Of a stretch of 64,000 nt of DNA, positions 1-64,000 are shown piece after piece. The DNA is from Mobula hypostoma (lineage: Eukaryota). The stretch is from positions 107,386,001-107,450,000 of the forward strand of contig NC_086107.1 of assembly GCF_963921235.1 (NCBI RefSeq), in the 5' to 3' direction. Position 1 is the stretch's first letter. The number at the start of each line of letters is the position of its first letter. The notes below the pieces were generated by a model. It saw only the letters and a list, made by a program, of their open reading frames with translations, searched no databases and had not been told where the DNA came from. The position numbers were made by a program, and so were the translations under genes.

Positions 1-74
1 AAACATTGGAGCAGAATTGAGGCCGTTTGGCCCATCGAAGTTGCTCTCCCATACATAATAATAACTAATGGGAA

Positions 75-255
75 CAGACGTCAGCGTAGTGGTTAACGGG
101 ATGCTATTACAGCGCCAGCGACCCGGGTTCAATTCTGATACTGTCTGTCACCATGACACCACAGAGTTCCTCTGGCTTCTCTGGTTTCCTCCCACAGTCC
201 AAAGGCGTATGAGTTCATAGGTTAATTGGTCACATGGGTATAAGTAGAAGGGACT
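75..255 (+). mobile_element. tRNA-derived V-SINE (HE1-like); representative of >10 copies (others near 8860-9130+, 19575-19825-, 21680-21975-, 26378-26650+, 30060-31140+ split, 33420-33575-, 44270-44440-, 59570-59810+, 63700-63860-)
   Basis: A-box-like gcgtagtggtta, B-box ggttcaattc, V-domain motif ggtttcctcccacagtccaaag followed by ggttaattgg; recurs throughout the window. Confidence 0.8.
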
Positions 256-1000
256 GGCTCAAGAACTAAAAACTTTTTTTATCATTGAGTGCATTGCAAT
301 ACTTCCACCCTTAAACTCAGCAGTGTCAGATACTGCAGGATTTTGCCCTTTACGTAACTTTCCTGGTAGCTTGCTTATGTGATCTGCGCTCAATACTTCT
401 CCAGTCAATGCACAAGGGAAATTTAAGACCAATGTGTTAAGGTGAAGTGAGACTGAAGAAAGGAGATAACTGGACTGGAGCCATTTTGAAGCCACACCAT
501 CTGTTCAAATGTTATACTTCTATATAAATTTTCATGTTCGTACACATATTGAAAACTGCCTGTGCTAATCTGTGTCACTGTAATTATATTAAGAGTAGGA
601 GAGATGCAATGCCTCCACTGGCAATAAGGTGTAGTTACAGAGTGAACAATATATGTTTGATATTTTCATGTTATATTTCCTTACGACAGAAAAGAGGCCA
701 TTCAGCCCATCGAGTCTACGACAGCTCTCAGCAAAATTCGCTCAGTCTTATTTATTTCCTTGCAATCTATTCCTTTTCACATGCTGATCAAATCCTCTGA
801 TTTTCCTGCCACTAACCCACACTAGAGATAATTTAAACAAACAAATCAACCTCACAAACAACAGGTCTTTGGATAATGTCTCTGGAGCAACATTCATTTC
901 AAGAAGACTAGAATATAAATGTGAGGATATAATGCTGAAGTTTTACCAGGCACTGGTCAGACTACAACTGGAGTATTGTGAGCAGTTCTGGACCACTTAT

Positions 1001-1865
1001 AAGACCATAAAATATAGGAGCAGAATCAGGCCCTTTGACCCATCATCTGCTCTGCCATTTCATCACGGCTGATCCATTTTCCCTCTCAGCCCCCATCTCC
1101 TGCCTTCTCCGTGCCCTGACCAATCAAAAATCTATCAACCTCTGCTTCAAATATACATAAAGACTCGGCCTCCACAGCTGCCCGCAAAGAATTCCACAGA
1201 TTCACCACCCTCTGGCTAAAGAAATTCCTCTTCATCTCCGTTCTAAAAGGACACCCTTCTATTCTGAGGCTGTGTCCTCTGGTCTCACCACAGGAAACAT
1301 CCTTTCCATATCCACCCCATCAATTCCGTTCATGATTTGATAGGTTTCAATGAGGTCACCCCTCATTCCTCTGAATTTCAGTGAATACAGACCCAGAGCC
1401 ATCAAACGCTCCTCATATGACAAGCCATTCAATCCTGGAATCATTTTCATGAACCTCCTTTGAACCCTCTCCAGTTTCAGCATATCCTTTCCAAGATAAG
1501 GGGCCCAAAACTGCTCACAATACTCCAAACAGACATCCCACCCTGCAAAAACTCATTTCAGGGAGGTAGCTCCATCAATTCGCGGGAGACTCCCGGAACT
1601 TCCGGGAGAGGTGGGATGTCTGCAATAGAGTAGCTCCTTAGCAGCCAGCCAGCTAGTTTAAATAACGTTAGCTATGCTAATGAACGAATGACACCTGTTA
1701 AACTCACCTCAACATGTCTTTTACAGTCTTAACCCACCATGGGCAATAGAAGAGTCACTGTTGCAAAATTATTTTTGAATCCTATTAGGCAGGGGTACAC
1801 TTTAGTGTAGTCTGGGGTGACGTACGTTTTATATTTTCTTTTTATTTGGAACACTCTGCCATGGT

Positions 1866-1904
<39 letters not shown>

Positions 1905-2214
1905 AAAAAAAATCGATTTCCAGGATATTGTATATAACTTGCGGGCATCAGGGAGCCACTATCAATATGCGGGAGACTCCCAGAACTTCCGGGAGAGGTG
2001 ACAAGTGACACCTGAACAGAGCTTTATAACATTACGTCCTTGCTTTTATATTCTAGTCCTCTTGAAATGAATGCTAACATTGCATTTGCCTTCCTCACCA
2101 CAGACTCAACCTGCAAATTAACCTTGAGGGAACCCTGTTTAAGGACTCCCAAGTCCCCTTGCACCTCAGTTTTTTGTATTTTCTCTCCATTTAGAAAATA
2201 GCCAACCCTTTCAT
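1001..2214 (-). mobile_element. CR1-type LINE 3' fragment
   Basis: ORF 1259..1528: EYCEQFWAPYLGKDMLKLERVQRRFMKMIPGL..LYSLKFRGMRGDLIETY (CR1 ORF2 C-terminus); tail at ~1001. Confidence 0.85.
1530..2000. mobile_element. Non-autonomous DNA transposon (MITE-like, possibly hAT) inserted in CR1
   Basis: CAGACATCCCACC (1530-1542) is inverted at 1610-1622; the subterminal block gcgggagactccc.gaacttccgggagaggtg is repeated at ~1969-2000; interrupts the CR1 sequence. Confidence 0.6.
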
Positions 2215-3081
2215 TATCTAAGAAAGAATGTGGGGGTCATTAGAGGGGGTCCAGAGGAGGTTCACAAGAATGATCCTGGGAATGAAAGTGTTATCGTATC
2301 AAGGGCATTCGATGGCTCTGGGCCTGTACACACTCGAGTTCAGAAGAATGACGGGAGATCTCATTGAAACCTATTGATTATTGAAAGGCCTAGATAGAGT
2401 GGATGTGGAAAGGATGTTTCATCTAGTAGGGAGTCTAAGACCAGAGGGCACAGCCTCAGAATAGAAGGACGTCCCTTTAGAAAAGAGATGAGGAGGAATT
2501 TCTTTTAGCCAGAGGGTGGTGAATCAATGGACTTTATTTCCATGTATGGCTGTGGAGGCCAAGTATATTTAAAGCAGATTGGTTCTTGATAGGTATGGTT
2601 TTGAAAAGTAATCCTTTAGTTAAGGGTTACGGGAAGAAGGCAGGGAAATGGGGTTGAGAGAGATAATAGTTTAGCCATGACTGAATGGCAGAGTAGACCC
2701 AAATGGCCTAATTCTGCTCCTACGTGTTAAGGTCTCAGGGACTATACAGTGACAGGGAGGAAATGCAAAGTGGAGAGCACTGAAGCCTAGATAAAATCAA
2801 AGGTGCTGGAGTTGTACAGCAACAACAGTAATTATCATGTCACTATGCTCACACCTCCATTTTAATCTGGAGGCGGAAATAGATAAAATTTTAAAAGTGC
2901 CAGGAAGTGAATCGAGTATAGCTTGACATATTATTTTGTCAGTTATAGAATGAGAGACTGGTGGCAGTAGAGAAAGTCTGGCTAACTATATGGATGATGG
3001 GCGTTACCGTAGATCACTATATTACACACGTCTTAAGGCCTTTTAGTTTCTGAAATTTGCCAAACCATTTGTTGCCTTGTA

Positions 3082-3970
3082 TACGCTCAGTGGCCACTTT
3101 ATTTGGCACAACAGCGCCTCTTTCACCTCAGACGGTTGGAGAAGTTTGGTGTGGGCCCCCAGATCCTAAGAACTTTCTACAGGGGCACAATTGAGAGCAT
3201 CCTGACTGGCTGCATCACTGCCTGGCATGGGAACTGTACCTCCCTCAATCGCAGGAACCTGCAGAGAGTGGTGTGGACAGCCCAGCGCATCTGTAGTTGT
3301 GAACTTCCCACTATTCAGGACATTTACAAAGACAGGTATGTAAAAAGGGCCTGAAGGATCATTGGGGACCCGAGTCACCCCAACCTCAAACTGTTCCAGC
3401 TGCTACCATCCAGGAAACGGCACTGCAGCATAAAAGCCAGGACCAACAGGCTCCGGGACAGCTTCCACCAGGCCATCAGACTGATTAATTCATGCTGATA
3501 CAATTGTATTTCTATGTCATATTGACTATCCTGTTGTACATAATATTTATTGTAAATTACTATAAATTGCACATTGCACGCTTAGATGGAGACGTAATGT
3601 AAAGATTTTCACTCCGGATGTATATGAAGGAGGTAAGTAATAAAGTCAATTCAATTCAATTCAATTCAATAAACCTGCTTGTTAATACAGATATCAGCCA
3701 ATCACGAGGCAGCAACTCAATGCATAAAAGCATGCAGACATGGTCAAGAGGTTCAGTTGTTGTTCAGATCAATCATCAGAGAAAGGAAGGAATGTGACCT
3801 AAGTGACGTTGACTGTGGAATTATTGTTGGTGCCAGATGGGGTGGCTTGAGTATCTCAGGATCTTCTGGGGTTTTACACACAACAGTGCCTTGCGTTTAC
3901 AAAGAATGGTGCCAAAATCAAAGAAAACAACCAGTGAGTGGCAGTTTTGTGAGTGGAAATTCCTTGTTAA
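3082..3970 (+). mobile_element. Tc1-like transposon derivative (left TIR plus transposase N-terminus), split by a Rex1 fragment
   Basis: TIR ta|cgctcagtggccactttatt; translation CDLSDVDCGIIVGARWGGLSIS..TTV..VYKEWC resembles the Tc1 paired-like HTH. Confidence 0.8.
3104..3670 (+). mobile_element. Rex1/Babar-type LINE 3' fragment
   Basis: AQQRLFHLRRL..FYRGTIESILTGCITAWHGN..LQRVV, in-frame stop, then IIGDPSHP..LLPS; (tcaat)n tail. Confidence 0.85.
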
Positions 3971-4189
3971 CAAAACTACAATGCTTCACTGGCATCAAAC
4001 CCTGCAGTTGAGCTACAGTACAATCGTCCCTTTCCATCACTGCCCGTGAGAGTGATGTGAATGGAGAGCTAGACTGGGTTGAAACAAGACCAAGGGCAGC
4101 AACAATCTTTCATTGCTGCCCCTCAAGATTCTGAGAGGAACTTACAAGATAAACACTTTCTTCCTACAGGGCAGATTCTGTAGTCACAG

Positions 4190-4765
4190 ATCAGAATCAG
4201 GTTTAATATCACTGGCATATGTTATGAAATATGTTCTCTTTGTGGAAGCAGTGAAATAGAGAAAATAATAGAGAAAAATAGAGAAAATAGAGTAATAATA
4301 GAGAAAAAATTGTGCATTACAGTAAATATATATATATATATATATATAAAATAGTTAAATTAAGTAAGTAGTGCAAAAATAGAAATAAAAAGTAGTGAGG
4401 TAGTGTTCATGGGTTCAGTGTCCATTCAGAAATTCTTTGGCAGAGTGGGAGAAGCTGTTCCTGAATCACTGAGTGTGTGCCTTCAGGCTTCTGTACCTCC
4501 TCCTTGATGGTAGCAGTGAGAACAAGGCATGACCTGGGTGATGGGGGTCCTTAATGATGGACGCCACCTTTTTGAGGCATCGCTCCTTGAAGATGTCCTG
4601 GATACTACGGAGGCTGGTGCCCATGATGGAGCTGACTAAGTTTACAACTCTCTGCGGCTTATTTCGATCCTGTGCAGTAGCCCCCCCCCAACCCTCCCCC
4701 CATACCAGACAGAGATGCAGCCAGTTAGAATGATCTCCATGGAACATCTGTAAAGATTTGTGATT
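4190..4765 (-). mobile_element. Rex1/Babar-type LINE 3' fragment (similar fragments at ~18470-18770-, 27265-27560+, 37160-37880+, 51130-51570+, 53150-53340-, 61330-61720+)
   Basis: LKKVASIIKDPHHPGHALFSLLPSRRRYRSLKAHTQ; (ctgatt)n-type tail. Confidence 0.8.
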
Positions 4766-5576
4766 GGCCATTGCAGACCAGGAGAAAGAGATATTTCTTC
4801 TAAGAGAGAAACAAAAATCATTGGTATCCAGGCTAGAGGCTGTGATGGTGAACAGTGAGTGTATTTGTAACTGAGATAGATATATTTGTAGTCTTTTTAA
4901 GTAAATTAAGGCACATGGGACTTTGATAGGGAAATGGGCTCTCGTTGAGGGGTCGCACTGACCTTATTAAACAGCGGAGCAGACTCAGGGGGTTAAACGG
5001 CTACTCCTGTGTTGATTTATTTTGCTCGAGCTCTCACAGGAGGACAGAACAAGGGAAATATTATCTAGGTCTAATTAAGCAGCTGCTATACTGAACACAT
5101 TAGATGCAGAATCTGCCCTTTGTGAGAGCTATCCTCTCCAGTCTGGCAGTAACTTTGCAAAGATGCTTTTCTCCAGGGAGCGTCACCTGGTGAATACTGA
5201 TCCCGGAAAAGCCCACTGCAGTTCCTGATCTATTATTTCTCTGTCAGAAATGAATATGATGGAAATCTCCCATTTGATGCCAAGAATTGCTACTCAGAAT
5301 TTCTTTCAAAAATAATTCATACTGCCGAGTGACTTAGAAGGAGGCCGTTGGGCCCATCAAGCCTATGACAGCTCTCAGCGCAATTGACATCTTTCCAATT
5401 CCTCCAAGAGCAACCAAAATCTTTCCAATTCCTCCACTAATGCACCCTCATATGCTTGTCAAACCTCCCTTGATTCTCCCACCAGCCAAATTTCAAAGTA
5501 AATTTATTATCCAAGTATATATAAGTCAACATATACTACCCTGAGATTCATTTTCCTGCAGGCATTCACAGTAAAC

Positions 5577-5980
5577 CTCCAAAAAGACCACAACCTCGTC
5601 ATGGTTTGGAGACTTGCATGCCGCAATGACCCGGAGAGCGATGTTGGCTGGAGTCAGGGCTTTATGCTTTGGCTCTTGGTAGGGTCACCCGTGCCGAACA
5701 GGTCAAAGTGTAGAGGCCAGACTAGAAGTGGAACACTGGTCCTCCAGGTTTGGGGCTTTAGCTCAGGGCTAACAACCTTGACTGCTAAAACAAGACAGTT
5801 ACGGAAACAGCAATGAAGAATCCTTCTGCATCTGCGTGAGACGATATTCCTCAGATGCATTCGGGACCTGCATCTCTGACAGTAGTGAGAACCAAAAGGA
5901 AGCTACTAACTTGAGGAAGGAAGCCTAGAGATGGAGGACCTTCATTGCTGCCCAAAACACCAGTGATATAATGGGCAGGA
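5577..5980 (+). mobile_element. Bipartite RTE-derived non-autonomous element (RTE 5' end fused to RTE 3' end); copies at ~31385-31680-, 42275-42650-, 47968-48395+
   Basis: RTE-like 5' UTR (gaccacaacct..caatgacccggagagc..agggtcaccc..aacaggtc) joined to the 3' end ggaggaccttcattgctgccc; four related copies. Confidence 0.7.
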
Positions 5981-6604
5981 TGTAGCGTAATTAACGGTAA
6001 AACAAGTAAATACAATGGAATCAATTTTAAAAAACTGCTCACAAACAAAGACTGGCCAACAACTAGGGTGCAAAAGTCGCCAGGTACAAGGAACAGTGGA
6101 TAATTATTCTACCAATCAGCACATCTTTGCAATGTGGAAATAAACTGGAGCATCCCAGGAAACCCACATTGACACAGGAAGAACATGCAGACCGCACGCA
6201 ACAGAACCGAAGTTCAGGATTGAAGCAGCGTTGCCGGATCCTCGAGACAGCTGCATGATCTGAAACACCACCTGCTCCCCACTGGGATTTGCACATCAGT
6301 GGCCAGGCCAGTGTTCATTGCCCACCCCTTGATGACCTTGAGAAGGTGTGGGTGGAACCAAGTCGCAGCAGGAACGAGCTGCTGATTAGGTAGATCAGAT
6401 GTTGCTACAAGTCCACAGAGAACAGGATGGCAAAGTCACACACTCCATTGACATTCATCAACCAGGCTCACACGTGAAGACAAGATACCCACACAGTGAC
6501 CTGCTGAAGGTCAATTAGGCAGCAATAAAACAAATTGACATATCTTGTGATAACAACGTGGAACAAAATCACAGTCCTAATACTAAACACAAACCACTAG
6601 CCTG

Positions 6605-6742
6605 GAACACAAGAGGTTCTGCAGATGCTGGAAATCCAAAACAACACACACAAAATGCTGGAGGAACTCAGCAGATCGGGCAGCATCTATGGAAATGATC
6701 AGACAATCGACATTTCAGGCTGAGACCCTCTATCAGGACTGG
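6605..6742 (-). mobile_element. Short Penelope-derived element (degenerate hammerhead plus ~100-nt tail)
   Basis: Reverse complement ccagtcctgatagagggtctcagcctgaaatgtcgattg followed by the gatgctgc..ccagcatctgcag tail shared with Penelope 3' ends in this window. Confidence 0.8.
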
Positions 6743-6749
6743 ACCACTA

Positions 6750-7000
6750 CCCCTAAATGTTAAAAATGTAACTCTAAACTTCAGAATTAAACACTATTTA
6801 ATCATGCTAATCACTGACCACGAAACTAAAGATTATCTAGTTATCCTAAATTTTAATCCTAAACATTAATACTAATTTAACTACTAATTCTAATATTAAC
6901 CTTAATACTAAATCTCATCACTAACACTAAAATCTAAATCTAATAATAAACCCTAACAGTAACTCAAAAATGCTAACTAATAATCCTCAATAACAAAACA
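6750..7000. repeat. Degenerate (NNCTAA)n-like low-complexity tract; continues at ~7550-7740
   Basis: Dense ctaa/ttaa/taac motifs with rough 6-nt spacing and strong G depletion on the + strand. Confidence 0.5.
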
Positions 7001-7009
7001 ATTACTTGT

Positions 7010-7547
7010 TTGTTATGTGTCATGTTGTATGACGTGGGCAATCATGGTCTTTCCATGACCAATGATGGCTCTTGGCAATTTTTTCTGCCAAAGTGGTTTC
7101 CCATTGCATTCTTCTGGGCAGTGCCTTTACAAGATGGGTGACCCCTACCATTATCAACACTCTTCAGAGACTGTCTGCCTGGCATCAGTGGTCGCATAAC
7201 TAGGATGTGTGATATACACCAGCTACACATACGGCCACTCAGCAGGTCGGGCAGCATCCGTGGAAACAATCAGTCAACGTTTCGGGCCAGGACCCTTCGT
7301 CAGGACTGAAGAGGGAAGGGGCAGAGGCCCTATAAGGAAGGTTGGGGGGGGGTTGGGTGGGAAGGAGTGTTGCTTTGACCCCAGCATCTGCAGAGTATTT
7401 TGTGGGCACATACGGCCATCCGTATGGCTTCACGTGAACCTGAGCGGAGGGGGCTAAGCAGGTGCTACACCTCGCCCAAGGGTGACCCACAACAAGAAGG
7501 AGTTCCTTACACCTCCTTTGGTAGAGACGTATCTCCACCCTGCCACC
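7010..7547 (-). mobile_element. RTE-related SINE-like family 'A' (copies at 13622-14518 and 38090-38447); this copy carries a nested Penelope/hammerhead insert (~7238-7400)
   Basis: Three alignable copies with a shared 5' end (NNGTGGC.GG.TGGAGAT.CGT); RTE-type gaa.gcaatgg.aaaccac motif near the 3' end. Confidence 0.7.
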
Positions 7548-7830
7548 TTAACAAAACAACAGTCCTAACATTAAACCTTGGCACCAAATCTAATGATGAA
7601 TTCTAGCACTTGCCATGAAGCTAAAATCTTAATCTACTAATCATTAATTAACTTAAATACTAAGCCAGCCTTAATCATTTCCTAAACCTAAATGCAAACA
7701 TGAGACCTAAACCCCCATCCTAATCATCATCCCCCACATTATAGCCCAGTGGGTGAACATGCTGGGTAGCGTTGCAGTGATCTGTGAGATGTGGAAATGC
7801 CCTGGTAAGATCACTAGTTTTGTATTGGGT
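7217..7830 (+). repeat. ~613-bp direct duplication, copy 1 (copy 2 at 13793-14405)
   Basis: Near-identical sequence (about 10 differences by eye), including non-repeat flank. Confidence 0.95.
7271..7308 (-). ncRNA. Minimal type-I hammerhead ribozyme motif (Penelope type)
   Basis: CAGUC-CUGACGA-A-GGGU(CCUG)GCCC-GAAAC-GUU-GACUG: intact core, 5-bp stem I. Confidence 0.8.
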
Positions 7831-8157
7831 TAAGCAGACTTGGACAAGAGTGAAGGCAAAGACTCCTACCATTACTCTGTTTGCTATTATTCATTGCTAT
7901 CCAATGATATTGCCTACAGAGCACAAATCTAAGAAGGGTCCCAATAAAGGGTCTCAGACCAAAACGTCGACTGTAAATTTCTCTCCATAGAAGCTGCCTG
8001 ACCTCCTCAATTCCTCCAGAATTTTTTGTGTGTTACTCTGGATTTACAGCACCGGCAGAATCTCCTGGGTTTATTGAAGAATGAAATGTTTATGTCTTAA
8101 ATGACGCCCTGCATGATTCACCACTGTACTGCCCAAATGATAGGTTATTGCTCGATC

Positions 8158-8813
8158 AGAGAGGTAGTACTGATAGATACCCCACTGCTGGAGCGGCAGT
8201 ACTGATTGAACACCCCACTGTAGAAGGGGTAGGACTGATGGAATACCCCACTGTTGGAGGGGCAAGACTGACTGGGTATCCCACTGTTGGAGGGTAGTAC
8301 TGATGGAATACCCCACTGTTGGAAGGTAGCACTGATAAAATACCCCACTGTAGGAGGGGCAGGACTGATTGGCTACCCCACTGTTGGAGGGTAGTACTGA
8401 TAAAATACCCCACTGTTGGAGGGTAATACTGATGGAATACCCCATTGTTGGAGGGTAGTACTGATGGAATACCCCACTGTTGGAGAGTAATACTGATAAA
8501 ATACCCCACTGTTGGAGGGTAATACTGATGGAATACCCCACTGTTGGAGGGTAGTACTGATGGAATACCCCACTGTTGGAGGGTAATACTGATAAAATAC
8601 CCCACTGTTGGAGGGTAATACTGATTGAACACTCCACTGTTGGAGGGTAGTACTGATAAAATACCCCACTGTTGGAGGGTAATACTGATGGAATACCCCA
8701 CTGTTGGAGGGTAGTACTGATGGAACACCCCACTGTTGGAGGGTAGTACTGATTGGGTACCCCATTGTGGGAGGGGCAGGACCGATTGCGTACACCACTG
8801 TTGGAGAGGCAGT
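8158..8813. repeat. Minisatellite, 32-bp unit CCCCACTGTTGGAGGGTA(G/A)TACTGAT(GG/AA)AATA, ~20 units
   Basis: Unit starts at 8408 and 8440 give period 32; degenerate relatives at ~9310-9600. Confidence 0.95.
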
Positions 8814-9864
8814 CACATTCTCAGTATTAATTATTTCTTATGAAAAAGCCATGATGATGGCGGTTACCATGACGCCCATACAGCTCAGGGCATCGGATTT
8901 CAGAGTTCAATTCTGACATCACCTGCAAAGAGTCTGTACTGCCTCACCGTGGAATGTGTGGGTTTCCTCCACGTGCTCTGGTTTCCACCCACAGTCCAAA
9001 AAAGACGTCCCAATTTGGTAGGTTAATTGGTCTTTGTAACTTGCCCTGTGTTTAGGTTGAATTACGGACTGCTGGGTTGGCACGGCTCGATGGACTGGAA
9101 GGAGCTACTCTGTACTACATCTCTAAATAATTTTTTTATTAACTTGCACAATTGGTCTTATTTTGCACATTGATTGTCAGCCTTTGCGCATAGTTTTTCA
9201 TTGACCCGATCGTATTTTTTTTATTTTCCTCTAAATGCCTGCAAAAGGTAGTATTTGGTATCAGGTGTGTACATTGATAACAAATTGACTTTCACTTTGA
9301 CTTGACTTTGAATGCAGCATTAGTCTGGATGGAAGGAGCTCTCGCTGTTGGAGGGGCTGTGCTGATAAAACACAGCATTATGGAAGGGGCAATACTGATG
9401 CCACACAGCACTGGCGGAGAGGCAGCATCGATGGACGGTTAGTTCTAATAGAACCAAGCACTGTCTGAAGGCCAGTGCTAATGGAATAGCTTCAGGTGTA
9501 CTGAGAGGCAGTATTTAACGTTGGTGAGACACTACTACAGGAACACAGATCTGTCAGAGGGGCAGTGCTGAGGGAGCACTGCACTATCTGACAGACACCA
9601 AGGATTGATCGGAAGTCTGGAAGTCAAAGCTTGGAGACTGAAGGCCTGCCCTGGAGCTGGAGGACTGTCCATGTGTGTGGGTGGGTGGTGTGCTGTTGCT
9701 TTGGCACTTGTGTTTGGTCTTATTGTGCTCTGCGTTGTTCCGCTGAGCATTGTAGACATGTTACGTGGTCACTGGAAAGTATGGCGACACCTGCGGGCAG
9801 CCCCCCCCAGCCTATCCTTCGGAAAAGTTGGTTGCTAACACAAGTCAGGTGTTTCAGTGTATGT

Positions 9865-10390
9865 AAACACGAGGAAGTCTGCAGATGCTGGAAATCCAGT
9901 GCAACGCGCACACAAAATGCTGGGGGAGCTCAGCAGGTCGGGCAGCATCTATGGAAATAAATAAGTATCCGCCATTTCAGCCCGAGACCTTTCTACAGGA
10001 CTGAGAAGGAAGGGGGAAACGCCAGAATAAAAAGGTGGAGGGAGAGGGGAAAGAGGCCAGCTGAAGGGTGATAGGTGAAGCCGGGTGGGTGGGAGAGGTC
10101 AACAGCTGGAGAGGAAGGAATCTGATAGGAGAGGAGAGTGGGCCATAGGAGAAAGGGAAGGAGGAGAGGACCCAGGGGGAAGTAATAGGCAGGTGAGAAG
10201 AGGTAAAAGGTCAGAGTGGGGAATAGAGGGGAAGTGGGAGGGGAATTTTTTTTACAGGAAGGAGAAATCGATATTCACGCCATCGGATTGGAAGGGTCCC
10301 AGATGGAATATAAGGTGTTGCTCCTCCACCCTGAGGGTGGCCTCATTTTGGCACAGGCATAGGAATAGGAATTAAAACGCTTGACCACGG
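9865..10390 (-). mobile_element. Penelope-like element 3' fragment (related: 15630-16032+, 17910-18128+, 32060-32420+, 35440-35950+, 60065-60440+, 62435-63022+)
   Basis: GIY-YIG C-terminal coding remnant (gaggccaccctcagggtggaggagcaacaccttatattc), pyrimidine-rich UTR, hammerhead remnant and tail. Confidence 0.8.
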
Positions 10391-11067
10391 GGAAGCTGTA
10401 TGTTCTAATGTACATGGGAGAAATAAAGCTGAAAGGAGGGACAGGGCTGTGGGAGCACTGTGTCGTCAGCGGGCCGCTATTGGAGAGAGAGTCTCTGTGA
10501 GAAGCAGCCATCGAAAGTGACGGCAGGGACCCGTTTAAAATTGAGAATGTTGTGCTGATCAAAGGAGACAGAAATGCGAGCTCATTAGTTCTGGGAAAGG
10601 GGAATTAATTTGCCTTTTTGGCACTAGATATAATTCTTGGGACTGAGCGTTAGCTTTAAATCCTGGTGATAGCCATGAAGATGTTGTGCTCTTGAGAGGC
10701 ATTGCATCTCTGACAGAGGATAATACCACCACGTCCTTGGAACTGACATTAATTTACAAGGTGCACTTGAGCACCAGGACACATTGACAGAACCATACAT
10801 TCTACACTCCAGGGGATTCAAGTCAGATCTTTTCTACTTCCTCGTGAAACCCAATGACTGAAACTGCTCTGATTTGAGCTCAGGGGATGTGAAGTTATGA
10901 GAGCATGCAGGGTAAGGACAAACCCAGGAAACAGATGCAAGGCGGGAGGGCTGGATGTCGATTACATTTTTCTAATCTGTTGGTTTGGTGCAGAAAAGGG
11001 GGAAATGCTGTGTGTTCTATTAGATCAGCATGTGGATGGAGCGTTATGGAGGTCGGAAGGGTTAGAT

Positions 11068-11134
11068 CAGGGGTTCCCAAACTGGGGTCTGCGGTCCCCT
11101 CAGTTAGGGGTATAAAAAGGGATGGGAACCCCTG
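11068..11134. mobile_element. 67-bp hAT (Charlie-like) MITE
   Basis: 12-bp TIR CAGGGGTTCCCA/TGGGAACCCCTG; 8-bp TSD GGTTAGAT/GGTTAGGT. Confidence 0.8.
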
Positions 11135-11559
11135 GGTTAGGTTGATCTTAGAGTCAGTTAAACAGTCAGTACAACATCGTAGGCCAAAGGGCCTGTACTG
11201 TGCTGTAATGTCCAAGGTTCTATGTTCTATGTTCTAAAACAAGACTTGCATTTTATAGCGGCTATTTTGTTATATACAAAACACATTTTACACACAGCAA
11301 CCTCCCATAAAGGGAATTATGATCTTGAACAAGAAACCAGGTTGTGTGGTGTTGGCAGGAAAATAATCAGGCAAATGTGAAATCCCTTTGGTTTCCTTGG
11401 AAGGATGCTTCCAAAACACAGTGCAGAATTCCATCAGTACTGCGCCTCTCGCAATGTGGCTGCTCCAACTGTGCAGTGTCCTCTCGGAACTGCCCCTCCA
11501 ACAGTACAGAACTCCCTCAGTACTGCCTCTTGAGACTGTGGACCATCTACAGTGTCACC

Positions 11560-13345
11560 CCTCCCACAGAGCAAAGTTCCCTCACTACCAACTCTCCCAC
11601 AGCGCAAAGTTCCCTCACTACCAACTCTCCCACAGCGCAAAGTTCCCTCACTACCAGCCCCCTCACAGTGCAAAGTTCCCTCACTACCAGCTCTCCCAAA
11701 GCACAAAGTTCCCTCACTACCAGCTCTCCCACAGCGCAACGTTCCCTCACTACCAGTCCTCCCACAGCGCAAAGTTCCCTCACTACCAGCTCTCCCACAG
11801 CGCAAAGTTCCCCCACTACCACCCCTCCCACAGCGCAAAGTTCCCTCACTACCAGCCCTCCCACAGCACAAAGTTCCCTCACTACCAGATCTCCCAAAGC
11901 GCAAAGTTCCCCCACTACCACCCCTCCCACAGCGCAAAGTTCCCTCACTACCAGCCCTCCCACAGCACAAAGTTCCCTCACTACCAGATCTCCCAAAGCG
12001 CAAAGTTCCCCCACTACCAGCCCTCCCAAAGCGCAGTTTCCTCACAGCTTTCCCTCAATGCAGTTCCCTCACTACCAGCCCTCTCACAGTGCAAAGTTCC
12101 CTCACTACCAGCTCTCCCACAGCGCAAAGTTCCCTCACTACCAGCTCTTCCAAAGCGCAAAGTTCCCTCACTACCAGCCCTCCCAAAGCGCAGTTTCCTC
12201 ACAGCTTTCCCTCAATGCAGTTCCCTCACTACCAGCCCTCTCACAGTGCAAAGTTCCCTCACTACCAGCTCTCCCAAAGCGCAAAGTTCCCTCACTACCA
12301 GCCCTCCCACAGTGCAAAGTTCCCTCACTACCAGCCCTCCCACAGTGCAAAGTTCCCTCACTACCAGCTCTCCCACAGTGCAAAGTTCCCTCACTCTCCC
12401 AGCTCTCCCACAGCGCAAAGTTCCCTCACTACCAACTCTCCCAAAGCGCAAAGTTCCCTCACTACCAGCCCTCCCACAGTGCAAAGTTCCCTCACTACCA
12501 GCCCTCCCACAGTGCAAAGTTCCCTCACTACCAGCTCTCCCACAGTGCAAAGTTCCGTCACTCTCCCAGCTCTCCCACAGCGCAAATTTCCCTCTATCAA
12601 CCCTCCCACAGTGCAAAGTTCCCTCACTACCAGCCCTCCCACAGTGCAAAGTTCCCTCACTACCAGCTCTCCCACAGCGCAAAGTTCCCCCACTACTACC
12701 CCTCCCACAGCGCAACGTTCCCTCACTACCAGCCCTCCCACAGCGCAAAGTTCCCTCTCTACCAGCCCTCCCACAGCGCAAAGTTCCCTCACTACCAGAT
12801 CTCCCAAAGCGCAAAGTTCCCTCACTACCAGCCCTCCCACAGCGCAAAGTTCCCTCTCTACCAGCCCTCCCACAGCGCAAAGTTCCCTCACTACCAGATC
12901 TCCCAAAGCGCAAAGTTCCCTCACTACCAGCCCTCCCACAGCGCAAAGTTCCCTCACTACCAGCCCTCCCACAGTGCAAAGTTCCCTCACTACCAGCCCT
13001 CCCACAGCGCAAAGTTCCCTCACTCTCCCAGCTCTCCCACAGCGCAAAGTTCCCTCACTACCAGCTCTCCCAAAGCGCAAAGTTCCCTCACTACCAGCCC
13101 TCCCACAGCGCAAAGTTCCCTCACTACCAGCCCTCCCACAGTGCAAAGTTCCCTCACTACCAGCCCTCCCACAGCGCAAAGTTCCCTCACTCTCCCAGCC
13201 CTCCCACAGCGCAAAGTTCCCTCACTACCAGCTCTTGCACGGTACTGCGTTCTCTCACTACCAACCCTACCCCCACAGCGCAAAGTTCCCTCAATACCAG
13301 TCCCCCCAGCGCAGTGTTCCCTCAATTCCAATCCCCCATAGTGCA
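11560..13345. repeat. Minisatellite, 33-bp unit CTCCCACAG(C/T)GCAAAGTTCCCTCACTACCAGC(C/T), ~54 units
   Basis: Unit starts at 11581 and 11614 give period 33; variant block repeated 157 bp apart (12031, 12188); occasional 34-bp units. Confidence 0.95.
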
Positions 13346-13792
13346 GTGATCCCTCTCAGAAACTGCTGAATACTGGGATTTTCACACACAATGGTCTCTA
13401 GAGTTTACAAGGTGCAAGATGGTGCAAAAAACAAAAAAATATCCGGTGAGCAGCAGTTCTGTGGGCAAAAATGCCTTGTTCATGAGAGAGGTCAGAGGAG
13501 AATGGCCAGACTGGTTCAAGCTGACAGGAAGATGACAGTAACTCAAATAATCACTCATTACAACAGTGGCGTGCAGAAGAGCACCTCTGAACACACAACA
13601 TGCCGAAACTTGAAGTGGGTGATCACAGTCTTTCCGTGACCATGATTGGTCTTGGAAACTTCTTCTTCAAATCCTGGCAAATCTTTCTTCTGGACTGTGT
13701 CTTTACAAGACGGGTGACCCCAGCCATTATCAATACTCTTCAGAGATTGTCTGCCTGGCGTCAGTGGTCTCATAACCAAGACTTTTGATATG

Positions 13793-14405
13793 CACCAGCT
13801 ACACATACGGCCACTCAGCAGGTCGGGCAGCATCCGTGGAAACAATCAGTCAACGTTTCGGGCCAGGACCCTTCATCAGGACTGAAGAGGGAAGGGGCAG
13901 AGGCCCTATAAGGAAGGTTGGGGGGGGTTGGGTGGGAAGGAGTGTTGCTTTGACTCCAGCATCTGCAGAGTATTTTGTGGGCACATACGGCCATCCGTAT
14001 GGCTTCACGTGAACCTGAGCGGAGGGGGCTAAGCAGGTGCTACACCTTGCCCAAGGGTGACCCACAACAAGAAGGAGCTCCTTACACCTCCTTTGGTAGA
14101 GACATATCTCCACCCTGCCACCTTAACAAAACAACAGTCCTAACATTAAACCTTGGCACCAAATCTAATGATGAATTCTAGCACTTGCCATGAAGCTAAA
14201 ATCTTAATCTACTAATCATGAATTAACTTAAATACTAAGCCAGCCTTAATCATTTCCTAAACCTAAATGCAAACGTGAGACTTAAACCCCCATCCTGATC
14301 ATCATCCCCCACATTATAGCCCAGTGGGTGAACATGCTGGGTAGCGTTGCAGTGATCTGTGAGATGTGGAAATGCCCTGGTAAGATCACTAGTTTTGTAT
14401 TGGGT
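13793..14405 (+). repeat. ~613-bp direct duplication, copy 2, embedded in a family-A repeat
   Basis: Matches 7217-7830; family-A sequence resumes at ~14410. Confidence 0.95.
13847..13884 (-). ncRNA. Minimal type-I hammerhead ribozyme motif (duplicated copy)
   Basis: CAGUC-CUGAUGA-A-GGGU(CCUG)GCCC-GAAAC-GUU-GACUG. Confidence 0.8.
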
Positions 14406-14954
14406 AAGAGAGGGCTAAGCAGGTGCTAACACCTTGCCCAAGGGTGACCTGCAGGCTAGCGGAGGGAAGGAGCTCATTACACCTCCTTAGGCAGAGACGC
14501 ATCTCCACCCTGCCACACGGATACACTCAGTGGCCACTTTATTAGGTACAGGAGGTTCCTAATATAATGGCCACTGAGTACACTGTCCTTTTCCCTTCTG
14601 AAAGTTCAATTTCACTCTCCTTTATCCTCCTCTTCAAGCGGAGCATCCCAGGTTCCACATCTCTACATTGGAAAATATGTCTTCTTCCAACCTTCTATAA
14701 AAACACAACCCTCCAGTTTCTGAATTCACTGCCACTGGAACCAGCTTCTGTTTGTTTATTCTGTCGACATGCTTGAGCGTTTTGAACTGATCTTGCCCTG
14801 TCTCTTCCTACACACTACAATGTTCCTGTACAAATGACTTGGGACCACTTCATCCGATCAACTACAGAGTCTAAAACAGCCAATGTCTCACGAGCTGAAG
14901 CAGCAAAATTCAATTTTAAAAAACTGGTGTAACACAATCCATGCTTGAGAGTTT

Positions 14955-15586
14955 GGGATAAGAGGATTCGAGTACAGGAGCAGGGAGGTACTACTGCAGT
15001 TGTACAAGGCCTTGGTGAGACTACACCTAGAGTATTGTGTGCAGTTTTGGTCCCCGAATCTGAGGAAAGACATCCTTGCCATAGAGGGAATACAAAGAAG
15101 GTTCACCAGATTGATTCCTGGGATGGCAGGACTTTCATATGATGAAAGACTGGATCGACTAGGCTTATACTCATTGGAATTTAGAAGATTGAGGGAGGAT
15201 CTTATTGAAACATATAAAATCCTAAAGGGATTGGACAGGCTAGATGCAGGAAGATTGATCCCGATGTTGGGGAAGTCCAGAACGAGGGGTCACAGTTTAA
15301 GGATAAAGGGGAAGCCTTTTAGGACTGAGATTAGGAAAAACTTCTTCACACAGAGAGTGGTGAATCTGTGGAATTCTCTGCCACAGGAAACAGTTGAGGC
15401 CAGTTCATTGGCTATATTTAAGAGGGAGTTAGATATGGCCCTTGTGGCTAAAGGGATCGGGGGTATGGAGGGAAGGCTGGTACAGAGTTCTGAGTTGGAT
15501 GATCAGCCATGATCATACTGAATGGCGGTGCAGGCTCGAAGGGCCGAATGGCCTACTCCCGCACCTATTTTCTATGTTTCTATGTT
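14955..15586 (+). mobile_element. CR1-type LINE 3' fragment with a largely open ORF2 C-terminus
   Basis: ORF 15000..15512: YKALVRLHLEYCVQFWSP..LEFRRLREDLIETYKI..RTRGHSL..NFFTQRVVNLWNSLP; (tttctatg)n tail. Confidence 0.9.
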
Positions 15587-16032
15587 TAACTCAAAACTGG
15601 ACTAAGTTAAGCTACAAGGTCCATCTTCCCAGTGGCCGCACATTTTAATGCTGATTCCCATTCCCATTCCGACATCGCCGCTCCTCTTGTACCAAGATGA
15701 AACCACCCTCAGAGTGGAGGAGCAACACCTTGTATTCTGTCTGGGTATGCTCCAGCCTGATGGTAAAAAAAATTAACCCCTGCCCCCCACTTCTTCTGTT
15801 CCCCACTCTGACCTTTTACCTCGTCTCACCTGCCTATCACTTGCCCTTGGGGCCCCTCCTCCTTCCCTTTCCTCCAACGGTTCACTCTCCTCTCCTATCA
15901 GGTTCCTTCCTCTGCTTTCCCACCCACCTATCACCTATCACCTATCACCTTCCAGCTAGCCTCCACCACCTTTATATTCTGGCATCTTCCCCCTTCCTTC
16001 ATCAGCCCTGAAGAAGGGTCTTGGCCTGAAAC

Positions 16033-17470
16033 TTTATTTGATTTTGAGAAAAGATGGGGTTCATTTGCTCGTTATTATCATTTGAGTTAATTGATAGATT
16101 TCCTCCACGATCTAATTGTAAATTTTTGGTACAATTTTTTTCTTGCTGGCGGTTTGATGTTTATCTTTAGAAGCTTTTTGTATGACGCATGGTTCCGGGG
16201 TTGAACACCTAATGGTTTTTTTTTTCTCACTTTTTCTTGCTCAGTAGGGTTCTTTTTCCTCTCTTTTTCATCACCAAAATTTTTTCAATCTTTAAAATAA
16301 TGTTTTTTTTTTCTTGAGACATTGTAAGTGTTGCTTGCTTCGATGTACTCTTGTTAGTCATAGTCATAGTCATACTTTATTGATCCCAGGGGAAATTGGT
16401 TTTCGTTACAGTTGCTCCATAAATAATAAATAGTAATAGAACCATAAATAGTCAAATAGTAATATGTAAATTATGCCAGGAAATAAGTCCAGGACCAGCC
16501 TATTGGCTCAGGGTGTCTGACCCTCCAAGGGAGGAGTTGTAAAGTTTGATGGCCACAGGCAGGAATGACTTCCTATGACGCTCTGTGCTGCATCTTGGTG
16601 GAATGAGTCTCTGGCTGAATGTACTCCTGTGCCCAACCAGTACATTATGTAGTGGATGGGAGACATTGTCCAAGATGGCGTGCAACTTGGACAGCATCCT
16701 CTTTTCAGACACCACCGTCAGAGAGTCCAGTCCCATCCCCATAACATCACTGGCCTTACGAATGAGTTTGTTGATTCTGTTGGTGTCTGCTACCCTCAGC
16801 CTGCTGCCCCAGCACACAACAGCAAACATGATAGCACTGGCCACCACAGACTCGTAGAACATCCTCAGCATCGTCCGGCAGATGTTAAAGGACCTCAGTC
16901 TCCTCAGGAAATAGAGACGGCTCTGACCCTTCTTGTAGACAGCCTCAGTGTTCTTTGACCAGTCCAGTTTATTGTCAATTCGTATCCCCAGGTATTTGTA
17001 ATCCTCCACCATGTCCACACTGACCCCCTGGATGGAAACAGGGGTTACCGGTACCTTAGCTCTCCTCAGGTCTACCACCAGCTCCTTAGTCTTTTTCACA
17101 TTAAGCTGAAGATAATTCTGCTCACACCATGTGACAAAGTTTCCTACCGTAGCCCTGTACTCAGCCTCATCTCCCTTGCTGATCATCCAACTATGGCAGA
17201 GTCATCCGAAAACTTCTGACGATGACAAGACTCTGTGCAATAGTTGAAGTCCGAGGTGTAAATGGTGAAGAGAAAGGGAGACAAGACAGTCCCCTGTGGA
17301 GCCCCAGTGCTGCTGATCACTCTGTCGGACACACAGTGTTGCAAGCACACGTGCTGTGGTCTGCCAGTCAGGTAATCAAGAATCCATGATACCAGGAAAG
17401 CATCCACCTGTATCGCTGCATCGCTATTAATTTTGGATAGTAATAATAATAAAAAGACTTGAAAAGAAAA
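16033..17470 (+). mobile_element. L1-like LINE 3' end (16033-16354 and ~17420-17470) inserted in a Penelope hammerhead and split by Rex1
   Basis: FEKRWGSFARYYHLS* resembles an L1 ORF2 end; T-rich UTR; aataaa and A-rich tail; ~22-bp TSD 16011-16032/17469-17490. Confidence 0.6.
16355..17420 (-). mobile_element. Rex1/Babar LINE, 5'-truncated, RT with a single frameshift at ~17185
   Basis: GAPQGTVLSPFLFTIYTSD..QKFSDDSAIVG, then LQLNVKKTKELVVDLRR..YKYLGI..SRLYFLRRLRSF; (tatgac)n tail. Confidence 0.92.
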
Positions 17471-17994
17471 GAAGGGTCTTGGCCCAAAACATTGACCATT
17501 TATACTCATTTCCATAGACGCTGAATGACCTGCTGAATTCCTCCGGCACTTTGTGGGTGTTGCTCCAGTCATCAATTGCAAATCATCAATTATCAATATT
17601 ATTAATAACAATAATAATCAATCAGTGTTGAATTCCAGAGGTGAGGGGATAGTGAGTGTAGCATCATGAAACTCTAGTAAAGCTGAAATTACTGGGCAGC
17701 AATTGCTCTTAAGCTTTGGTGTTATACCACGTACAAAGGAGGATGGTGGAGGTTAATGAGGGTCAATTATTCCGGATTCAGAGATATTTATCACACATAA
17801 ATCGAACCATACAGTGAAGTGTGCCATTTGCGTTTACAAACCACACAGCCTAAGGAAGTACTGGGGGCAGCCCATGAGTGTCATCACACACATTCTGGCA
17901 CCAACACGAATCACCTGTCCAGCTCTTGGCTCCATCCCTCCCCCTCCTGTCTTCTCCTATCAGTTTGAATCTCTTACTAGCTCTTCCTTCAGTT

Positions 17995-18030
17995 AGTCCT
18001 GACGAAGGGTCTCAGCCTGAAACGTCGACT
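17995..18030 (+). ncRNA. Minimal type-I hammerhead ribozyme motif
   Basis: AGUC-CUGACGA-AGGGUCUCAGCCU-GAAAC-GUC-GACU. Confidence 0.75.
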
Positions 18031-18146
18031 GCACCTCTTCCTACAGATGCTGCTTGGCCTGCTGCGTTCACCAGCAACTTTGATGTATGTTGCTTGAATT
18101 TCCAGCATCTGCAGAATTCCTGTTGTTTGCCTATATATATAATGTG

Positions 18147-18457
18147 TGGGCATGTGGCCAAGTGGTTTGTCCTTGAGCATTTGACTAGCGACCTGAAGGT
18201 CGTGAGTTCCAGCCCCAGCCGAGGCAGCGTGTGTGTCCTTGAGCAAGGCACTTAACCACACATTGCTCTGCGACGACACTGGTGCCAAGCTGTATCGGCT
18301 CTTGCTCTTCCCGTGGGCAACATCAGTGTCGTGGAGAGGGGAGACTTGCAGCATGGGCAACTGCCGGTCTTCCATACAACCTTGCCCAGGCCTGCGCCCT
18401 GGAGAGTGAAGGCTTTCCAGGCACAGATCCATGGTCTCGCAAGACTAACGGATGCCT
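18147..18457 (+). mobile_element. tRNA-derived SINE (not a V-SINE)
   Basis: A-box tggccaagtgg, B-box-like gagttccagcc, gtgtccttgagcaaggcacttaacc core, RTE-like tail ccatggtctcgcaagact. Confidence 0.65.
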
Positions 18458-20116
18458 TAATTTAAAAATGTTAAATTAAATAAGCAGTGCAAAAAGTATT
18501 GAGGCAGCATTCATGGGTTCAATGTCCATTCAGAAATCAGATGGCAGAGGGGAAGAAGCTGTTCCTGAATCGTTGAGTGTGTGCCTTCAGGCTCCTGTAC
18601 CTCCTTCCTGATGGTAACAATGAGAAGAGGGCACGACCTGGGAGATGGGGGTCCTTAATGATGGACACCACCTTTCCGAGGCATCGCTCCTTGAAGATGT
18701 CCTGGATATTACAGAGGCTGGTGCCCACGATGGAGCTGGCTACATTTACACCTTTCTACAGGTTATTTCGATCAACCCATGAACCCCTGGACACTACCTC
18801 AGTTCTTTTTACCCCTCATTTTTGCACTATTTATTTAATTTAATTTTCTTTTTTGTTTATTTCTTATTGTAATTTATAGTTTTTAATTATTATGTCTTGC
18901 ATTGTACTGCTGCCGCAGAACAACAAATTTCATGACATATGCCGGTAATATTAAACCTGATTTTGGTTCTGATTCTGTCCACCATGGTCATCAGAAAAGC
19001 ACAAACAATATCAACAACACAGCAACAGTATATAAGCTCCTTTTCTCCCTTCCAACCACAGGACAGGCCTGCTACGGGCCTTGAGTCTCCTGTCCCAGGC
19101 CCGGACTGTGACCTCCAGGCACTTGCGTGACCCATTGTGCTTTGACTTCTACACTTTCTGGTCTTCAACCTTGGGCTTCATCTTTCTGTAATGACCCCAG
19201 GACTTGCCGATCACAGTTTGGGCTCAAATTCTGAACTTCTGATCCCAGGACTCACTGATGTGGGGGTTGTCCCAGGCCCAGACTCAAACACCCACAGATA
19301 TCAGGCCTCTGATTTCTGGGCATGCCAACGACTTCCAGGCTTACCGACTTCGGTCTTTAACCTTTGGCCTCCAGGGCATCATTCCAGGAGTCCCTCGGTG
19401 TCCTAGGCCCAGCTATCTTTAACTGCTTCATCAACCATCTCTCATTCATCATAAGGTTGGATGTGGGGTTGTTGGTTGGTGGAGAAATGTTTCGCCCCAT
19501 TCACAACTCCTCCACAAAAGAAATATTGCACACTGCATTCAAGACCTCATTTATTTATTCATTTAGTGATACAGCACAGGGCAGGCCTTTTCAGCCCAGT
19601 GAGCCTCAAACTGCAGCAACCCGTCTATTTAACCCCAGCCTAATCACAGGACAACTCACAATGACTAATTAACCTACTAACCAGTATGTCTTTGGACTAT
19701 GGGAGGAAATTGGAGCACTCAGAGGAAACCCAAGCGGTGATAGAGAGAACGTAGAAACTCCTTACAGGCAGTGGTGGGAATTGAACTCTAAACTCCAATG
19801 CCCTGAGCTGTAATAGCGTTGTGCGAACCGCTATGCTATGTATCACACTGACATTCATACCCTAACGTATGATGACATTCATAAAATCATAAGAGATAGA
19901 AGCAGAATTCGGCCATTCAGCCCATCGAGTCTGCTCCAGCATTCATAGAACATAGAAAATAGAAAACCTACAGCACAATACAGGCTCTTTGGCCCACCAA
20001 GCTATGCCGAACATGTACTTACTTTAGAAATTATCTCGGATTACCTATAGCCCTCTATTTTTCTAAGCTCCATATACCTATCTAGGAGCCTTTTAAAAGA
20101 CCCTACTGTATCCATT

Positions 20117-20365
20117 GACCTGGCTGGTGACGTGGTGGCATCAGCGTTGGACTTTGGGACGAAAGGTCCCGGGTTCGAATCCAGCTGGCTCCCCTGCACG
20201 CTTTCCACCTGTGCTGGGTTACGAGCTGGTGATCCCTTTGGAAGCTCACCCGGCAGAAGGCAATGGCAAACCACTGCTGTAACTTGCCTCGTACGTGATT
20301 CTCCACTCCGTCAGAGAGGCGTGGAGGGAAATCGTCCGCAGATGCGACATACCTTTCTTTTCCAT
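20117..20365 (+). mobile_element. tRNA-derived SINE with RTE-type body, flanked by a 10-bp TSD
   Basis: B-box ggttcgaatcc; gaaggcaatggcaaaccac motif; TGTATCCATT at 20107-20116 and 20366-20375. Confidence 0.75.
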
Positions 20366-22677
20366 TGTATCCATTATCCCTCTCAACCCCATTCTCCTGC
20401 CTCCTCTGCCATAACCTCTGATGCCCTGACTAATCAAGAACCTACAGCTGTACCTATTAAACTTGGTCAAGGTTTTAGATCAGAACTGAACTTGCTTTAA
20501 AAGCCGAGTTCCCACCTCTCAAACTGGGTAGACATTGACAGGCCTGAACAGTTGGCCAATCTAAGTGCCGAGCCAGGGAGAAAAAAAAGATCAAGGCGTC
20601 AAGGCTGAGGGCAAAGGATAAACTGGAGTTCAGCTCACTACCCTGTGAGGTTTGCTCACCTCAGCTCTGAACAGACTCCATTGGGCTCCTGGACTGCCCC
20701 CTCTTGTCTCAAGTGCTGAACGGGCTCTGTGGCGGTAAACTCACTTTCAGGGACTCTCCAGGTCAGTCTGCTTGTTATTTGTTTATTTTTTAATCACTTG
20801 CACAATTTTATCTCTTTTTCACCCATTTGGTGTTTTCTAGCCTTTGTTGTGTGGGGTTTTTAATGGGTTCTGTTGTGTTCCTTTGTCTTGTGGCTGCCTG
20901 CAGGAAGACAAATCTCAAGGTATGTATATGGTATACTAAATGTGCTTCGAACTTTGATGTGTGCTGGGGGAATGGGGTGGGCTGGGAGTGAAAGTGTGAA
21001 GAGAGACGTGGAAAGAGCTGTCAGTTTTGGCAATATGTGCAACAAAGAGGAAATGAGGGCTCAGTTCGGGCTCCAATTGGAGTTAGATTGCTGCAGCGTG
21101 ATTGTAACCCAAGGCTCTGATCTGAAATTCTACAAACTGTGTGGAGCAAGGGAATTAGGGCAGGCTGCGCCAGGACTAACAGATGCAGTGGGAGGCCCCA
21201 GGCATCTGGGCTTCAAGGCATTTGGCTGGGGACCTGATTCTGCCTTGGCCAGCAATTACACATGGAACAAGGAATAGTCGAAAGTGTGCATATTAGTGTG
21301 TAAACTGTGTGATACAGCCTCCAGCAGCACCACACAGGCTGCTCCATCAGAACCTGAAGCCAATAGACATGAACTTTGAAATAGGAAATGCTCTGAAGCC
21401 AAGGACTTCATTAAGGGCAGGCTAATGAGTAGGTAGAGGAGCATCCTGGCAGAGGTCCTTGCGATTATAAAAGAGCTGGACAACGTATCGTCAGATTTTT
21501 ACCATCAGGTTTCTGAACGGTCCACGAACCCATGAAAACTACCTCTTTATCCGCCTTTTGCACTGTTTTGTAACTTAACAGTAATTTCTTATGGCTTGTT
21601 GCCACAAAACAGCAATTTTCAGGACATATGTCAGTGATAATAAACCTGATTCTGGTTTGGTATTTAATTAATCTTTTTTTTGAGATACAGTGCAGAATAG
21701 GCCCTCCTGGCCCTTCGAGCCACATTGCCCAGAAAAACCCCGGCTTAACCCTTGCCTAATCATGGGGCAATTTACAACGACCAATTAACCTCCCAACTGG
21801 TACGCCTTTGGATTGTGGGAGGAAACTGGAGCACCCGGAGCAAACCCACGCAGTCACGGTGGTGGGGGGGGGGGGGCAGCGAGCATGCGAACTCCTTACA
21901 GGGAGTGGTGGGAATTGAACCCGGATCGCCAGTACTGTAAAGCGTTGTGTTGACCACTATGCCACCGTGCTGCCCCGGTGCATCGTTTGCATCAACATCC
22001 AACATGGTCCAAGGACGTGCTGGGGACTGCTCGCGAGTGTTGCCACTTTTCCGGTGCCAACATAGCATACCCACAACAGACTAACAATAACTCGTACACC
22101 TTTGGAATGTGGGAGGAAACTGGAGCAATCAGAGGCAATCCACGTGGTCACAGGGAGAACGTACAAACTCCTTACAGGCAGCGCCAGGGACTGGGGCCGG
22201 GTCGCTGCCGCCGTAAAGCGTTACGCCAACCGCTACGCTTGCCTGCCGCCCCAATCTGATTCTGATTCGGGACAGATACAGATATTTCCGTGTTATCGAA
22301 TGCGGAGCCAGGCATCATTAACGTGGTAGTCAGCGGGAATTCCAAGCAGGAGAAAATGAGAAAACCCAGAAAAACCTGCAGGTGATGGGAATTTGAAGGC
22401 AGTTAGCGCGACAGCAATCAGCGATCGGTGTTCAATTCCCGCCACTGTCTGTTAGGAGTTTGTACGTCCCCCCCTGTGACCACATGAGATTCCTCTGGGT
22501 TCTCTGGTTTTCTCCCACAGCCTAAAGACATATAATTTAGATTAATAAGTTGTGGACCTGCTCTGTTGGCGGTGGAACCAGGGCAACACTTGTGGGCTGT
22601 CCTCAGCACATCCTTGAACTGTGTTGGCAGCTGACTCAGATGATGCATTTCACTGTATGTTTTGATGTTTCAATGTA

Positions 22678-23146
22678 CAGTCCTGTGCAAAAGTCTTAGA
22701 CACACATATAGCTAGGGAGACTAAGACTTTTGCACAGTACTGTAGTAACTTTATGTCTTGCCCTGTTCCGCTGCCGCAAAAAAAAATCAAATTTCATGAC
22801 ATATGTGAGTGATGATAAACCTGATTCTGAAATGGGTCTCTATTGTGGACCGAGAGTGGGAAGGAGAGGGGAATCATGGCTGGGAAAAGGGGAAGGGAGC
22901 AGGAAGCACCAGAGAGACATTCTGTAATGATCAATAAACCAATTGTATGGAATCAAATGACCTTGCCCGGTGTCTCAGGGCTGTGTATGTCCATACCCAC
23001 ACCACATACACACACACATACCCGCCCCTGGCACTCTTCCTCTGCCACCTGTCCCACAGCGCTCCACCCTCGCCATTCCCAACATCCTTTGCTCCCACCA
23101 GATTTACAAACTTGTTCTTCGCTCCACATTAGCAAATACGGTACTG
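22678..23146. mobile_element. Composite Tc1/mariner-type MITE: 65-bp hairpin (22678-22742) plus ~400 bp passenger DNA
   Basis: TIR cagt(c/a)ctgtgcaaaagtcttag; TA at both outer ends; host repeat reads through (tttcaatgTA|TAtatgtgacaaataaagc). Confidence 0.65.
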
Positions 23147-23732
23147 TATATGTGACAAATAAAGCTAATTTTTCTTTAAGTAAAAAAGGAAATTTTGAGC
23201 ATCTATAGAAAGCAAAGAAGAATTAACATTTCAGGTTCAGAGCTCTGGGAAAGAGAGATGAGAAATAGATTTCTTTACTCAGAGCCTGGTGAAATCATGG
23301 AACTGGCTCTCACCGAGCATAGCAGAGAGGTATTGAAGGGGAAAATAGGGGCTGATGATGAAAAGCTAAAATAAAAGCCAAAGATAGTAGTGAAATACTC
23401 AGCAGATCAGGCAATACATGTGGGGAGAGAGAAACCCTGAGCCTTTCATCAGAACTGGGAATAGAATCAAAATCAGGTCGACCATCACTGACGTATGTCA
23501 TGAAAGTTGTTGCCTTGTGACAGCAGTACCAAGACACAAAAATTTATAAAATTAATTAAGTAAAAATATAAATACATAGAGCAAAAGAGGAATAATGAGG
23601 ACTTATGCTTATGGGCCATTCAGAAATTTGATGGCAGAGGGGAAGAAGCTCTTTCTAAAATGCTGAGAGTGGATCTTCAAGCTCCTATACTTCCTCCCCA
23701 GTGGTAGCAATGAGAAGGGGATAAGTCCAAAT

Positions 23733-24545
23733 AGTCACAGTCATAGTCATAGTCATACTTTATTAATCCCGGGGGAAATTGGTTTTCATTACAGTTGCTC
23801 CATAAATAATAAATAGCAATAGAACCATAAATAGTTAAATAGTAACATGTAAATTATGCCAGTAAATTATGAAATAAGTCCAGGACCAGCCTATTGGCTC
23901 AGGGTGTCTGACCCTCCAAGGGAGGAGTTGTAAAGTTTGATGGCCACAGGCAGGAATGACTTTCTATGACGCTCTGTGCTGCATCTCGGTGGAATGAGTC
24001 TCTGGCTGAATGTACTCCTGTGCCCAACCAGTACATTATGTAGTGGATGGGAGACACTGACCAAGATGGCATGCAACTTAGACAGCATCCTCTTTTCAGA
24101 CACCACCGTGAGAGAGTCCAGTTCCATCCCCACAACATCACTGGCCTTACGAATGAGTTTGTTGATTCTGTTGGTGTCTGCCACCCTCAGCCTGCTGCCC
24201 CAGCACACAACAGCAAACATGATAGCACTGGCCACCACAGACTCGTAGAACATCCTCAGCATTGTCCGGCAGATGTTAAAGGACCTCAGTCTCCTCAGGA
24301 AATAGAGACAGCTCTGACCCTTCTTGTAGACAGCCTCAGTGTTCTTTGACCAGTCCAGTTTATTGTCAATTCGTATCCCCTGGTATTTGTAATCCTCCAC
24401 CATGTCCACACTGACCCCCTGGATGGAAACAGGGGTCACCGGTACCTTAGCTCTCCTCAGGTCTACCACCAGCTCTTTAGTTTTTTTGACATTAAGCTGC
24501 AGATAATTCTGCTCACACCATGTGACAGAGTTTCCTACCGTAGCC
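23733..24545 (-). mobile_element. Rex1/Babar LINE 3' fragment, nearly identical to 16355-17155
   Basis: ORF 23891..24469 almost identical to ORF 16500..17186; same (tatgac)n tail. Confidence 0.92.
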
Positions 24546-24559
24546 TATGACTATGACTG

Positions 24560-25495
24560 TTACAGCCGTTCCGACTAGTTTTCTCACTTTTTTAACTTAC
24601 GTTATTTGTTGTATTTTTTTTCATGGTAACACGTTGAAGCTGCACCCTCTCTAACATGCTGGTGGAGAGAGTTTTATTTGGGTTTTTAGCACTGGAAATA
24701 GTTACATTCGGACACGTCTCATTAGTGAGGCAGCAGTATGGTCGCATTGTTTATTCCAGGGACCAGCTGATTGCGCTTATGCCGGCCGGTTTAGCGAGCA
24801 GAGCGGCGGACACCCCCATTGAAATCTGGAGGAAAACACACAGAGGATGCAGAGGAGGAACAAAAAGGTGAGGAAAGAGGACCGGGTCGAGACAACAGAG
24901 ACTTATGGAGAAGAGGAGTTCAGTGGGTAATAAAATGGACGAGTTGACGACTCTAGCCAGGAGTCAGAGAACATTTCGGGAGAGCGGTGTGATATGTTTT
25001 ACTGAAACGGGGCTGCATGAGGACATACCCGACCAAAACTTTTCCATGGAGGGCTTCCAGACCGTTCGGGCTGACCAGAAGTGCACCGAGAATGGTAAGC
25101 GTAAAGGAGTTGGGGGCTTGCTGTTCTGGTTAACAACGGATGGTGCAATCCTGGTCATATTACGATCGAGGAACGTGTTTGTAGCCCGGATATTGAACTT
25201 TTTGCTGTTGGACTCCGGCCATATTCCACCGAGATGCAACACTGGGTGTCACGGGAGGTTGTTCCTGCCTGTGGCCATCGAACTTTGCAGCTCCTCCTGT
25301 GGAGGGTCAGACACCCTGAGCCAATAGGCTGGTCCTGGACTTATTTCCATCTGGCATAGTTTGCATATTGTTGTTTGATTGTTTGTGGTTTTTGTATTGC
25401 TATATTTATGCACCATTCTTGGTTGGTGCAGCTGTAACGAAACCCAATTTCCCTCGGGATCAATAAAGTATATCTATCTATCTATCTATCTATCT
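24560..25495 (+). mobile_element. Internally deleted Rex1/Babar element (N-terminus and start of APE fused to the extreme 3' end)
   Basis: YSRDQLIAL..RGCRGG; NKMDEL..ICFTET.L..IPD..EGF..RAD (APE start); junction at ~25222 to IPPRC..FLPVAI..GGSDTLSQ; (tatc)n tail. Confidence 0.85.
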
Positions 25496-25676
25496 TGGCA
25501 CCACTGTGTCAGGGTGTCAACCTCTCCTCTGTAGGCCGTCACGTCAGGCAGTGATGCAACCAGTCAGAATGCTCTCAATGGTACATCTGTGGACATTTGT
25601 TAATGTCTTTGGTGGCGTACCAAATCTCCTCAAGCTCCTAATGAAGTATAGCCACTGGTGTGATAAATTAAAATTA

Positions 25677-26146
25677 GTTGTTGTTCAGTCGTTAAGTCAA
25701 GTCCGACTCTTCGTGGCCTCATGGACTCCTGCACACCAAGCCTTCTCGTTGGAAACTGCCTCTCTAAGATCCCCCAAGGTCATACACATTGTCTGAGTAA
25801 TAATATCTATCCATCATGGCCTCTGTCATCCTCTCCTTCTTCTACCTTCTGTTTTACCTAACGTGAGCGTCTTCTCCAAGGAATCCTGTCTTCTCACGAT
25901 GTGGCCAAAACACTTGAGCTTTTGTCTCATAATCAAGCCTCCTAGTGAGCAGTCTGGCTATATTTCTTCAAGTACTGACTTGTTGGATCTTCTTGCTGTC
26001 CAGCAAACTCTTAACACTTTTCTCCAGCATCCAAGTTCAAAGGGGTCGATTCTTTTGTATTCAGCCTTTCTAATAGTCCAGCTCTCACGGCCATAAATCA
26101 CAACTGGAAATACCAAAGACTTGACTGTACGGATCTTCATCGACAA
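25677..26146 (-). mobile_element. RTE-BovB-like LINE 3' fragment
   Basis: KIRTVKSLVFPVVIYGRESWTIRKAEYKRIDPFELGCWRKVLRVCWTARRSNKSVLEEI..FGHIVRRQDSLEKTL; tail aagagtcggacttgacttaacgactgaacaacaac. Confidence 0.85.
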
Positions 26147-26787
26147 CGTTATATTAAAATAGAAGTTGAAAAAAAAGTTGAAGAGAAAGGGAAGGAATAG
26201 TTAGAACAAAGGGAATATCTACCATAGGATGCAGATAGGAGAAAATGAATGTCACGAGAGCTGGTGCTGCTGGCTGAGAGAGGGTGGTGAACACTTGTCA
26301 ATTGCACCTGACTTTTCTGGAGGAGGTGTGGACAGCAGAAGATGAAAACTGAAGGGGAGAGAGAACAATTGGGGCTGCATGGTTTCCTCAAACTCCACCC
26401 TTTCAGTACCAGTGACCAGGGTTAATTTCCCGCTGCTGCCTGCAAGGGGCTTGTATGTTCTCCCCGTGACCATGTGGGTTTCCTGCGAATGCTCCGGTTT
26501 CCTCCCACAGTCCAAAGACGTACTGGCTGGTAGGTTAATTGGTCCTTGTAAATTGTCCCGTGATTTGGCTAGGGTTAAAAAACGAGGATATCTAAATAGT
26601 CCGGCTTGAAGAGCCAGAAGGACGTATTCTGTGCTGTATCTCATTAAGTAATAAATAAGTAATTAAAACAAGGCTGGAACAGTCTGATACAAACTAGAGA
26701 AGCAAAACACTGCAGAAGCTGAAAATCTGAAGTAAAATCAGAGAATGTTGGGATTCCAGAACTGTTGAGCATATGCAAAATTGCTGC

Positions 26788-27036
26788 TGTTGTGTACTTA
26801 ACATTCAGCAATATTTGAGTAATCTTCTATATATATTGGTAGATTAAACATTCTTGTTCGATTACATAATTCATTATGCATTGAATGTAAAAGTACGTGA
26901 ATTGCATACGGCATCACACTACCGCGTGATATGTGCACACCTTGCTTAAAGTAAACACGAACTATGACTCACATTCTCAGGGTTCTTGTCTTTTTATTCA
27001 AATTAGTTTAATGTTTTGGCATTACAAAGCATAACA
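26788..27036. mobile_element. Probable solo LTR
   Basis: TG...CA ends with short inverted termini TGTTGTG/CATAACA; 5-bp flanks GCTGC/GCAGC. Confidence 0.55.
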
Positions 27037-28768
27037 GCAGCAGTACAGGGAGATAAGGAGAGGGGCAATTGGACAAATAGGATAGCTCCCCAGGGACCAG
27101 CATGGACTTGATGGGCCAAGTGACCTCCTGTTGTCTCATTACAAGTATTAATTAAGAATTGTCGGCACAATCTGTGTAGCGGCAAACCAAAATCATGTTT
27201 CAGCATGAAGACCTTTTATCTGAATCGACTAATTCTGATACAAACAAGAAAGGCTATGACTTATTCTCATTGCTGCCATCAGGTAGGAGGTACAGAAGCC
27301 TGAAGACTCATACTCAGCGATTCAGGAACAGCTTCTCCCCCTCTGCTATCTTATGTCTGAATGGACATTGAACACGCAAACACTACCTCACTACTTTTTT
27401 TTAAAATTTCTATTTTTGCACAACTTATTTAATTTAACTATTATATTTATATATTTGCTTAGTGTAATTCACCGGGTTTTTTCTATTATCATGTATTGCT
27501 GCCTCAAATTTAACAAATTTCACGACATATGCCAGCGATATTAAACCTGATTCTGATTCTGAAAGCTGACTGTCTGAAACTGTTGAATTCACCTTAAGTC
27601 ACAGAGCAATACTATCAGGAAATGTAGCGGAGGCTTGACTGAAACGCAGAGTACGGAGACGATTTAACAGTGAGCGTTAACTTTAATAATAAACTACAAA
27701 ATAACAAGCCACAAGGGACCACAAAATGAGAGAACAAATACTTAGTATGACAAGGCAACAGGGTAACTGAAGGCTAGGGACAACTGGTTGAGGCTGGCTG
27801 TTTCATATGAGTGAATGAGGATTGCGGATGTGAGCTGGGTTTAAATAGGCTGCAGGTATAAGATGGAAATGAGTGACAGGTGAATCCTGCAAATACAGGG
27901 CCTTCAACCCAACCAGATCATGCGAACTCAACTATTGTCACTTTCCTGCGTTCAGCCCATATCTATCGCTCCAGATCCCAATCCATCATGTAGGAGGGGT
28001 CTGGCCCAAAATACAGACTGTTTATTTTTCATTTCCAAAGATGCTGCCTGACTTGCTGAGTTTCTCCAGCACTTTGAGTGTGTCGCTCTGGATCTAAAGC
28101 AAGTGCTTCTTAAATAACACCTGTCTCAACCACTTCCTGTGGCAGCTTGTTCCATATACTCACCATAGACAAAGGTATGGTAAATATCTTTCACTAGCCT
28201 GTCTACCAGTGATGCTGTTTCAATGAAGTATGCACTTGTGCTCCTAGGTCCCTCTGTTCCGATGCATTCCCTAGTGCCCTACCATCATGTATGCTACAAT
28301 TCCTACACTGGTTTGACTTTCCAAAATTCATCACCTCACACTTACCTGTATTGAAATCCATTTTCCACTCCCCGAACTATTCCCTTGATCTAGATCCCCT
28401 GTGATCTACAACAACCTTTTTCACAATCAACAACATCTCCTTGAATGCATCTAGTTGGGAATTGAGTTTGCTGTTACTCAAGCTAACAGTGGCCATTGCT
28501 GTGACAGTGTGGGGCGTCAAAGACAGTGAAGTCCAGGTGGGTTTGTGCCCGAGTCTGAGTCCCAGTTTGCTGGAGGCTGGAGCCCGAAGAAGAAGTCTTG
28601 GGGGTTAGAGGACTCTATATATGTGAGGGTGAGGGCAGGAACAGGGCTTATTGAGTTCTGTATTGATCTGTCGAACATTGTGGGCACGATATGTTGTCAT
28701 GTGTAGCAACACTTACAGGGTGCTCACAGCACAGGTGTGTTCAAGTTGAAGTTTATTGTCATCTGACT

Positions 28769-29197
28769 AGGTTGAACAAGTTGGGTCTTTATTCTTTGGA
28801 GCGTAGAAAGTTGAGGGGGGACTTGATAGAGGTATTTAAAATTATGAGGGGGATTGATAGAGTTGACGTGGATAGGCTTTTTCCATTGAGAGTGGGGGAG
28901 ATTCAAACAAGAGGACATGAGTTGAGAGTTAAAGGGCAAAAGTTTAGGGGTAACATGAGGGGGAACTTCTTTACTCAGAGAGTGGTAGCTGTGTGGAACG
29001 AGCTTCCAGCAGAAGTGGTTGAGGCAGGTTCGATGTTGTCGTTTAAAGTTAAATTGGATAGCTATATGGACAGGAAAGGAATGGAGGGTTGTGGGCTGAG
29101 TGCAGGTTGGTGGGACTAGGTGAGAGTAAGAGTTCGGCATGGACTAGAAGGGCTGAGATGGTCTGATTCCGTGCTGTAATTGTTATATGGTTATATG
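28769..29197 (+). mobile_element. CR1-type LINE 3' fragment with TSD
   Basis: LGLYSLERRKLRGDLIEVFKIMRG..TRGHEL..NFFTQRVVAVWNELP; flanks tgtcatctgact/tgtcatatgact. Confidence 0.88.
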
Positions 29198-29489
29198 TCA
29201 TATGACTGTACATATTTACAACGAAACAAAACAATGCATCTCTGGACCACTGTGCACCCACACAACACACAAACCAAAAATATTATACTAAAAGTTCATA
29301 AAATATAATTCCAAATGCATGTGGTAAAACACAACACAATAGTAAACAGTGTTGCTTTTTAACACAAATTATGCATTTCACTCTATGTGATATATAAACT
29401 TTAATCTTGGATTTTGATGGGCAACTGGAGGAGTGGGGTCCTTCTAGCAGACTCACTAGATATTTATGGTGAAGCCCCTATATGAATCA

Positions 29490-29932
29490 TAAGGATGATT
29501 CTGGGAATGAAAGGGTTATCATATGAGGAACATTTGATGGCTCTGGGTTTGTACTCGCTAGAATTTAGAAGGATGAAGGGGGGGATCTTATTGAAACCTT
29601 TTGAATATTGAAAAGCCTAGACAGAGATGTAGAATGGATATTTCCCATGGTGTAGGAGTCTGGGACAAGTGGGTACTGTCTTAGGATAGAGGGGCATCCA
29701 TTTAAAACAGAGACGCGGAGAAATTTCTTTAGCCGGAGGGTGGTGGATTTGTGGAGGCCAGGTCATTGGGTGTATTTAAGGCAGAGATTGATAGGTTTTT
29801 GATTGGACACGGCATCAAAGGTGACAGGGAGAAGGCCGGGGAAGAGGGGGAAGAAAGATCAGCCTTGATTGAATAGCGGAGCAGACTTGATGAGCCAAAT
29901 GGCCTAATTCTGCTCCTATATCTTATGGTCTA
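29490..29932 (+). mobile_element. CR1-type LINE 3' fragment (others at ~28110-28440-, 33975-34715+, 36445-36655+, 39700-40300+, 55210-55625+, 58660-59370-)
   Basis: Degenerate GLSYEE..LEFRR..DLIET coding and ggcctaattctgctcct tail. Confidence 0.8.
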
Positions 29933-30194
29933 ATAAATGAATCCCAGGGCTGCATGCGGTGACATATATGTACTCTGATAATAAAATTTACTTTGAACTT
30001 TTAATTTACAGTGGGGAAACATGTTTTAGTACTGTGCCAAAGGAAACACACAGCACAACACAGGTAGCACAGTGGCGTAGCTAGAAGAGCTGTTGGCTCA
30101 CAGCTCTGATGTCACAAGTTTGATCTTGAACTCTTAGTTTCTGTGCTGAGTTTGCATGTTCTCCCTGTGACTGCATGGGTCCCTCCTCCCCTCC

Positions 30195-30950
30195 AGGAAG
30201 GAGATGGCACTAGCAAAGAACACTACCATGGGTGACTTACTCCAGATGTCAATGAAACTCATTCCTTCATGTCTTTTATATCTTCTTTTGTCTTTGAACT
30301 GTGTTCTGGTACTGTTGGAGCTTGTGATCTACAGTTTAAGTGTGTGCTATTGAGCTCATTGAGTGATCTGGTGCTTTGCTGTCTCTGAGAAGGTTCCGGA
30401 AGACAGACGACCTTGAGACCAGGAAGCTTAGAAACTTGGATCCATGAGGGACGAGTCTAAGTTCGGCTCTGTTTCTCACCAATTTCACCGATCAATGTGT
30501 CAAGGCAGATTGAGACATTGTGGAAGACGAGCAGCTGTCCAGCACCATCTACCAGCCTCTCACATCTGCTGCCAGAGGAAGGCGACTGCCTGTGACGGTC
30601 TCTCACTGCTCCCGAGGGAAAGCTCCTGCTTTCCAATGGTCACTCTTTCCCTCGATGCTTTTGGGTCACGGTACAAAAGTTCTGGGTCTGCAGATTGTGG
30701 ATTGGACTAATGAACACTGAGCTCCACCGAATATGAACTCTTTCGATTTTGTGTTTTATTTTCCGTGGTTTTGCTCATTCTTTCTTGTTGCTGTTTGCGC
30801 AATTTGTTTTTTTTTGTGTGTGGAGGTTGATGTTTTCTTGTTGAACAGGCTCCAAGGTTTTCTTTGTTTCGTGACTGTCTGTGGAGAAGACGAATCTTAG
30901 GATTGTATACTGTATATATATTTTGATAATAAATGTACTCAAATCTATTT
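30195..30950 (+). mobile_element. Non-coding retroposed element with LINE-type 3' tail, inserted in a V-SINE
   Basis: V-SINE halves on both sides; ends in the high-copy tail gaatct.agg.ttgtata..ttgataataaat. Confidence 0.5.
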
Positions 30951-33900
30951 TCGTACATCATCCCGAAGATGTACAGGTTGGTAAGTTAAGTGGTCACTGT
31001 AAATTGCACCTAGTGTGTGGGCAAGTAGCAGAATATGGAGAAATAATGGGACTATGAGGAAAATAGGTTATAGGAAAAATTAGTGTAAGAATGCAATTGT
31101 TCTATTAGCCAGCACAGACTCAATGGGCTGAATGGTCTCCTTGTAGGCTGTCCCAGTGCAAACCTTGCTGATGTGATTTAATACAAATGACACAGTTCAC
31201 TGTGTGTTTCGATGTACATGTGACAACTAATCTTTGGGGTGGCACAATAGCGTAGTGGTTATAACCCTATTTCAATGCTGCCAGTCACCAATCGGGATTC
31301 AATTCCCACCACCACCTGTTAGGTGTTTGCCCATTGTCCCCATTTCCTCCGTGTGTTCCGTTTTCGTCTCACACTACCTGACTTCCCTATGCTGCTGGCA
31401 TAACGGACAGTAATGTCTGTACAGAAGGATTCTTCATTGCTGTTTCCATAACATTTGATTTTTTTTTACCAGTCAGAGTTGTTAGCCCTGAGCTGAACCC
31501 CTGAACCAGGAGGACCGGTGGACCAGTCTTAGCTTGGCCTCTACCCTTTGACCTGCTTGGCATGAGTGACCCTACCAAGAGCCAAAGCACAAGGCCCTGA
31601 CTCCAGCCAACATTGCTCTCTTGGTCTTTGAGGCACAGACGCCTCCAAATCCTATGGCAAGGTTGTAGTCCTCTTAGAGGTGTGCATCTACTCATCTCCT
31701 ATTAACCATCATCCATGCTTTTGCTACTTCTAAATAATGACTCCAGCACACTCCTTCCCTCCGTCCCTCCGTCCCTCATTCTACCCACCCCGTTCTTACC
31801 ACCATCCCAGTCTACTCCACCAAGCTCCATTAACTCACCCCCTCTGCTTACTGACCAACATCGATTCTAGCCCGAGCAAGACCTCAGTTTTCAAATTCTC
31901 TCCATTGATTTCAGATCTGGCCACTGCACTTGTGTCTCCTTTTATAAAAGTTGCTATTTATGCATTTATTCCATATCTGTACTTTAACCTCTAACTTCAT
32001 TTTTATGTAATTATTAACATGAGAAAATCTGCAAATGCTGAAAATCTAATGCAACACACAAAAGGCCTGAGGAACATTTCCCCTCCATTCTCTTCCTCTG
32101 TTCCCCACTCTGACCTTTTACTTCTTCTCTCCTGCCTATTACTCCCCACTGGGTCCCCTCCTCCTTCCTTTTCTCTAATGGTCCACTCTCCTGTCCTATC
32201 AGATTCCTTCTTCTCCAGCCCTTGACCTTTCCCACCCACCTGACTTCACCTATCACCCACTAGCGATCTTCTTTCCCTCACCCCACCTTTATATTCCGGC
32301 ATCTTTCCCCTTCCTTCTCCGTCCTGAAGAAGCATCTCGGCCTGAAATGTTGACTGTTTACAGTACTGTATTGACTTCCATTGATGCAGCCTGACCTGCT
32401 GAGTTCTGCCAGCATTTTGAGTGTGTGTGTGTGTGTGCATGTGTGTGTGTTACTTTATATAATTGTTTATTCTTTATAATTGATGAATATTGTTGCCTTT
32501 TTGTTTCAATTCACACCAACAACTCACCACAGAAAATTTCTAATACATGTAAATCTGTACAGTGAATAAAGTTGATTCTTAATCCTTGATAAACTCCTGA
32601 TTAATAACGACTTGAAATATAACTCTTGCCTGTGATAGTAATCAAATAAATTCTATCATTCCATCATTCCATCTTTGGCAGCTATGGAACTTCTGCTGAT
32701 TTGGCCCAGGAAATGCTTCCTAAATATCTCTCGATCCTTTTGTAAAACCTGTCTCATTGATGAATGATTTTGGTCACCTGCTTTATTGTCCCCTTATTGG
32801 ATTAGCTACAGCTTTTATCATCACTCCATTGGTCTCAGCTGGGATCTTTCAGTAAGTTAAAGGCACTCTTTCCATGAACGTTGTTGGTGTAAAGTTTCTT
32901 TAGTGGAACATCCCAAGGGGCACAGGAGTATTATCAATAGGAAATGAAGTAGAAGGAGAAGAAGATTAGCTTTATTTACATCGACACTGTAATGTGTCGT
33001 TAGCATCAAATCAAACCAGTGAGGAATATGCTAAGCAGCCTTCTGCTTCCAGTACCAATATAGCATGCCTAAAACTCGCTAACCCTCACAAAACCAAAGG
33101 TGACAACCTCACTCATCTTCACTTGCCTCACCATTGAAACGTTCCCACAAACTATGGACTCACTTCCAAGGACCCTTCATCTCATGTTCTCAATAGTTAT
33201 TGCTTGTTTATTTATTATTATTTTTGTTTCTTTTTTTGTATTTGCAGTTTGTTGTCGTCTGCACACTGGTTGAACCCACTAGTTGGGCGGTCTTTCATTG
33301 ATTCTGTTAGGGTTATTATTCTATAGATTTATTGAGTATGCCCACAGGAAGATGAATCTCAGGGTTGTACATGGTGACATATATGTACTTCGATAATAAA
33401 ATTTACTTTGAACTTTGAACATACTTCTTTGGAAAGTGGGAGGAAAGCAGGGCACTCAGAGGCAACCCATGTGGTCACAGGGAGAATGTACAAAGTCCTT
33501 ACAGAGAGTGACGGGAATCAAACCCTGATCTGACAGTCGACGCTGTAAAGCGATTGCATTAACTGCTGCGGTGCTCCCCATAGGAGCCACATAGGCATGA
33601 ATGACTGACAGTGTGGTAGAGTAAGTTCTAAGGATTGGGAAAGAGAATTCAAATTCAAATGCTCCCATTTAATATCAGAGAATGTATACAGTATACAACC
33701 TGAAATTCTAACTCTTCACAGAAACATCCACAAAACAAAAAACCCCAAAGAATGAAGGATCGTAACATCAAGAACCCCAAAGCCCCCCCCTTCCCCCGTC
33801 CCACGGACAATATTCCATTGTCAAGGGTTCACTCAGTTGAAGATGATGGTGCAAATGAATTCAGGGATAAGTAAGAGACTAGAATTGATGAGAGCAAATG

Positions 33901-35132
33901 TTCAAGGAAGGGTTATATAGTTGCAGGAGGTTGTAAGAGATTTGAAAAGAAAAGGGTATTTACTTAATTGGCAGGGGTATGGGGTTGAGTGGGATCTGGG
34001 TCAGCCATGATGGAATGGCAGAGCAGACTCGATGGGCTGAATGGCCTAATTCTGCTCCTATGTCTTATGGTCTTATGGTCTTAACTACTGCAATCAAGAA
34101 GAATATCAAGACAATGCTGAGGCTTTATAAGGTACCTGCTGAGACCACATTTGGAGTACTGTGAGTAGATTTGGGCCCCATATCTAAAAAAGGATGTGCT
34201 AGCATTGGAGAGGGTCCAGAGGTTTAAGAGAATGACCCCAGGGATGAAACAGTTAACTTATGAGAAGCGTTTGATGACTCTGGGCCTGTACCCTGTGGAA
34301 TTTAGAAGAATTGGCGGGGGGGGGGGTGTGGAATCTCACTGAAACTGCTGAATATCGAAAGGCCTTGCTGGACAGTATATTCCCAATAGCAAGAAAGTGG
34401 ACGACTACAGGGCACAGCCTCGGAATAAAAGGACGTCCCTTTAGAACAGAGGTGAGGAGGAATTTCTTTAGCCAGAGTGTGGTGAACCCGTGGAATTCAT
34501 TGGCACGGATGGCTGTGGAGGCCAAGTCACTGAGTTTATTTAAAGCTGAGATTGATAGGTTCTTGATTAGTAAGGACATCAAAGGCTACGTGGAGAAGGT
34601 AGGAGAAGGGGATTAAAAAGGAAAATAAATCAGCCCTGATTGTATAGCAGAGCAGACTCAATGGGCTGAATGGCCCAATTCAACTCTATGCCTTATGGTG
34701 TTATGGTTCTATGGTCAATGATTCGTCAACAATTACCAGTAAATTAGACTTGGAACACAGAACATACAGTATAAAAATACAGGACTGTACAGGCCCTCCA
34801 GCTTCAAAGACTTTATGAACAGAAGGTGCAGGAAATATGAGAACAATATCTGTAGAGTGAAGTGTCTTTCATTTAGCACCGCTCACAATATCCAGCTTAA
34901 CACTGTGCTATTAGATTAACAAACTAATCATTATTTGTTACTTTAGCATTCTTGATTCAATCAAATATCTAGCTGATAAATAGTGATTAACAAAACACTA
35001 AATACGTTCATTAAATGTGACAATTCTGAAAAGCAGCTATGAAACGCAACAAAACTTTCAAATTGGTCAATCTTTGAAGCTGACGGTTAAGAACCAGTGA
35101 CAACCCAGGAACCGAATTCACCATTTGGCTTC

Positions 35133-35223
35133 CTAGAGATGCTGCCTGGCCTGCTGCGTTCACCAGCAACTTTGATGTGTGTTGCTTGAATTTCCAGCAT
35201 CTGCAGAATTCCTGTTGTTTTTG
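35133..35223 (+). mobile_element. 91-bp Penelope tail insertion with 15-bp TSD
   Basis: TCACCATTTGGCTTC at 35118-35132 and 35224-35238. Confidence 0.85.
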
Positions 35224-38200
35224 TCACCATTTGGCTTCGGTCATTTCCTGGCAATGCAAGCTGCTGGCTTTTGTCTCTTCACTCAGCTCAGTGTGACCAT
35301 CGTATTTCGAACATTGGCAGGTCGTCCCAAAGCACCTTGCACTGAATGTGTTACTTCTGAAGCGTGATCTGTGTTTGCCGCACGGCATGGATTCCGGATT
35401 AAACGATGACTTGATTTTAAGACATCTGCACATCATTTGCCACAACCGGATTCCAATTCCCATTCCCATTCCGATGTGCCAATCCTCAGCCTCGTCTTGT
35501 GCCAAGATGAGGCCACCCTCAGGATGGAGGAGCAACACCTTATATTCCATCTTGCTACTCTCCAACCTGATGGTATGAATATCAATTTCTCCTTCTGGTG
35601 AACAAATTCCCCCACCCCCTCCTGTACTCCCCACTCTGACCTTTATCTTCCTCTCACCTGTATAAATCTTCCCCCTACGTCCCCTCCTCCTTCTTTTCCT
35701 CCTACTGTCCACTCTCTTCTCCTATCAGATTCTTTCCTGTCCAGCCCTTGACTTTTCCCACCCACCTGGCTTGACCTATCACCTTCCAGCTAGCCTCCTT
35801 CCTCTCCTACCACCTTCTTATTCTGGCATCTTCCCCCTTCCTTCTCCGCCCTGAAGAAGGGTCTTGCCCCAAAACGGTGATTGTTTACTCTTTTCCATGG
35901 ATCCGCCAGCGTTCCATGTGTGGTACTTTGGATTTCCAGTATCTGTAGACTTCAAAGTTCAAAGAAGTTCTAAGTTCATACACGTCACCACATATAACCT
36001 CGAGATTCTTTATCTGCAGGCATAGTTGGGAAATTTATAGAACAGTAACTGTAAACAGGATCGATGAACAACAAACTGTACAAATGTGATCAGAAATAAA
36101 TAGCAATAAATAACTTTCTTGTGTTCTTCATTTGAAATGCCCAGGGACTACACTATATGCGGGTCTGGCCAATGCCTTATAAAGCCTCAGCATTACAAGC
36201 TCCGTTTCAGGTCTTCAGACTCGTGTCCATCAAAGTTTAAAGTAAATTTATTATCTAAGTACATTACATCACCAAATACTACCCTGAGATTCATTTTCTT
36301 GCAGGCATTCACAGTGAGTACAAAGGAACTCAATAGAATCAATGAAAAAAAACTACACACAGAGATGGATGAACAACCGATGTGCAAAGACACAAATTGC
36401 GCAAATATAAAAAGAAAAACAAAATAATAATAATAAATAAATAGATGTGGAATTTGTTGCCACAGGTAGCTGTGGAGGCCAAGTCATTTGGTATTTTTAA
36501 GGCAGAGGTTGATAGATTCTTGATTAGTCAGGGCTTGAAGAGATACGGGGAGAAGGCCGGAGATTGGAGCTCAGAGAGAAATGGATCAGTCATGATGAAA
36601 TGGTGGAGCAGACTCGATGGGCCAAATGGCCTAATTTTGCTCCGGTATCTTATAGTTCTACAGTTAAGTAAAAATTGAGAACATGTGTTGTAGAGTTCTT
36701 GAAATTAAGTCCAAGTTGTGGAATCAGTTCAGCATTGAGATGAGTAAAGTTATCCCTGCTGGTTCAGGAGCCTGGTGGTTGAGGGGTAATAGCTATTCCT
36801 GAGCCTGATGGTGAGAGACCCAAATCTCTCCTGAAGGCAGCGGTGAGAAGGAAGCATGGCAGGAACTGGACGACGGTCTCCCCAGACACTTAATCGGGTC
36901 ATTCAACAGTCCCAGAGACAGAGGCGAAAGGAGGGAATGAGTGAAAGGCAACGTGAAGGAGAAAGGAATACGGAAGGGGGAAAGGACTGAGAGTGAAGCA
37001 GTGTTCACATAAACGAAGCACCATTGCTGTGTAGGATATATAGGAGTCATTTCGCACATAGAAAGATCCCAAAATTTGCAGTGTGATAATGAGGTGGATA
37101 TCTAATATAAGTCCAGTTATGGGAACAGTGTGCATTCTTTTAATAGGACCTCCGTCACGATTACTCTGAGCACTGCTGCTTCACATGATGGAGTCCTCAA
37201 CCCCCTGTTCCCATGACTGCCTGCCCAGATTCTGCTCTATCTCCACGTACAAGTTTACAGATGATACCACCGTAGTGGGTCGCATCTCAAATGACGATGG
37301 GTTGGAGTACAGGATAAGGAAAGAGAGCTGAGTGATATGGTGTCATGACAACAACCTCCCCCTCGTGGTCAGCAAAAGAGCTGGCCATTGACTTCAGTAA
37401 GGGGTCAGTGCACGTGTTTCTGTCTACATCAACAGTACTGACTTTGAGAGGTTGAGAGCGTCACGTTCCTAGGAGTGAAGATCACCAATGGCTTGTCCTG
37501 AACCAAACTGCATTGATATCATGGTCAAGGAAGCTCACCAATGTCTACTTTCTCAGGAGGTAAAGAAATTGGGCAAGTCCCTTTTGATTCTTACTAATTG
37601 CTATCAATGTTCCATAGAAAGCATTCTGTGTGGATGCCTAACAGCTTGGTATGGCAACTGCTCTGCACGTGATTGCAGGAAACTGCGGAGATTTGGACAT
37701 AACGTGGCTCAGTACATCACAGGAATTGGCCTCCCCTCTATTGACTCTGTCTGTACTTCTTGCTGCCTCAGTAAAGCAGCCAACATAATCAAAGACCCTA
37801 CTCACCTCAGCCATATTCTCTCTTCTCTCCTCTCCCATTGAACAGAAGATATCAGCAGGCTCATATTCCACTATCATCGTCTTGAATGGACCTTCTGTAC
37901 ACTAAGATGGACTCTTGCCCTTACAATCGACCCCATTATGATCTTGAACTTTATTGTTTACCTGCCTGCACTTTTTCAGTAACTTTCACACTTTATTCTG
38001 CATTGGTATTATTCTACCTTATTCTAGCTCAATGCAGATTTGATCCATGCAAACATTATGCAAGAGAGGCTTCTCACTGGATCTTGGTCAATGTCGTGCC
38101 TGCCGTATTTACGAGGGTGACCATGGTCTATCCATGACCGTGATTGCTCTTGGCGAATGTTTCTACAGAACTATTTGCCACTGCCTTCTACTGGGCATAT

Positions 38201-38639
38201 CTTTACAAGACAGGTGACCCCAGCTGTTATCAGTACTCTTCAGAGATTGTCTGCCTGGTGTCAGTGGTCGCATAACCAGGACCAGCTGCTCATATGACCC
38301 TCTGCCCCCTGCTCTCATGGCTTCACGTGACCCTGATCAGAGGGTCTAAACAGGTGCTACACCTTTCCCAAGGGAGACCTGCAGGCCAGCGAAGGGAAGG
38401 AGTACCTTACACCTCCTTTGGTAGAAACGTATCTCCAACCCGCCACGCGTGCTTCTTGGTACATGTGACGATAATGAACCACTATGTAAATCAAGAGGAG
38501 TTTATGTCCATTTGAGGGTACATTCAAAGTTCAAGGTAAATTTATATCAAAAGTATGCACTTGTCACCATATATTACCAAGAAAACGAATCCCAAGGTTG
38601 TATACATATAGTGACTTGTCAGGTAGCACATGGTAGTAT

Positions 38640-39180
38640 ACATTCAGAGTTCACTTTATTAGGTACCCTGTATCTATTAAAGAAGCAACTGGGTGTACCT
38701 CCTGGTCTTCTGCTGCTGCAGCCCGCCCACTTCAAGGTTTGATGTGTTGAGCATTCAGAGATACTCTTCTGCACACTGTATGTGTTTTTTTTTGAGTTAC
38801 TATCACGTTCCCATCAGTTTGAACCAGTCTGGCCATTCTCCTCTGAATCCTCTCATTAACAAAGTATTTCCACCCCACCGAACTCTCACTTACTTAATGT
38901 TTTTGTTTGTTTTCACACCATTCTCTGTAAGCTCTAGAAATCCCAGGTGTTTCTGAGATACTCAAACTACTCCATCTGGCACCAACAATCATTTCACAGT
39001 CAAAGTCACTTAGATCACATTTCTTCCCCATTCTGATGTTTGGTCTGAACAACAACTGAACCTCTTGACCATGTCTGCATGCTTTTATCCATTGAGTTGC
39101 TGGCATCTGATTGGTCAATTAGATATTTGCATTAATGAGAAGGTTTACAGGTGTACCTAACAAAGTCCCCACTGAGTCTA
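38640..39180 (-). mobile_element. Tc1-like derivative
   Basis: MGKKCDLSDFDCEMIVGARWSSLSISET; degenerate TIRs at both ends. Confidence 0.8.
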
Positions 39181-40973
39181 TACCAGGGGCTCAGTTGATC
39201 ATTTCATCTGAAAGATGGCATCTCCAGCATTGTAGCAATCCCCAGGTCAACCATTACTATGTCAACGTAGATCTTAGCTGCTGGAGTAAAACTTGAACCC
39301 TAAGTTTTAAGGTTGGGAATTGATGGACTGCCCTCACCAACCACATTTCAGGAGGAACTTGTTTGGCAGAAACCCTGAGGGACATCTTTAGGTTGAGAAA
39401 AGCACTACAAAAATGTAAGCCTTTCCTTTCTCTCGTCAATCACTGGGCCATTGAGAAAGCTCAGTTGGTTATTATCGTGAATGAATTGTCCAATTGATTT
39501 CATTTCCATAGTGGACATAGTTCACCAGACAGCTAGTCCTGGTCAATGAAGCAATATCTCATCAGAACGTGTTGAAGGAGCTAATTCCTTCCCTCCCAGC
39601 CCTGAAATATTACTTCTATTAGCAAGTGACTGCTACAGATGGAGCATAAAACCAGCAATAACACAAAAATATTCAGAACAAGGTCATCCCTTGGCACTGT
39701 TCAGCAGGAGGCTAAGGAGGGATATAGATAGGTTAAATGTGTGGGTAAATCTGGCAAATTGAGTATAATGTGATGAATGTGAATTTGTCCATTTTGGTAT
39801 AAAAATTAAGTAAGAGAAATTTAATCTAAACAGTGATTGATTGAAAGACTCCAAGGTAAAGATCTAAACACAAGAGATTCTGCAGATGCTGGAAATCCAG
39901 AGCCACACACACAACATGCTGGTGGAACTCAGCAGGCCAGGCGTCTATTAGGGGAATAAACAGTCGATGTTTTAGACCGAGATCCGTCACCGGGACTGAC
40001 CAAGTGCTGATCTAATTGCCCCAGCACAGGACTCCCAAGAGGCTTGAACGCGGGCACAATAATTGGGGAATCTAGCTTAATGGTATTATTTATTAGAAAA
40101 GGGCAGAGTACTCAAATAGAGAGGTTAATCTTCTTCAGTTAAATGGAGAATCAGTGAGACCACATATGGAGGACAGAGCACTGTGCACTGTACTGGATCT
40201 CCTTGTTTAGGGAAGGATCAAAATGCCTTCAAGGTAGTTTAGAGAAGAATTACAGGACTCGTACATGAAATAGGGTGTATTTTTTTTAATGAGGAAGGGT
40301 TGAATAAGCCCAGGCAAGAGATTCTGCAGATGCTGGAAATCTTGAGCAACAGACACAAAATGCCGGAGGAACTCAACGGGCAGCATCAAGGGAGGGGAAC
40401 GGAGGGTCCCAGACCCTTCATCAGAACTGGAAAGCTTCTGCCCCTTTTCTTTACAGCCTGAAACGTCAGTTGTTTATTCCCCTCCATCGATTCTGCCTGA
40501 CTTGCGGAGTTCCTCCAGCATTTTGTGTTTGTTGAATGAGCCAAGCTTGTTCCTGGTAAAGCTTAGCCAAGTGACAGGTAACTTGATTGAAAGACGGTAC
40601 ATGTGATCCTGAGGGATCATGACAGGGTGGAGGTGGAGAGGAAGTTGATATATTCCCGTGGGAATATCCAGTACGCAATGTTACTCTAAGGCAGCAATGA
40701 GGTAAAACTTGAAAGTGCAAGCAGAGTCTTCGAATATTTTTAACACAGAGGTAAACAGAATCTTGACAGGGAAAGGGTGTGAAACATTATTCTGGGGAGA
40801 TGAGATTGCAGAATTCAATTCAAATTTAATTGTCATTCAATACCCATGAATACAGGCAAACGAGGCACTGTTACTCCAGGGCCAAGGTGCAAAACACAGT
40901 ACCCACAGTCACACCTAGCAAAGGTAAAATATCAGTAAATTATAACCATGCAAATAAAAAGTCCGGATCCTGA

Positions 40974-41430
40974 GTCCATGAATGCCGTAGAACTCTGCAG
41001 TTGACCACAATACAGCCTGCCTTATGCCAGACGAATACTGGGGGCAGCACTGACTCCAGCCTGGATGCCGTGTCATATTGCCCCAGGTGGAGCACACTGG
41101 CTTCGATGTCTCTCTCCTGGCGGCGTAAACAGGCAACACCGCGGCTTGAGGACCCATGTCCGTGAATGCCACAGAAGTCCACGGTTGATCACAATACAGC
41201 TTGTCTTTTGTGGAGCAAACACAAGAGGGCAGCACTGATTCCAGCCTGGACAGTGTGCCATATCGCCCCCTGGTGGAGCACACCAGTCCTGACGAAGGGT
41301 CTCGGCCAGAAACGTCCACTGTACCTCTTCCTAGAGATGCTGCCTGGCCTGCTGCGTTCACCAGCAACTTTGATGTGTGTAGCTTCAACATCTCTCTCCT
41401 GGCGGCTGTAAACAGGTGACACGGCAGCAA
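40974..41430. repeat. Diverged ~185-bp tandem dimer; the second unit carries a hammerhead mini-element (41283-41380)
   Basis: tgaatgcc..cacaatacagc..gggcagcactga.tccagcctgga..ggtggagcacac occurs twice. Confidence 0.75.
41285..41320 (+). ncRNA. Minimal hammerhead motif; core intact, stems mutated
   Basis: AGUC-CUGACGA-AGGGUCUCGGCCA-GAAAC-GUC-CACU. Confidence 0.6.
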
Positions 41431-43040
41431 TACGACCTAGGCCACACAGCTTCCCTGACGTCCGCCAATAAATCAGTGAATCGGAATTGAGATTACAATC
41501 AGATAGTCATAATTCTATTGAATGGATAACAGGGGAGGAGTGGTCTAGTCCTGTTTCTCATCTGACTTAGCACAGGAGAATGTAAATATGTGGAATCTCT
41601 GCCCTCAAGTAATTGTGTAGAGTTGTGCAGGGGTTGCTAGCAGGGAATTCAACTTCTTTTCTCTTCAACTCTGCTCTCCGCCATTCCAGAGGCAGCATGG
41701 TAGCTTCACGCTTATTGTTCTGCTATCGTTTATCGTAGCGCCAGTAACCTGGGTTCAATTTCGCCGCTGTCTGGAGTGTGTTTATACATTCTACCCATAA
41801 CCATGTGGGATTTCCCCCCCCCCCGGGTGCCCCAGTTTGTTCACTTGTGGGCTGCCGCCAGCACAATCCCTGCTGATTTGCCTTGAAACAAAATTCACTG
41901 TATGTTGTCACATTTCACTGTATGTTTCGACGGTCAAAGTTCAAAGTACATTTACTATTGAAGTATGTGTGCAGTAGACACCATGAAATTTGTCTTCCCC
42001 ACATACAGATATTTTGATGTACACATGAAAAATAAAGCTAATCTTTCCTTTTTCTAGGGTCTTACACATTGCATAACTGCCTGGCATGTGTGCATTACAC
42101 AAAGGCCCTTCCTTTGCCATCTTCACCAATGTAGGACATGCATGCCCAATTGAATTAGTTATAAGTGGTGTCAAACCATGCGATTTGATGCTACACAGCG
42201 TGTCTGTTGACCTCCACACTTACACGTGTCACAACCATACGGAAAATGGCAACCTCAATGGCCCGCTCCTACTGATTTACTTACTGCCCGTTACATCGCT
42301 GGCGTTTAGGGCAGCAATGAAGGTCCTCCAACTCTGGAGGTGTTCAGGGCTTCCTTCATCGTGTCAGTAGCTTCCTCTCGGTTTTCACTACTGTCAGCCA
42401 TGCAAGTCCTGGGTGGAGACTCAGGAATACCGTCGCACTCAGATGTAGAAGGACTCTTCATTGCTGTTTCCGTAACAATTTTGTTTGACCAGTCAGGGTA
42501 GGTAGCCCCAAGCTGAACCTCCAAACCTGGAGGACCGGTGTTCCCTTTTTAGTCTGGCCTCTACCCTTTGACCTGTTTGACATGGTGACCCTACCAGGAG
42601 CCAAAGCATAAAGCCCTGACTCCAGCCAACACAGCTCTCCGGGTCATTGGCAGCCCACACAGCCTCAAAATAATCCCATCATGTGCAGAATAAATGCAGC
42701 AAGTGGCAGAATTTACAAATTTGCAACTGCTTATGTTGCAAAAGTAAAAGAGGAATATTTTGAAAGATATTTCGCTATTTTCGGTATTTTACTGTTTTTA
42801 TCGGAAAATCTACATTCTTTTTAAGGGCAGGGAGAGCCATTGGCAAAGAGAAGAGATCAGTTATTTTTAATGTGCTACTGGTGACTTGCTCTTTACCAGA
42901 GAAGAATATTGATGAGTCCATTTCCCAGTGATCTCAGGTATTATTGGCCAGGCTGAGTCAATGAATCACTTCCATGCTGCTCAGTTGCTGCTGGCTGGAA
43001 ACTAATGAGCAAAGCTACAGATCTACGTTTCTTATCCTTC

Positions 43041-43282
43041 TGAACTCCTCCGTGGACAAACCCCAGCCCGGCTGCAAAAGGAGGAGGACGGTTGCGCACG
43101 GGGCTGCCAAACCCAGAGCTACAGAAACGCCACTAGAAGCTCCAAACACCTCATCCCTGGCAGAGGAAGGGTCTGCGCCCAGGTGGGCTACACCTGGGGA
43201 CAACTTGAAAGACTGGCCCAGGACAGAGAATCTGGCAAGCTGGCGTTGGTGGCCTATACACTAATCGGGGTGAGGGGCTTAA
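43041..43282 (+). mobile_element. Bipartite RTE derivative with twister-like 5' remnant
   Basis: aactcctcc..ccccagcccgg..aaaaggaggagg..gttg head; 3' part GYTWGQLERLAQDR (RTE ORF C-terminus). Confidence 0.6.
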
Positions 43283-45504
43283 ACCACCCTCCCAACCATA
43301 AACAAGAGAAAATCTGCAGATGCTGTAAATCCAAGCAACACACCCAAAATACTGAGTTCCCTCATCTTCTTAGGAATGTCCCATAATTTTTGAATCCTCA
43401 TTACAAGTCTTAATTTTTTTTTAATAGCTGGAAGTACACAGATCCTCATTCTGAAATATCCATTTCCCTACGTAGATGCTGCCTGATCTGCTGAGTTCCT
43501 CCAGCTTTTTGCTTGTGGCTCTGGAAATGCACAACAGGTCAGGCAGTCTCTAAGGAGAGAGACACCGAGAGCTCATGCACCTGACTACCTAGAAGTTCCA
43601 TAGAGAACATGTTGTTTGTACGCTGATACATTCTGGACATCTGTACCTGCGTACTGCAGCATGTAGGTACAGAAGGAACATCTCTCCTCTCGCTCTTTAA
43701 AGTTGAGTTTACTGCCAGGTGCACAAATACCCTGAAGTTCTGGTACAATGAAAAACTTGCTTGCAGCAGCACCTTCAGCACGTAGATCCAGACAACAACG
43801 CAGAATATGACTTACCCAAGACAGGGAAGAAATGGACTGTGCAAAAGAGACATTAGTGCAAAAAAAAAACACACTCAGAGACAAGTCTATGGTAGTGCAA
43901 GGAATGGTGTATTGTGTTCTGTTGCTGGGGTTGGATCAGGGTGGTGCATGTTGCTTCCCTGAACTTTCCACAAAGTTCAGGCTTGCTCTATAATATACTA
44001 GCCCGGTAGTTGAATGCACTTCCTATCTGACCCCTCAGATTTAAGCCTGAGAGATAAAGACACAGCATGTGAGTTCCAGAGATGCCCCCTGCCTTGCTGA
44101 GCTCCTCCAGCATTTTGTATGTGTTGCTAAAGATAAAGACTACCTTTATTTGTCACATCTACATGGAAACATTAAAGCATTTAGTGAAATATAAAAGCAG
44201 CATTTTGTATCGAGGATTGTGCTGTGGGCACAGCTTCTGGCACCAACATCGCATGCCTATGACTTAATAACCCTAACCCATACATCTTCAGAATGGGTGA
44301 GGAAACTGGAGCACCCACTGGAAATCCACGTGGTCACAGGAAGGGTGTATAAACTCCTTACAAACTGGGGTGGGAATTGAAAACTGATCTTACAGCAGGC
44401 TCTGTAAAGTAATAAGCTAACTGCAAAGCTGCCGTGTGGTGCCACATCTGCCCCAGCTCATATCTCATTTGAATGGTAACCATTAAAAAGCTAAGTGATG
44501 ACATATTTTAATTCACTGTACAGTGCCTTAGCTCACAACAGTTTGATTAAATGCATTATTTTGTAATTCCTGATGTTTAAACATCAATTTTAATTGTTCT
44601 AAATGCTTCATATTATCATGCTGGGGGGGGGGGCGGTGGAGGTGGGATCCGAGCCTTGGTTGCTCTCTTGCAAGATCACAGTGGAAGTCTGGAAGTCACT
44701 GGGAGTTGTGTGGATGGGAATGGTCAACGTACCCAGGGAGTACAGCGATGGGCAAATGTGGGCATAGGTTGGGATCAGATGGTGAACGAAGTTCAAAGCA
44801 ACTTTATTATCAAAGTATGTATAGGTCACCATATATCACCCTGAGATTCATTTTCTTGTGGGCATTCACACAGTAGTACAAAGAAACGCAATACAATCAA
44901 TGATAAACTACACCCGGTACAGACTAAATCGAGAGGGTGAGGTCCAGGCACCAGAACGTATCGAGGCTATTGAACCCAATGTTTGGACGACGATTTAGGC
45001 ACTGGGCCAGATTGAAAAAGTTGTGGCTGGAGACAGGGGATAGGTCAGTTCAGCTCGCTGCTCCACGACGTTGGCCCAGCTCTGTACCGAACTACGGGTC
45101 TCAGACTCCCTTTGTGGACTTCAGTTCAGAACGCAATTTCCTTGCGGTTATTATTTGCATGATTTGTTTGTTACTCTCCCTGCCCACTGCGTGTTCGATG
45201 GTCTTTTTTTTAATTGGTTCTTTTGGGTTTCTTTGTTTCGTGGCTGCCTGTTAGGAGACAAATCTCATGGTTGTATAACATATACATACTTTGATCATAA
45301 ATGTACTTTGAACTTTGAACAAGCAAAGAGAAACACCAACGTGCATAAAAAGACAAACAGTGCAAATACAAAAACATATAACTATAAAAAGCAAATAAAT
45401 AAATAATAACAACAGGAATTCTGCAGATGCTGGAAATTCAAGCAACACACATCAAAGTTGCTGGTGAACGCAGCAGGCCAGGCAGCATCTATAGGAAGAG
45501 GCGC

Positions 45505-45540
45505 AGTCGACGTTTCAGGCCGAGACCCTTCGTCAGGACT
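45505..45540 (-). ncRNA. Minimal type-I hammerhead motif heading a ~130-bp insert (45410-45541)
   Basis: AGUC-CUGACGA-AGGGUCUCGGCCU-GAAAC-GUC-GACU. Confidence 0.75.
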
Positions 45541-45689
45541 CATAAATAATAAATAAATAATAAACTCATTAACACATAATTTCAAATTAATGACCTTCCA
45601 TCAACATCCGTTTTCAGTGCTGACACCGGGATGTTCTGGTTACATTACAGATTTTCAGTGTCCATGAACTTCTGTTCTTGCATGAGAGT

Positions 45690-45960
45690 TTATTAAAATG
45701 TCAATGTTGTCGTGTAGAAACAACTAATGTGCACACAGTGGGCTTCTGCATGCACGGTGTAATAAAGAATGAGAAACCCTGTCTTTGTTGATGTTTTTTT
45801 GAGGTATAGGAATTGGCCAGGGCATCAGGGAAAATTATCTCCTTTCTCCTGTGAATGACTGTCACAAGATCACCGACTGAGCTGTTGACGTCGCCTGTGA
45901 GAGACCACGGCTCTATCAGTGCAGCTCTCCCTCAGCTCTGGCATACACACTAACCTGGAT
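45690..45960 (-). mobile_element. Degenerate Deu-domain SINE (SacSINE1/AmnSINE-like); another remnant at ~39190-39310
   Basis: cagtgcagctctccctcag, attggccaggg and tgtgcacacag motifs in the order recalled for the Deu domain and its tail. Confidence 0.5.
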
Positions 45961-45961
45961 T

Positions 45962-47338
45962 ATACTCGGTGGCCACTTTATTCGGTACCTCCTGTTTAAG
46001 TTTCCTTATATTCTTGTACGTTCATGGTCTTCTGATGATATCGCCCATCCACTTCAAGGTCCGACACATTGCACATTCAGAGATGCTCTTCTGCACAGCA
46101 CTGCTGCAATGTGTAGATATTTGAGTTACAGTTCCCTTCCTATCAGCTTGAACCAGTCTGGCCATTCTCCTCATTAACGAGGTGTGTTCGCCCACAGAGC
46201 TACCACTCACTGGATTTTTTTTTGTTTTACAGTTCTCTGTAAACTCTAGACACTGGTGAGCGTGAAAATCCCAGGAGGTCTGCAGTTTCTAAAATATTCA
46301 AGCCACCCTGTCTAGCACCAATAATCATTCCACGATCAAAGTCACTTGGATCACATTTCTTCCCCATTCTGATGTTTGGTCTGAACAACAACTGAACCTC
46401 TTGACCATGTCTGCGTGCTTTTATGCACTGAGTTGCTGCCACGTGATTGGCTGATTACATACAATGGATTCTGGTTAATTGGGCCATCAGCTAATTGGAG
46501 CAGCCACTTATTTGGGTCAACACTTGAAGAACAAAAACTAATCAAAAAAATAGTCAGAATTCCCTTTGCTTATTTGGGACACACTGCCACTTAATTGGGA
46601 CAAGAGAATGTCAGCGACATTTCTAACTAGCATCAGTTGTTGGCACTTGTGTGGCGATTAGACACTACACTATCCGTACAACAAACAGTTTTTAAATAGT
46701 GTAAGTTGTTTATGTTTCTATTAGAAAAGCAGCGATTTTTGTGTCACTGATACTGTAGTTGACGAGAAAGAAAGAAAGAACTAATTTGCTCACTGTAGTT
46801 TCAAGCATTCAGGCATGGGGTTGCCAGAAATGGCTGGGAATGAAAATGAAATGATCTCACTACTTCAATAAGTTAGAAATTATGAAGAATTTGAAGATGT
46901 CAACAATCATCTTGAATGTTACAATGAAAATAAAGAATTGGATGATACAATCATCAAAACCATTCTATGAAGGTAGTCTGTTATCTGCACTTTCTGTCTG
47001 CACTGAATTTGTGCATTTACAGTCAATCAAAAGAACACATCAGCGTACACTAGACTAATTCCTACACCAATTACTATTAGGAATTAATACACAGTTTTAT
47101 AGTATCGGTAGAGTTCTAGTTTGCTCTGTACGTCAATTAAATATTTGATCTGTTACTCAGTTAAATGGTAATTTGTCTTTTTTATACCTTTTAAACTATT
47201 TCCATGAAACTTTGGCAGCTGCTTAATTGGGTCAGAATGTACTCATCCTGAGGTGTCCCAATTAACCGGAATCTACTGTATTTCTATTAATGTGCAAGTG
47301 TGTAGGTGTACATAATAAAGTGGCTGCTGAATGTATAT
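45962..47338 (-). mobile_element. Tc1-like derivative split by a pogo/Tigger element
   Basis: MGKKCDPSDFDRGMIIGARQGGLNILETADLLGFSRSPVSRVYRE..RRMARLVQADRK; TIRs at ~45963 and ~47337. Confidence 0.85.
46462..47278. mobile_element. pogo/Tigger-like non-autonomous DNA transposon
   Basis: TIRs CAATGGATTCTGGTTAATTGGG / CCCAATTAACCGGAATCTACTG; TA duplication 46460-46461/47279-47280; acidic remnant NYEEFEDVNNHLECYNENKELDD. Confidence 0.75.
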
Positions 47339-48504
47339 GCTCAAATCTCTCAGGTGGGACCAACCCCTGATCTTCTGACACACAGGGGAAAGGACTGCCT
47401 ACTCTGCCACAGCAGACTCAGTGCACAACCTTCCCTGATGTCTAACAGGAAGTGGGTAATGCATCACAGGAAGTTGAGGGGATGCCAATGTATGACTAGG
47501 GCAGATCTGATGGTTACTTCATGTCCATGATTTTCATGTGCTCACTACAGAATGTTTGTCTGACATTCATAGATTTATTATATAACGGGAGAACACAATG
47601 TTTGCCCATTGAACCTATGCCAGCTCTCCGCAGAGAAATCTTCTCCGTGACGTTTTCCTGTTCATCCACAAGTTCTCTTAAGTTTGTATCTGATTTTCTT
47701 TGTAAAGCATTGATAATTTCTGCTTCTCCCAGTGTGTAGGCGACATTCCAGGAGATTACCCCTTGCTGCTCAAAGGAAAAGGTTCTTCCTAACATCCTTT
47801 TCTCTCTTTTGCCCAAAACCTTAAATATGAACCACTGGTCATCCCATAAGACCATCAGACATAGAAGCAGAACTAGGCCATTCAGCATATTGAGACTGCT
47901 CTGCCACTTGATCATAGTTGCTTAATTTTCTCTCTCAACACCATTCTCCTGCCTTCTCCCTGTAACCCTCCAAGAGGACCACAACCTTGGGGTTTGGTCA
48001 ATGATCCGGAGAGCTATGTAGGCTGGAGTCAGGGCTTTATGCTTTGGCTCTTGGTGGGGTCACCAAACAGGTCAAAGGGTAGAGGCCAGGTTTGGATGTT
48101 CAGCTCAGGGCTAACAACCCCGTCTGGTCAAAACAAATTGTTACAGAAAGAGAAATGAAGAATCTTATATCTGTGTGTGATCGTATTTCTGAGTCTCCAT
48201 CCAGAAATTGCATGACTGACAGTAGTAAAAACTGAGAGGAAACTACTGGCATGATGAAGGAAGCCCTAAACACCACCAAAATCAAGAACTATACCTGGGG
48301 CACATAGAGAAGATGGCCAAGGACAGACAGGGATGGAGGACCTTTATTGCTACCCGAAATTCCAACAGCATAACAGGCAGTAACTGACTAACTAACTCCC
48401 TGTAACTTTTGATATTTTCTATAATCAAGAACCTATTATCTGCTGCTTTAAATATACCCAATCACATGACTAACTGTAATTCTGCCACCAACAATGGTAT
48501 CAAT

Positions 48505-49690
48505 GAATGGGAGCTGCTTCATGCACCCATGCTGAGCTCGTTAATTTCATCAACTTTGCCTCCACTTCCACCTTGCCCTTAAGTTCGCTTGGTCCATTTC
48601 TGGTGCCTCTCTCCCCTTTCTCAATTTCTGTCTCCATCTTTGAAGACAAACTGTCTACTGATATCTTTAATAAACATACAGATTTCCATAGCTATCTTGA
48701 CAATACCTCTTCTCATCCTGCGTCTGGTCCCAGGATAAGATTTTTCTTTCCAGGACATAGGAGGTGTCCTCCTTCTTTAAAGAACAGGGTTTCCATTCCT
48801 CCACATTGATACTGGCCTCACCCACATCTTCTTCATTTCTCGGGCATCCGTGCTCACCTCATTTTCCGACCGCTTTAACAGGAACAAAGTTCCTCTCATC
48901 TTTACCTACCACCCCATCAGCCTCTGCATCCAACACATTATTCTCTGCAACTTCCACCATCTTCAACAAGACTTTACCACAAGGCACATCTTTACCACTG
49001 CCCCCCACTCTCCACTTTCTGCAGGGATTTCTCTCTCCATGATTCCCTTGTCCATTCGTCTCTCCCCACTATCCCTGGAACTGGCACAAGTACTACACCT
49101 GCCCAATCACATCCTCCGCCACCTCCATTCAGAACCCTAAACAGTCCTTCCAGGTGAGGCAACACTTCACCTGAGAATCTGTTATGGTCACCTACTGTAC
49201 CTGTTGCTCCTGAAACAACCTTATCTACATTGGTGAGACCAAACGTAAATTGAGGGACCGCTTTGTCAAGCACCTCCACTCCATCCACAGAAAGCGGAAT
49301 TTCCCGGTTGTTAATTCCTATCCCCATTCCCATTCCGACATGTCAGTTCATTGCCTCCTCTTCTGCCACAAAGTGGCCACACTCAGTTGGAGGAGCAAAC
49401 ACCTCATATTCCATCTTGTTAGCATCTAACCCAACGGTATGAACATGGATTTCTCCAACTTCTGGTAAATTTCCCCCCTTCCCTCTTCTTCAATTCCCCA
49501 CTCGGGCCTCTTACCTCTTCTCCTTGCCTGTCTATCATCTCCCCCTGATGCCCCTCCTCTTTCCTTTCCTCCTGTGGTCCACTCTCCTCTCATATCAGAT
49601 TCCTTCTTTTCCAGCCCTTTACCCTTGCCAGCTTCCTATTTCATCCCCACTCTCCCATCCTCCTGATTTCACCTAACACCTTCGAGCTTG
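48505..49690 (+). mobile_element. Penelope-like element, decayed RT C-terminus plus GIY-YIG endonuclease
   Basis: LSTDIFNKHTDFHSYLDNTSSHP; VPLIFTYHP; YCTCCS*NNLIYIGETKRKLRDRFVKH. Confidence 0.88.
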
Positions 49691-50464
49691 TACATACAAA
49701 ATGTTGGAGGAACTCAGCAGGTCAGGCAGCTAATATGGAAAAGAGTAAACAGTCAATGGTTTGGGCTGAGACCTTTCATCAATACTCTTGTATTGACTGC
49801 TTTTCCTTGTTTACTTTATCTAAATCATTGCAATTGAAACATTTAGGGTGATTAGAACAATCACAGCTAATTAAAACAAGCACGTTACACCATCTTAAAA
49901 ATTTCTTCCCTCAGGAAGTTAATCTGATCAGCCACTCCAGTTAGACACCCTGCCCCCCCCCTCTATCCACTACCTCAGTCACTGCACTGTAATGTAAACA
50001 TTTTAAACAGCTTTTTATAATCATGTTATATATTTTAAATACATGCTGATATTTACTGATGCACATTTTATTCCATATTCGTACTTCTAACTTTAATTTC
50101 ATATAATTCATATGTTGAATGGTGTTGTTTTTGTTACGTCACAAAAACACACCACAGTAAATTTCTGATACATGTAAATGTATATGGCGAAGAAAATTGA
50201 AGCTTCATCCTTGATCTCCTCTGCACAATCTTGGAGACTTTGACATCCTTCCTATTTTTGGTGGTCAATAATTGAGTTGTGGTCTAACCAGTGCATAAGA
50301 TCTAACGAAAGTGTAGCTATGTGCCTTCCTGCTCAGTGCCTCTGTTGATGAAGTCTGCTTTGCTCACTATTCCATCAGCACGTCCTTCTGCTTTCAGAAA
50401 ATCTATGCAAAAGAACCCAGTCTTCCTGCACACTCTTCAGAATCATGCCTTTAAGTTTATATAA

Positions 50465-51097
50465 GTAGCGGGAGGAGAGAGAGCAGCGCGCTCCACGTGC
50501 GCAGCCCTCCGGTGAAAAATGATATCGTATCCGTTAAATAGGGGCTGTGGACAATTCTGATTTGATGGAGACAGACATGAAAGCACAGAGGAACATCTGG
50601 AGAAATTTCTGAAACGCCAGTTCGCTGCTGTCGTTACTGCGCGGTCGGGAATCTTCCGGAGGGAAGGCCTCAAAATCCCCGGCTCTGCCTGCTGTTGGCG
50701 ACCAAGATTGAGGTCGAATCGCTCGGACAGAGATGGTGCTCGGTACTTAGTGTCGGAGAGCTGATCGGAGGCTCAAAGTTTTCAGATGACTCAGAGTCAG
50801 ACTGTGGTCGGGGATGGCAGGGAGAGTTTTTCTTCCTTCTCCCGTCTGCGTGAGATGTGGGACATTTGAGAAACTTTGAACTTTTACTGTGCTCATGGAC
50901 TTCTTCATCAAGTTATGGTATTGTTGCACTGTTGTAACTATATGTTATAGTTATGTGGTTTTGTTAGTTTTTTCAGTCTTGGTCTGTCCTGTGTTTTGTG
51001 ATATCACAGCGGAGGAAATATTGTATCATTTCTTAATGCATGCATTACTAAATGACAATAAAAGAGGACTGCGTGTCTTCATAATCTAATCTAAAAA
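50465..51097 (+). mobile_element. CpG-rich non-coding retroposon with (atcta)n tail
   Basis: CpG-rich 5' half, aataaa, atctaatctaa tail; ATATAA duplication 50459-50464/51098-51103. Confidence 0.55.
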
Positions 51098-53389
51098 ATA
51101 TAAACTTCCTCCATCCCTTATGCTAAAATGCATTCCCTCACAGCTCCTCTGCTACCTTACCCAACACATTCCCTGCACTGTCTCCAGCTGCCTCAGTAAA
51201 TGTAATCAAAGACCCCACCCACCCCGGGCATTCTCTCTTCTCCCCCTCCCATGGGGCAGAAGATACAAAAGTCTGAAAGCATGTATCAGTAGGCTCAAGG
51301 ACAAACTCTACCCACCCACCCCATGCCAACACCTCACAATTTCCCTTGATTCTACCTTGCACCTTATTATCTATCTACCTACGCTGCACTTTCTCTATAC
51401 CTGTTACACTTTATTCTGCGCTCTCCTGTTGTCTTACCTTATACTCCCTCAATGCACTGCTTACTGATTTGATCTGTGCCGGTATTATGTAAGCACATTA
51501 TTACATATAATATGTAAGCAAATTACTGCACCTCAAGACATCTGACAATAGTAAACCAATTCCAATTTGGCCAGCCTGTCTATCTCTTCCTCACCTGGCA
51601 ATGCAGTACTGGGATGTATATGTGCAGAGTGTGATTGTTGTGTATAGACAGAGTCTGTGGAGGGGTGGGGAGGGGGTTGGTTGCTGTGATGTCTGAACGT
51701 AGTCCTGGAGGTTGTTCAGGAGCAGGAACTGGCCTTGTTCCTCCCCACACTCATGCCACCTTTTAATAAGATCATGCCTGCTCTAGTCATGACATAGCTC
51801 CACTCCCCTGCTCAGCAGCCATCACCCCCGATAGTCCTAAAACCCATCTACATCAGCCTTGAAACGGTACAATAATTCAGCACATTTTTCTCCAAGAGGT
51901 AGTTCCGCAGCTTCACTCCTTCTGTCTTTCGTAGCTCCTTCTTAAAAGGGCAACTCCTTATTTGGAAGCTATGATCTCTAAACCCCATCCAAATCCCACC
52001 TCCACACCACCCCCCAAGGGGAAACATCTACACCTACCCTGTCATGTCCCCTCAATGAGATCACATCTCATTATTCTAAACCCGACTGAGTAGAGGTACA
52101 ATCTGCTCAGCCTTTCCTCATCAGAAAAGTTCAACTTTCAAAGTGAATGTGTTACCAAATTCTGTATGTGTCACAACTTACAACGCTGAGGTCTGTTTAC
52201 TTGCGGGGCATTCATAGTGAATACAAGAAACACAACTGAATCAATGTAAGACTGTGCACAACAGGGCAGACAAGCAGCCATATAAATGAACAAACAAACA
52301 ATAAATAAATAGATAGATTGATAGAGAGATAAATAGATAATAGGTAGATAAATCTGCAAGCAAGCCAGAAATATTGAGAACCTGAGCTGAAGAGTTCTTG
52401 AAGGTGAGTCCAAAGTTTGTGGGAACAGTTTAGTGATGGGCTGTGAGTGAAGGTATGAGAGCACTGTCATTCTAGGTGTCAGGTTACTGAAGTTGAGTTG
52501 CCTCCAATGGAAGTAGAACTCTCCTTTAAGGAAACCAAAACTGTATGCAAGTCCTCTCCAGATTACAACAGTGTCCTATTCCTGAGAGCTCTTAGTAAAC
52601 AGAACAGCTGATAAGCCAGAACTGTGGCCACCAGACAATGTATTTACATAAAAACTCAGGCCCACCAAGGTCAACATGTAGTTGAAACAACCATTCAAGT
52701 ACTGTCACAAACTATGTTCCAACATGACAGGTGTTGCTTGTGACCCTGCAGGAGCCGACAAATCCCTCTCCCAAATGCTTTATTGTATGTACGGGCGCAC
52801 AAATCAAAGGTTCAATGCAAATTGATTGTCAACATACTTATTTATCAACATATACTACCCTGAGAGTTATTTTCTTGCAGGAATTCACAGTGGAACAAAG
52901 AAATACAATAGAATCAATGAAGAACTACACGCAGGCAGATAAGTAATCAATTTGTGCCAAAGAAGGCTAACTTTGCAAACACAAAAAAGTAAATAATTTG
53001 ATAAACAAATATACAGATTATAAATAAATAGTCAAATAGTGTGAACAACAACAATAAATAAATAATACTGAGAATATGAGATGTGGAGACCTTGAAAGTG
53101 AATCCATAGCTTGTGTTCACGAATCAGTTCAGAGTTGGGTTGAGTGAAGTTATCCCCTCTGCTTCAAGAACCTGATGATTGAGGGGTAATAATGGTTCCT
53201 GAACCTGGTGGTGTGGGACTGAAGGCTCCTGTACCTCCTACCTGATGGCAGTAGTGAGAAGAGAGCACAGCCTGGATGGTGGGGGTCCATGGTGATGGAT
53301 GCTGTTTTCTAGTGGCAGTGCTCTATGTAGATGTGCAGGGCAAATCAGGTGTCCAGAGCCTGGGAAGGACCTGTAGTACAGCTACTAGG

Positions 53390-53972
53390 ACTTGATGTTT
53401 CAATCCTTATGGTAAGTTGGCACTCTCAATGTTGGCAGTGGGCTTGGAGAGGTGACAAGGAGGGAGGGTAGGTACGTCATCGGGGTCATCAGGTGGGCAC
53501 CCTCCTTCTTTGACGTTTCGTTGATAAGCCCACGATGTCTCCAGAGGGCTCAACAGTGCTACCTGGCGTCCCAGATACACCCCCCTCAGTTCCATACCCT
53601 CCTGTCTTCATCTTGCAGCCCAGTTGTTGTCTTTCCTTTTAATCCAAATCCAATTGCTGCTTTCTTCTGCTGCATTTGACAAGGACTTGATTGCTTGTTG
53701 GAGGGAGTGGCTCCTCACCCCCATCTTCTTCAATAGGCTGGTCGTAGATGTAGCAACGAATCCCCTGCATCCCACTTCTACAGGGAAAATCTTGGTCTTC
53801 CAGCCATTCTGGGCAGCTTCAGTGGCCAGTTCAGAGTACTTGGTCTTTTTCCTCTCATAAGCTTCTTCGACACCATCTTCCCATGGTACTGTCAATTCCA
53901 CAACATATGCCAGCTTGGCTGTTGTGGACCACAGGACCATAGGACCATGTCTGGCCAGAGTGTTGTAGCGTA
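53390..53972 (-). mobile_element. Hero/R2-group non-LTR retrotransposon 3' fragment (restriction-like endonuclease plus 3' UTR)
   Basis: ATTLWPDMVL..YVVELTVPWEDGVEEAYERKKTKY..FPVEVGCRGF..SNWIWIKR (PD..E, K..KY RLE motifs). Confidence 0.85.
53477..53549 (-). ncRNA. Putative non-circularly permuted hammerhead ribozyme in the Hero 3' UTR
   Basis: All three core segments (AUC, GAAA, CUGAUGA), perfect stem I GUGGGC/GCCCAC, stem III GACAU/ACGUC, extra helix GCCCUCU/GGAGGGU. Confidence 0.65.
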
Positions 53973-55629
53973 GTATATTCCTCCTTCAAACCTTCCTACC
54001 AGCACAGTCACATAATCATCATGTTGCCTTCCAAAGGCCACTTGCAAGTCTTTGATATCCACCTGTGTCCATCTTCACTTTTTATTAAGCTCCTACATCC
54101 ATTATTTCAATCAAAAAATACTAAAAAATAATGGAAAGTCAAGACTTAAGTAGGAGATGCTGGAAGTAGTCAGTAAGTGAAGCAGTATCAGTGTGGAGAA
54201 GAGAATCAATATCTCAGCTCAAGACTCTTCTGGTGGAACGAGAAGATTGAGACTATATGTTTTAATTGCAGGGGGATGGAGAGAGCATTGGGAATATCAC
54301 GATAGGGCCCAGATCAATTTTGTCAAGGTAGCAATTAAATGAACCGGCAGTTTGAAACAGAAAGAAAAAAGGTATTAAATTAAAAACGGAAAGATATAGC
54401 CAAGTTTGTGAATGGGTAGAATGTACAGGAACGGTAGGTCCCACACCACTAGGTTCAGGAACAGTTATCACCCTGAAACCATCAGGCTCCTGAACCGGTG
54501 TGGATAACTTCACTCACCACAACTCTGAACTGATTCTATGACCTGCAGGTTCACTGTCAAGGGACCTGTAACTCATGTTCTCAGTATTGATTCTTTTTTA
54601 GCTTGCACAATTTGGCATTTTTGCAGGTTGGTTGTTTGCTAGTCTTTGTTTGTTAGAGGGGTTGAACTTTCCAAAAAATCCATTGTATTTCTTTATTTTC
54701 CTGTAAATGCCTGCAATAAAATGAGTCTGGAGGTAGCATATATGGTAGTATAGGGTAGTATGTGGTAGCCTATACATTGGTAATTAATTTACTTTGAATT
54801 TTTAAGTACTGAGGGCTGTGATACTCTCATTCGGAAAATGAGGTGCTATTTCTCAACCTTATGTTGAACACTTTTGAAGTAATATTTGCAGGCAAGAGAG
54901 CTCAGAGTGGGATTTCAACAGACAGGTAAATGGAAGCTCAGGGTCATCCTTGTCAGAATCACAAATGGAATCAGGTTATCAGGTTTAATGTCATCGGCAT
55001 TAAAATCTGTTGTCTTTGCAGCAGCAGAACATTGCAATACATAATGATTAGAAAAAAATGTGAATTACAGTAATTGGTGTGTATGTTTGTGTGTGTTTGT
55101 TCATTTATATTTATTTACAATTATAAATATATATTGTATATTGAATAGTTAAATTAAAAAATAGTGCAAAAATAGAAATAAAAAGTAGTGAGGTAGTGTG
55201 TGTGGGTTCACTTGAGGGACTGAGTTATCGAGAGGGGTTGAGTGAGCTTGGACTTTATCCATTGAAGTGTAGGGGAATGACGGCTAATCTTATAGAGGTG
55301 TATAAAATTGTGAGGACCATAAATAAGGTGAATGCAGTCTTTTTCCAGGGCCAGGAAATCAAGAAGTAGAAGGGATAGTTTTAATGTGAGCGGGAAGAGA
55401 TTTACCACAAATTTGAGAGACAATTTTTTTCATCCAGAGGATGGTCTATATGGAATGAGCTGGCAGAGTAAGTGGTTGGGGCAGATTATATTAATAACAT
55501 TTAAAGGGCACTTGAACCTATGTATGGATAAGAAAGGTTAAGAGGGATATAGGACCAGCTTAAATGGGAACCTTGGCCAATATGGGTGGTTGGGTCAAAT
55601 GGCTTATCTCCATGGTGATGACTCCATTT

Positions 55630-57480
55630 CTCTTGGGTCTCTGGATGTGGGGAAAAAGAAGGGAAAATGTTCCAATCTATGAATGAATAAGTAGATGCTA
55701 TAAGAAGAAGATCAATTGGCAGAGGTGGAAGAGTAAACCAGGTATTTGTAAGGGAGTGGTCTTTTTGGAATGAGGAAGGGGAAGTGGAAGGAAAGATACA
55801 TCTGATGGTGGAATCCCACTGCAGGCATCCATAATTATGGAGGGAGGTTGGGAGTAGGAAAGAGGGCATCTGGTTGAGAGCCTCAGCGACTCTGGTAGAG
55901 GAGATGAACTAGTTAAAGAGAAAGAAAAATAACTCAAAGATACCTTGTGGAACGCCTCATCGTCAAAGCAGATATGACAAAGAAACTGGGGGAATTGGAA
56001 TCTGTCCCTATCCAGATACAGGATGGGAGGAGGTACAGGTGAAATAGGTGTGAGAGTCAGTGAGCTTCTAAAGCATATTGGTCCCTTATCTATCCCCTAA
56101 GATGGAGGTGGATATATCAAGAAAGGGAAGGGAAGAATTATGGACAATGTAGAAATGAGGACGGTGGAAAATGACAGAATTATAAAGACACAGTGAGGGG
56201 CACCAATTCAGTCATCAGTGTATATTTTTGAAAGAAAAGCAAAGGGAAGGGCTTAAATAGGATGGAAACATGGCCTATTCTATATACCCAATGAAGAGAC
56301 AGGCATGGCTTGGATCCACATGAGGTCCCACAGCTACACCTTTAACATAGTGAGGGTGAAAGTATTGAAGAAAAATCAACACACAAAATGCTGGAGGAAC
56401 TCAATGGCTTAATGGTTCCATTTAATACAGAGAATGTATACAATATACACCCTATAATTCTCACTCTCCGCAGACATCCTTGAAACAGAAAGCAAAACCC
56501 AAAGAATGAATGATGGAAAAAAGATGTAAGAATCCAAAGCCTCCTGCCCCCTCCCATGCACAAGCAGCAGTAAGCAGCATCAACCCTCCCCCTACTTATT
56601 CTAGCATAAAGCATCGGCCTTCCACCACCTCAATATGTCAGGCAGCATCTATGGAGGGGAATAAACAGTCAACATTTCGGACTGTAATTCATCCTGATGA
56701 ATTTGTCTTCCAATTCTATTTAATACCTTAACCTGGTTCTAACCCCTTCCCTTCCAGTCCTGGTGAAGGGCCTTGGTCCAAAATGTTGACTGTTTATTTC
56801 TCTCCATTGATGCTGCTGCCTGGCCTGCTGAGTTCCTCCAGTATTTCGTGTGTGTTGCTTTGGATTTCCAGCATCTGCAGAATGCCTTGTGTTTATGGAT
56901 TGAAGGAAAAAGCCATTGAATATTGGTGTAAGCTCAGCCATGTGAAGACAAGAACCTGGCAAGGGCTGGTGAAGAGCTCTCAGATTATTCAGGTATGGGA
57001 TGGAGGGATAGGGGGATTGGATGTTTGTGGTGAAGATAAGCAGGCTGAGATCAGGAAAATGGAGGCTACCAAAGTGGCAGAGGGCATTAGTCTTGTTGTA
57101 AATGTGGATAAGTGGAGAAAAAGTAACTTTAGGAGAGGAGGAAATAAATTCTACAAGACAAGTGCTGAAACAGTGGGTATACTAAAGGGGTCCATCGCAT
57201 GGACCTTGGGAAGAAGGTAGAATTGGGTTGTGTGGGTTTTGGGAACAATAAGGCTGGAAGCTGAGGAGGGAAGCTCTCACAAGGAAAATGAAATCAGTGA
57301 CTGGAAGACAAAGGCCCGATGTTCAGAGGGTTCATGGTCTGGGAAGGCGTGAAGGGGTGTGTGATAGCCATCTGCAATGTAGAGGTCGATTCATCATACA
57401 TTGATAGCATCGTTCTTGTCAGCAGGTTCTGGCTGACCAGTGTACTGCAGGTTCAGAGGTGGGTTGGTTGGTGTGAATAA
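55630..57480 (-). mobile_element. Old, fragmented Penelope-like element (RT region), interrupted at ~56345-56890
   Basis: PADK near 57420; KGVAVG..PSHACLFIGYIE near 56290-56343, matching the Penelope RT G.AMG..PSYA.LF motif. Confidence 0.6.
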
Positions 57481-57539
57481 AGGACGGCAGGCTCATTGTC
57501 AACTCTCCTTGCAGAACCTGCTTCTTCTCTGAGTCGGTG

Positions 57540-58030
57540 ATCTTGGCTGAGACTCCAGTGCAGTTCTGTGGGTGTTTTGCAAGGTCAATGACATACTGCT
57601 GTCTGCTCCCTTGTGCCACTCCCGACTCGGGGAGGCAGTGACGAAAAGTAACAATACAGGACTCTTTCGAGGCTCTGTGATTGGGATAAGTACACTTTAA
57701 ATCCTTTAACGAGGATCCATTGGAGGGCAAGTCTGGTGCTAGCAGCTGCAGTAATTCCAGCTCCAAAAACGTACTGCTGCAGTTAAAAAGCACGTAGTTG
57801 GATTTTGGCATCAGGATGGCGGTCTGCCGCTAGGCAAGCTACCGTCTGTGCCAGCCCCTGCTTCTCGGCATACTTTTAGCTGAGTGTTCTGGGCGTCCAA
57901 AGACGTTTTAAAGAAGAGCAGGGCTGATTCCCCTTGTGACCTGTGCCAATGTCCCTTACATCACTTAGATGGTCACAATGGTGTCTGTGGCAGCTTACGG
58001 TGCATAAATTGGCAGTTGACATTACAGTAT
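57540..58030 (+). mobile_element. Degenerate Deu-domain SINE interrupted by an rRNA fragment
   Basis: ggctgagactccagtgcagt..gtctgc before, and aagaagagcaggg..gccaat..tgtggcagctt..aaattggc after, the 18S piece. Confidence 0.55.
57616..57909 (+). pseudogene. 18S rRNA pseudogene fragment (~295 bp, includes the 530-loop region)
   Basis: ccactcccgac.cggggagg.agtgacgaaaa.taacaatacaggactctttcgagg..gaggatccattggagggcaagtctggtgc..gtaattccagctccaa..gcagttaaaaagc.cgtagttgga; GCCGCGGTAA decayed to GCTGCAGTAA. Confidence 0.95.
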
Positions 58031-60347
58031 TTCTCATGTCATCTTGTAGGCCATTCAGCCCATTGAATCTATGCTGGCTTTCAAAGCATTTCCATCATTT
58101 CTCTGCCCCCAACTCATTCCCCTGTAAACAATTCCTGTTTTTAACACCATGCCAATTCTCTGACCTCCCACTTACACCAGGGGAAATTTACATTTGACAA
58201 TCAGTCTAACAACCAGTGCATTGTTGGAAAGTGGGAGCAAACCACAGTGGTCACAGGAGACACAGGAGATTCTGCAGATGCTGTAAGTCTTGAGCAACGC
58301 TCACAAAACGCGGAAGAGCAAGTCAGGCAGCGTCTATGGAGAGGAAAAAATGGTCGACATTTTGAGCAAAGCCCTTCGGCCCCCTTCCTTTTATAGTCCC
58401 ATTGAAGGGTCTCAGCTCAAATCGTCGACTGTTTATTTCCTTCCATAGGTGCCGCCTGACCTTCTGAGTTCCTCCAGCATTCTGTGCGTGTTGTTTATAG
58501 GAAGAATATGCAAATTCCACATGGGAAGGTCAGGATCAAGCCTGGGCTGCCGGAACAGTGAGGCAGCTGCACTACCCGCTGCACAGCCGTGCCTGCGATA
58601 GCTGTGAAATATGTGACATTGTGAAGTACTGTGAAATATTGTCCGAATGTTAGCTGTTAGATCATAAGTCCATAAGACATAGGAGCAGAACTAGGCCATT
58701 TGGTCCATCGAGTTGCTCTACCATTCCATCATTCCTGATTTATCATCCCACTGATTCCCCCATTCTCCTGACTTCTCCCCCGTAACCTTTGATGCCCTGG
58801 CTAATCAAGAACCCATCAGCCTCTGTTTTAAATGTACTCAATGACTTGGCCATCACAGTCAACTGTGCCAATGAATTCCACCAGATTCACCACCCCCTGG
58901 CTAAAGAAATTCTTCTTCATCTCTGTTCTAAATGGCATCCTTCTATCCTTAGGCTGTGCCCCCTGTTCCTAGACTCACCCACTATAGGAAACATCCACCC
59001 TATCTAGGCCTTTCAATATTCAATAGGTTTCAATGAGGTCCCTCCTCGTTCTTCCAAGCTCCAGTGAGTTCAGTCCCAGAGCCATCGAAAGTTCCTCATG
59101 TGTTAACCCTTTCATTGCTGGAAGCATTTTCATGAACCTCCTGTGGACCCTCTCCAACGCCAGCACATCCTTTCTTAGATAATTGGCCCAAAGCTGCTCG
59201 TAATACTCTAAGCATGGTCTGACCACTGCCTTATTTTAGCCTTAGTATTAATCCTTGCTCTCATATCCTAGTCCTCTTGAAATGAACACTAATGTTGCAT
59301 TTGCCTTCCTTACCACCGACTCCTCCTGCAGGTTAAACTTTAGGGAATCCTGCATGAGGGCTCCCAGGTCTCTTCGTTAGAATTAGAACGCATGGATTTC
59401 TTCTGCGTCCTCCAGCTTCCACCCACATCCCAGAGACGTGCAGATTGGTAGGTTAATTGGTCTCTGCAAATCGCCCCTGTTGTGTAGTAGAACAGCAGTG
59501 TGCCGATGGGGATGTGGAGAGAATAAAGTGGGTTACGGTGGGATCTATGTGAAAATGGAGGGTTGATGGGACGGCACAGTAGTGCGGCAGTTAGCATAAC
59601 GCGATTACAGCACCTGCTACCTGGGTTCAATTCAGCCACTGTCTGCACAGAGTTTCTACGTTCTCCCTGTGACTGCAAGGATTTCCTCGGGGTGCTCCGC
59701 TTTCCTCCCACATTTCAAAGACATACAGGTTAGTAGGTTAATTCGGCACATAGTTGTAATTGGGCGACAAGAGCTCGCTGGCCGGTCTTGCTGTATCTCT
59801 AAATAAATCAATAGCTAGATGGATAGATAGATAAATAGATAGATAGATAGATAGATAGATAGAAATGTCTAGCATGAATTCAGTGAGCCTCAGGGCCTGT
59901 TTCCATGTTGTATTATACAACACTACTGAAGACTGAAATCTGAAGATTGATTGGAAGTCTGGAATTCGAAGCCCGATGGCCAAAGTCTGGAGACTGGAGA
60001 CATGTGCTGGAATTGGAGGACTGCCCATGTGAGCAAAGGGGAGGGGCTCATTTTTAAATTATTTTTTTATTATCTCCCCTTTCTTTCTCCCTCTCTTTTT
60101 TCTCCCTCTGTCTCTCTCACTATAACTCTTTGCCTGCTCTCCATCTTCCTCTGGTGCTCCCCTCTCCCTTTCTTTCTCCCTAGGCCTCCCGTCCCATGAT
60201 CCTCTCCCTTCTCCAGCCTCATATCCCTTTTGCCAATCAACTGTCCAGCTCTTGGCTCCATCCATCCCCCTCCTGTCTTCTCCTATCATTTCGGATCTCC
60301 CCCTCCACCTCCCACTTTCAAATTTCTTACACTCAATTCTTTCAGTT

Positions 60348-60383
60348 AGTCCTGATGAAGGGTCTCAGCCCGAAACGTCGACT
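60348..60383 (+). ncRNA. Minimal type-I hammerhead ribozyme motif (best-preserved copy)
   Basis: AGUC-CUGAUGA-A-GGGU(CUCA)GCCC-GAAAC-GUC-GACU. Confidence 0.85.
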
Positions 60384-60624
60384 GTACCTCTTCCCATAGA
60401 TGCTGCCTGGCCTGCTGCGTTCCACCAGTATTTTGTGTGTGGGGGTTGTTTTGCTGTTTTTTTTGTTGCTTGTTGTGTTGTGTTCTGTGTTGATCTGCTG
60501 AGCATTGTGGGCGTCCTATGTTGACGCTGGATTGTGTGGTGACACTTGCAGGCTGCCCCCAGCACACCTCTAGGTGTGTTGGTCATTAATGCAATTGATG
60601 CCTTTCACTGGATGTTTCAATACA

Positions 60625-61180
60625 CACTCAATGACCATGTTATTAGGCACATCTGTATACCTGCTCGCTAATGCAAATATCCAATCAGCCAATCATGTGA
60701 CAGCAGCTCAATGCATAAATGCATGCAGATGTGGTCAAGGGGGTCAGTTGTTTTCAGACTAAACATCAGAATGAGGAAGAAATGTGATCTGAGTGACTTT
60801 GATCGTTGGTGCCAGACGGGGTGGTTTGAGCGTCTCAGAAACTGCTGATTTCTTGGGATGTTCACACACAACAATCTCTAGAGTTCACAGAGAACGTTGC
60901 AAAAAACTCAAAAAACATCCAGAGTAGCAGTTTTGTGGAAGAAAATGCCTTGTTAATGAGAGAGGTCAGGGGAGAATAGCCATACTGCTTAAGTCGACAG
61001 GAAGATGACAGTAGCTCAAACAACTATGCGTTACAACAGTGGTGTGCAGAAGAGCATCTCTGAATGCACAACACATCGAACTTTGAAGTGGAAGGGTTAC
61101 AGCAGCAGAAGATCATGAACGCGCACTTAGTGGCCACTTTATTCAGTTCAGAAGGTTCCTAACAAAGTGGCCACTGAGTG
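60625..61180 (+). mobile_element. Tc1-like derivative, complete end to end
   Basis: Left TIR cactcaatgacca..tattagg; MRKKCDLSDFDR coding remnant; right end is a 57-bp hairpin ending tggccactgagtg|TA. Confidence 0.85.
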
Positions 61181-63894
61181 TACATGTGATAAATCTGAAT
61201 CAACAATCCAGGCTCTTGAATTAAAGGGGATAACTTCACTCAGCTTCACTTCCTCCAACATTGAAATGTTCCCACAGCCAATGCACTGGTTGTTTCCCAC
61301 AACCATTGTCTCACCCCTGCAGTATCTAAGACAACTTCAAGGAGTGGTGCCTTAGGAAGGCAGTGTCATCACAAAGGACCTCCACCTCCCAGGACATACC
61401 CTCTTCACACTGTTACCTTTGGGAAGGAGATACAGAAGCCTGAAGGCACACACTCAATGATTCAGGAACAGGTTCTTCCCCTCTGCCACCCGATTTCTAA
61501 ATGGACATTGAACACATGAACACCACCTCACAACTTTTCATTTCTGTATTTTGTTTGCATTACTTATTTTTGACTTAACTATTTAATAGACATATATATA
61601 CTTACTGTAATTTAGTTTGTTCTGTATATTTATTTAGCATGTATTTCATTGTACTGCTGCTGTAAAGTTAACCAATTTCACAACACATGCTGGTGATATT
61701 AAACCTGATTCTGCTTCGGATTCACTTTCAAGGACTCTTCATCTAATTTTCTTGATATATATTGCTTATTTACTGAGTATGCCCACTAAAAATCGAATCT
61801 CGGGGTTGTACATGGTGACATATATGCACTTTGATAATAAATTAGCTTTGAACTTTGAATCCTAATCTAAGAAACTATCAAAATGCAAGCCCCTCTCAGA
61901 GTAAAATAATTTCATACACTGATTCAAACAGCACCATCTCTGTGCCATGGCGAAGATAAAGTCAGCGTTACAATTCCCTTTATCTTTGCTTCTCTCCTTT
62001 GCCTCCATGACAAACTGATGAATGTTTGAAATGGTTGATGCTGGAGTCTGCAAAGAGCAAAAATTCCCAGATCAGGCAACAAAATGAAAGCTTCTCAGAG
62101 TTTCCAGCACCCACTCCCCCACCCTTTCCAAGACCTTCATCCCCTTGCAGAGAGCAAACAGAGCCCAGGCTTCAGGAAAATGACTGCTATTCGACTGCAC
62201 TAATTCAATAGGCCAAAATCTGCCTTTGAAGGGGCAAGTACTGTCCCTTTGTGCTTTCCTCTAAGTCCTTTGTTCTTACAACAGTGAGGGAGGGCAACAG
62301 ACCCCTGCATCAGTTAAAAGTACCCAGAGTACGCATAGGTGCACTGGAGACTGAAGATTCAGATTTCTCTATCCGGCGCCAACATAGCATTCCATAATGT
62401 TTGGCAGAACAACAATAGCAGAAAAAACCTGATATGGCCACACATTTTAATTCCACATCCCATTCCCATTCTGATATGTCTATCCACGGCCTCCTCTACT
62501 GTAAAGATGAAGCCACACTCAGGTTGGAGGAACAACACCTTATATTCCGTCTGGGTAGCCTCCAAACTGATGGCATGAACATTGACTTTTCAAATTTCCG
62601 CTAATGCCCCACCTCCCCCTCGTACCCCATCTGTTATTTATTTATATACACACATTCTTTTTCTCCCTCTGTCCCTCTGACTATACCCCTTGCCCATCCT
62701 CTGGGTTTTTCCCCGCTCTCCCTTTTCCTTCTCCCTGGACCTCCTGTTCCATGATCCTCTCATATCCCTTTTGCCAATCATCTGTCCAGCTCTTGGCTCC
62801 ATCCCTCCCCCTCCTGTCTTCTCCTATCATTTCAGATCTCCCCCTCCCCCTCCCACTTTCAAATCTCTTACTAGCTCTTCCTTCAGTTAGTCCTGACAAA
62901 GGGTCTCGGCCCGAAACGTCAACTGTACCTCTTCCTAGAGATGCTGCCTGGCCTGCTGCGTTCACCAGCAACTTTGATGTGTGTTGCTTGAATTTCCAGC
63001 ATCTGCAGAATTCCTCGTGTTTGCGTTTTTAAAAGCAAAATAAGCCCTTTTCTCACCCTCTCACCCACCAACCAATCACAAACACAGATCGGCCTCCATC
63101 TGCAGGACAACCCCCCTCCTGGCCTCCAACCTCCAGTCCTTGGCCCCGGACTCACAGACATTGGGCCTCTGACCTCTGGACAGGCCAGGGGCTTCGACCT
63201 TCAGGGCTCAATCTTTGGACTCGCCAGAGTTAGTCTTTGATTTTCAGGCTTCAATCGTTGGACTCGCCAATTTTTGTCCTCAACCTTCGGGCTTCAACCT
63301 TCGGATTTACTGTCCTCTGGACTTCAGCCTCCAGCTTTGACCTCTGGAATCCACCAGCCTCTGAGAATGAGCCCCAGGACTTGCCCCATGATTCTCAGAT
63401 TATGGACATTGACCTTTGGATTCGCTGTCTCCCAGACCTCATGCTCTAGGTTTGCCAACTCACCTCATTGAGCCTCCAGTTCCAGGACTCACTGACCTTG
63501 GACTTCCAACCCTAGGACTTTGAACTTGCCTTTGGTGATGATCTTAGATTAGATTTGATTAGCTTTATTTGTCACATGTACATTAAAACATAGAATGAAG
63601 TGTGTCGTTTGCATCAAATAAAATCAGCAAGGACTGTGCTTGGTAGCCTGCAAGTGTCACCATACTTCCAGTACTAACATAGCATCCGCACAGCTCATTA
63701 ACCCTAACCATATATTGTTTGGAACGTGAGCGGACTACCTGGAGGAACCCAGTTAGTCACAGGGAGAATGTACAACCTCCTTACAGACGGTGGTGGGAAT
63801 CGAACCCCAATCTTACAACTAGGGCTCTGAAACATGGCTCTAATTGCTAAGCTACAAAGTTGCCTTTGTGTCCTCACTGGCCACAGGATTAACA

Positions 63895-64000
63895 CTAGAA
63901 GATTGGATGAGAGCAAATATTATTTGGTTGTTCAAGAAAGTTAATAGGAATAATCCAAGGAATTATAGATCAGTGAGTCTTAATCAGTGGTGGGCAAACT
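63895..64000 (+). mobile_element. CR1-type RT fragment running off the window edge
   Basis: LFKKVNRNNPRNYRSVSL..VVGK (RT N-terminal motif). Confidence 0.7.

What the first reader, a model, noticed from the sequence alone, without database searches (positions are those of the whole stretch)
53477..53549. Scrambled-order (non-circularly permuted) hammerhead ribozyme in the 3' UTR of a Hero-like RLE retrotransposon
Seen, on the minus strand ~60 nt after the stop codon: GCCCUCU-GGA-GACAU-C-GUGGGC-UUAUCA-AC-GAAA-CGUC-AAAGAA-GGAGGGU-GCCCAC-CUGAUGA-CCC-CGAUGA. Every hammerhead core segment is present. GUGGGC (53533-53528) pairs perfectly with GCCCAC directly before CUGAUGA (stem I). GACAU pairs with ACGUC (stem III); its one mismatch, at 53536, is a CpG-type change that would restore a GUC triplet. 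UUAUCA/CGAUGA can form an offset stem II, and GCCCUCU/GGAGGGU adds a fourth helix. The GAAA/stem III strand lies BETWEEN the two stem I strands, an order no type I/II/III circular permutation produces, so the fold would be pseudoknotted. Established: self-cleaving ribozymes process non-LTR element RNAs, mostly at 5' ends, and non-circularly permuted hammerheads have been reported, so the fold class itself is not new. Inference: Hero elements may use such a ribozyme at their 3' end. The predicted cut lies between 53534 and 53533, yet ~140 nt downstream were still copied. That implies slow or regulated cleavage, or re-ligation of products held together by the helices. Weakness: the usual G10.1-C11.1 pair is missing in this copy.
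Basis: partly seen in the sequence, partly recalled or inferred. Interest (0 to 1): 0.9.

Follow-up and report, generated by a model that had tools for sequence, protein, structure and literature searches.

The report
Rearranged hammerhead ribozyme in retrotransposon tail
The 3' untranslated tail of this jumping gene, and of many distant relatives, carries a complete hammerhead ribozyme core wired in a strand order not described before, so a family of animal retrotransposons seems to have kept a new form of this self-cutting RNA for a very long time.

Summary
It lies in a dead, 5'-truncated 596-nt copy (53969-53374, minus strand) of a high-copy LINE whose C-terminus has a zinc knuckle and a restriction-like endonuclease.

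The motif is not chance. In 80 metagenome loci encoding relatives (32-74% protein identity), a covariance model finds it on the sense strand of 41 loci at E<0.001. That includes 39 of the 57 loci with at least 150 nt after the stop. A second, very different family in the same genome has it too.

CUGANGA, GAAA and U16.1 are almost invariant, and position 7 varies freely. [quoted passage not shown]

The true partner lies upstream (53554-53550) and gives a normal G10.1-C11.1 pair. The RNA ends enter the core between A9 and G10.1 through a further helix, P5, and hairpin P0.

I found no Rfam model or paper describing this. Self-cleavage is untested, and genomic copies show no pile-up at the predicted cut.

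The parts
53374..53969 (-). 5'-truncated copy (about 596 nt) of a high-copy non-LTR retrotransposon family
   Evidence: Homology with 29 other genomic copies runs from 53969/53970 to 53372-53380 at 93-97% identity. The first look found 1601 candidates in the genome.
53608..53985 (-). Open frame for the C-terminal 125 residues of the element protein (restriction-like endonuclease part), with stop codon at 53610-53608. The frame runs a few codons beyond the copy's 5' edge at 53969.
   Evidence: Translation. Aligned with relatives in A1, which shows invariant RPD, ELTVP.E and K columns. Relatives carry reverse transcriptase PF00078.
53582..53585 (-). P5a: G run (53585-53580) that can pair with CCCC directly after A9
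   Evidence: Only 4 bp in this subgroup. In relatives P5 is at least 9 bp in 14 of 38, against 3.2% of swapped controls.
53560..53577 (-). P0 hairpin (UAUCUGG-GACG-CCAGGUA) between P5a and stem II
   Evidence: A hairpin at the same place is folded in relatives.
53550..53554 (-). Stem II 5' strand GUUGA (G10.1 = 53554)
   Evidence: Covariation.
53543..53549 (-).
   Evidence: Covariation: 81% of cells paired, and all 5 pairs change on both sides.
53540..53542 (-). GGA, the non-bulged side of a k-turn-like internal loop
   Evidence: Loop ends in GA (NGA or GA) in 17 of 26 parsed loci. K-turn consensus taken from abstracts listed.
53535..53539 (-). Stem III 5' strand GACAU. 53536 is A here and G in 23 of 30 copies. 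U16.1 = 53535.
   Evidence: U16.1-A15.1 is kept in 39 of 39.
53533..53534 (-). Predicted cleavage site: after C17 (53534), before G1.1 (53533)
   Evidence: Placed by analogy with the hammerhead core. Position 17 is C16, A14, U8, G1 in 39 hits. Cleavage was not tested.
53528..53533 (-). Stem I 3'-side strand GUGGGC
   Evidence: Covariation.
53525..53527 (-). Linker UUA joining stem I to stem II
   Evidence: The linker is 1-7 nt and A/U-rich in relatives.
53520..53524 (-). Stem II 3' strand UCAAC (C11.1 = 53520)
   Evidence: C11.1 is kept in 35 of 39.
53516..53519 (-). GAAA box (G12 A13 A14 A15.1)
   Evidence: Invariant in 39 of 39.
53512..53516 (-). Stem III 3' strand ACGUC
53506..53511 (-). 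AAAGAA, the bulged side of the k-turn-like loop (three nucleotides, then GA)
   Evidence: 12 of 26 parsed loci have NNNGAN, and 3 more have NNNAAN.
53499..53505 (-). P4 3' strand GGAGGGU
53493..53498 (-). Stem I 5'-side strand GCCCAC
53486..53492 (-). CUGAUGA box (C3 to A9)
   Evidence: U4, G5 and A9 in 39 of 39; C3 in 36; A6 in 38; G8 in 37. N7 is U17, A12, C6, G4.
53482..53485 (-). P5b: CCCC directly after A9
53374..53481 (-). Remaining 3' tail of the element, ending in ..GCUSUACU(A)
   Evidence: In contigs of other organisms, likeness to the window stops near 53482 (loose ends).

Best explanation
This is a relic copy of a conserved RNA module of about 104 nt (53585-53482) in the 3' UTR of an RLE-type LINE. 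The module holds a complete hammerhead catalytic core in a new wiring.

Order along the RNA: P5a, hairpin P0, stem II strand (G10.1...), P4 strand, k-turn-like loop, stem III strand ending in U16.1, H17 (cut site), stem I strand, short linker, stem II strand (...C11.1), GAAA, stem III strand, loop, P4 strand, stem I strand, CUGANGA, P5b.

Shown here:
- The core letters are conserved.
- Five helices change in step across relatives: I, II, III and P4 by compensatory pair counts, P5 by a swapped-partner control. Hairpin P0 was seen only by eye and by single-sequence folds.
- The module is found across many divergent lineages.

Inferred:
- Stems I and II run side by side between the catalytic junction and a second junction with P4.
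- A kink in the stem III/P4 arm brings P4 back to that second junction.
- The RNA chain enters and leaves the core at the A9/G10.1 step through stacked P5 and P0, like the crossover of a four-way junction.
- In intact copies the RNA cuts itself after C17 (53534|53533 here). Cleavage is slow, reversible or conditional, because the two products stay held by I, II, III, P4 and P5.
- The same compact fold is probably the site where the element's protein takes hold of its RNA for target-primed reverse transcription.

The window's own copy is dead. It is 5'-truncated and has a C.A mismatch next to the cut site.
For: - Core: the invariant columns in a MAFFT alignment of 25 motifs are exactly U16.1, GAAA, CUGA and GA, with N7 free and C11.1 at 90% or more. 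In 39 model hits U16.1, G12, A13, A14, A15.1, U4, G5 and A9 are kept in 39 of 39; C3 in 36, A6 in 38, G8 in 37. H17 is G in only 1 of 39.
- Stem I: 95% of cells paired, 72 cells changed on both sides against 21.9 +/- 3.4 in shuffles, 0 of 500 shuffles as high, slid partners 38-51% paired.
- Stem II: 82.9% paired, 38 against 10.9, 0 of 500.
- Stem III and P4: 89.1% paired, 107 against 33.4, 0 of 500.
- P5: at least 9 bp in 14 of 38, against 3.2% of swapped controls.
- The 39 motifs fall into 26 clusters at 80% identity. Helix versions among 26 parsed loci: I 21, II 15, III 15, P4 21.
- Distribution: 41 of 80 metagenome loci, all on the sense strand. 39 of the 57 loci with at least 150 nt after the stop. 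A second family in the same genome, E 8e-13.
- Controls.
- Non-circularly permuted hammerheads do cleave in vitro (Eckert 2023, passages and section 15 read).
- Weak hints of cutting: one genomic copy (L060) starts 1-2 nt from the predicted cut. One metagenome contig (L119) ends exactly at H17, 1 of 5 contigs that end inside the motif.
Against: - No cleavage assay, and no read-level RNA ends. No RNA run was on record and only contigs could be laid.
- Genomic copies were made from RNA that was intact across the site. Of 297 exact copies of the 29-mer at +2 to +30, a pattern demanding non-family bases at -5 and -2 found 1, and that one is a 2-nt deletion.
- In two samples chosen only by the sequence 3' of the cut, 1 of 29 copies starts at the cut (L060) and 1 of 29 starts 6 nt upstream of it (L087). 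There is no pile-up.
- Four head-to-tail junction copies run through the site uncut.
- The chain is broken between A9 and G10.1 by P5 and P0. I know of no tested hammerhead built this way.
- Most 'catalytic' core letters are also needed for the fold, so their conservation does not by itself prove catalysis.
- The 3D picture (two junctions, k-turn) is inference from sequence only. A subgroup (L121, L144, L148, L128) lacks the k-turn-like loop.
- 18 of the 57 3' UTRs gave no hit. Most are the most distant relatives, at 41% identity or less.
Confidence: 0.6

Rival explanations
1. It has the hammerhead fold but does not cut. The module is kept as a compact, knotted platform that the element's reverse transcriptase recognises in the 3' UTR, as R2 proteins bind a structured 3' UTR. 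The RNA does not cleave itself in the cell, or cleavage is irrelevant.
For: - All sampled genomic copies were copied through the site.
- The module sits where RLE LINEs are expected to hold their protein-binding RNA. An R2 paper's abstract in the listing says the protein 'binds a pseudoknotted' RNA. The rest of this point is recalled.
- In other organisms' contigs, likeness ends right after P5b, so ORF plus module behave as one conserved unit while the tail differs.
- P5 and P0 interrupt the A9/G10.1 step.
Against: - The conserved letters are exactly the hammerhead catalytic set. N7 is free and position 17 is almost never G. That pattern is expected from selection for cutting.
- A mere binding platform would be free to drift away from it over the protein divergence seen (32-74% identity).
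- The two readings are not exclusive.
Confidence: 0.3
2. The ribozyme works between two RNA molecules. Palindromic P0 loops pair two element RNAs, and the 5' half of one molecule (II, P4, III, I strands) pairs with the 3' half of the other. This avoids a knotted monomer.
For: - Every one of helices I, II, III and P4 joins a strand from the 5' half to a strand from the 3' half.
- P0 loops in many relatives are self-complementary hexamers of three kinds: UGAUCA, UGUACA and UGGCCA.
- Small hammerheads of Penelope-like elements are reported to act as dimers (recalled, not read here).
Against: - The window's own subgroup has a non-palindromic GACG loop.
- The linker lengths (0-3 nt) and the matched lengths of stems I and II fit a single-molecule fold with two junctions.
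Confidence: 0.07
3. One reading: a type-SGC-like hammerhead whose stem II is the offset pairing UUAUCA/CGAUGA downstream of CUGAUGA, with no G10.1-C11.1 pair.
For: UUAUC/GAUGA can form 5 bp in this family.
Against: - In 6 close relatives the best downstream helix is 3-5 bp with no fixed register. The upstream partner gives 5 bp next to GAAA in 7 of 7, with compensatory changes.
- Across 39 sequences the upstream stem II covaries.
- The letters after A9 belong to P5.
Confidence: 0.02
4. Chance resemblance in a G/C-patterned 3' UTR.
For: A single copy could arise by chance somewhere in a very large scan. Copies within the family are too alike (93-98%) to show selection.
Against: Conservation and covariation across 26 sequence clusters, the strand specificity and the negative controls.
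Confidence: 0.01

Closest known systems
Non-circularly permuted hammerhead ribozymes, types SGC, CSG and GCS (Eckert, Friedrich, Weinberg and Weinberg, Nucleic Acids Res 2023, PMC10085705). Read here: passages, sections 7 and 15, supplement parts 4-5.
   Same: - Same catalytic core (CUGANGA, GAAA, UH).
- Same non-canonical cyclic order of the three blocks: the site block lies between the stem II strand of the C block and the G block.
- All stems cross one another as pseudoknots.
- One strand of stem I is joined to one strand of stem II by a short linker of about 3 nt.
   Different: - There the CUGANGA box and its stem II strand are one uninterrupted block, and the paper assumes blocks cannot be interrupted. 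Here they are separated, and the RNA ends enter between A9 and G10.1 through P5 and P0.
- Here stem III is closed and extended by P4 through a k-turn-like loop.
- Their stem I letters (AUGUU/AACAU) are unrelated to those here.
[quoted passage not shown] This one is in the DNA of an animal-type genome, inside a retrotransposon.
Classical hammerhead ribozymes, types I, II and III (Rfam hammerhead families)
   Same: The core letters and the registers of stems I, II and III relative to the core. G10.1-C11.1 is present in 21 of 26.
   Different: - The strand order cannot be reached by opening a loop.
- No Rfam family matches the window region at E<=10 or 20 loci at E<=1.
Ribozymes of other retroelements: HDV-like ribozymes at the 5' ends of R2 and other LINEs, and hammerheads of Penelope-like elements and retrozymes (recalled; only abstracts seen in the listing)
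   Same: A small self-cleaving ribozyme motif built into a retroelement transcript and inherited with it.
   Different: Those sit at 5' ends or in terminal repeats and set transcript ends. This one lies about 25-125 nt after the stop codon and about 110-160 nt before the 3' end, and the copied DNA always includes both sides.
Structured 3' UTR of R2 elements bound by the R2 protein (abstracts in the listings; detail recalled)
   Same: A conserved pseudoknotted RNA in the 3' UTR of an RLE-type LINE, a plausible handle for the reverse transcriptase.
   Different: I know of no hammerhead core reported there. Binding was not tested here.

Membership tests
Hammerhead ribozyme (catalytic core) | CUGANGA box with N7 free | tested here: met
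   Window 53492-53486. In 39 hits C3 is kept in 36, U4 in 39, G5 in 39, A6 in 38, G8 in 37, A9 in 39. N7 is U17, A12, C6, G4.
Hammerhead ribozyme (catalytic core) | GAAA box, whose last A pairs with U16.1 | tested here: met
   GAAA in 39 of 39. The U16.1-A15.1 pair in 39 of 39.
Hammerhead ribozyme (catalytic core) | Cleavage-site nucleotide H17 (not G) between stem III and stem I | tested here: met
   C16, A14, U8, G1 of 39. In 26 perfect parses A13, U7, C6.
Hammerhead ribozyme (catalytic core) | Three helices I, II and III abutting the core in fixed register, supported by covariation | tested here: met
   With anchoring by stem III only, stem I of at least 4 bp is found in 28 of 29.
Hammerhead ribozyme (catalytic core) | G10.1-C11.1 pair next to A9/G12 | tested here: met
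   G-C in 21 of 26 parsed loci. Window G53554-C53520.
Hammerhead ribozyme (catalytic core) | Continuous backbone from A9 into stem II | tested here: not met
   A9 is followed by P5b. G10.1 is preceded by hairpin P0.
Hammerhead ribozyme (catalytic core) | Site-specific self-cleavage | not testable with these tools
   No assay. Only contigs could be laid, and they show no ends.
Hammerhead types I, II, III (circular permutations) | Strand order obtainable by opening one stem loop, matching Rfam models | tested here: not met
   Order read. No Rfam hit.
Type-SGC / CSG / GCS permuted hammerheads (Eckert 2023) | Three uninterrupted blocks S, G and C in a non-circular order | tested here: not met
   The cyclic order agrees, but the C block is split: its stem II strand lies 5' of the S block, and CUGANGA lies at the 3' end (definition).
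Kink-turn | Three-nucleotide bulge followed by tandem G.A and A.G pairs between two helices | tested here: inconclusive
   Sequence pattern only. The 5' side is NGA or GA in 17 of 26. The 3' side is NNNGAN in 12 of 26. Four loci lack the loop. Consensus taken from abstracts in the listing.
RLE-type non-LTR retrotransposon | Reverse transcriptase followed by a CCHC knuckle and a PD-(D/E)xK-like endonuclease at the C-terminus | tested here: met
   Invariant C66, C69, H77, C82, RPD 176-178, E193, K209 in A1. Relatives of 1000-1200 aa carry PF00078. Pfam itself gave no hit on the C-terminal part.
Hero clade (Repbase) | Placement within the Hero clade in a reverse transcriptase phylogeny with reference elements | not tested
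   No reference Hero sequences were at hand. Sources name the relatives only 'reverse transcriptase' or 'R2-like'. Hero is listed as a Repbase clade in passages of PMC5753468.

The most novel reading that the evidence does not exclude
This is an active hammerhead of an undescribed topology. All three stems are tied into a second junction through a kinked stem III/P4 arm. The RNA ends enter at the A9/G10.1 step through a four-way-junction-like crossover. It would be an ancient and obligatory 3' UTR module of a widespread animal LINE clade, working as a cleave-and-religate switch and as the handle for the element's reverse transcriptase. It would be the first non-circularly permuted hammerhead encoded in eukaryotic genomes, and a seventh wiring beyond the six thought possible.
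Probability: 0.5. Interest if true: 0.95.

Novelty: new variant of a known kind. Interest (0 to 1): 0.9.

Why it matters
- Hammerheads are the best-studied small ribozymes. Their permitted wirings were thought to be exhausted first at three and then at six. A wiring with the conserved CUGANGA block cut off from its stem II strand shows that search patterns built on 'uninterruptible blocks' miss real instances. More ribozymes may therefore be hidden in genomes.
- It places a ribozyme core in the 3' UTR of restriction-like-endonuclease LINEs. These are the group now being engineered (R2) for gene insertion, and their 3' UTR RNA is the part the protein must recognise.
- It gives a defined RNA of about 104 nt with five covarying helices plus a hairpin (P0). 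That makes direct tests possible of how far the hammerhead core tolerates rewiring, and of what a ribozyme does inside a LINE template that is nevertheless copied whole.

Tried and rejected
- **Interim type-SGC reading.** After reading Eckert's alignment I read the motif as type SGC, with stem II as UCAAC/GAUGA plus a CCCC bulge and a 'joining helix' GGAGGG/CCCUCC downstream. I dropped it when relatives showed the upstream stem II and P4 partners covarying and the letters after A9 forming P5. I did not test the downstream CCCUCC alternative across relatives.
- **RNA evidence.** No RNA holder was listed. Four runs of other coded organisms were laid as contigs. They hold the family at 80-99% likeness. 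The listed variants in the motif are mostly CpG-type, plus one A13>G (53518), one 3-base deletion (53505) and one 2-base insertion (53524). Contigs show nothing about RNA ends.
- **Copies starting at the cut.**
  - Sample by the 3' 160 nt: 1 of 29 starts at +1/+2 (L060).
  - Sample by the 3' 80 nt: 1 of 29 starts at -6 (L087).
  - Nine further matches whose alignment began at query position 2-4 were fetched. All run through the site and differ from the query only in the first few letters after the cut.
  - Genome-wide patterns: no pile-up.
- **Does the ribozyme set the 5' end of transcripts from head-to-tail copies?**
  - Two near-full-length copies carry only 27 and about 55 nt of 3' end before the 5' UTR.
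  - Four of 32 junctions were checked, and all have upstream copies running through the site.
  - The other 26 junctions could not be read (see decisive next steps).
- **Swapped-partner controls for II and P4** with a 'longest helix anywhere' statistic were weak, because many loci share G/C-rich strands. The register-fixed pair counts are the evidence used.
- **tRNA-like stretches** between stop and motif in some relatives: ARAGORN found none in 13 loci and Rfam none at E<=1.
- **L059** was extended 5 kb upstream to reach a 5' end. It is interrupted and 5'-truncated.
- **Earlier findings of this scan:** nothing on record.
- **Literature.** Searches found no paper placing a hammerhead in a Hero or RLE LINE 3' UTR. 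Subscription journals are not covered.
Full report

- The frame ending at the stop codon 53610-53608 translates to a 125-residue C-terminal fragment.
- The window's element is only a 5'-truncated fragment of about 596 nt. Homology with 29 other genomic copies runs from 53969/53970 to about 53374 at 93-97% identity.
- The family is abundant. The first look found 1601 candidates for a 371-nt query, and there are 297 exact copies of one 29-mer.
- In 30 aligned copies, position 53536 is G in 23 and A in 7, the window among the 7.
- No Rfam family, hammerheads included, matches the region at E<=10.

**The host element.**

- Longer copies (L006, L059) give a C-terminal region with a CX2C..H..C knuckle followed by RPD, ELTVPWE and K motifs.
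- These columns are invariant in an alignment with five metagenome proteins of 36-57% identity.
- A search of the large protein collection found 131 relatives. Many are 1000-1200 residues long and carry reverse transcriptase PF00078. Named sources include fishes, a lamprey, amphioxus and bivalves.
- This is a restriction-like-endonuclease LINE. Whether it belongs to the Hero clade could not be tested. Hero is simply one Repbase clade name.

**What the literature says about the strand order.**

- Eckert et al. 2023 (PMC10085705; passages, two sections and supplement parts read) divide the hammerhead into three blocks:
  - S: cleavage site with strands of stems III and I.
  - G: stem II strand, GAAA, stem III strand.
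  - C: stem I strand, CUGANGA, stem II strand.
- They describe the non-circular orders SGC, CSG and GCS. These come almost only from metatranscriptomes and cleave in vitro at 0.004-0.13 per minute.
- I first tried to fit the candidate to type SGC. The relatives then showed a different solution.

**Relatives.**

- Copies within the genome are too alike to show selection. I therefore used the C-terminal protein alignment to fetch DNA from metagenome contigs: 80 loci at 32-74% protein identity, many with 3' UTR.
- A CUGANGA heptamer appears 33-400 nt after the stop in 39 of the 57 loci that have at least 150 nt of 3' UTR. The controls are 7 of 57 antisense strands, 16 of 57 coding sequences and 98 of 1140 shuffles.
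- Printing the context and parsing it gave one layout in 26 loci with four perfect helices:
  - stem II strand, P4 strand, a short loop ending in GA, stem III strand ending in U, one nucleotide H;
  - stem I strand, an A/U-rich linker, stem II strand, GAAA, stem III strand;
  - a loop of the form NNNGAN, P4 strand, stem I strand, CUGANGA.

**Is it real? Four independent lines.**

*(a) Anchored test without selecting on stem I.*
- Of 57 3' UTRs, 29 have CUGANGA, a GAAA within 60 nt and a stem III of at least 4 bp closed by A15.1-U16.1 with H17 not G.
- 28 of these 29 also have at least 4 consecutive stem I pairs in the fixed register.
- Antisense strands give 0 of 57. Coding sequence gives 2 anchors and 0 with stem I. 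Shuffles give 6 of 1140 anchors and 0 with stem I.

*(b) Conservation.*
- A MAFFT alignment of 25 motifs has as invariant columns exactly U16.1, G12 A13 A14 A15.1, C3 U4 G5 A6 and G8 A9. N7 is free and C11.1 is at 90% or more.
- In 39 covariance-model hits, some of them decayed copies, the counts are 36-39 of 39 for every core letter.
- Position 17 is C16, A14, U8, G1, and N7 is U17, A12, C6, G4.

*(c) Covariance models.*
- I built models for stem III plus P4, for stem I, and for stem II.
In the whole 64-kb window it finds only 53486-53555 (minus), E 7e-11.
- One family copy was in the seed, so the window's own hit partly follows from that. The relatives' hits do not depend on it.

*(d) Pair counts on the model alignments of 39 sequences.*

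| Helix | Cells paired | Cells changed on both sides | Shuffled mean | Shuffles as high | Slid partners |
|---|---|---|---|---|---|
| Stem I | 95.0% | 72 | 21.9 +/- 3.4 | 0 of 500 | 38-51% paired |
| Stem II | 82.9% | 38 | 10.9 +/- 2.4 | 0 of 500 | 25-50% paired |
| Stem III + P4 | 89.1% | 107 | 33.4 +/- 5.0 | 0 of 500 | 41-49% paired |

- These alignments lean towards the modelled helix, and cells count sequences rather than events.
- The 39 motifs fall into 26 clusters at 80% identity. The parsed helices occur in 15-21 different versions among 26 loci.
- A second family in the same genome has the motif with entirely different helix letters. It is an element at 41% identity to a relative's protein, with a single stop in about 1090 codons. 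The hit is E 8e-13.

G53554-C53520 is the classical G10.1-C11.1 pair.
- In the window's own subgroup, this upstream pairing is 5 bp in 7 of 7: GUUGA/UCAAC, GAUGA/UCAUC, GUCGA/UCGAC, GCUGA/UCAGC, and a G.U version.
- The best pairing with the letters downstream of CUGANGA is 5, 4, 5, 3, 4, 3, 3 bp, without a common register.
It is a distal continuation of stem III.

**Two further elements: P5 and P0.**

- In relatives, the letters directly after A9 pair with letters 22-27 nt upstream of stem II. Examples are 12 bp in L137, L142, L147 and L164, and 11 bp in L111, L116, L117 and L148.
- This helix is at least 9 bp in 14 of 38 and at least 6 bp in 22 of 38. Swapped pairings give 3.2% and 25%.
- Between this helix (P5) and stem II lies a hairpin (P0).
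- In the window's subgroup, P5 is only GGGG/CCCC (53585-53582 with 53485-53482) and P0 is 53577-53560.
- The RNA chain thus enters and leaves the catalytic core between A9 and G10.1. The CUGANGA box is separated from 'its' stem II strand.
- The cyclic order of blocks is that of Eckert's non-circular class. But the C block is interrupted, which that paper assumed not to happen.

**Inferred architecture (from sequence only).**

- Every helix joins the 5' half to the 3' half, and the helices cross one another.
- With linkers of 0-3 nt, stems I (4-7 bp) and II (4-6 bp) must both run from the catalytic junction to a second junction with P4.
- The loop between stem III and P4 has NGA on one strand and NNNGAN on the other in about half of the loci. 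This is the sequence pattern of a kink-turn: a three-nucleotide bulge, then G.A and A.G pairs (abstracts of PMC2790904 and PMC4382518 in the listing). Such a kink would turn P4 back towards stems I and II.
- P5 is continuous with P0 on one strand. The A9/G10.1 step could therefore be the crossover of a four-way junction, leaving the stacking of the core intact.
- A subgroup (L121, L144, L148, L128) lacks the kink-like loop.

**Does it cut?** This is not shown.

For:
- The conserved letters are the catalytic set, N7 is free and position 17 avoids G.
- Permuted hammerheads are active in vitro.
- One genomic copy (L060) begins 1-2 nt after the predicted cut.
- One metagenome contig (L119) ends exactly at H17, while two relatives continue (L144 and L121). 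It is 1 of 5 contigs that end inside the motif, so about 7% by chance.

Against:
- Genomic copies were made from RNA that was intact at the site.
- In two samples chosen only by sequence 3' of the cut, 5' ends are scattered. One of 29 lies at the cut and one of 29 lies 6 nt upstream. Nine suspect matches all ran through the site.
- Among 297 exact copies of the 29-mer at +2 to +30, the pattern asking for non-family letters at -5 and -2 found one, a 2-nt deletion.

No RNA run was on record and only contigs could be laid, so RNA ends could not be examined. My reading is that intact copies cleave slowly, reversibly or conditionally, with the products held together by five helices. The fold probably doubles as the protein's handle on the template. 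A pure 'handle' without cutting is the main rival.

**The 5' end and tandem copies.**

- Two near-full-length copies carry 27 and about 55 nt of the element's 3' end fused head to tail to the 5' UTR.
- The junction occurs 32 times in the genome and 0 times for the reversed pattern.
- Four junctions that lie at the right distance from an exact 29-mer have upstream copies running through the cut site.
- In the 6 of 32 junctions examined, nothing suggests that the ribozyme sets the 5' end of transcripts. The rest could not be read.

**Novelty.**

- Searches of the held library found no description of a hammerhead in Hero or other RLE LINE 3' UTRs. They found no follow-up reporting non-circular hammerheads in eukaryotic genomes.
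- Rfam 15 has no matching family.
- Subscription-only papers are not covered.
- I rate it a new variant of a known kind: a known catalytic core with a new wiring and a new biological setting.

Noticed in passing
window 57573-57768 (+): A fragment of eukaryotic small-subunit rRNA (Rfam RF01960, 113.7 bits, E 8e-31, model positions 32-596 with a large internal gap) lies among repeats about 4 kb from the element. It looks like an rRNA pseudogene piece or part of another element.
   Followed up: no
L104, L108, L111, L116, L117, L118, L135, L142, L147 and others: the hairpin just 5' of stem II: The P0 hairpin loop is often a self-complementary hexamer, in three different versions (UGAUCA, UGUACA, UGGCCA). 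This suggests loop-loop pairing of two RNAs. The window's subgroup has GACG instead.
   Followed up: partly
L119 (whole contig, 3' end of the locus): The contig ends exactly at the predicted cleavage nucleotide (..CAGCGAU-A). L144 (same record-name prefix) and L121 continue through it.
   Followed up: partly
L060 (G000:C21:46516008-46516166): A 160-nt genomic copy starts 1-2 nt after the predicted cut, with no clear target-site duplication.
   Followed up: partly
L184 about 617-643 and L185 about 605-664 (sense orientation); 32 places in the genome: Near-full-length copies begin with a short piece of the element's own 3' end joined head to tail to the 5' UTR. This is as expected from template jumping or tandem insertion.
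   Followed up: partly
L129, L133, L134, L137, L140, L147, L149: between the stop codon and the motif: Stretches resembling tRNA D- and T-arms (for example GGUUCGAAUCC) precede the motif in one subgroup. ARAGORN and Rfam do not call a tRNA.
   Followed up: partly
window 53482-53485, seen in contigs of runs X10, X12 and X18: Contigs from other coded organisms stop matching the window right after P5b. ORF plus ribozyme module are shared while the 3' tail differs between lineages (tables 7 and 8).
   Followed up: no
G000:C62:33547333-33550602 (-): An almost open copy (1 stop in about 1090 codons) of a second, distant family of the same kind of element, with its own version of the motif.
   Followed up: partly
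window 8261-8836 and 11424-13000: Long arrays of 32-nt and 33-nt tandem repeats.
   Followed up: no

Follow-up and report, generated by a model that had tools for sequence, protein, structure and literature searches.

Minimal hammerhead motifs in the probable remains of Penelope-like retrotransposons in a 64-kb stretch of the Mobula hypostoma genome

Results

A canonical minimal hammerhead and its relatives

The DNA analysed here is a stretch of 64,000 nucleotides from Mobula hypostoma, hereafter the window. Reading its sequence locates a 36-mer exactly at 60348-60383(+), with the following parts.

60348-60383 (+): fully canonical minimal type-I hammerhead, the sole fully canonical copy
60348-60351 (+): stem I 5' strand, AGUC
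60352-60358 (+): core, CUGAUGA
60359 (+): extra A
60360-60371 (+): stem II, GGGU, loop CUCA, GCCC
60372-60374 (+): GAA
60375-60378 (+): ACGU palindrome (15.1-16.1), no loop
60379 (+): C17, followed by the predicted cut between 60379 and 60380
60380-60383 (+): stem I 3' strand, GACU

The site is GUC, stem I has four Watson-Crick pairs, and stem II has three together with a U.G pair. A degenerate pattern allowing at most three mismatches matched seven copies in the window, at 7272-7307(-), 13848-13883(-), 17995, 41285, 45505-45540(-), 60348 and 62889, whereas 100 dinucleotide shuffles gave an expectation of 0.00 and a largest count of 0. A profile of hammerhead and tail matched 33 pieces at E<1, compared to one in the reversed window (E 0.75), although these matches are partly circular because the profile was built from the same copies. 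Part of the hammerhead is retained in 27 of the 33 pieces (21 span it whole, six only its 3' half), so the earlier note's figure of about 20 copies in 64 kb is fair; all 11 decayed copies that it named are also present, within a few bases of the positions given. The pieces occur at about one per 2 kb. Row 13904, a duplicate, and row 56408, unaligned in the 5'- and 3'-end alignment, were excluded before counting. The copies divide into 16 plus and 13 minus, so any long RNA from this region holds antisense copies. The Rfam search gave no hammerhead match to the motif at E<=5, and the tail pattern had no match among metagenome or viral contigs. The copies and pairs discussed below are listed here.

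7272-7307 (-): hammerhead, 11/11 core, GUU site; inverted tail at the 5' side of its unit
13848-13883 (-): counterpart of the 7307 copy in an 801-bp duplicated block; GUU site, 11/11 core
17995-18030 (+): hammerhead, 11/11 core, G10.1-U11.1 wobble; predicted to be plausibly competent
41285-41320 (+): hammerhead, core letters kept, G10.1.A11.1 and C2.1.C1.1 mismatches; begins at the first base of stem I
45505-45540 (-): hammerhead, 11/11 core, G10.1-U11.1; 16-bp A/T-rich target duplication
62889-62924 (+): hammerhead with G8A and G1.1A
6705-6740 (-): decayed copy, G8A and A9G
7937-7972 (+): decayed copy, four core changes, GUC-GACU kept
9967-10002 (-): decayed copy, with UTR and the end of the ORF upstream of it as far as ~10370
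16004-16039 (+): core letters kept, 3' strand lost, with UTR and the end of the ORF upstream of it, starting at ~15654
27984-28019 (+): heavily decayed copy
32320-32355 (+): core letters kept, stem II broken; unit from ~32076, inverted tail 32028-32075
35847-35882 (+): decayed copy, with UTR and the end of the ORF upstream of it, starting at ~35450
39962-39997 (-): decayed copy starting at stem I
40306-40532: head-to-head inverted pair of partial copies, 40428(-) and 40456(+), tails outward
49751-49786 (-): decayed copy, tail-to-tail with an ORF remnant
56627-56895: two copies in divergent orientation, 56627-56700(-) partial and 56756-56791(+) decayed
58260-58490: head-to-head inverted pair, 58377(-) and decayed copy 58395-58430(+), tails outward

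Integrity of the copies

All 11 core nucleotides are retained in 8 of the 27 copies, and the ACGU palindrome is present in 60348 and seven others. The combination of a complete core, Watson-Crick stem I, G10.1-C11.1, ACGU and GUC occurs in 60348 alone among the 27. Five of the 27 look catalytically plausible, as predicted from their sequence. The six intact cores of the earlier note were thus overstated: 60348 is canonical and four others are plausible, two of these being one insertion, but 41285 is broken, its mismatches hitting the closing pairs of stems I and II, which rules it out as an intact copy. The copies ending at 7307 and 13883 cannot be independent insertions, because they share the same 12-bp target duplication within a local 801-bp duplication (7030-7830 and 13611-14405, 93.6% identical) that contains a Penelope insertion with an inverted tail. 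The unit of the 7307 copy is 7238-7406, with the target duplication at 7226-37 and 7407-18. The G8A change previously read at 62889 is correct; together with G1.1A, it makes this copy poor both as enzyme and as substrate. The 58395 copy, like 7937, retains the GUC-GACU substrate half.

The extra base that separates position 9 from 10.1 is A in 19 of 20 copies, while N7 is T in nine, C in five and A in six, and variation between subfamilies is concentrated at N7 and loop 2. In an alignment of 13 copies, 91% of stem cells are paired, compared to 14-49% in slid controls; no compensatory covariation above shuffles was detected in the stems of these 13 copies, which are related and of low divergence.

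The carrier element

Three segments of the window show the surroundings of the hammerhead.

60059-60448 (+): 5'-truncated Penelope-like 3' end, with pyrimidine-rich UTR, the 60348 hammerhead and a short tail to ~+102
62449-63013 (+): longer sister, with ORF C-terminus 62449-62595, UTR, the 62889 hammerhead and a long tail
48500-49690 (+): Penelope-like ORF remnant with frameshifts and stops, then UTR, stopping short of its hammerhead

The extent of the 60348 element comes from a local alignment to the 62889 copy; BLAST (60097-60441 vs 62658-62983) gives 81.5% identity. Copies 10002, 16004, 35847 and 62889 all have about 250-300 nt of pyrimidine-rich UTR and an ORF end upstream. The longest ORF remnant, 48500-49470, contains a GIY-YIG domain near 49187-49297 (Pfam PF01541, E 3.3e-05, above cut-off). 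Two of ten candidates proved to be homologues of this remnant, both of them stingray gene models (P0002 and P0003) that have absorbed the element; they are labelled 'divergent protein kinase domain 1C isoform X2' and 'mucin-2 isoform X2', and are misnamed Penelope-like pieces. The remnant is 56-57% identical to them, and the ORF end at 62449-62595 matches the C-terminus of the GIY-YIG protein P0002 in 40 of 49 residues (82%, E 1e-26). Both homologues carry a CxxxCxxC linker before GIY-YIG, which is decayed in the window remnant. Taken alone, these two stingray matches would place the host among ray-like cartilaginous fish. The GIY-YIG remnant, the 82% identity of the ORF end and the linker together indicate an endonuclease-bearing Penelope-like element. 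The minimal type-I hammerhead, the loop-less palindromic stem III and the Penelope-like carrier of the earlier note are borne out by motif, GIY-YIG and ORF end. A CX2-5CxxC linker between RT and EN defines the Neptune and Nematis clades in the account of PMC8557442; with this definition, the linker in the homologues suggests that the carrier is probably of Neptune type. No RT Pfam match was found in the remnant, P0002 or P0003, the window remnants being 5'-truncated before the RT core, and no tandem pseudo-LTR-ORF-pseudo-LTR unit lies within the 64-kb window.

The 3' ends of the copies fall mostly near +100-107 or +133-142, and an optional 30-40-bp tail at the 3' end is described for Penelope-like elements in PMC8557442 and PMC11167929. 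Head-to-head inverted units with outward tails are seen among the window copies, an arrangement reported for such elements in PMC8557442 and PMC3846280. Three insertions are flanked by target duplications, with lengths of 15 bp (35129), 16 bp (45540) and 12 bp (7307/13883, one insertion); a duplication of at least 10 bp was absent in 12 of the 14 units tested by script, 60348 included. The insertion at 45540 spans 45408-45540 and begins at the first base of stem I.

Several other arrangements were observed. A tail-only insertion of ~92 bp, starting near +42 and with a 15-bp target duplication, lies at 35118-35238. At 48500-49786, the ORF remnant and UTR end ~60 nt before the hammerhead and adjoin an inverted hammerhead-tail copy, the tail-to-tail arrangement being the rarer one. 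The older subfamily (10260(-), 35599(+), 49468(+)) has GT right after the last ORF codons and polypyrimidine-YAG before the hammerhead, so its UTR could be an intron. The sequence of the stingray model P0002 diverges directly after the ORF end, and the GT donor is absent in the 62889 copy.

The window also holds two young LINE 3' ends, 16356-17617(-) and 23739-24545(-), which are 95.9% identical over 807 bp and have open C-terminal frames with Pfam ALKBH8_N and weak RVT_1 matches; a hammerhead-tail copy is inserted near 17470 within the first. A mutated 18S rDNA fragment of ~200 bp at ~57.6-57.8 kb, dispersed, is likely a pseudogene piece. Minisatellite arrays at 8160-8806 and 11556-13355 contain open frames of up to 670 codons and are apparently not genes. 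Hairpins at 14519-14585 and 61119-61185 gave weak mir-9256 scores below the gathering score and probably belong to a small DNA transposon as its terminal inverted repeats.

Decay of the copies

The 14 old copies are mismatched at 23/117 non-CpG core positions, 30/155 stem positions, 29/69 CpG positions of the hammerhead and 56/435 tail positions, after exclusion of the truncated columns of 15975, 40448 and 23460 from the core count and of 15975, 35819 and 23460 from the tail count. The core is thus no better kept than the flanking tail (23/117 vs 56/435), which in these old copies is the outcome that the earlier note had named as refuting its claim, although the tail appears conserved in part through bias, because the copies were found largely through it. 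At C11.1pG12, the harmless outcome TG (10) and the lethal outcome CA (8) are similarly frequent (p=0.81), and G12 is freely lost in old copies. Pooling three CpGs gives 25 of the better-tolerated TG vs 13 CA (p=0.073), an excess for which GUU master lineages could be the source. In five young copies, non-CpG changes number 0/105 in the hammerhead vs 8/194 in the tail (p=0.054), seven of the eight coming from 60348, a divergent sub-branch. The pooled excess and the contrast in the young copies speak against neutral decay, and all of these decay comparisons involve small samples of copies. The free variation of N7 is as expected if master elements kept a working motif, and constraint in master elements with neutral decay in the copies appears to be the best reading of the substitutions.

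5' ends at stem I

Of 29 aligned 5' ends, eight lie no more than 2 nt from the base that opens stem I (-2..+2), and none lies at the cut site (+30..34), a clustering with a post-hoc p of about 1e-5 under a uniform null.

6741, 7938, 39999, 40428, 41285, 45540: 5' ends of short copies at stem I

Copies 49786 and 23456 also start at stem I by eye and lie outside the 8/29 count. The stem I start reads TCAGTC or TTAGTC, which is initiator-like (the initiator consensus is YYANWYY) and also has the polypyrimidine-YAG form of a 3' splice site.

These starts might mark the short copies as a defined class, either run-off cDNAs or a short non-autonomous hammerhead element, a tentative proposal that we rate at well under even odds. 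The hammerhead would then lie at the very 5' end of an element RNA that is mobilised uncleaved and, in the run-off version, copying would proceed from internal tail start sites to the RNA 5' end, with the first base of stem I as A+1. The concentration at stem I to the exclusion of the cut site speaks for such a class, as do the boundaries of 41285 and 45540, which are crisp against a reference of the same subfamily, and the initiator-like sites reported in pseudo-LTRs of other Penelope elements (PMC3846280, PMC2377424). Nevertheless, two of the eight ends are doubtful (56700 is an inverted scrap and 27986 is very decayed), alignment to another subfamily may stop at UTR divergence and mimic a boundary, and the starts could also stem from template jumping of the RT at the hairpin, or from the sequence resembling a 3' splice site where stem I begins. 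According to PMC4209133, the 5' end of helix I is where an intron of Drosophila Penelope stops; the promoter of that element is described as internal (PMC2377424). A spliced origin of the short copies was rejected: most keep the AG that splicing removes, and they have no common upstream exon. Provided that reverse transcription begins within the tail and proceeds as far as the RNA 5' end, the short copies would mark that end and come from uncleaved RNA; were the clustering to hold genome-wide, it would locate the RNA start of the element and show that uncleaved RNA gets copied.

Folding models

Stem III cannot close within a monomer, since no loop separates C15.2 from G16.2. The earlier statement that a monomer cannot fold therefore stands as far as the hammerhead is concerned, but a stable inactive hairpin is predicted to form instead: ViennaRNA gives a hairpin of about -10 kcal/mol (z about -1) in which the core GAYG pairs with CGUC, hiding core and cut site. 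Where an active element is arranged in tandem, two neighbouring hammerheads would exchange strands. The core of each, made up of the stem I 5' strand, CUGANGA, stem II and GAAAC, would take the GUC-GACU of its partner as substrate, which makes stem I intermolecular as in the double-hammerhead model of PMC4209133, and the two ACGU palindromes would form a shared 4-bp stem III. For 60348, this active double hammerhead is predicted to lie 6-9 kcal/mol above two free monomers, at <=1e-7 of the dimer ensemble, and three other copies modelled in the same way were worse. Neither core tertiary contacts nor Mg2+ enter these models, which are uncalibrated on a known active motif, so the penalty is overstated. 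In the experiments presented in PMC4209133, the minimal hammerhead was inactive as a monomer and weak as a dimer; PMC11167929 reports that protein is required, that cleavage is dispensable for insertion and that no RNA ends occur at the site. The modelled inactive monomer and costly dimer agree with these experiments. Cleavage of the dimer would be slow, probably needing the protein of the element.

Discussion

The main text of Cervera and De la Pena 2014 (PMC4209133) describes minimal hammerheads (min-HHRs) in the pseudo-LTRs of metazoan Penelope-like elements, at thousands of copies per vertebrate genome. The window motif is like them in being of type I, with no loop 3 and a palindromic 15.2-16.2, in the extra base between 9 and 10.1 followed by G10.1-C11.1, in a helix I of 4-5 bp (four Watson-Crick pairs in 60348), and in the 11 core nucleotides (CUGANGA, GAAA, U16.1) and NUH site, all present in 60348. 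Mostly solo copies with some close opposite-strand pairs are a further likeness. The differences are a stem II of 4 bp, whereas the schistosome motifs of that paper have 7-8, and a local density far above that of the 4,000-9,000 copies per genome given there for coelacanth and Xenopus; cartilaginous fish are unnamed in its main results and discussion. As cited in PMC6765202 and PMC6466107, Lunse, Weinberg and Breaker (RNA Biol 14:1499) found that Penelope hammerheads with a short stem III cleave as dimers, and the window family resembles these variants in its diminished palindromic stem III and its Penelope link. It is also like the Anolis carolinensis Poseidon element PAc, as presented in PMC11167929, in having a hammerhead in a pseudo-LTR, two classes of 3' end and, at 45540, an A/T-rich target. 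PAc belongs to the Penelope/Poseidon clade, its ORF starting inside the hammerhead, whereas the homologues of the window family carry the Cys linker typical of Neptune and Nematis. Non-LTR retrozymes, reported in one chondrichthyan (bioRxiv 10.64898/2026.07.22.740005), likewise have a type-I hammerhead and are non-coding and Penelope-derived, but the retrozymes described there form tandem arrays with a hammerhead per unit while the window copies are dispersed or inverted. Self-BLAST and the profile scan show no tandem array in the window, and a retrozyme identity was rejected.

We estimate a probability of roughly 85% that the pieces are dead, 5'-truncated 3' ends (the pseudo-LTR: UTR, hammerhead and optional tail) of endonuclease-bearing, probably Neptune-type Penelope-like retrotransposons. 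This best explanation rests on sequence, the GIY-YIG remnant, the inverted units, the target duplications and the pattern of decay. The motif would be selected in master elements, as suggested by the variation of N7 and loop 2 while the rest is common to the subfamilies. Scattered copies would be passengers, reverse-transcribed from uncleaved RNA at internal tail start sites, and would now be decaying mainly by CpG deamination. Such copies would perform no meaningful cutting of host RNA.

The earlier note had instead inferred that any long transcript across the region holds several half-ribozymes of one strand that could pair and cut it; in its wider form, such halves would join inside one host transcript or across two. 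We regard this as highly improbable, even if five of the 27 copies look catalytically plausible, the substrate half needs only GUC-GACU (retained by more copies, such as 7937 and 58395), a piece occurs about every 2 kb, and the structure models omit chaperones as well as core tertiary contacts and Mg2+. The proposal is unsupported: no host exon was recognized, monomers are predicted to fold into an inactive hairpin, and antisense copies are predicted to pair much more strongly. Pfam matches among the 394 non-repeat ORFs of at least 40 residues comprise two of LINE type and no host-gene domain, in a search that short exons can escape. The sequencing runs listed for 52000-61000 comprise six small-share entries and no RNA run, a result that weighs neither for nor against a transcript. 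Beyond the penalty modelled for the 60348 dimer, the two pairs modelled in cis, which are the closest usable ones, would cost 25.2 kcal/mol (7307 on 6740) and 21.2 kcal/mol (60348 on 58395), and the shortest distance between plausible ribozymes of one strand is 6.6 kb for the minus strand and 42 kb for the plus strand. Antisense duplexes with 60348 are predicted at -69 to -156 kcal/mol, compared to -30 to -33 for sense ones and -44 for one control stretch. The free loss of G12 in old copies also argues against cutting, and a tandem arrangement is required in eukaryotes according to one paper (PMC6466107). Equally hard to credit is a distributed ribozyme system, in which a few competent cores, helped by protein or chaperones, would cut the substrate halves of their neighbours in long nascent RNAs; if true, it would shape where copies persist and possibly regulate host genes. 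Least probable of all, and very unlikely, is a chance hammerhead-like terminal hairpin of the repeat rather than a ribozyme relic: the missing Rfam match, the plain predicted hairpin with its unremarkable z and the lack of covariation above shuffles would fit it, but the repeat agrees with the min-HHR as defined in PMC4209133 in its complete core of 11 nucleotides, in the base inserted after A9, in G10.1-C11.1, in the palindrome at 15.2-16.2 and in its place within the Penelope 3' repeat, and variation across subfamilies is concentrated at N7 and loop 2.

The remains of Penelope-like elements thus represent a kind of element that is already known, which makes the significance of the family small. 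PMC4209133 already describes this architecture, the scattering of solo copies and a weak cleavage confined to dimers, and its supplements, like the Lunse paper, may include the window family. The literature searched (titles and abstract starts, mostly open-access, outside Repbase and Dfam) contained no description of this ray family or of the 5'-end clustering. The high copy number makes this a good genome for testing what Penelope hammerheads do, since a great many copies are available for measuring the 5' ends of insertions, strand bias in introns and decay of the core.
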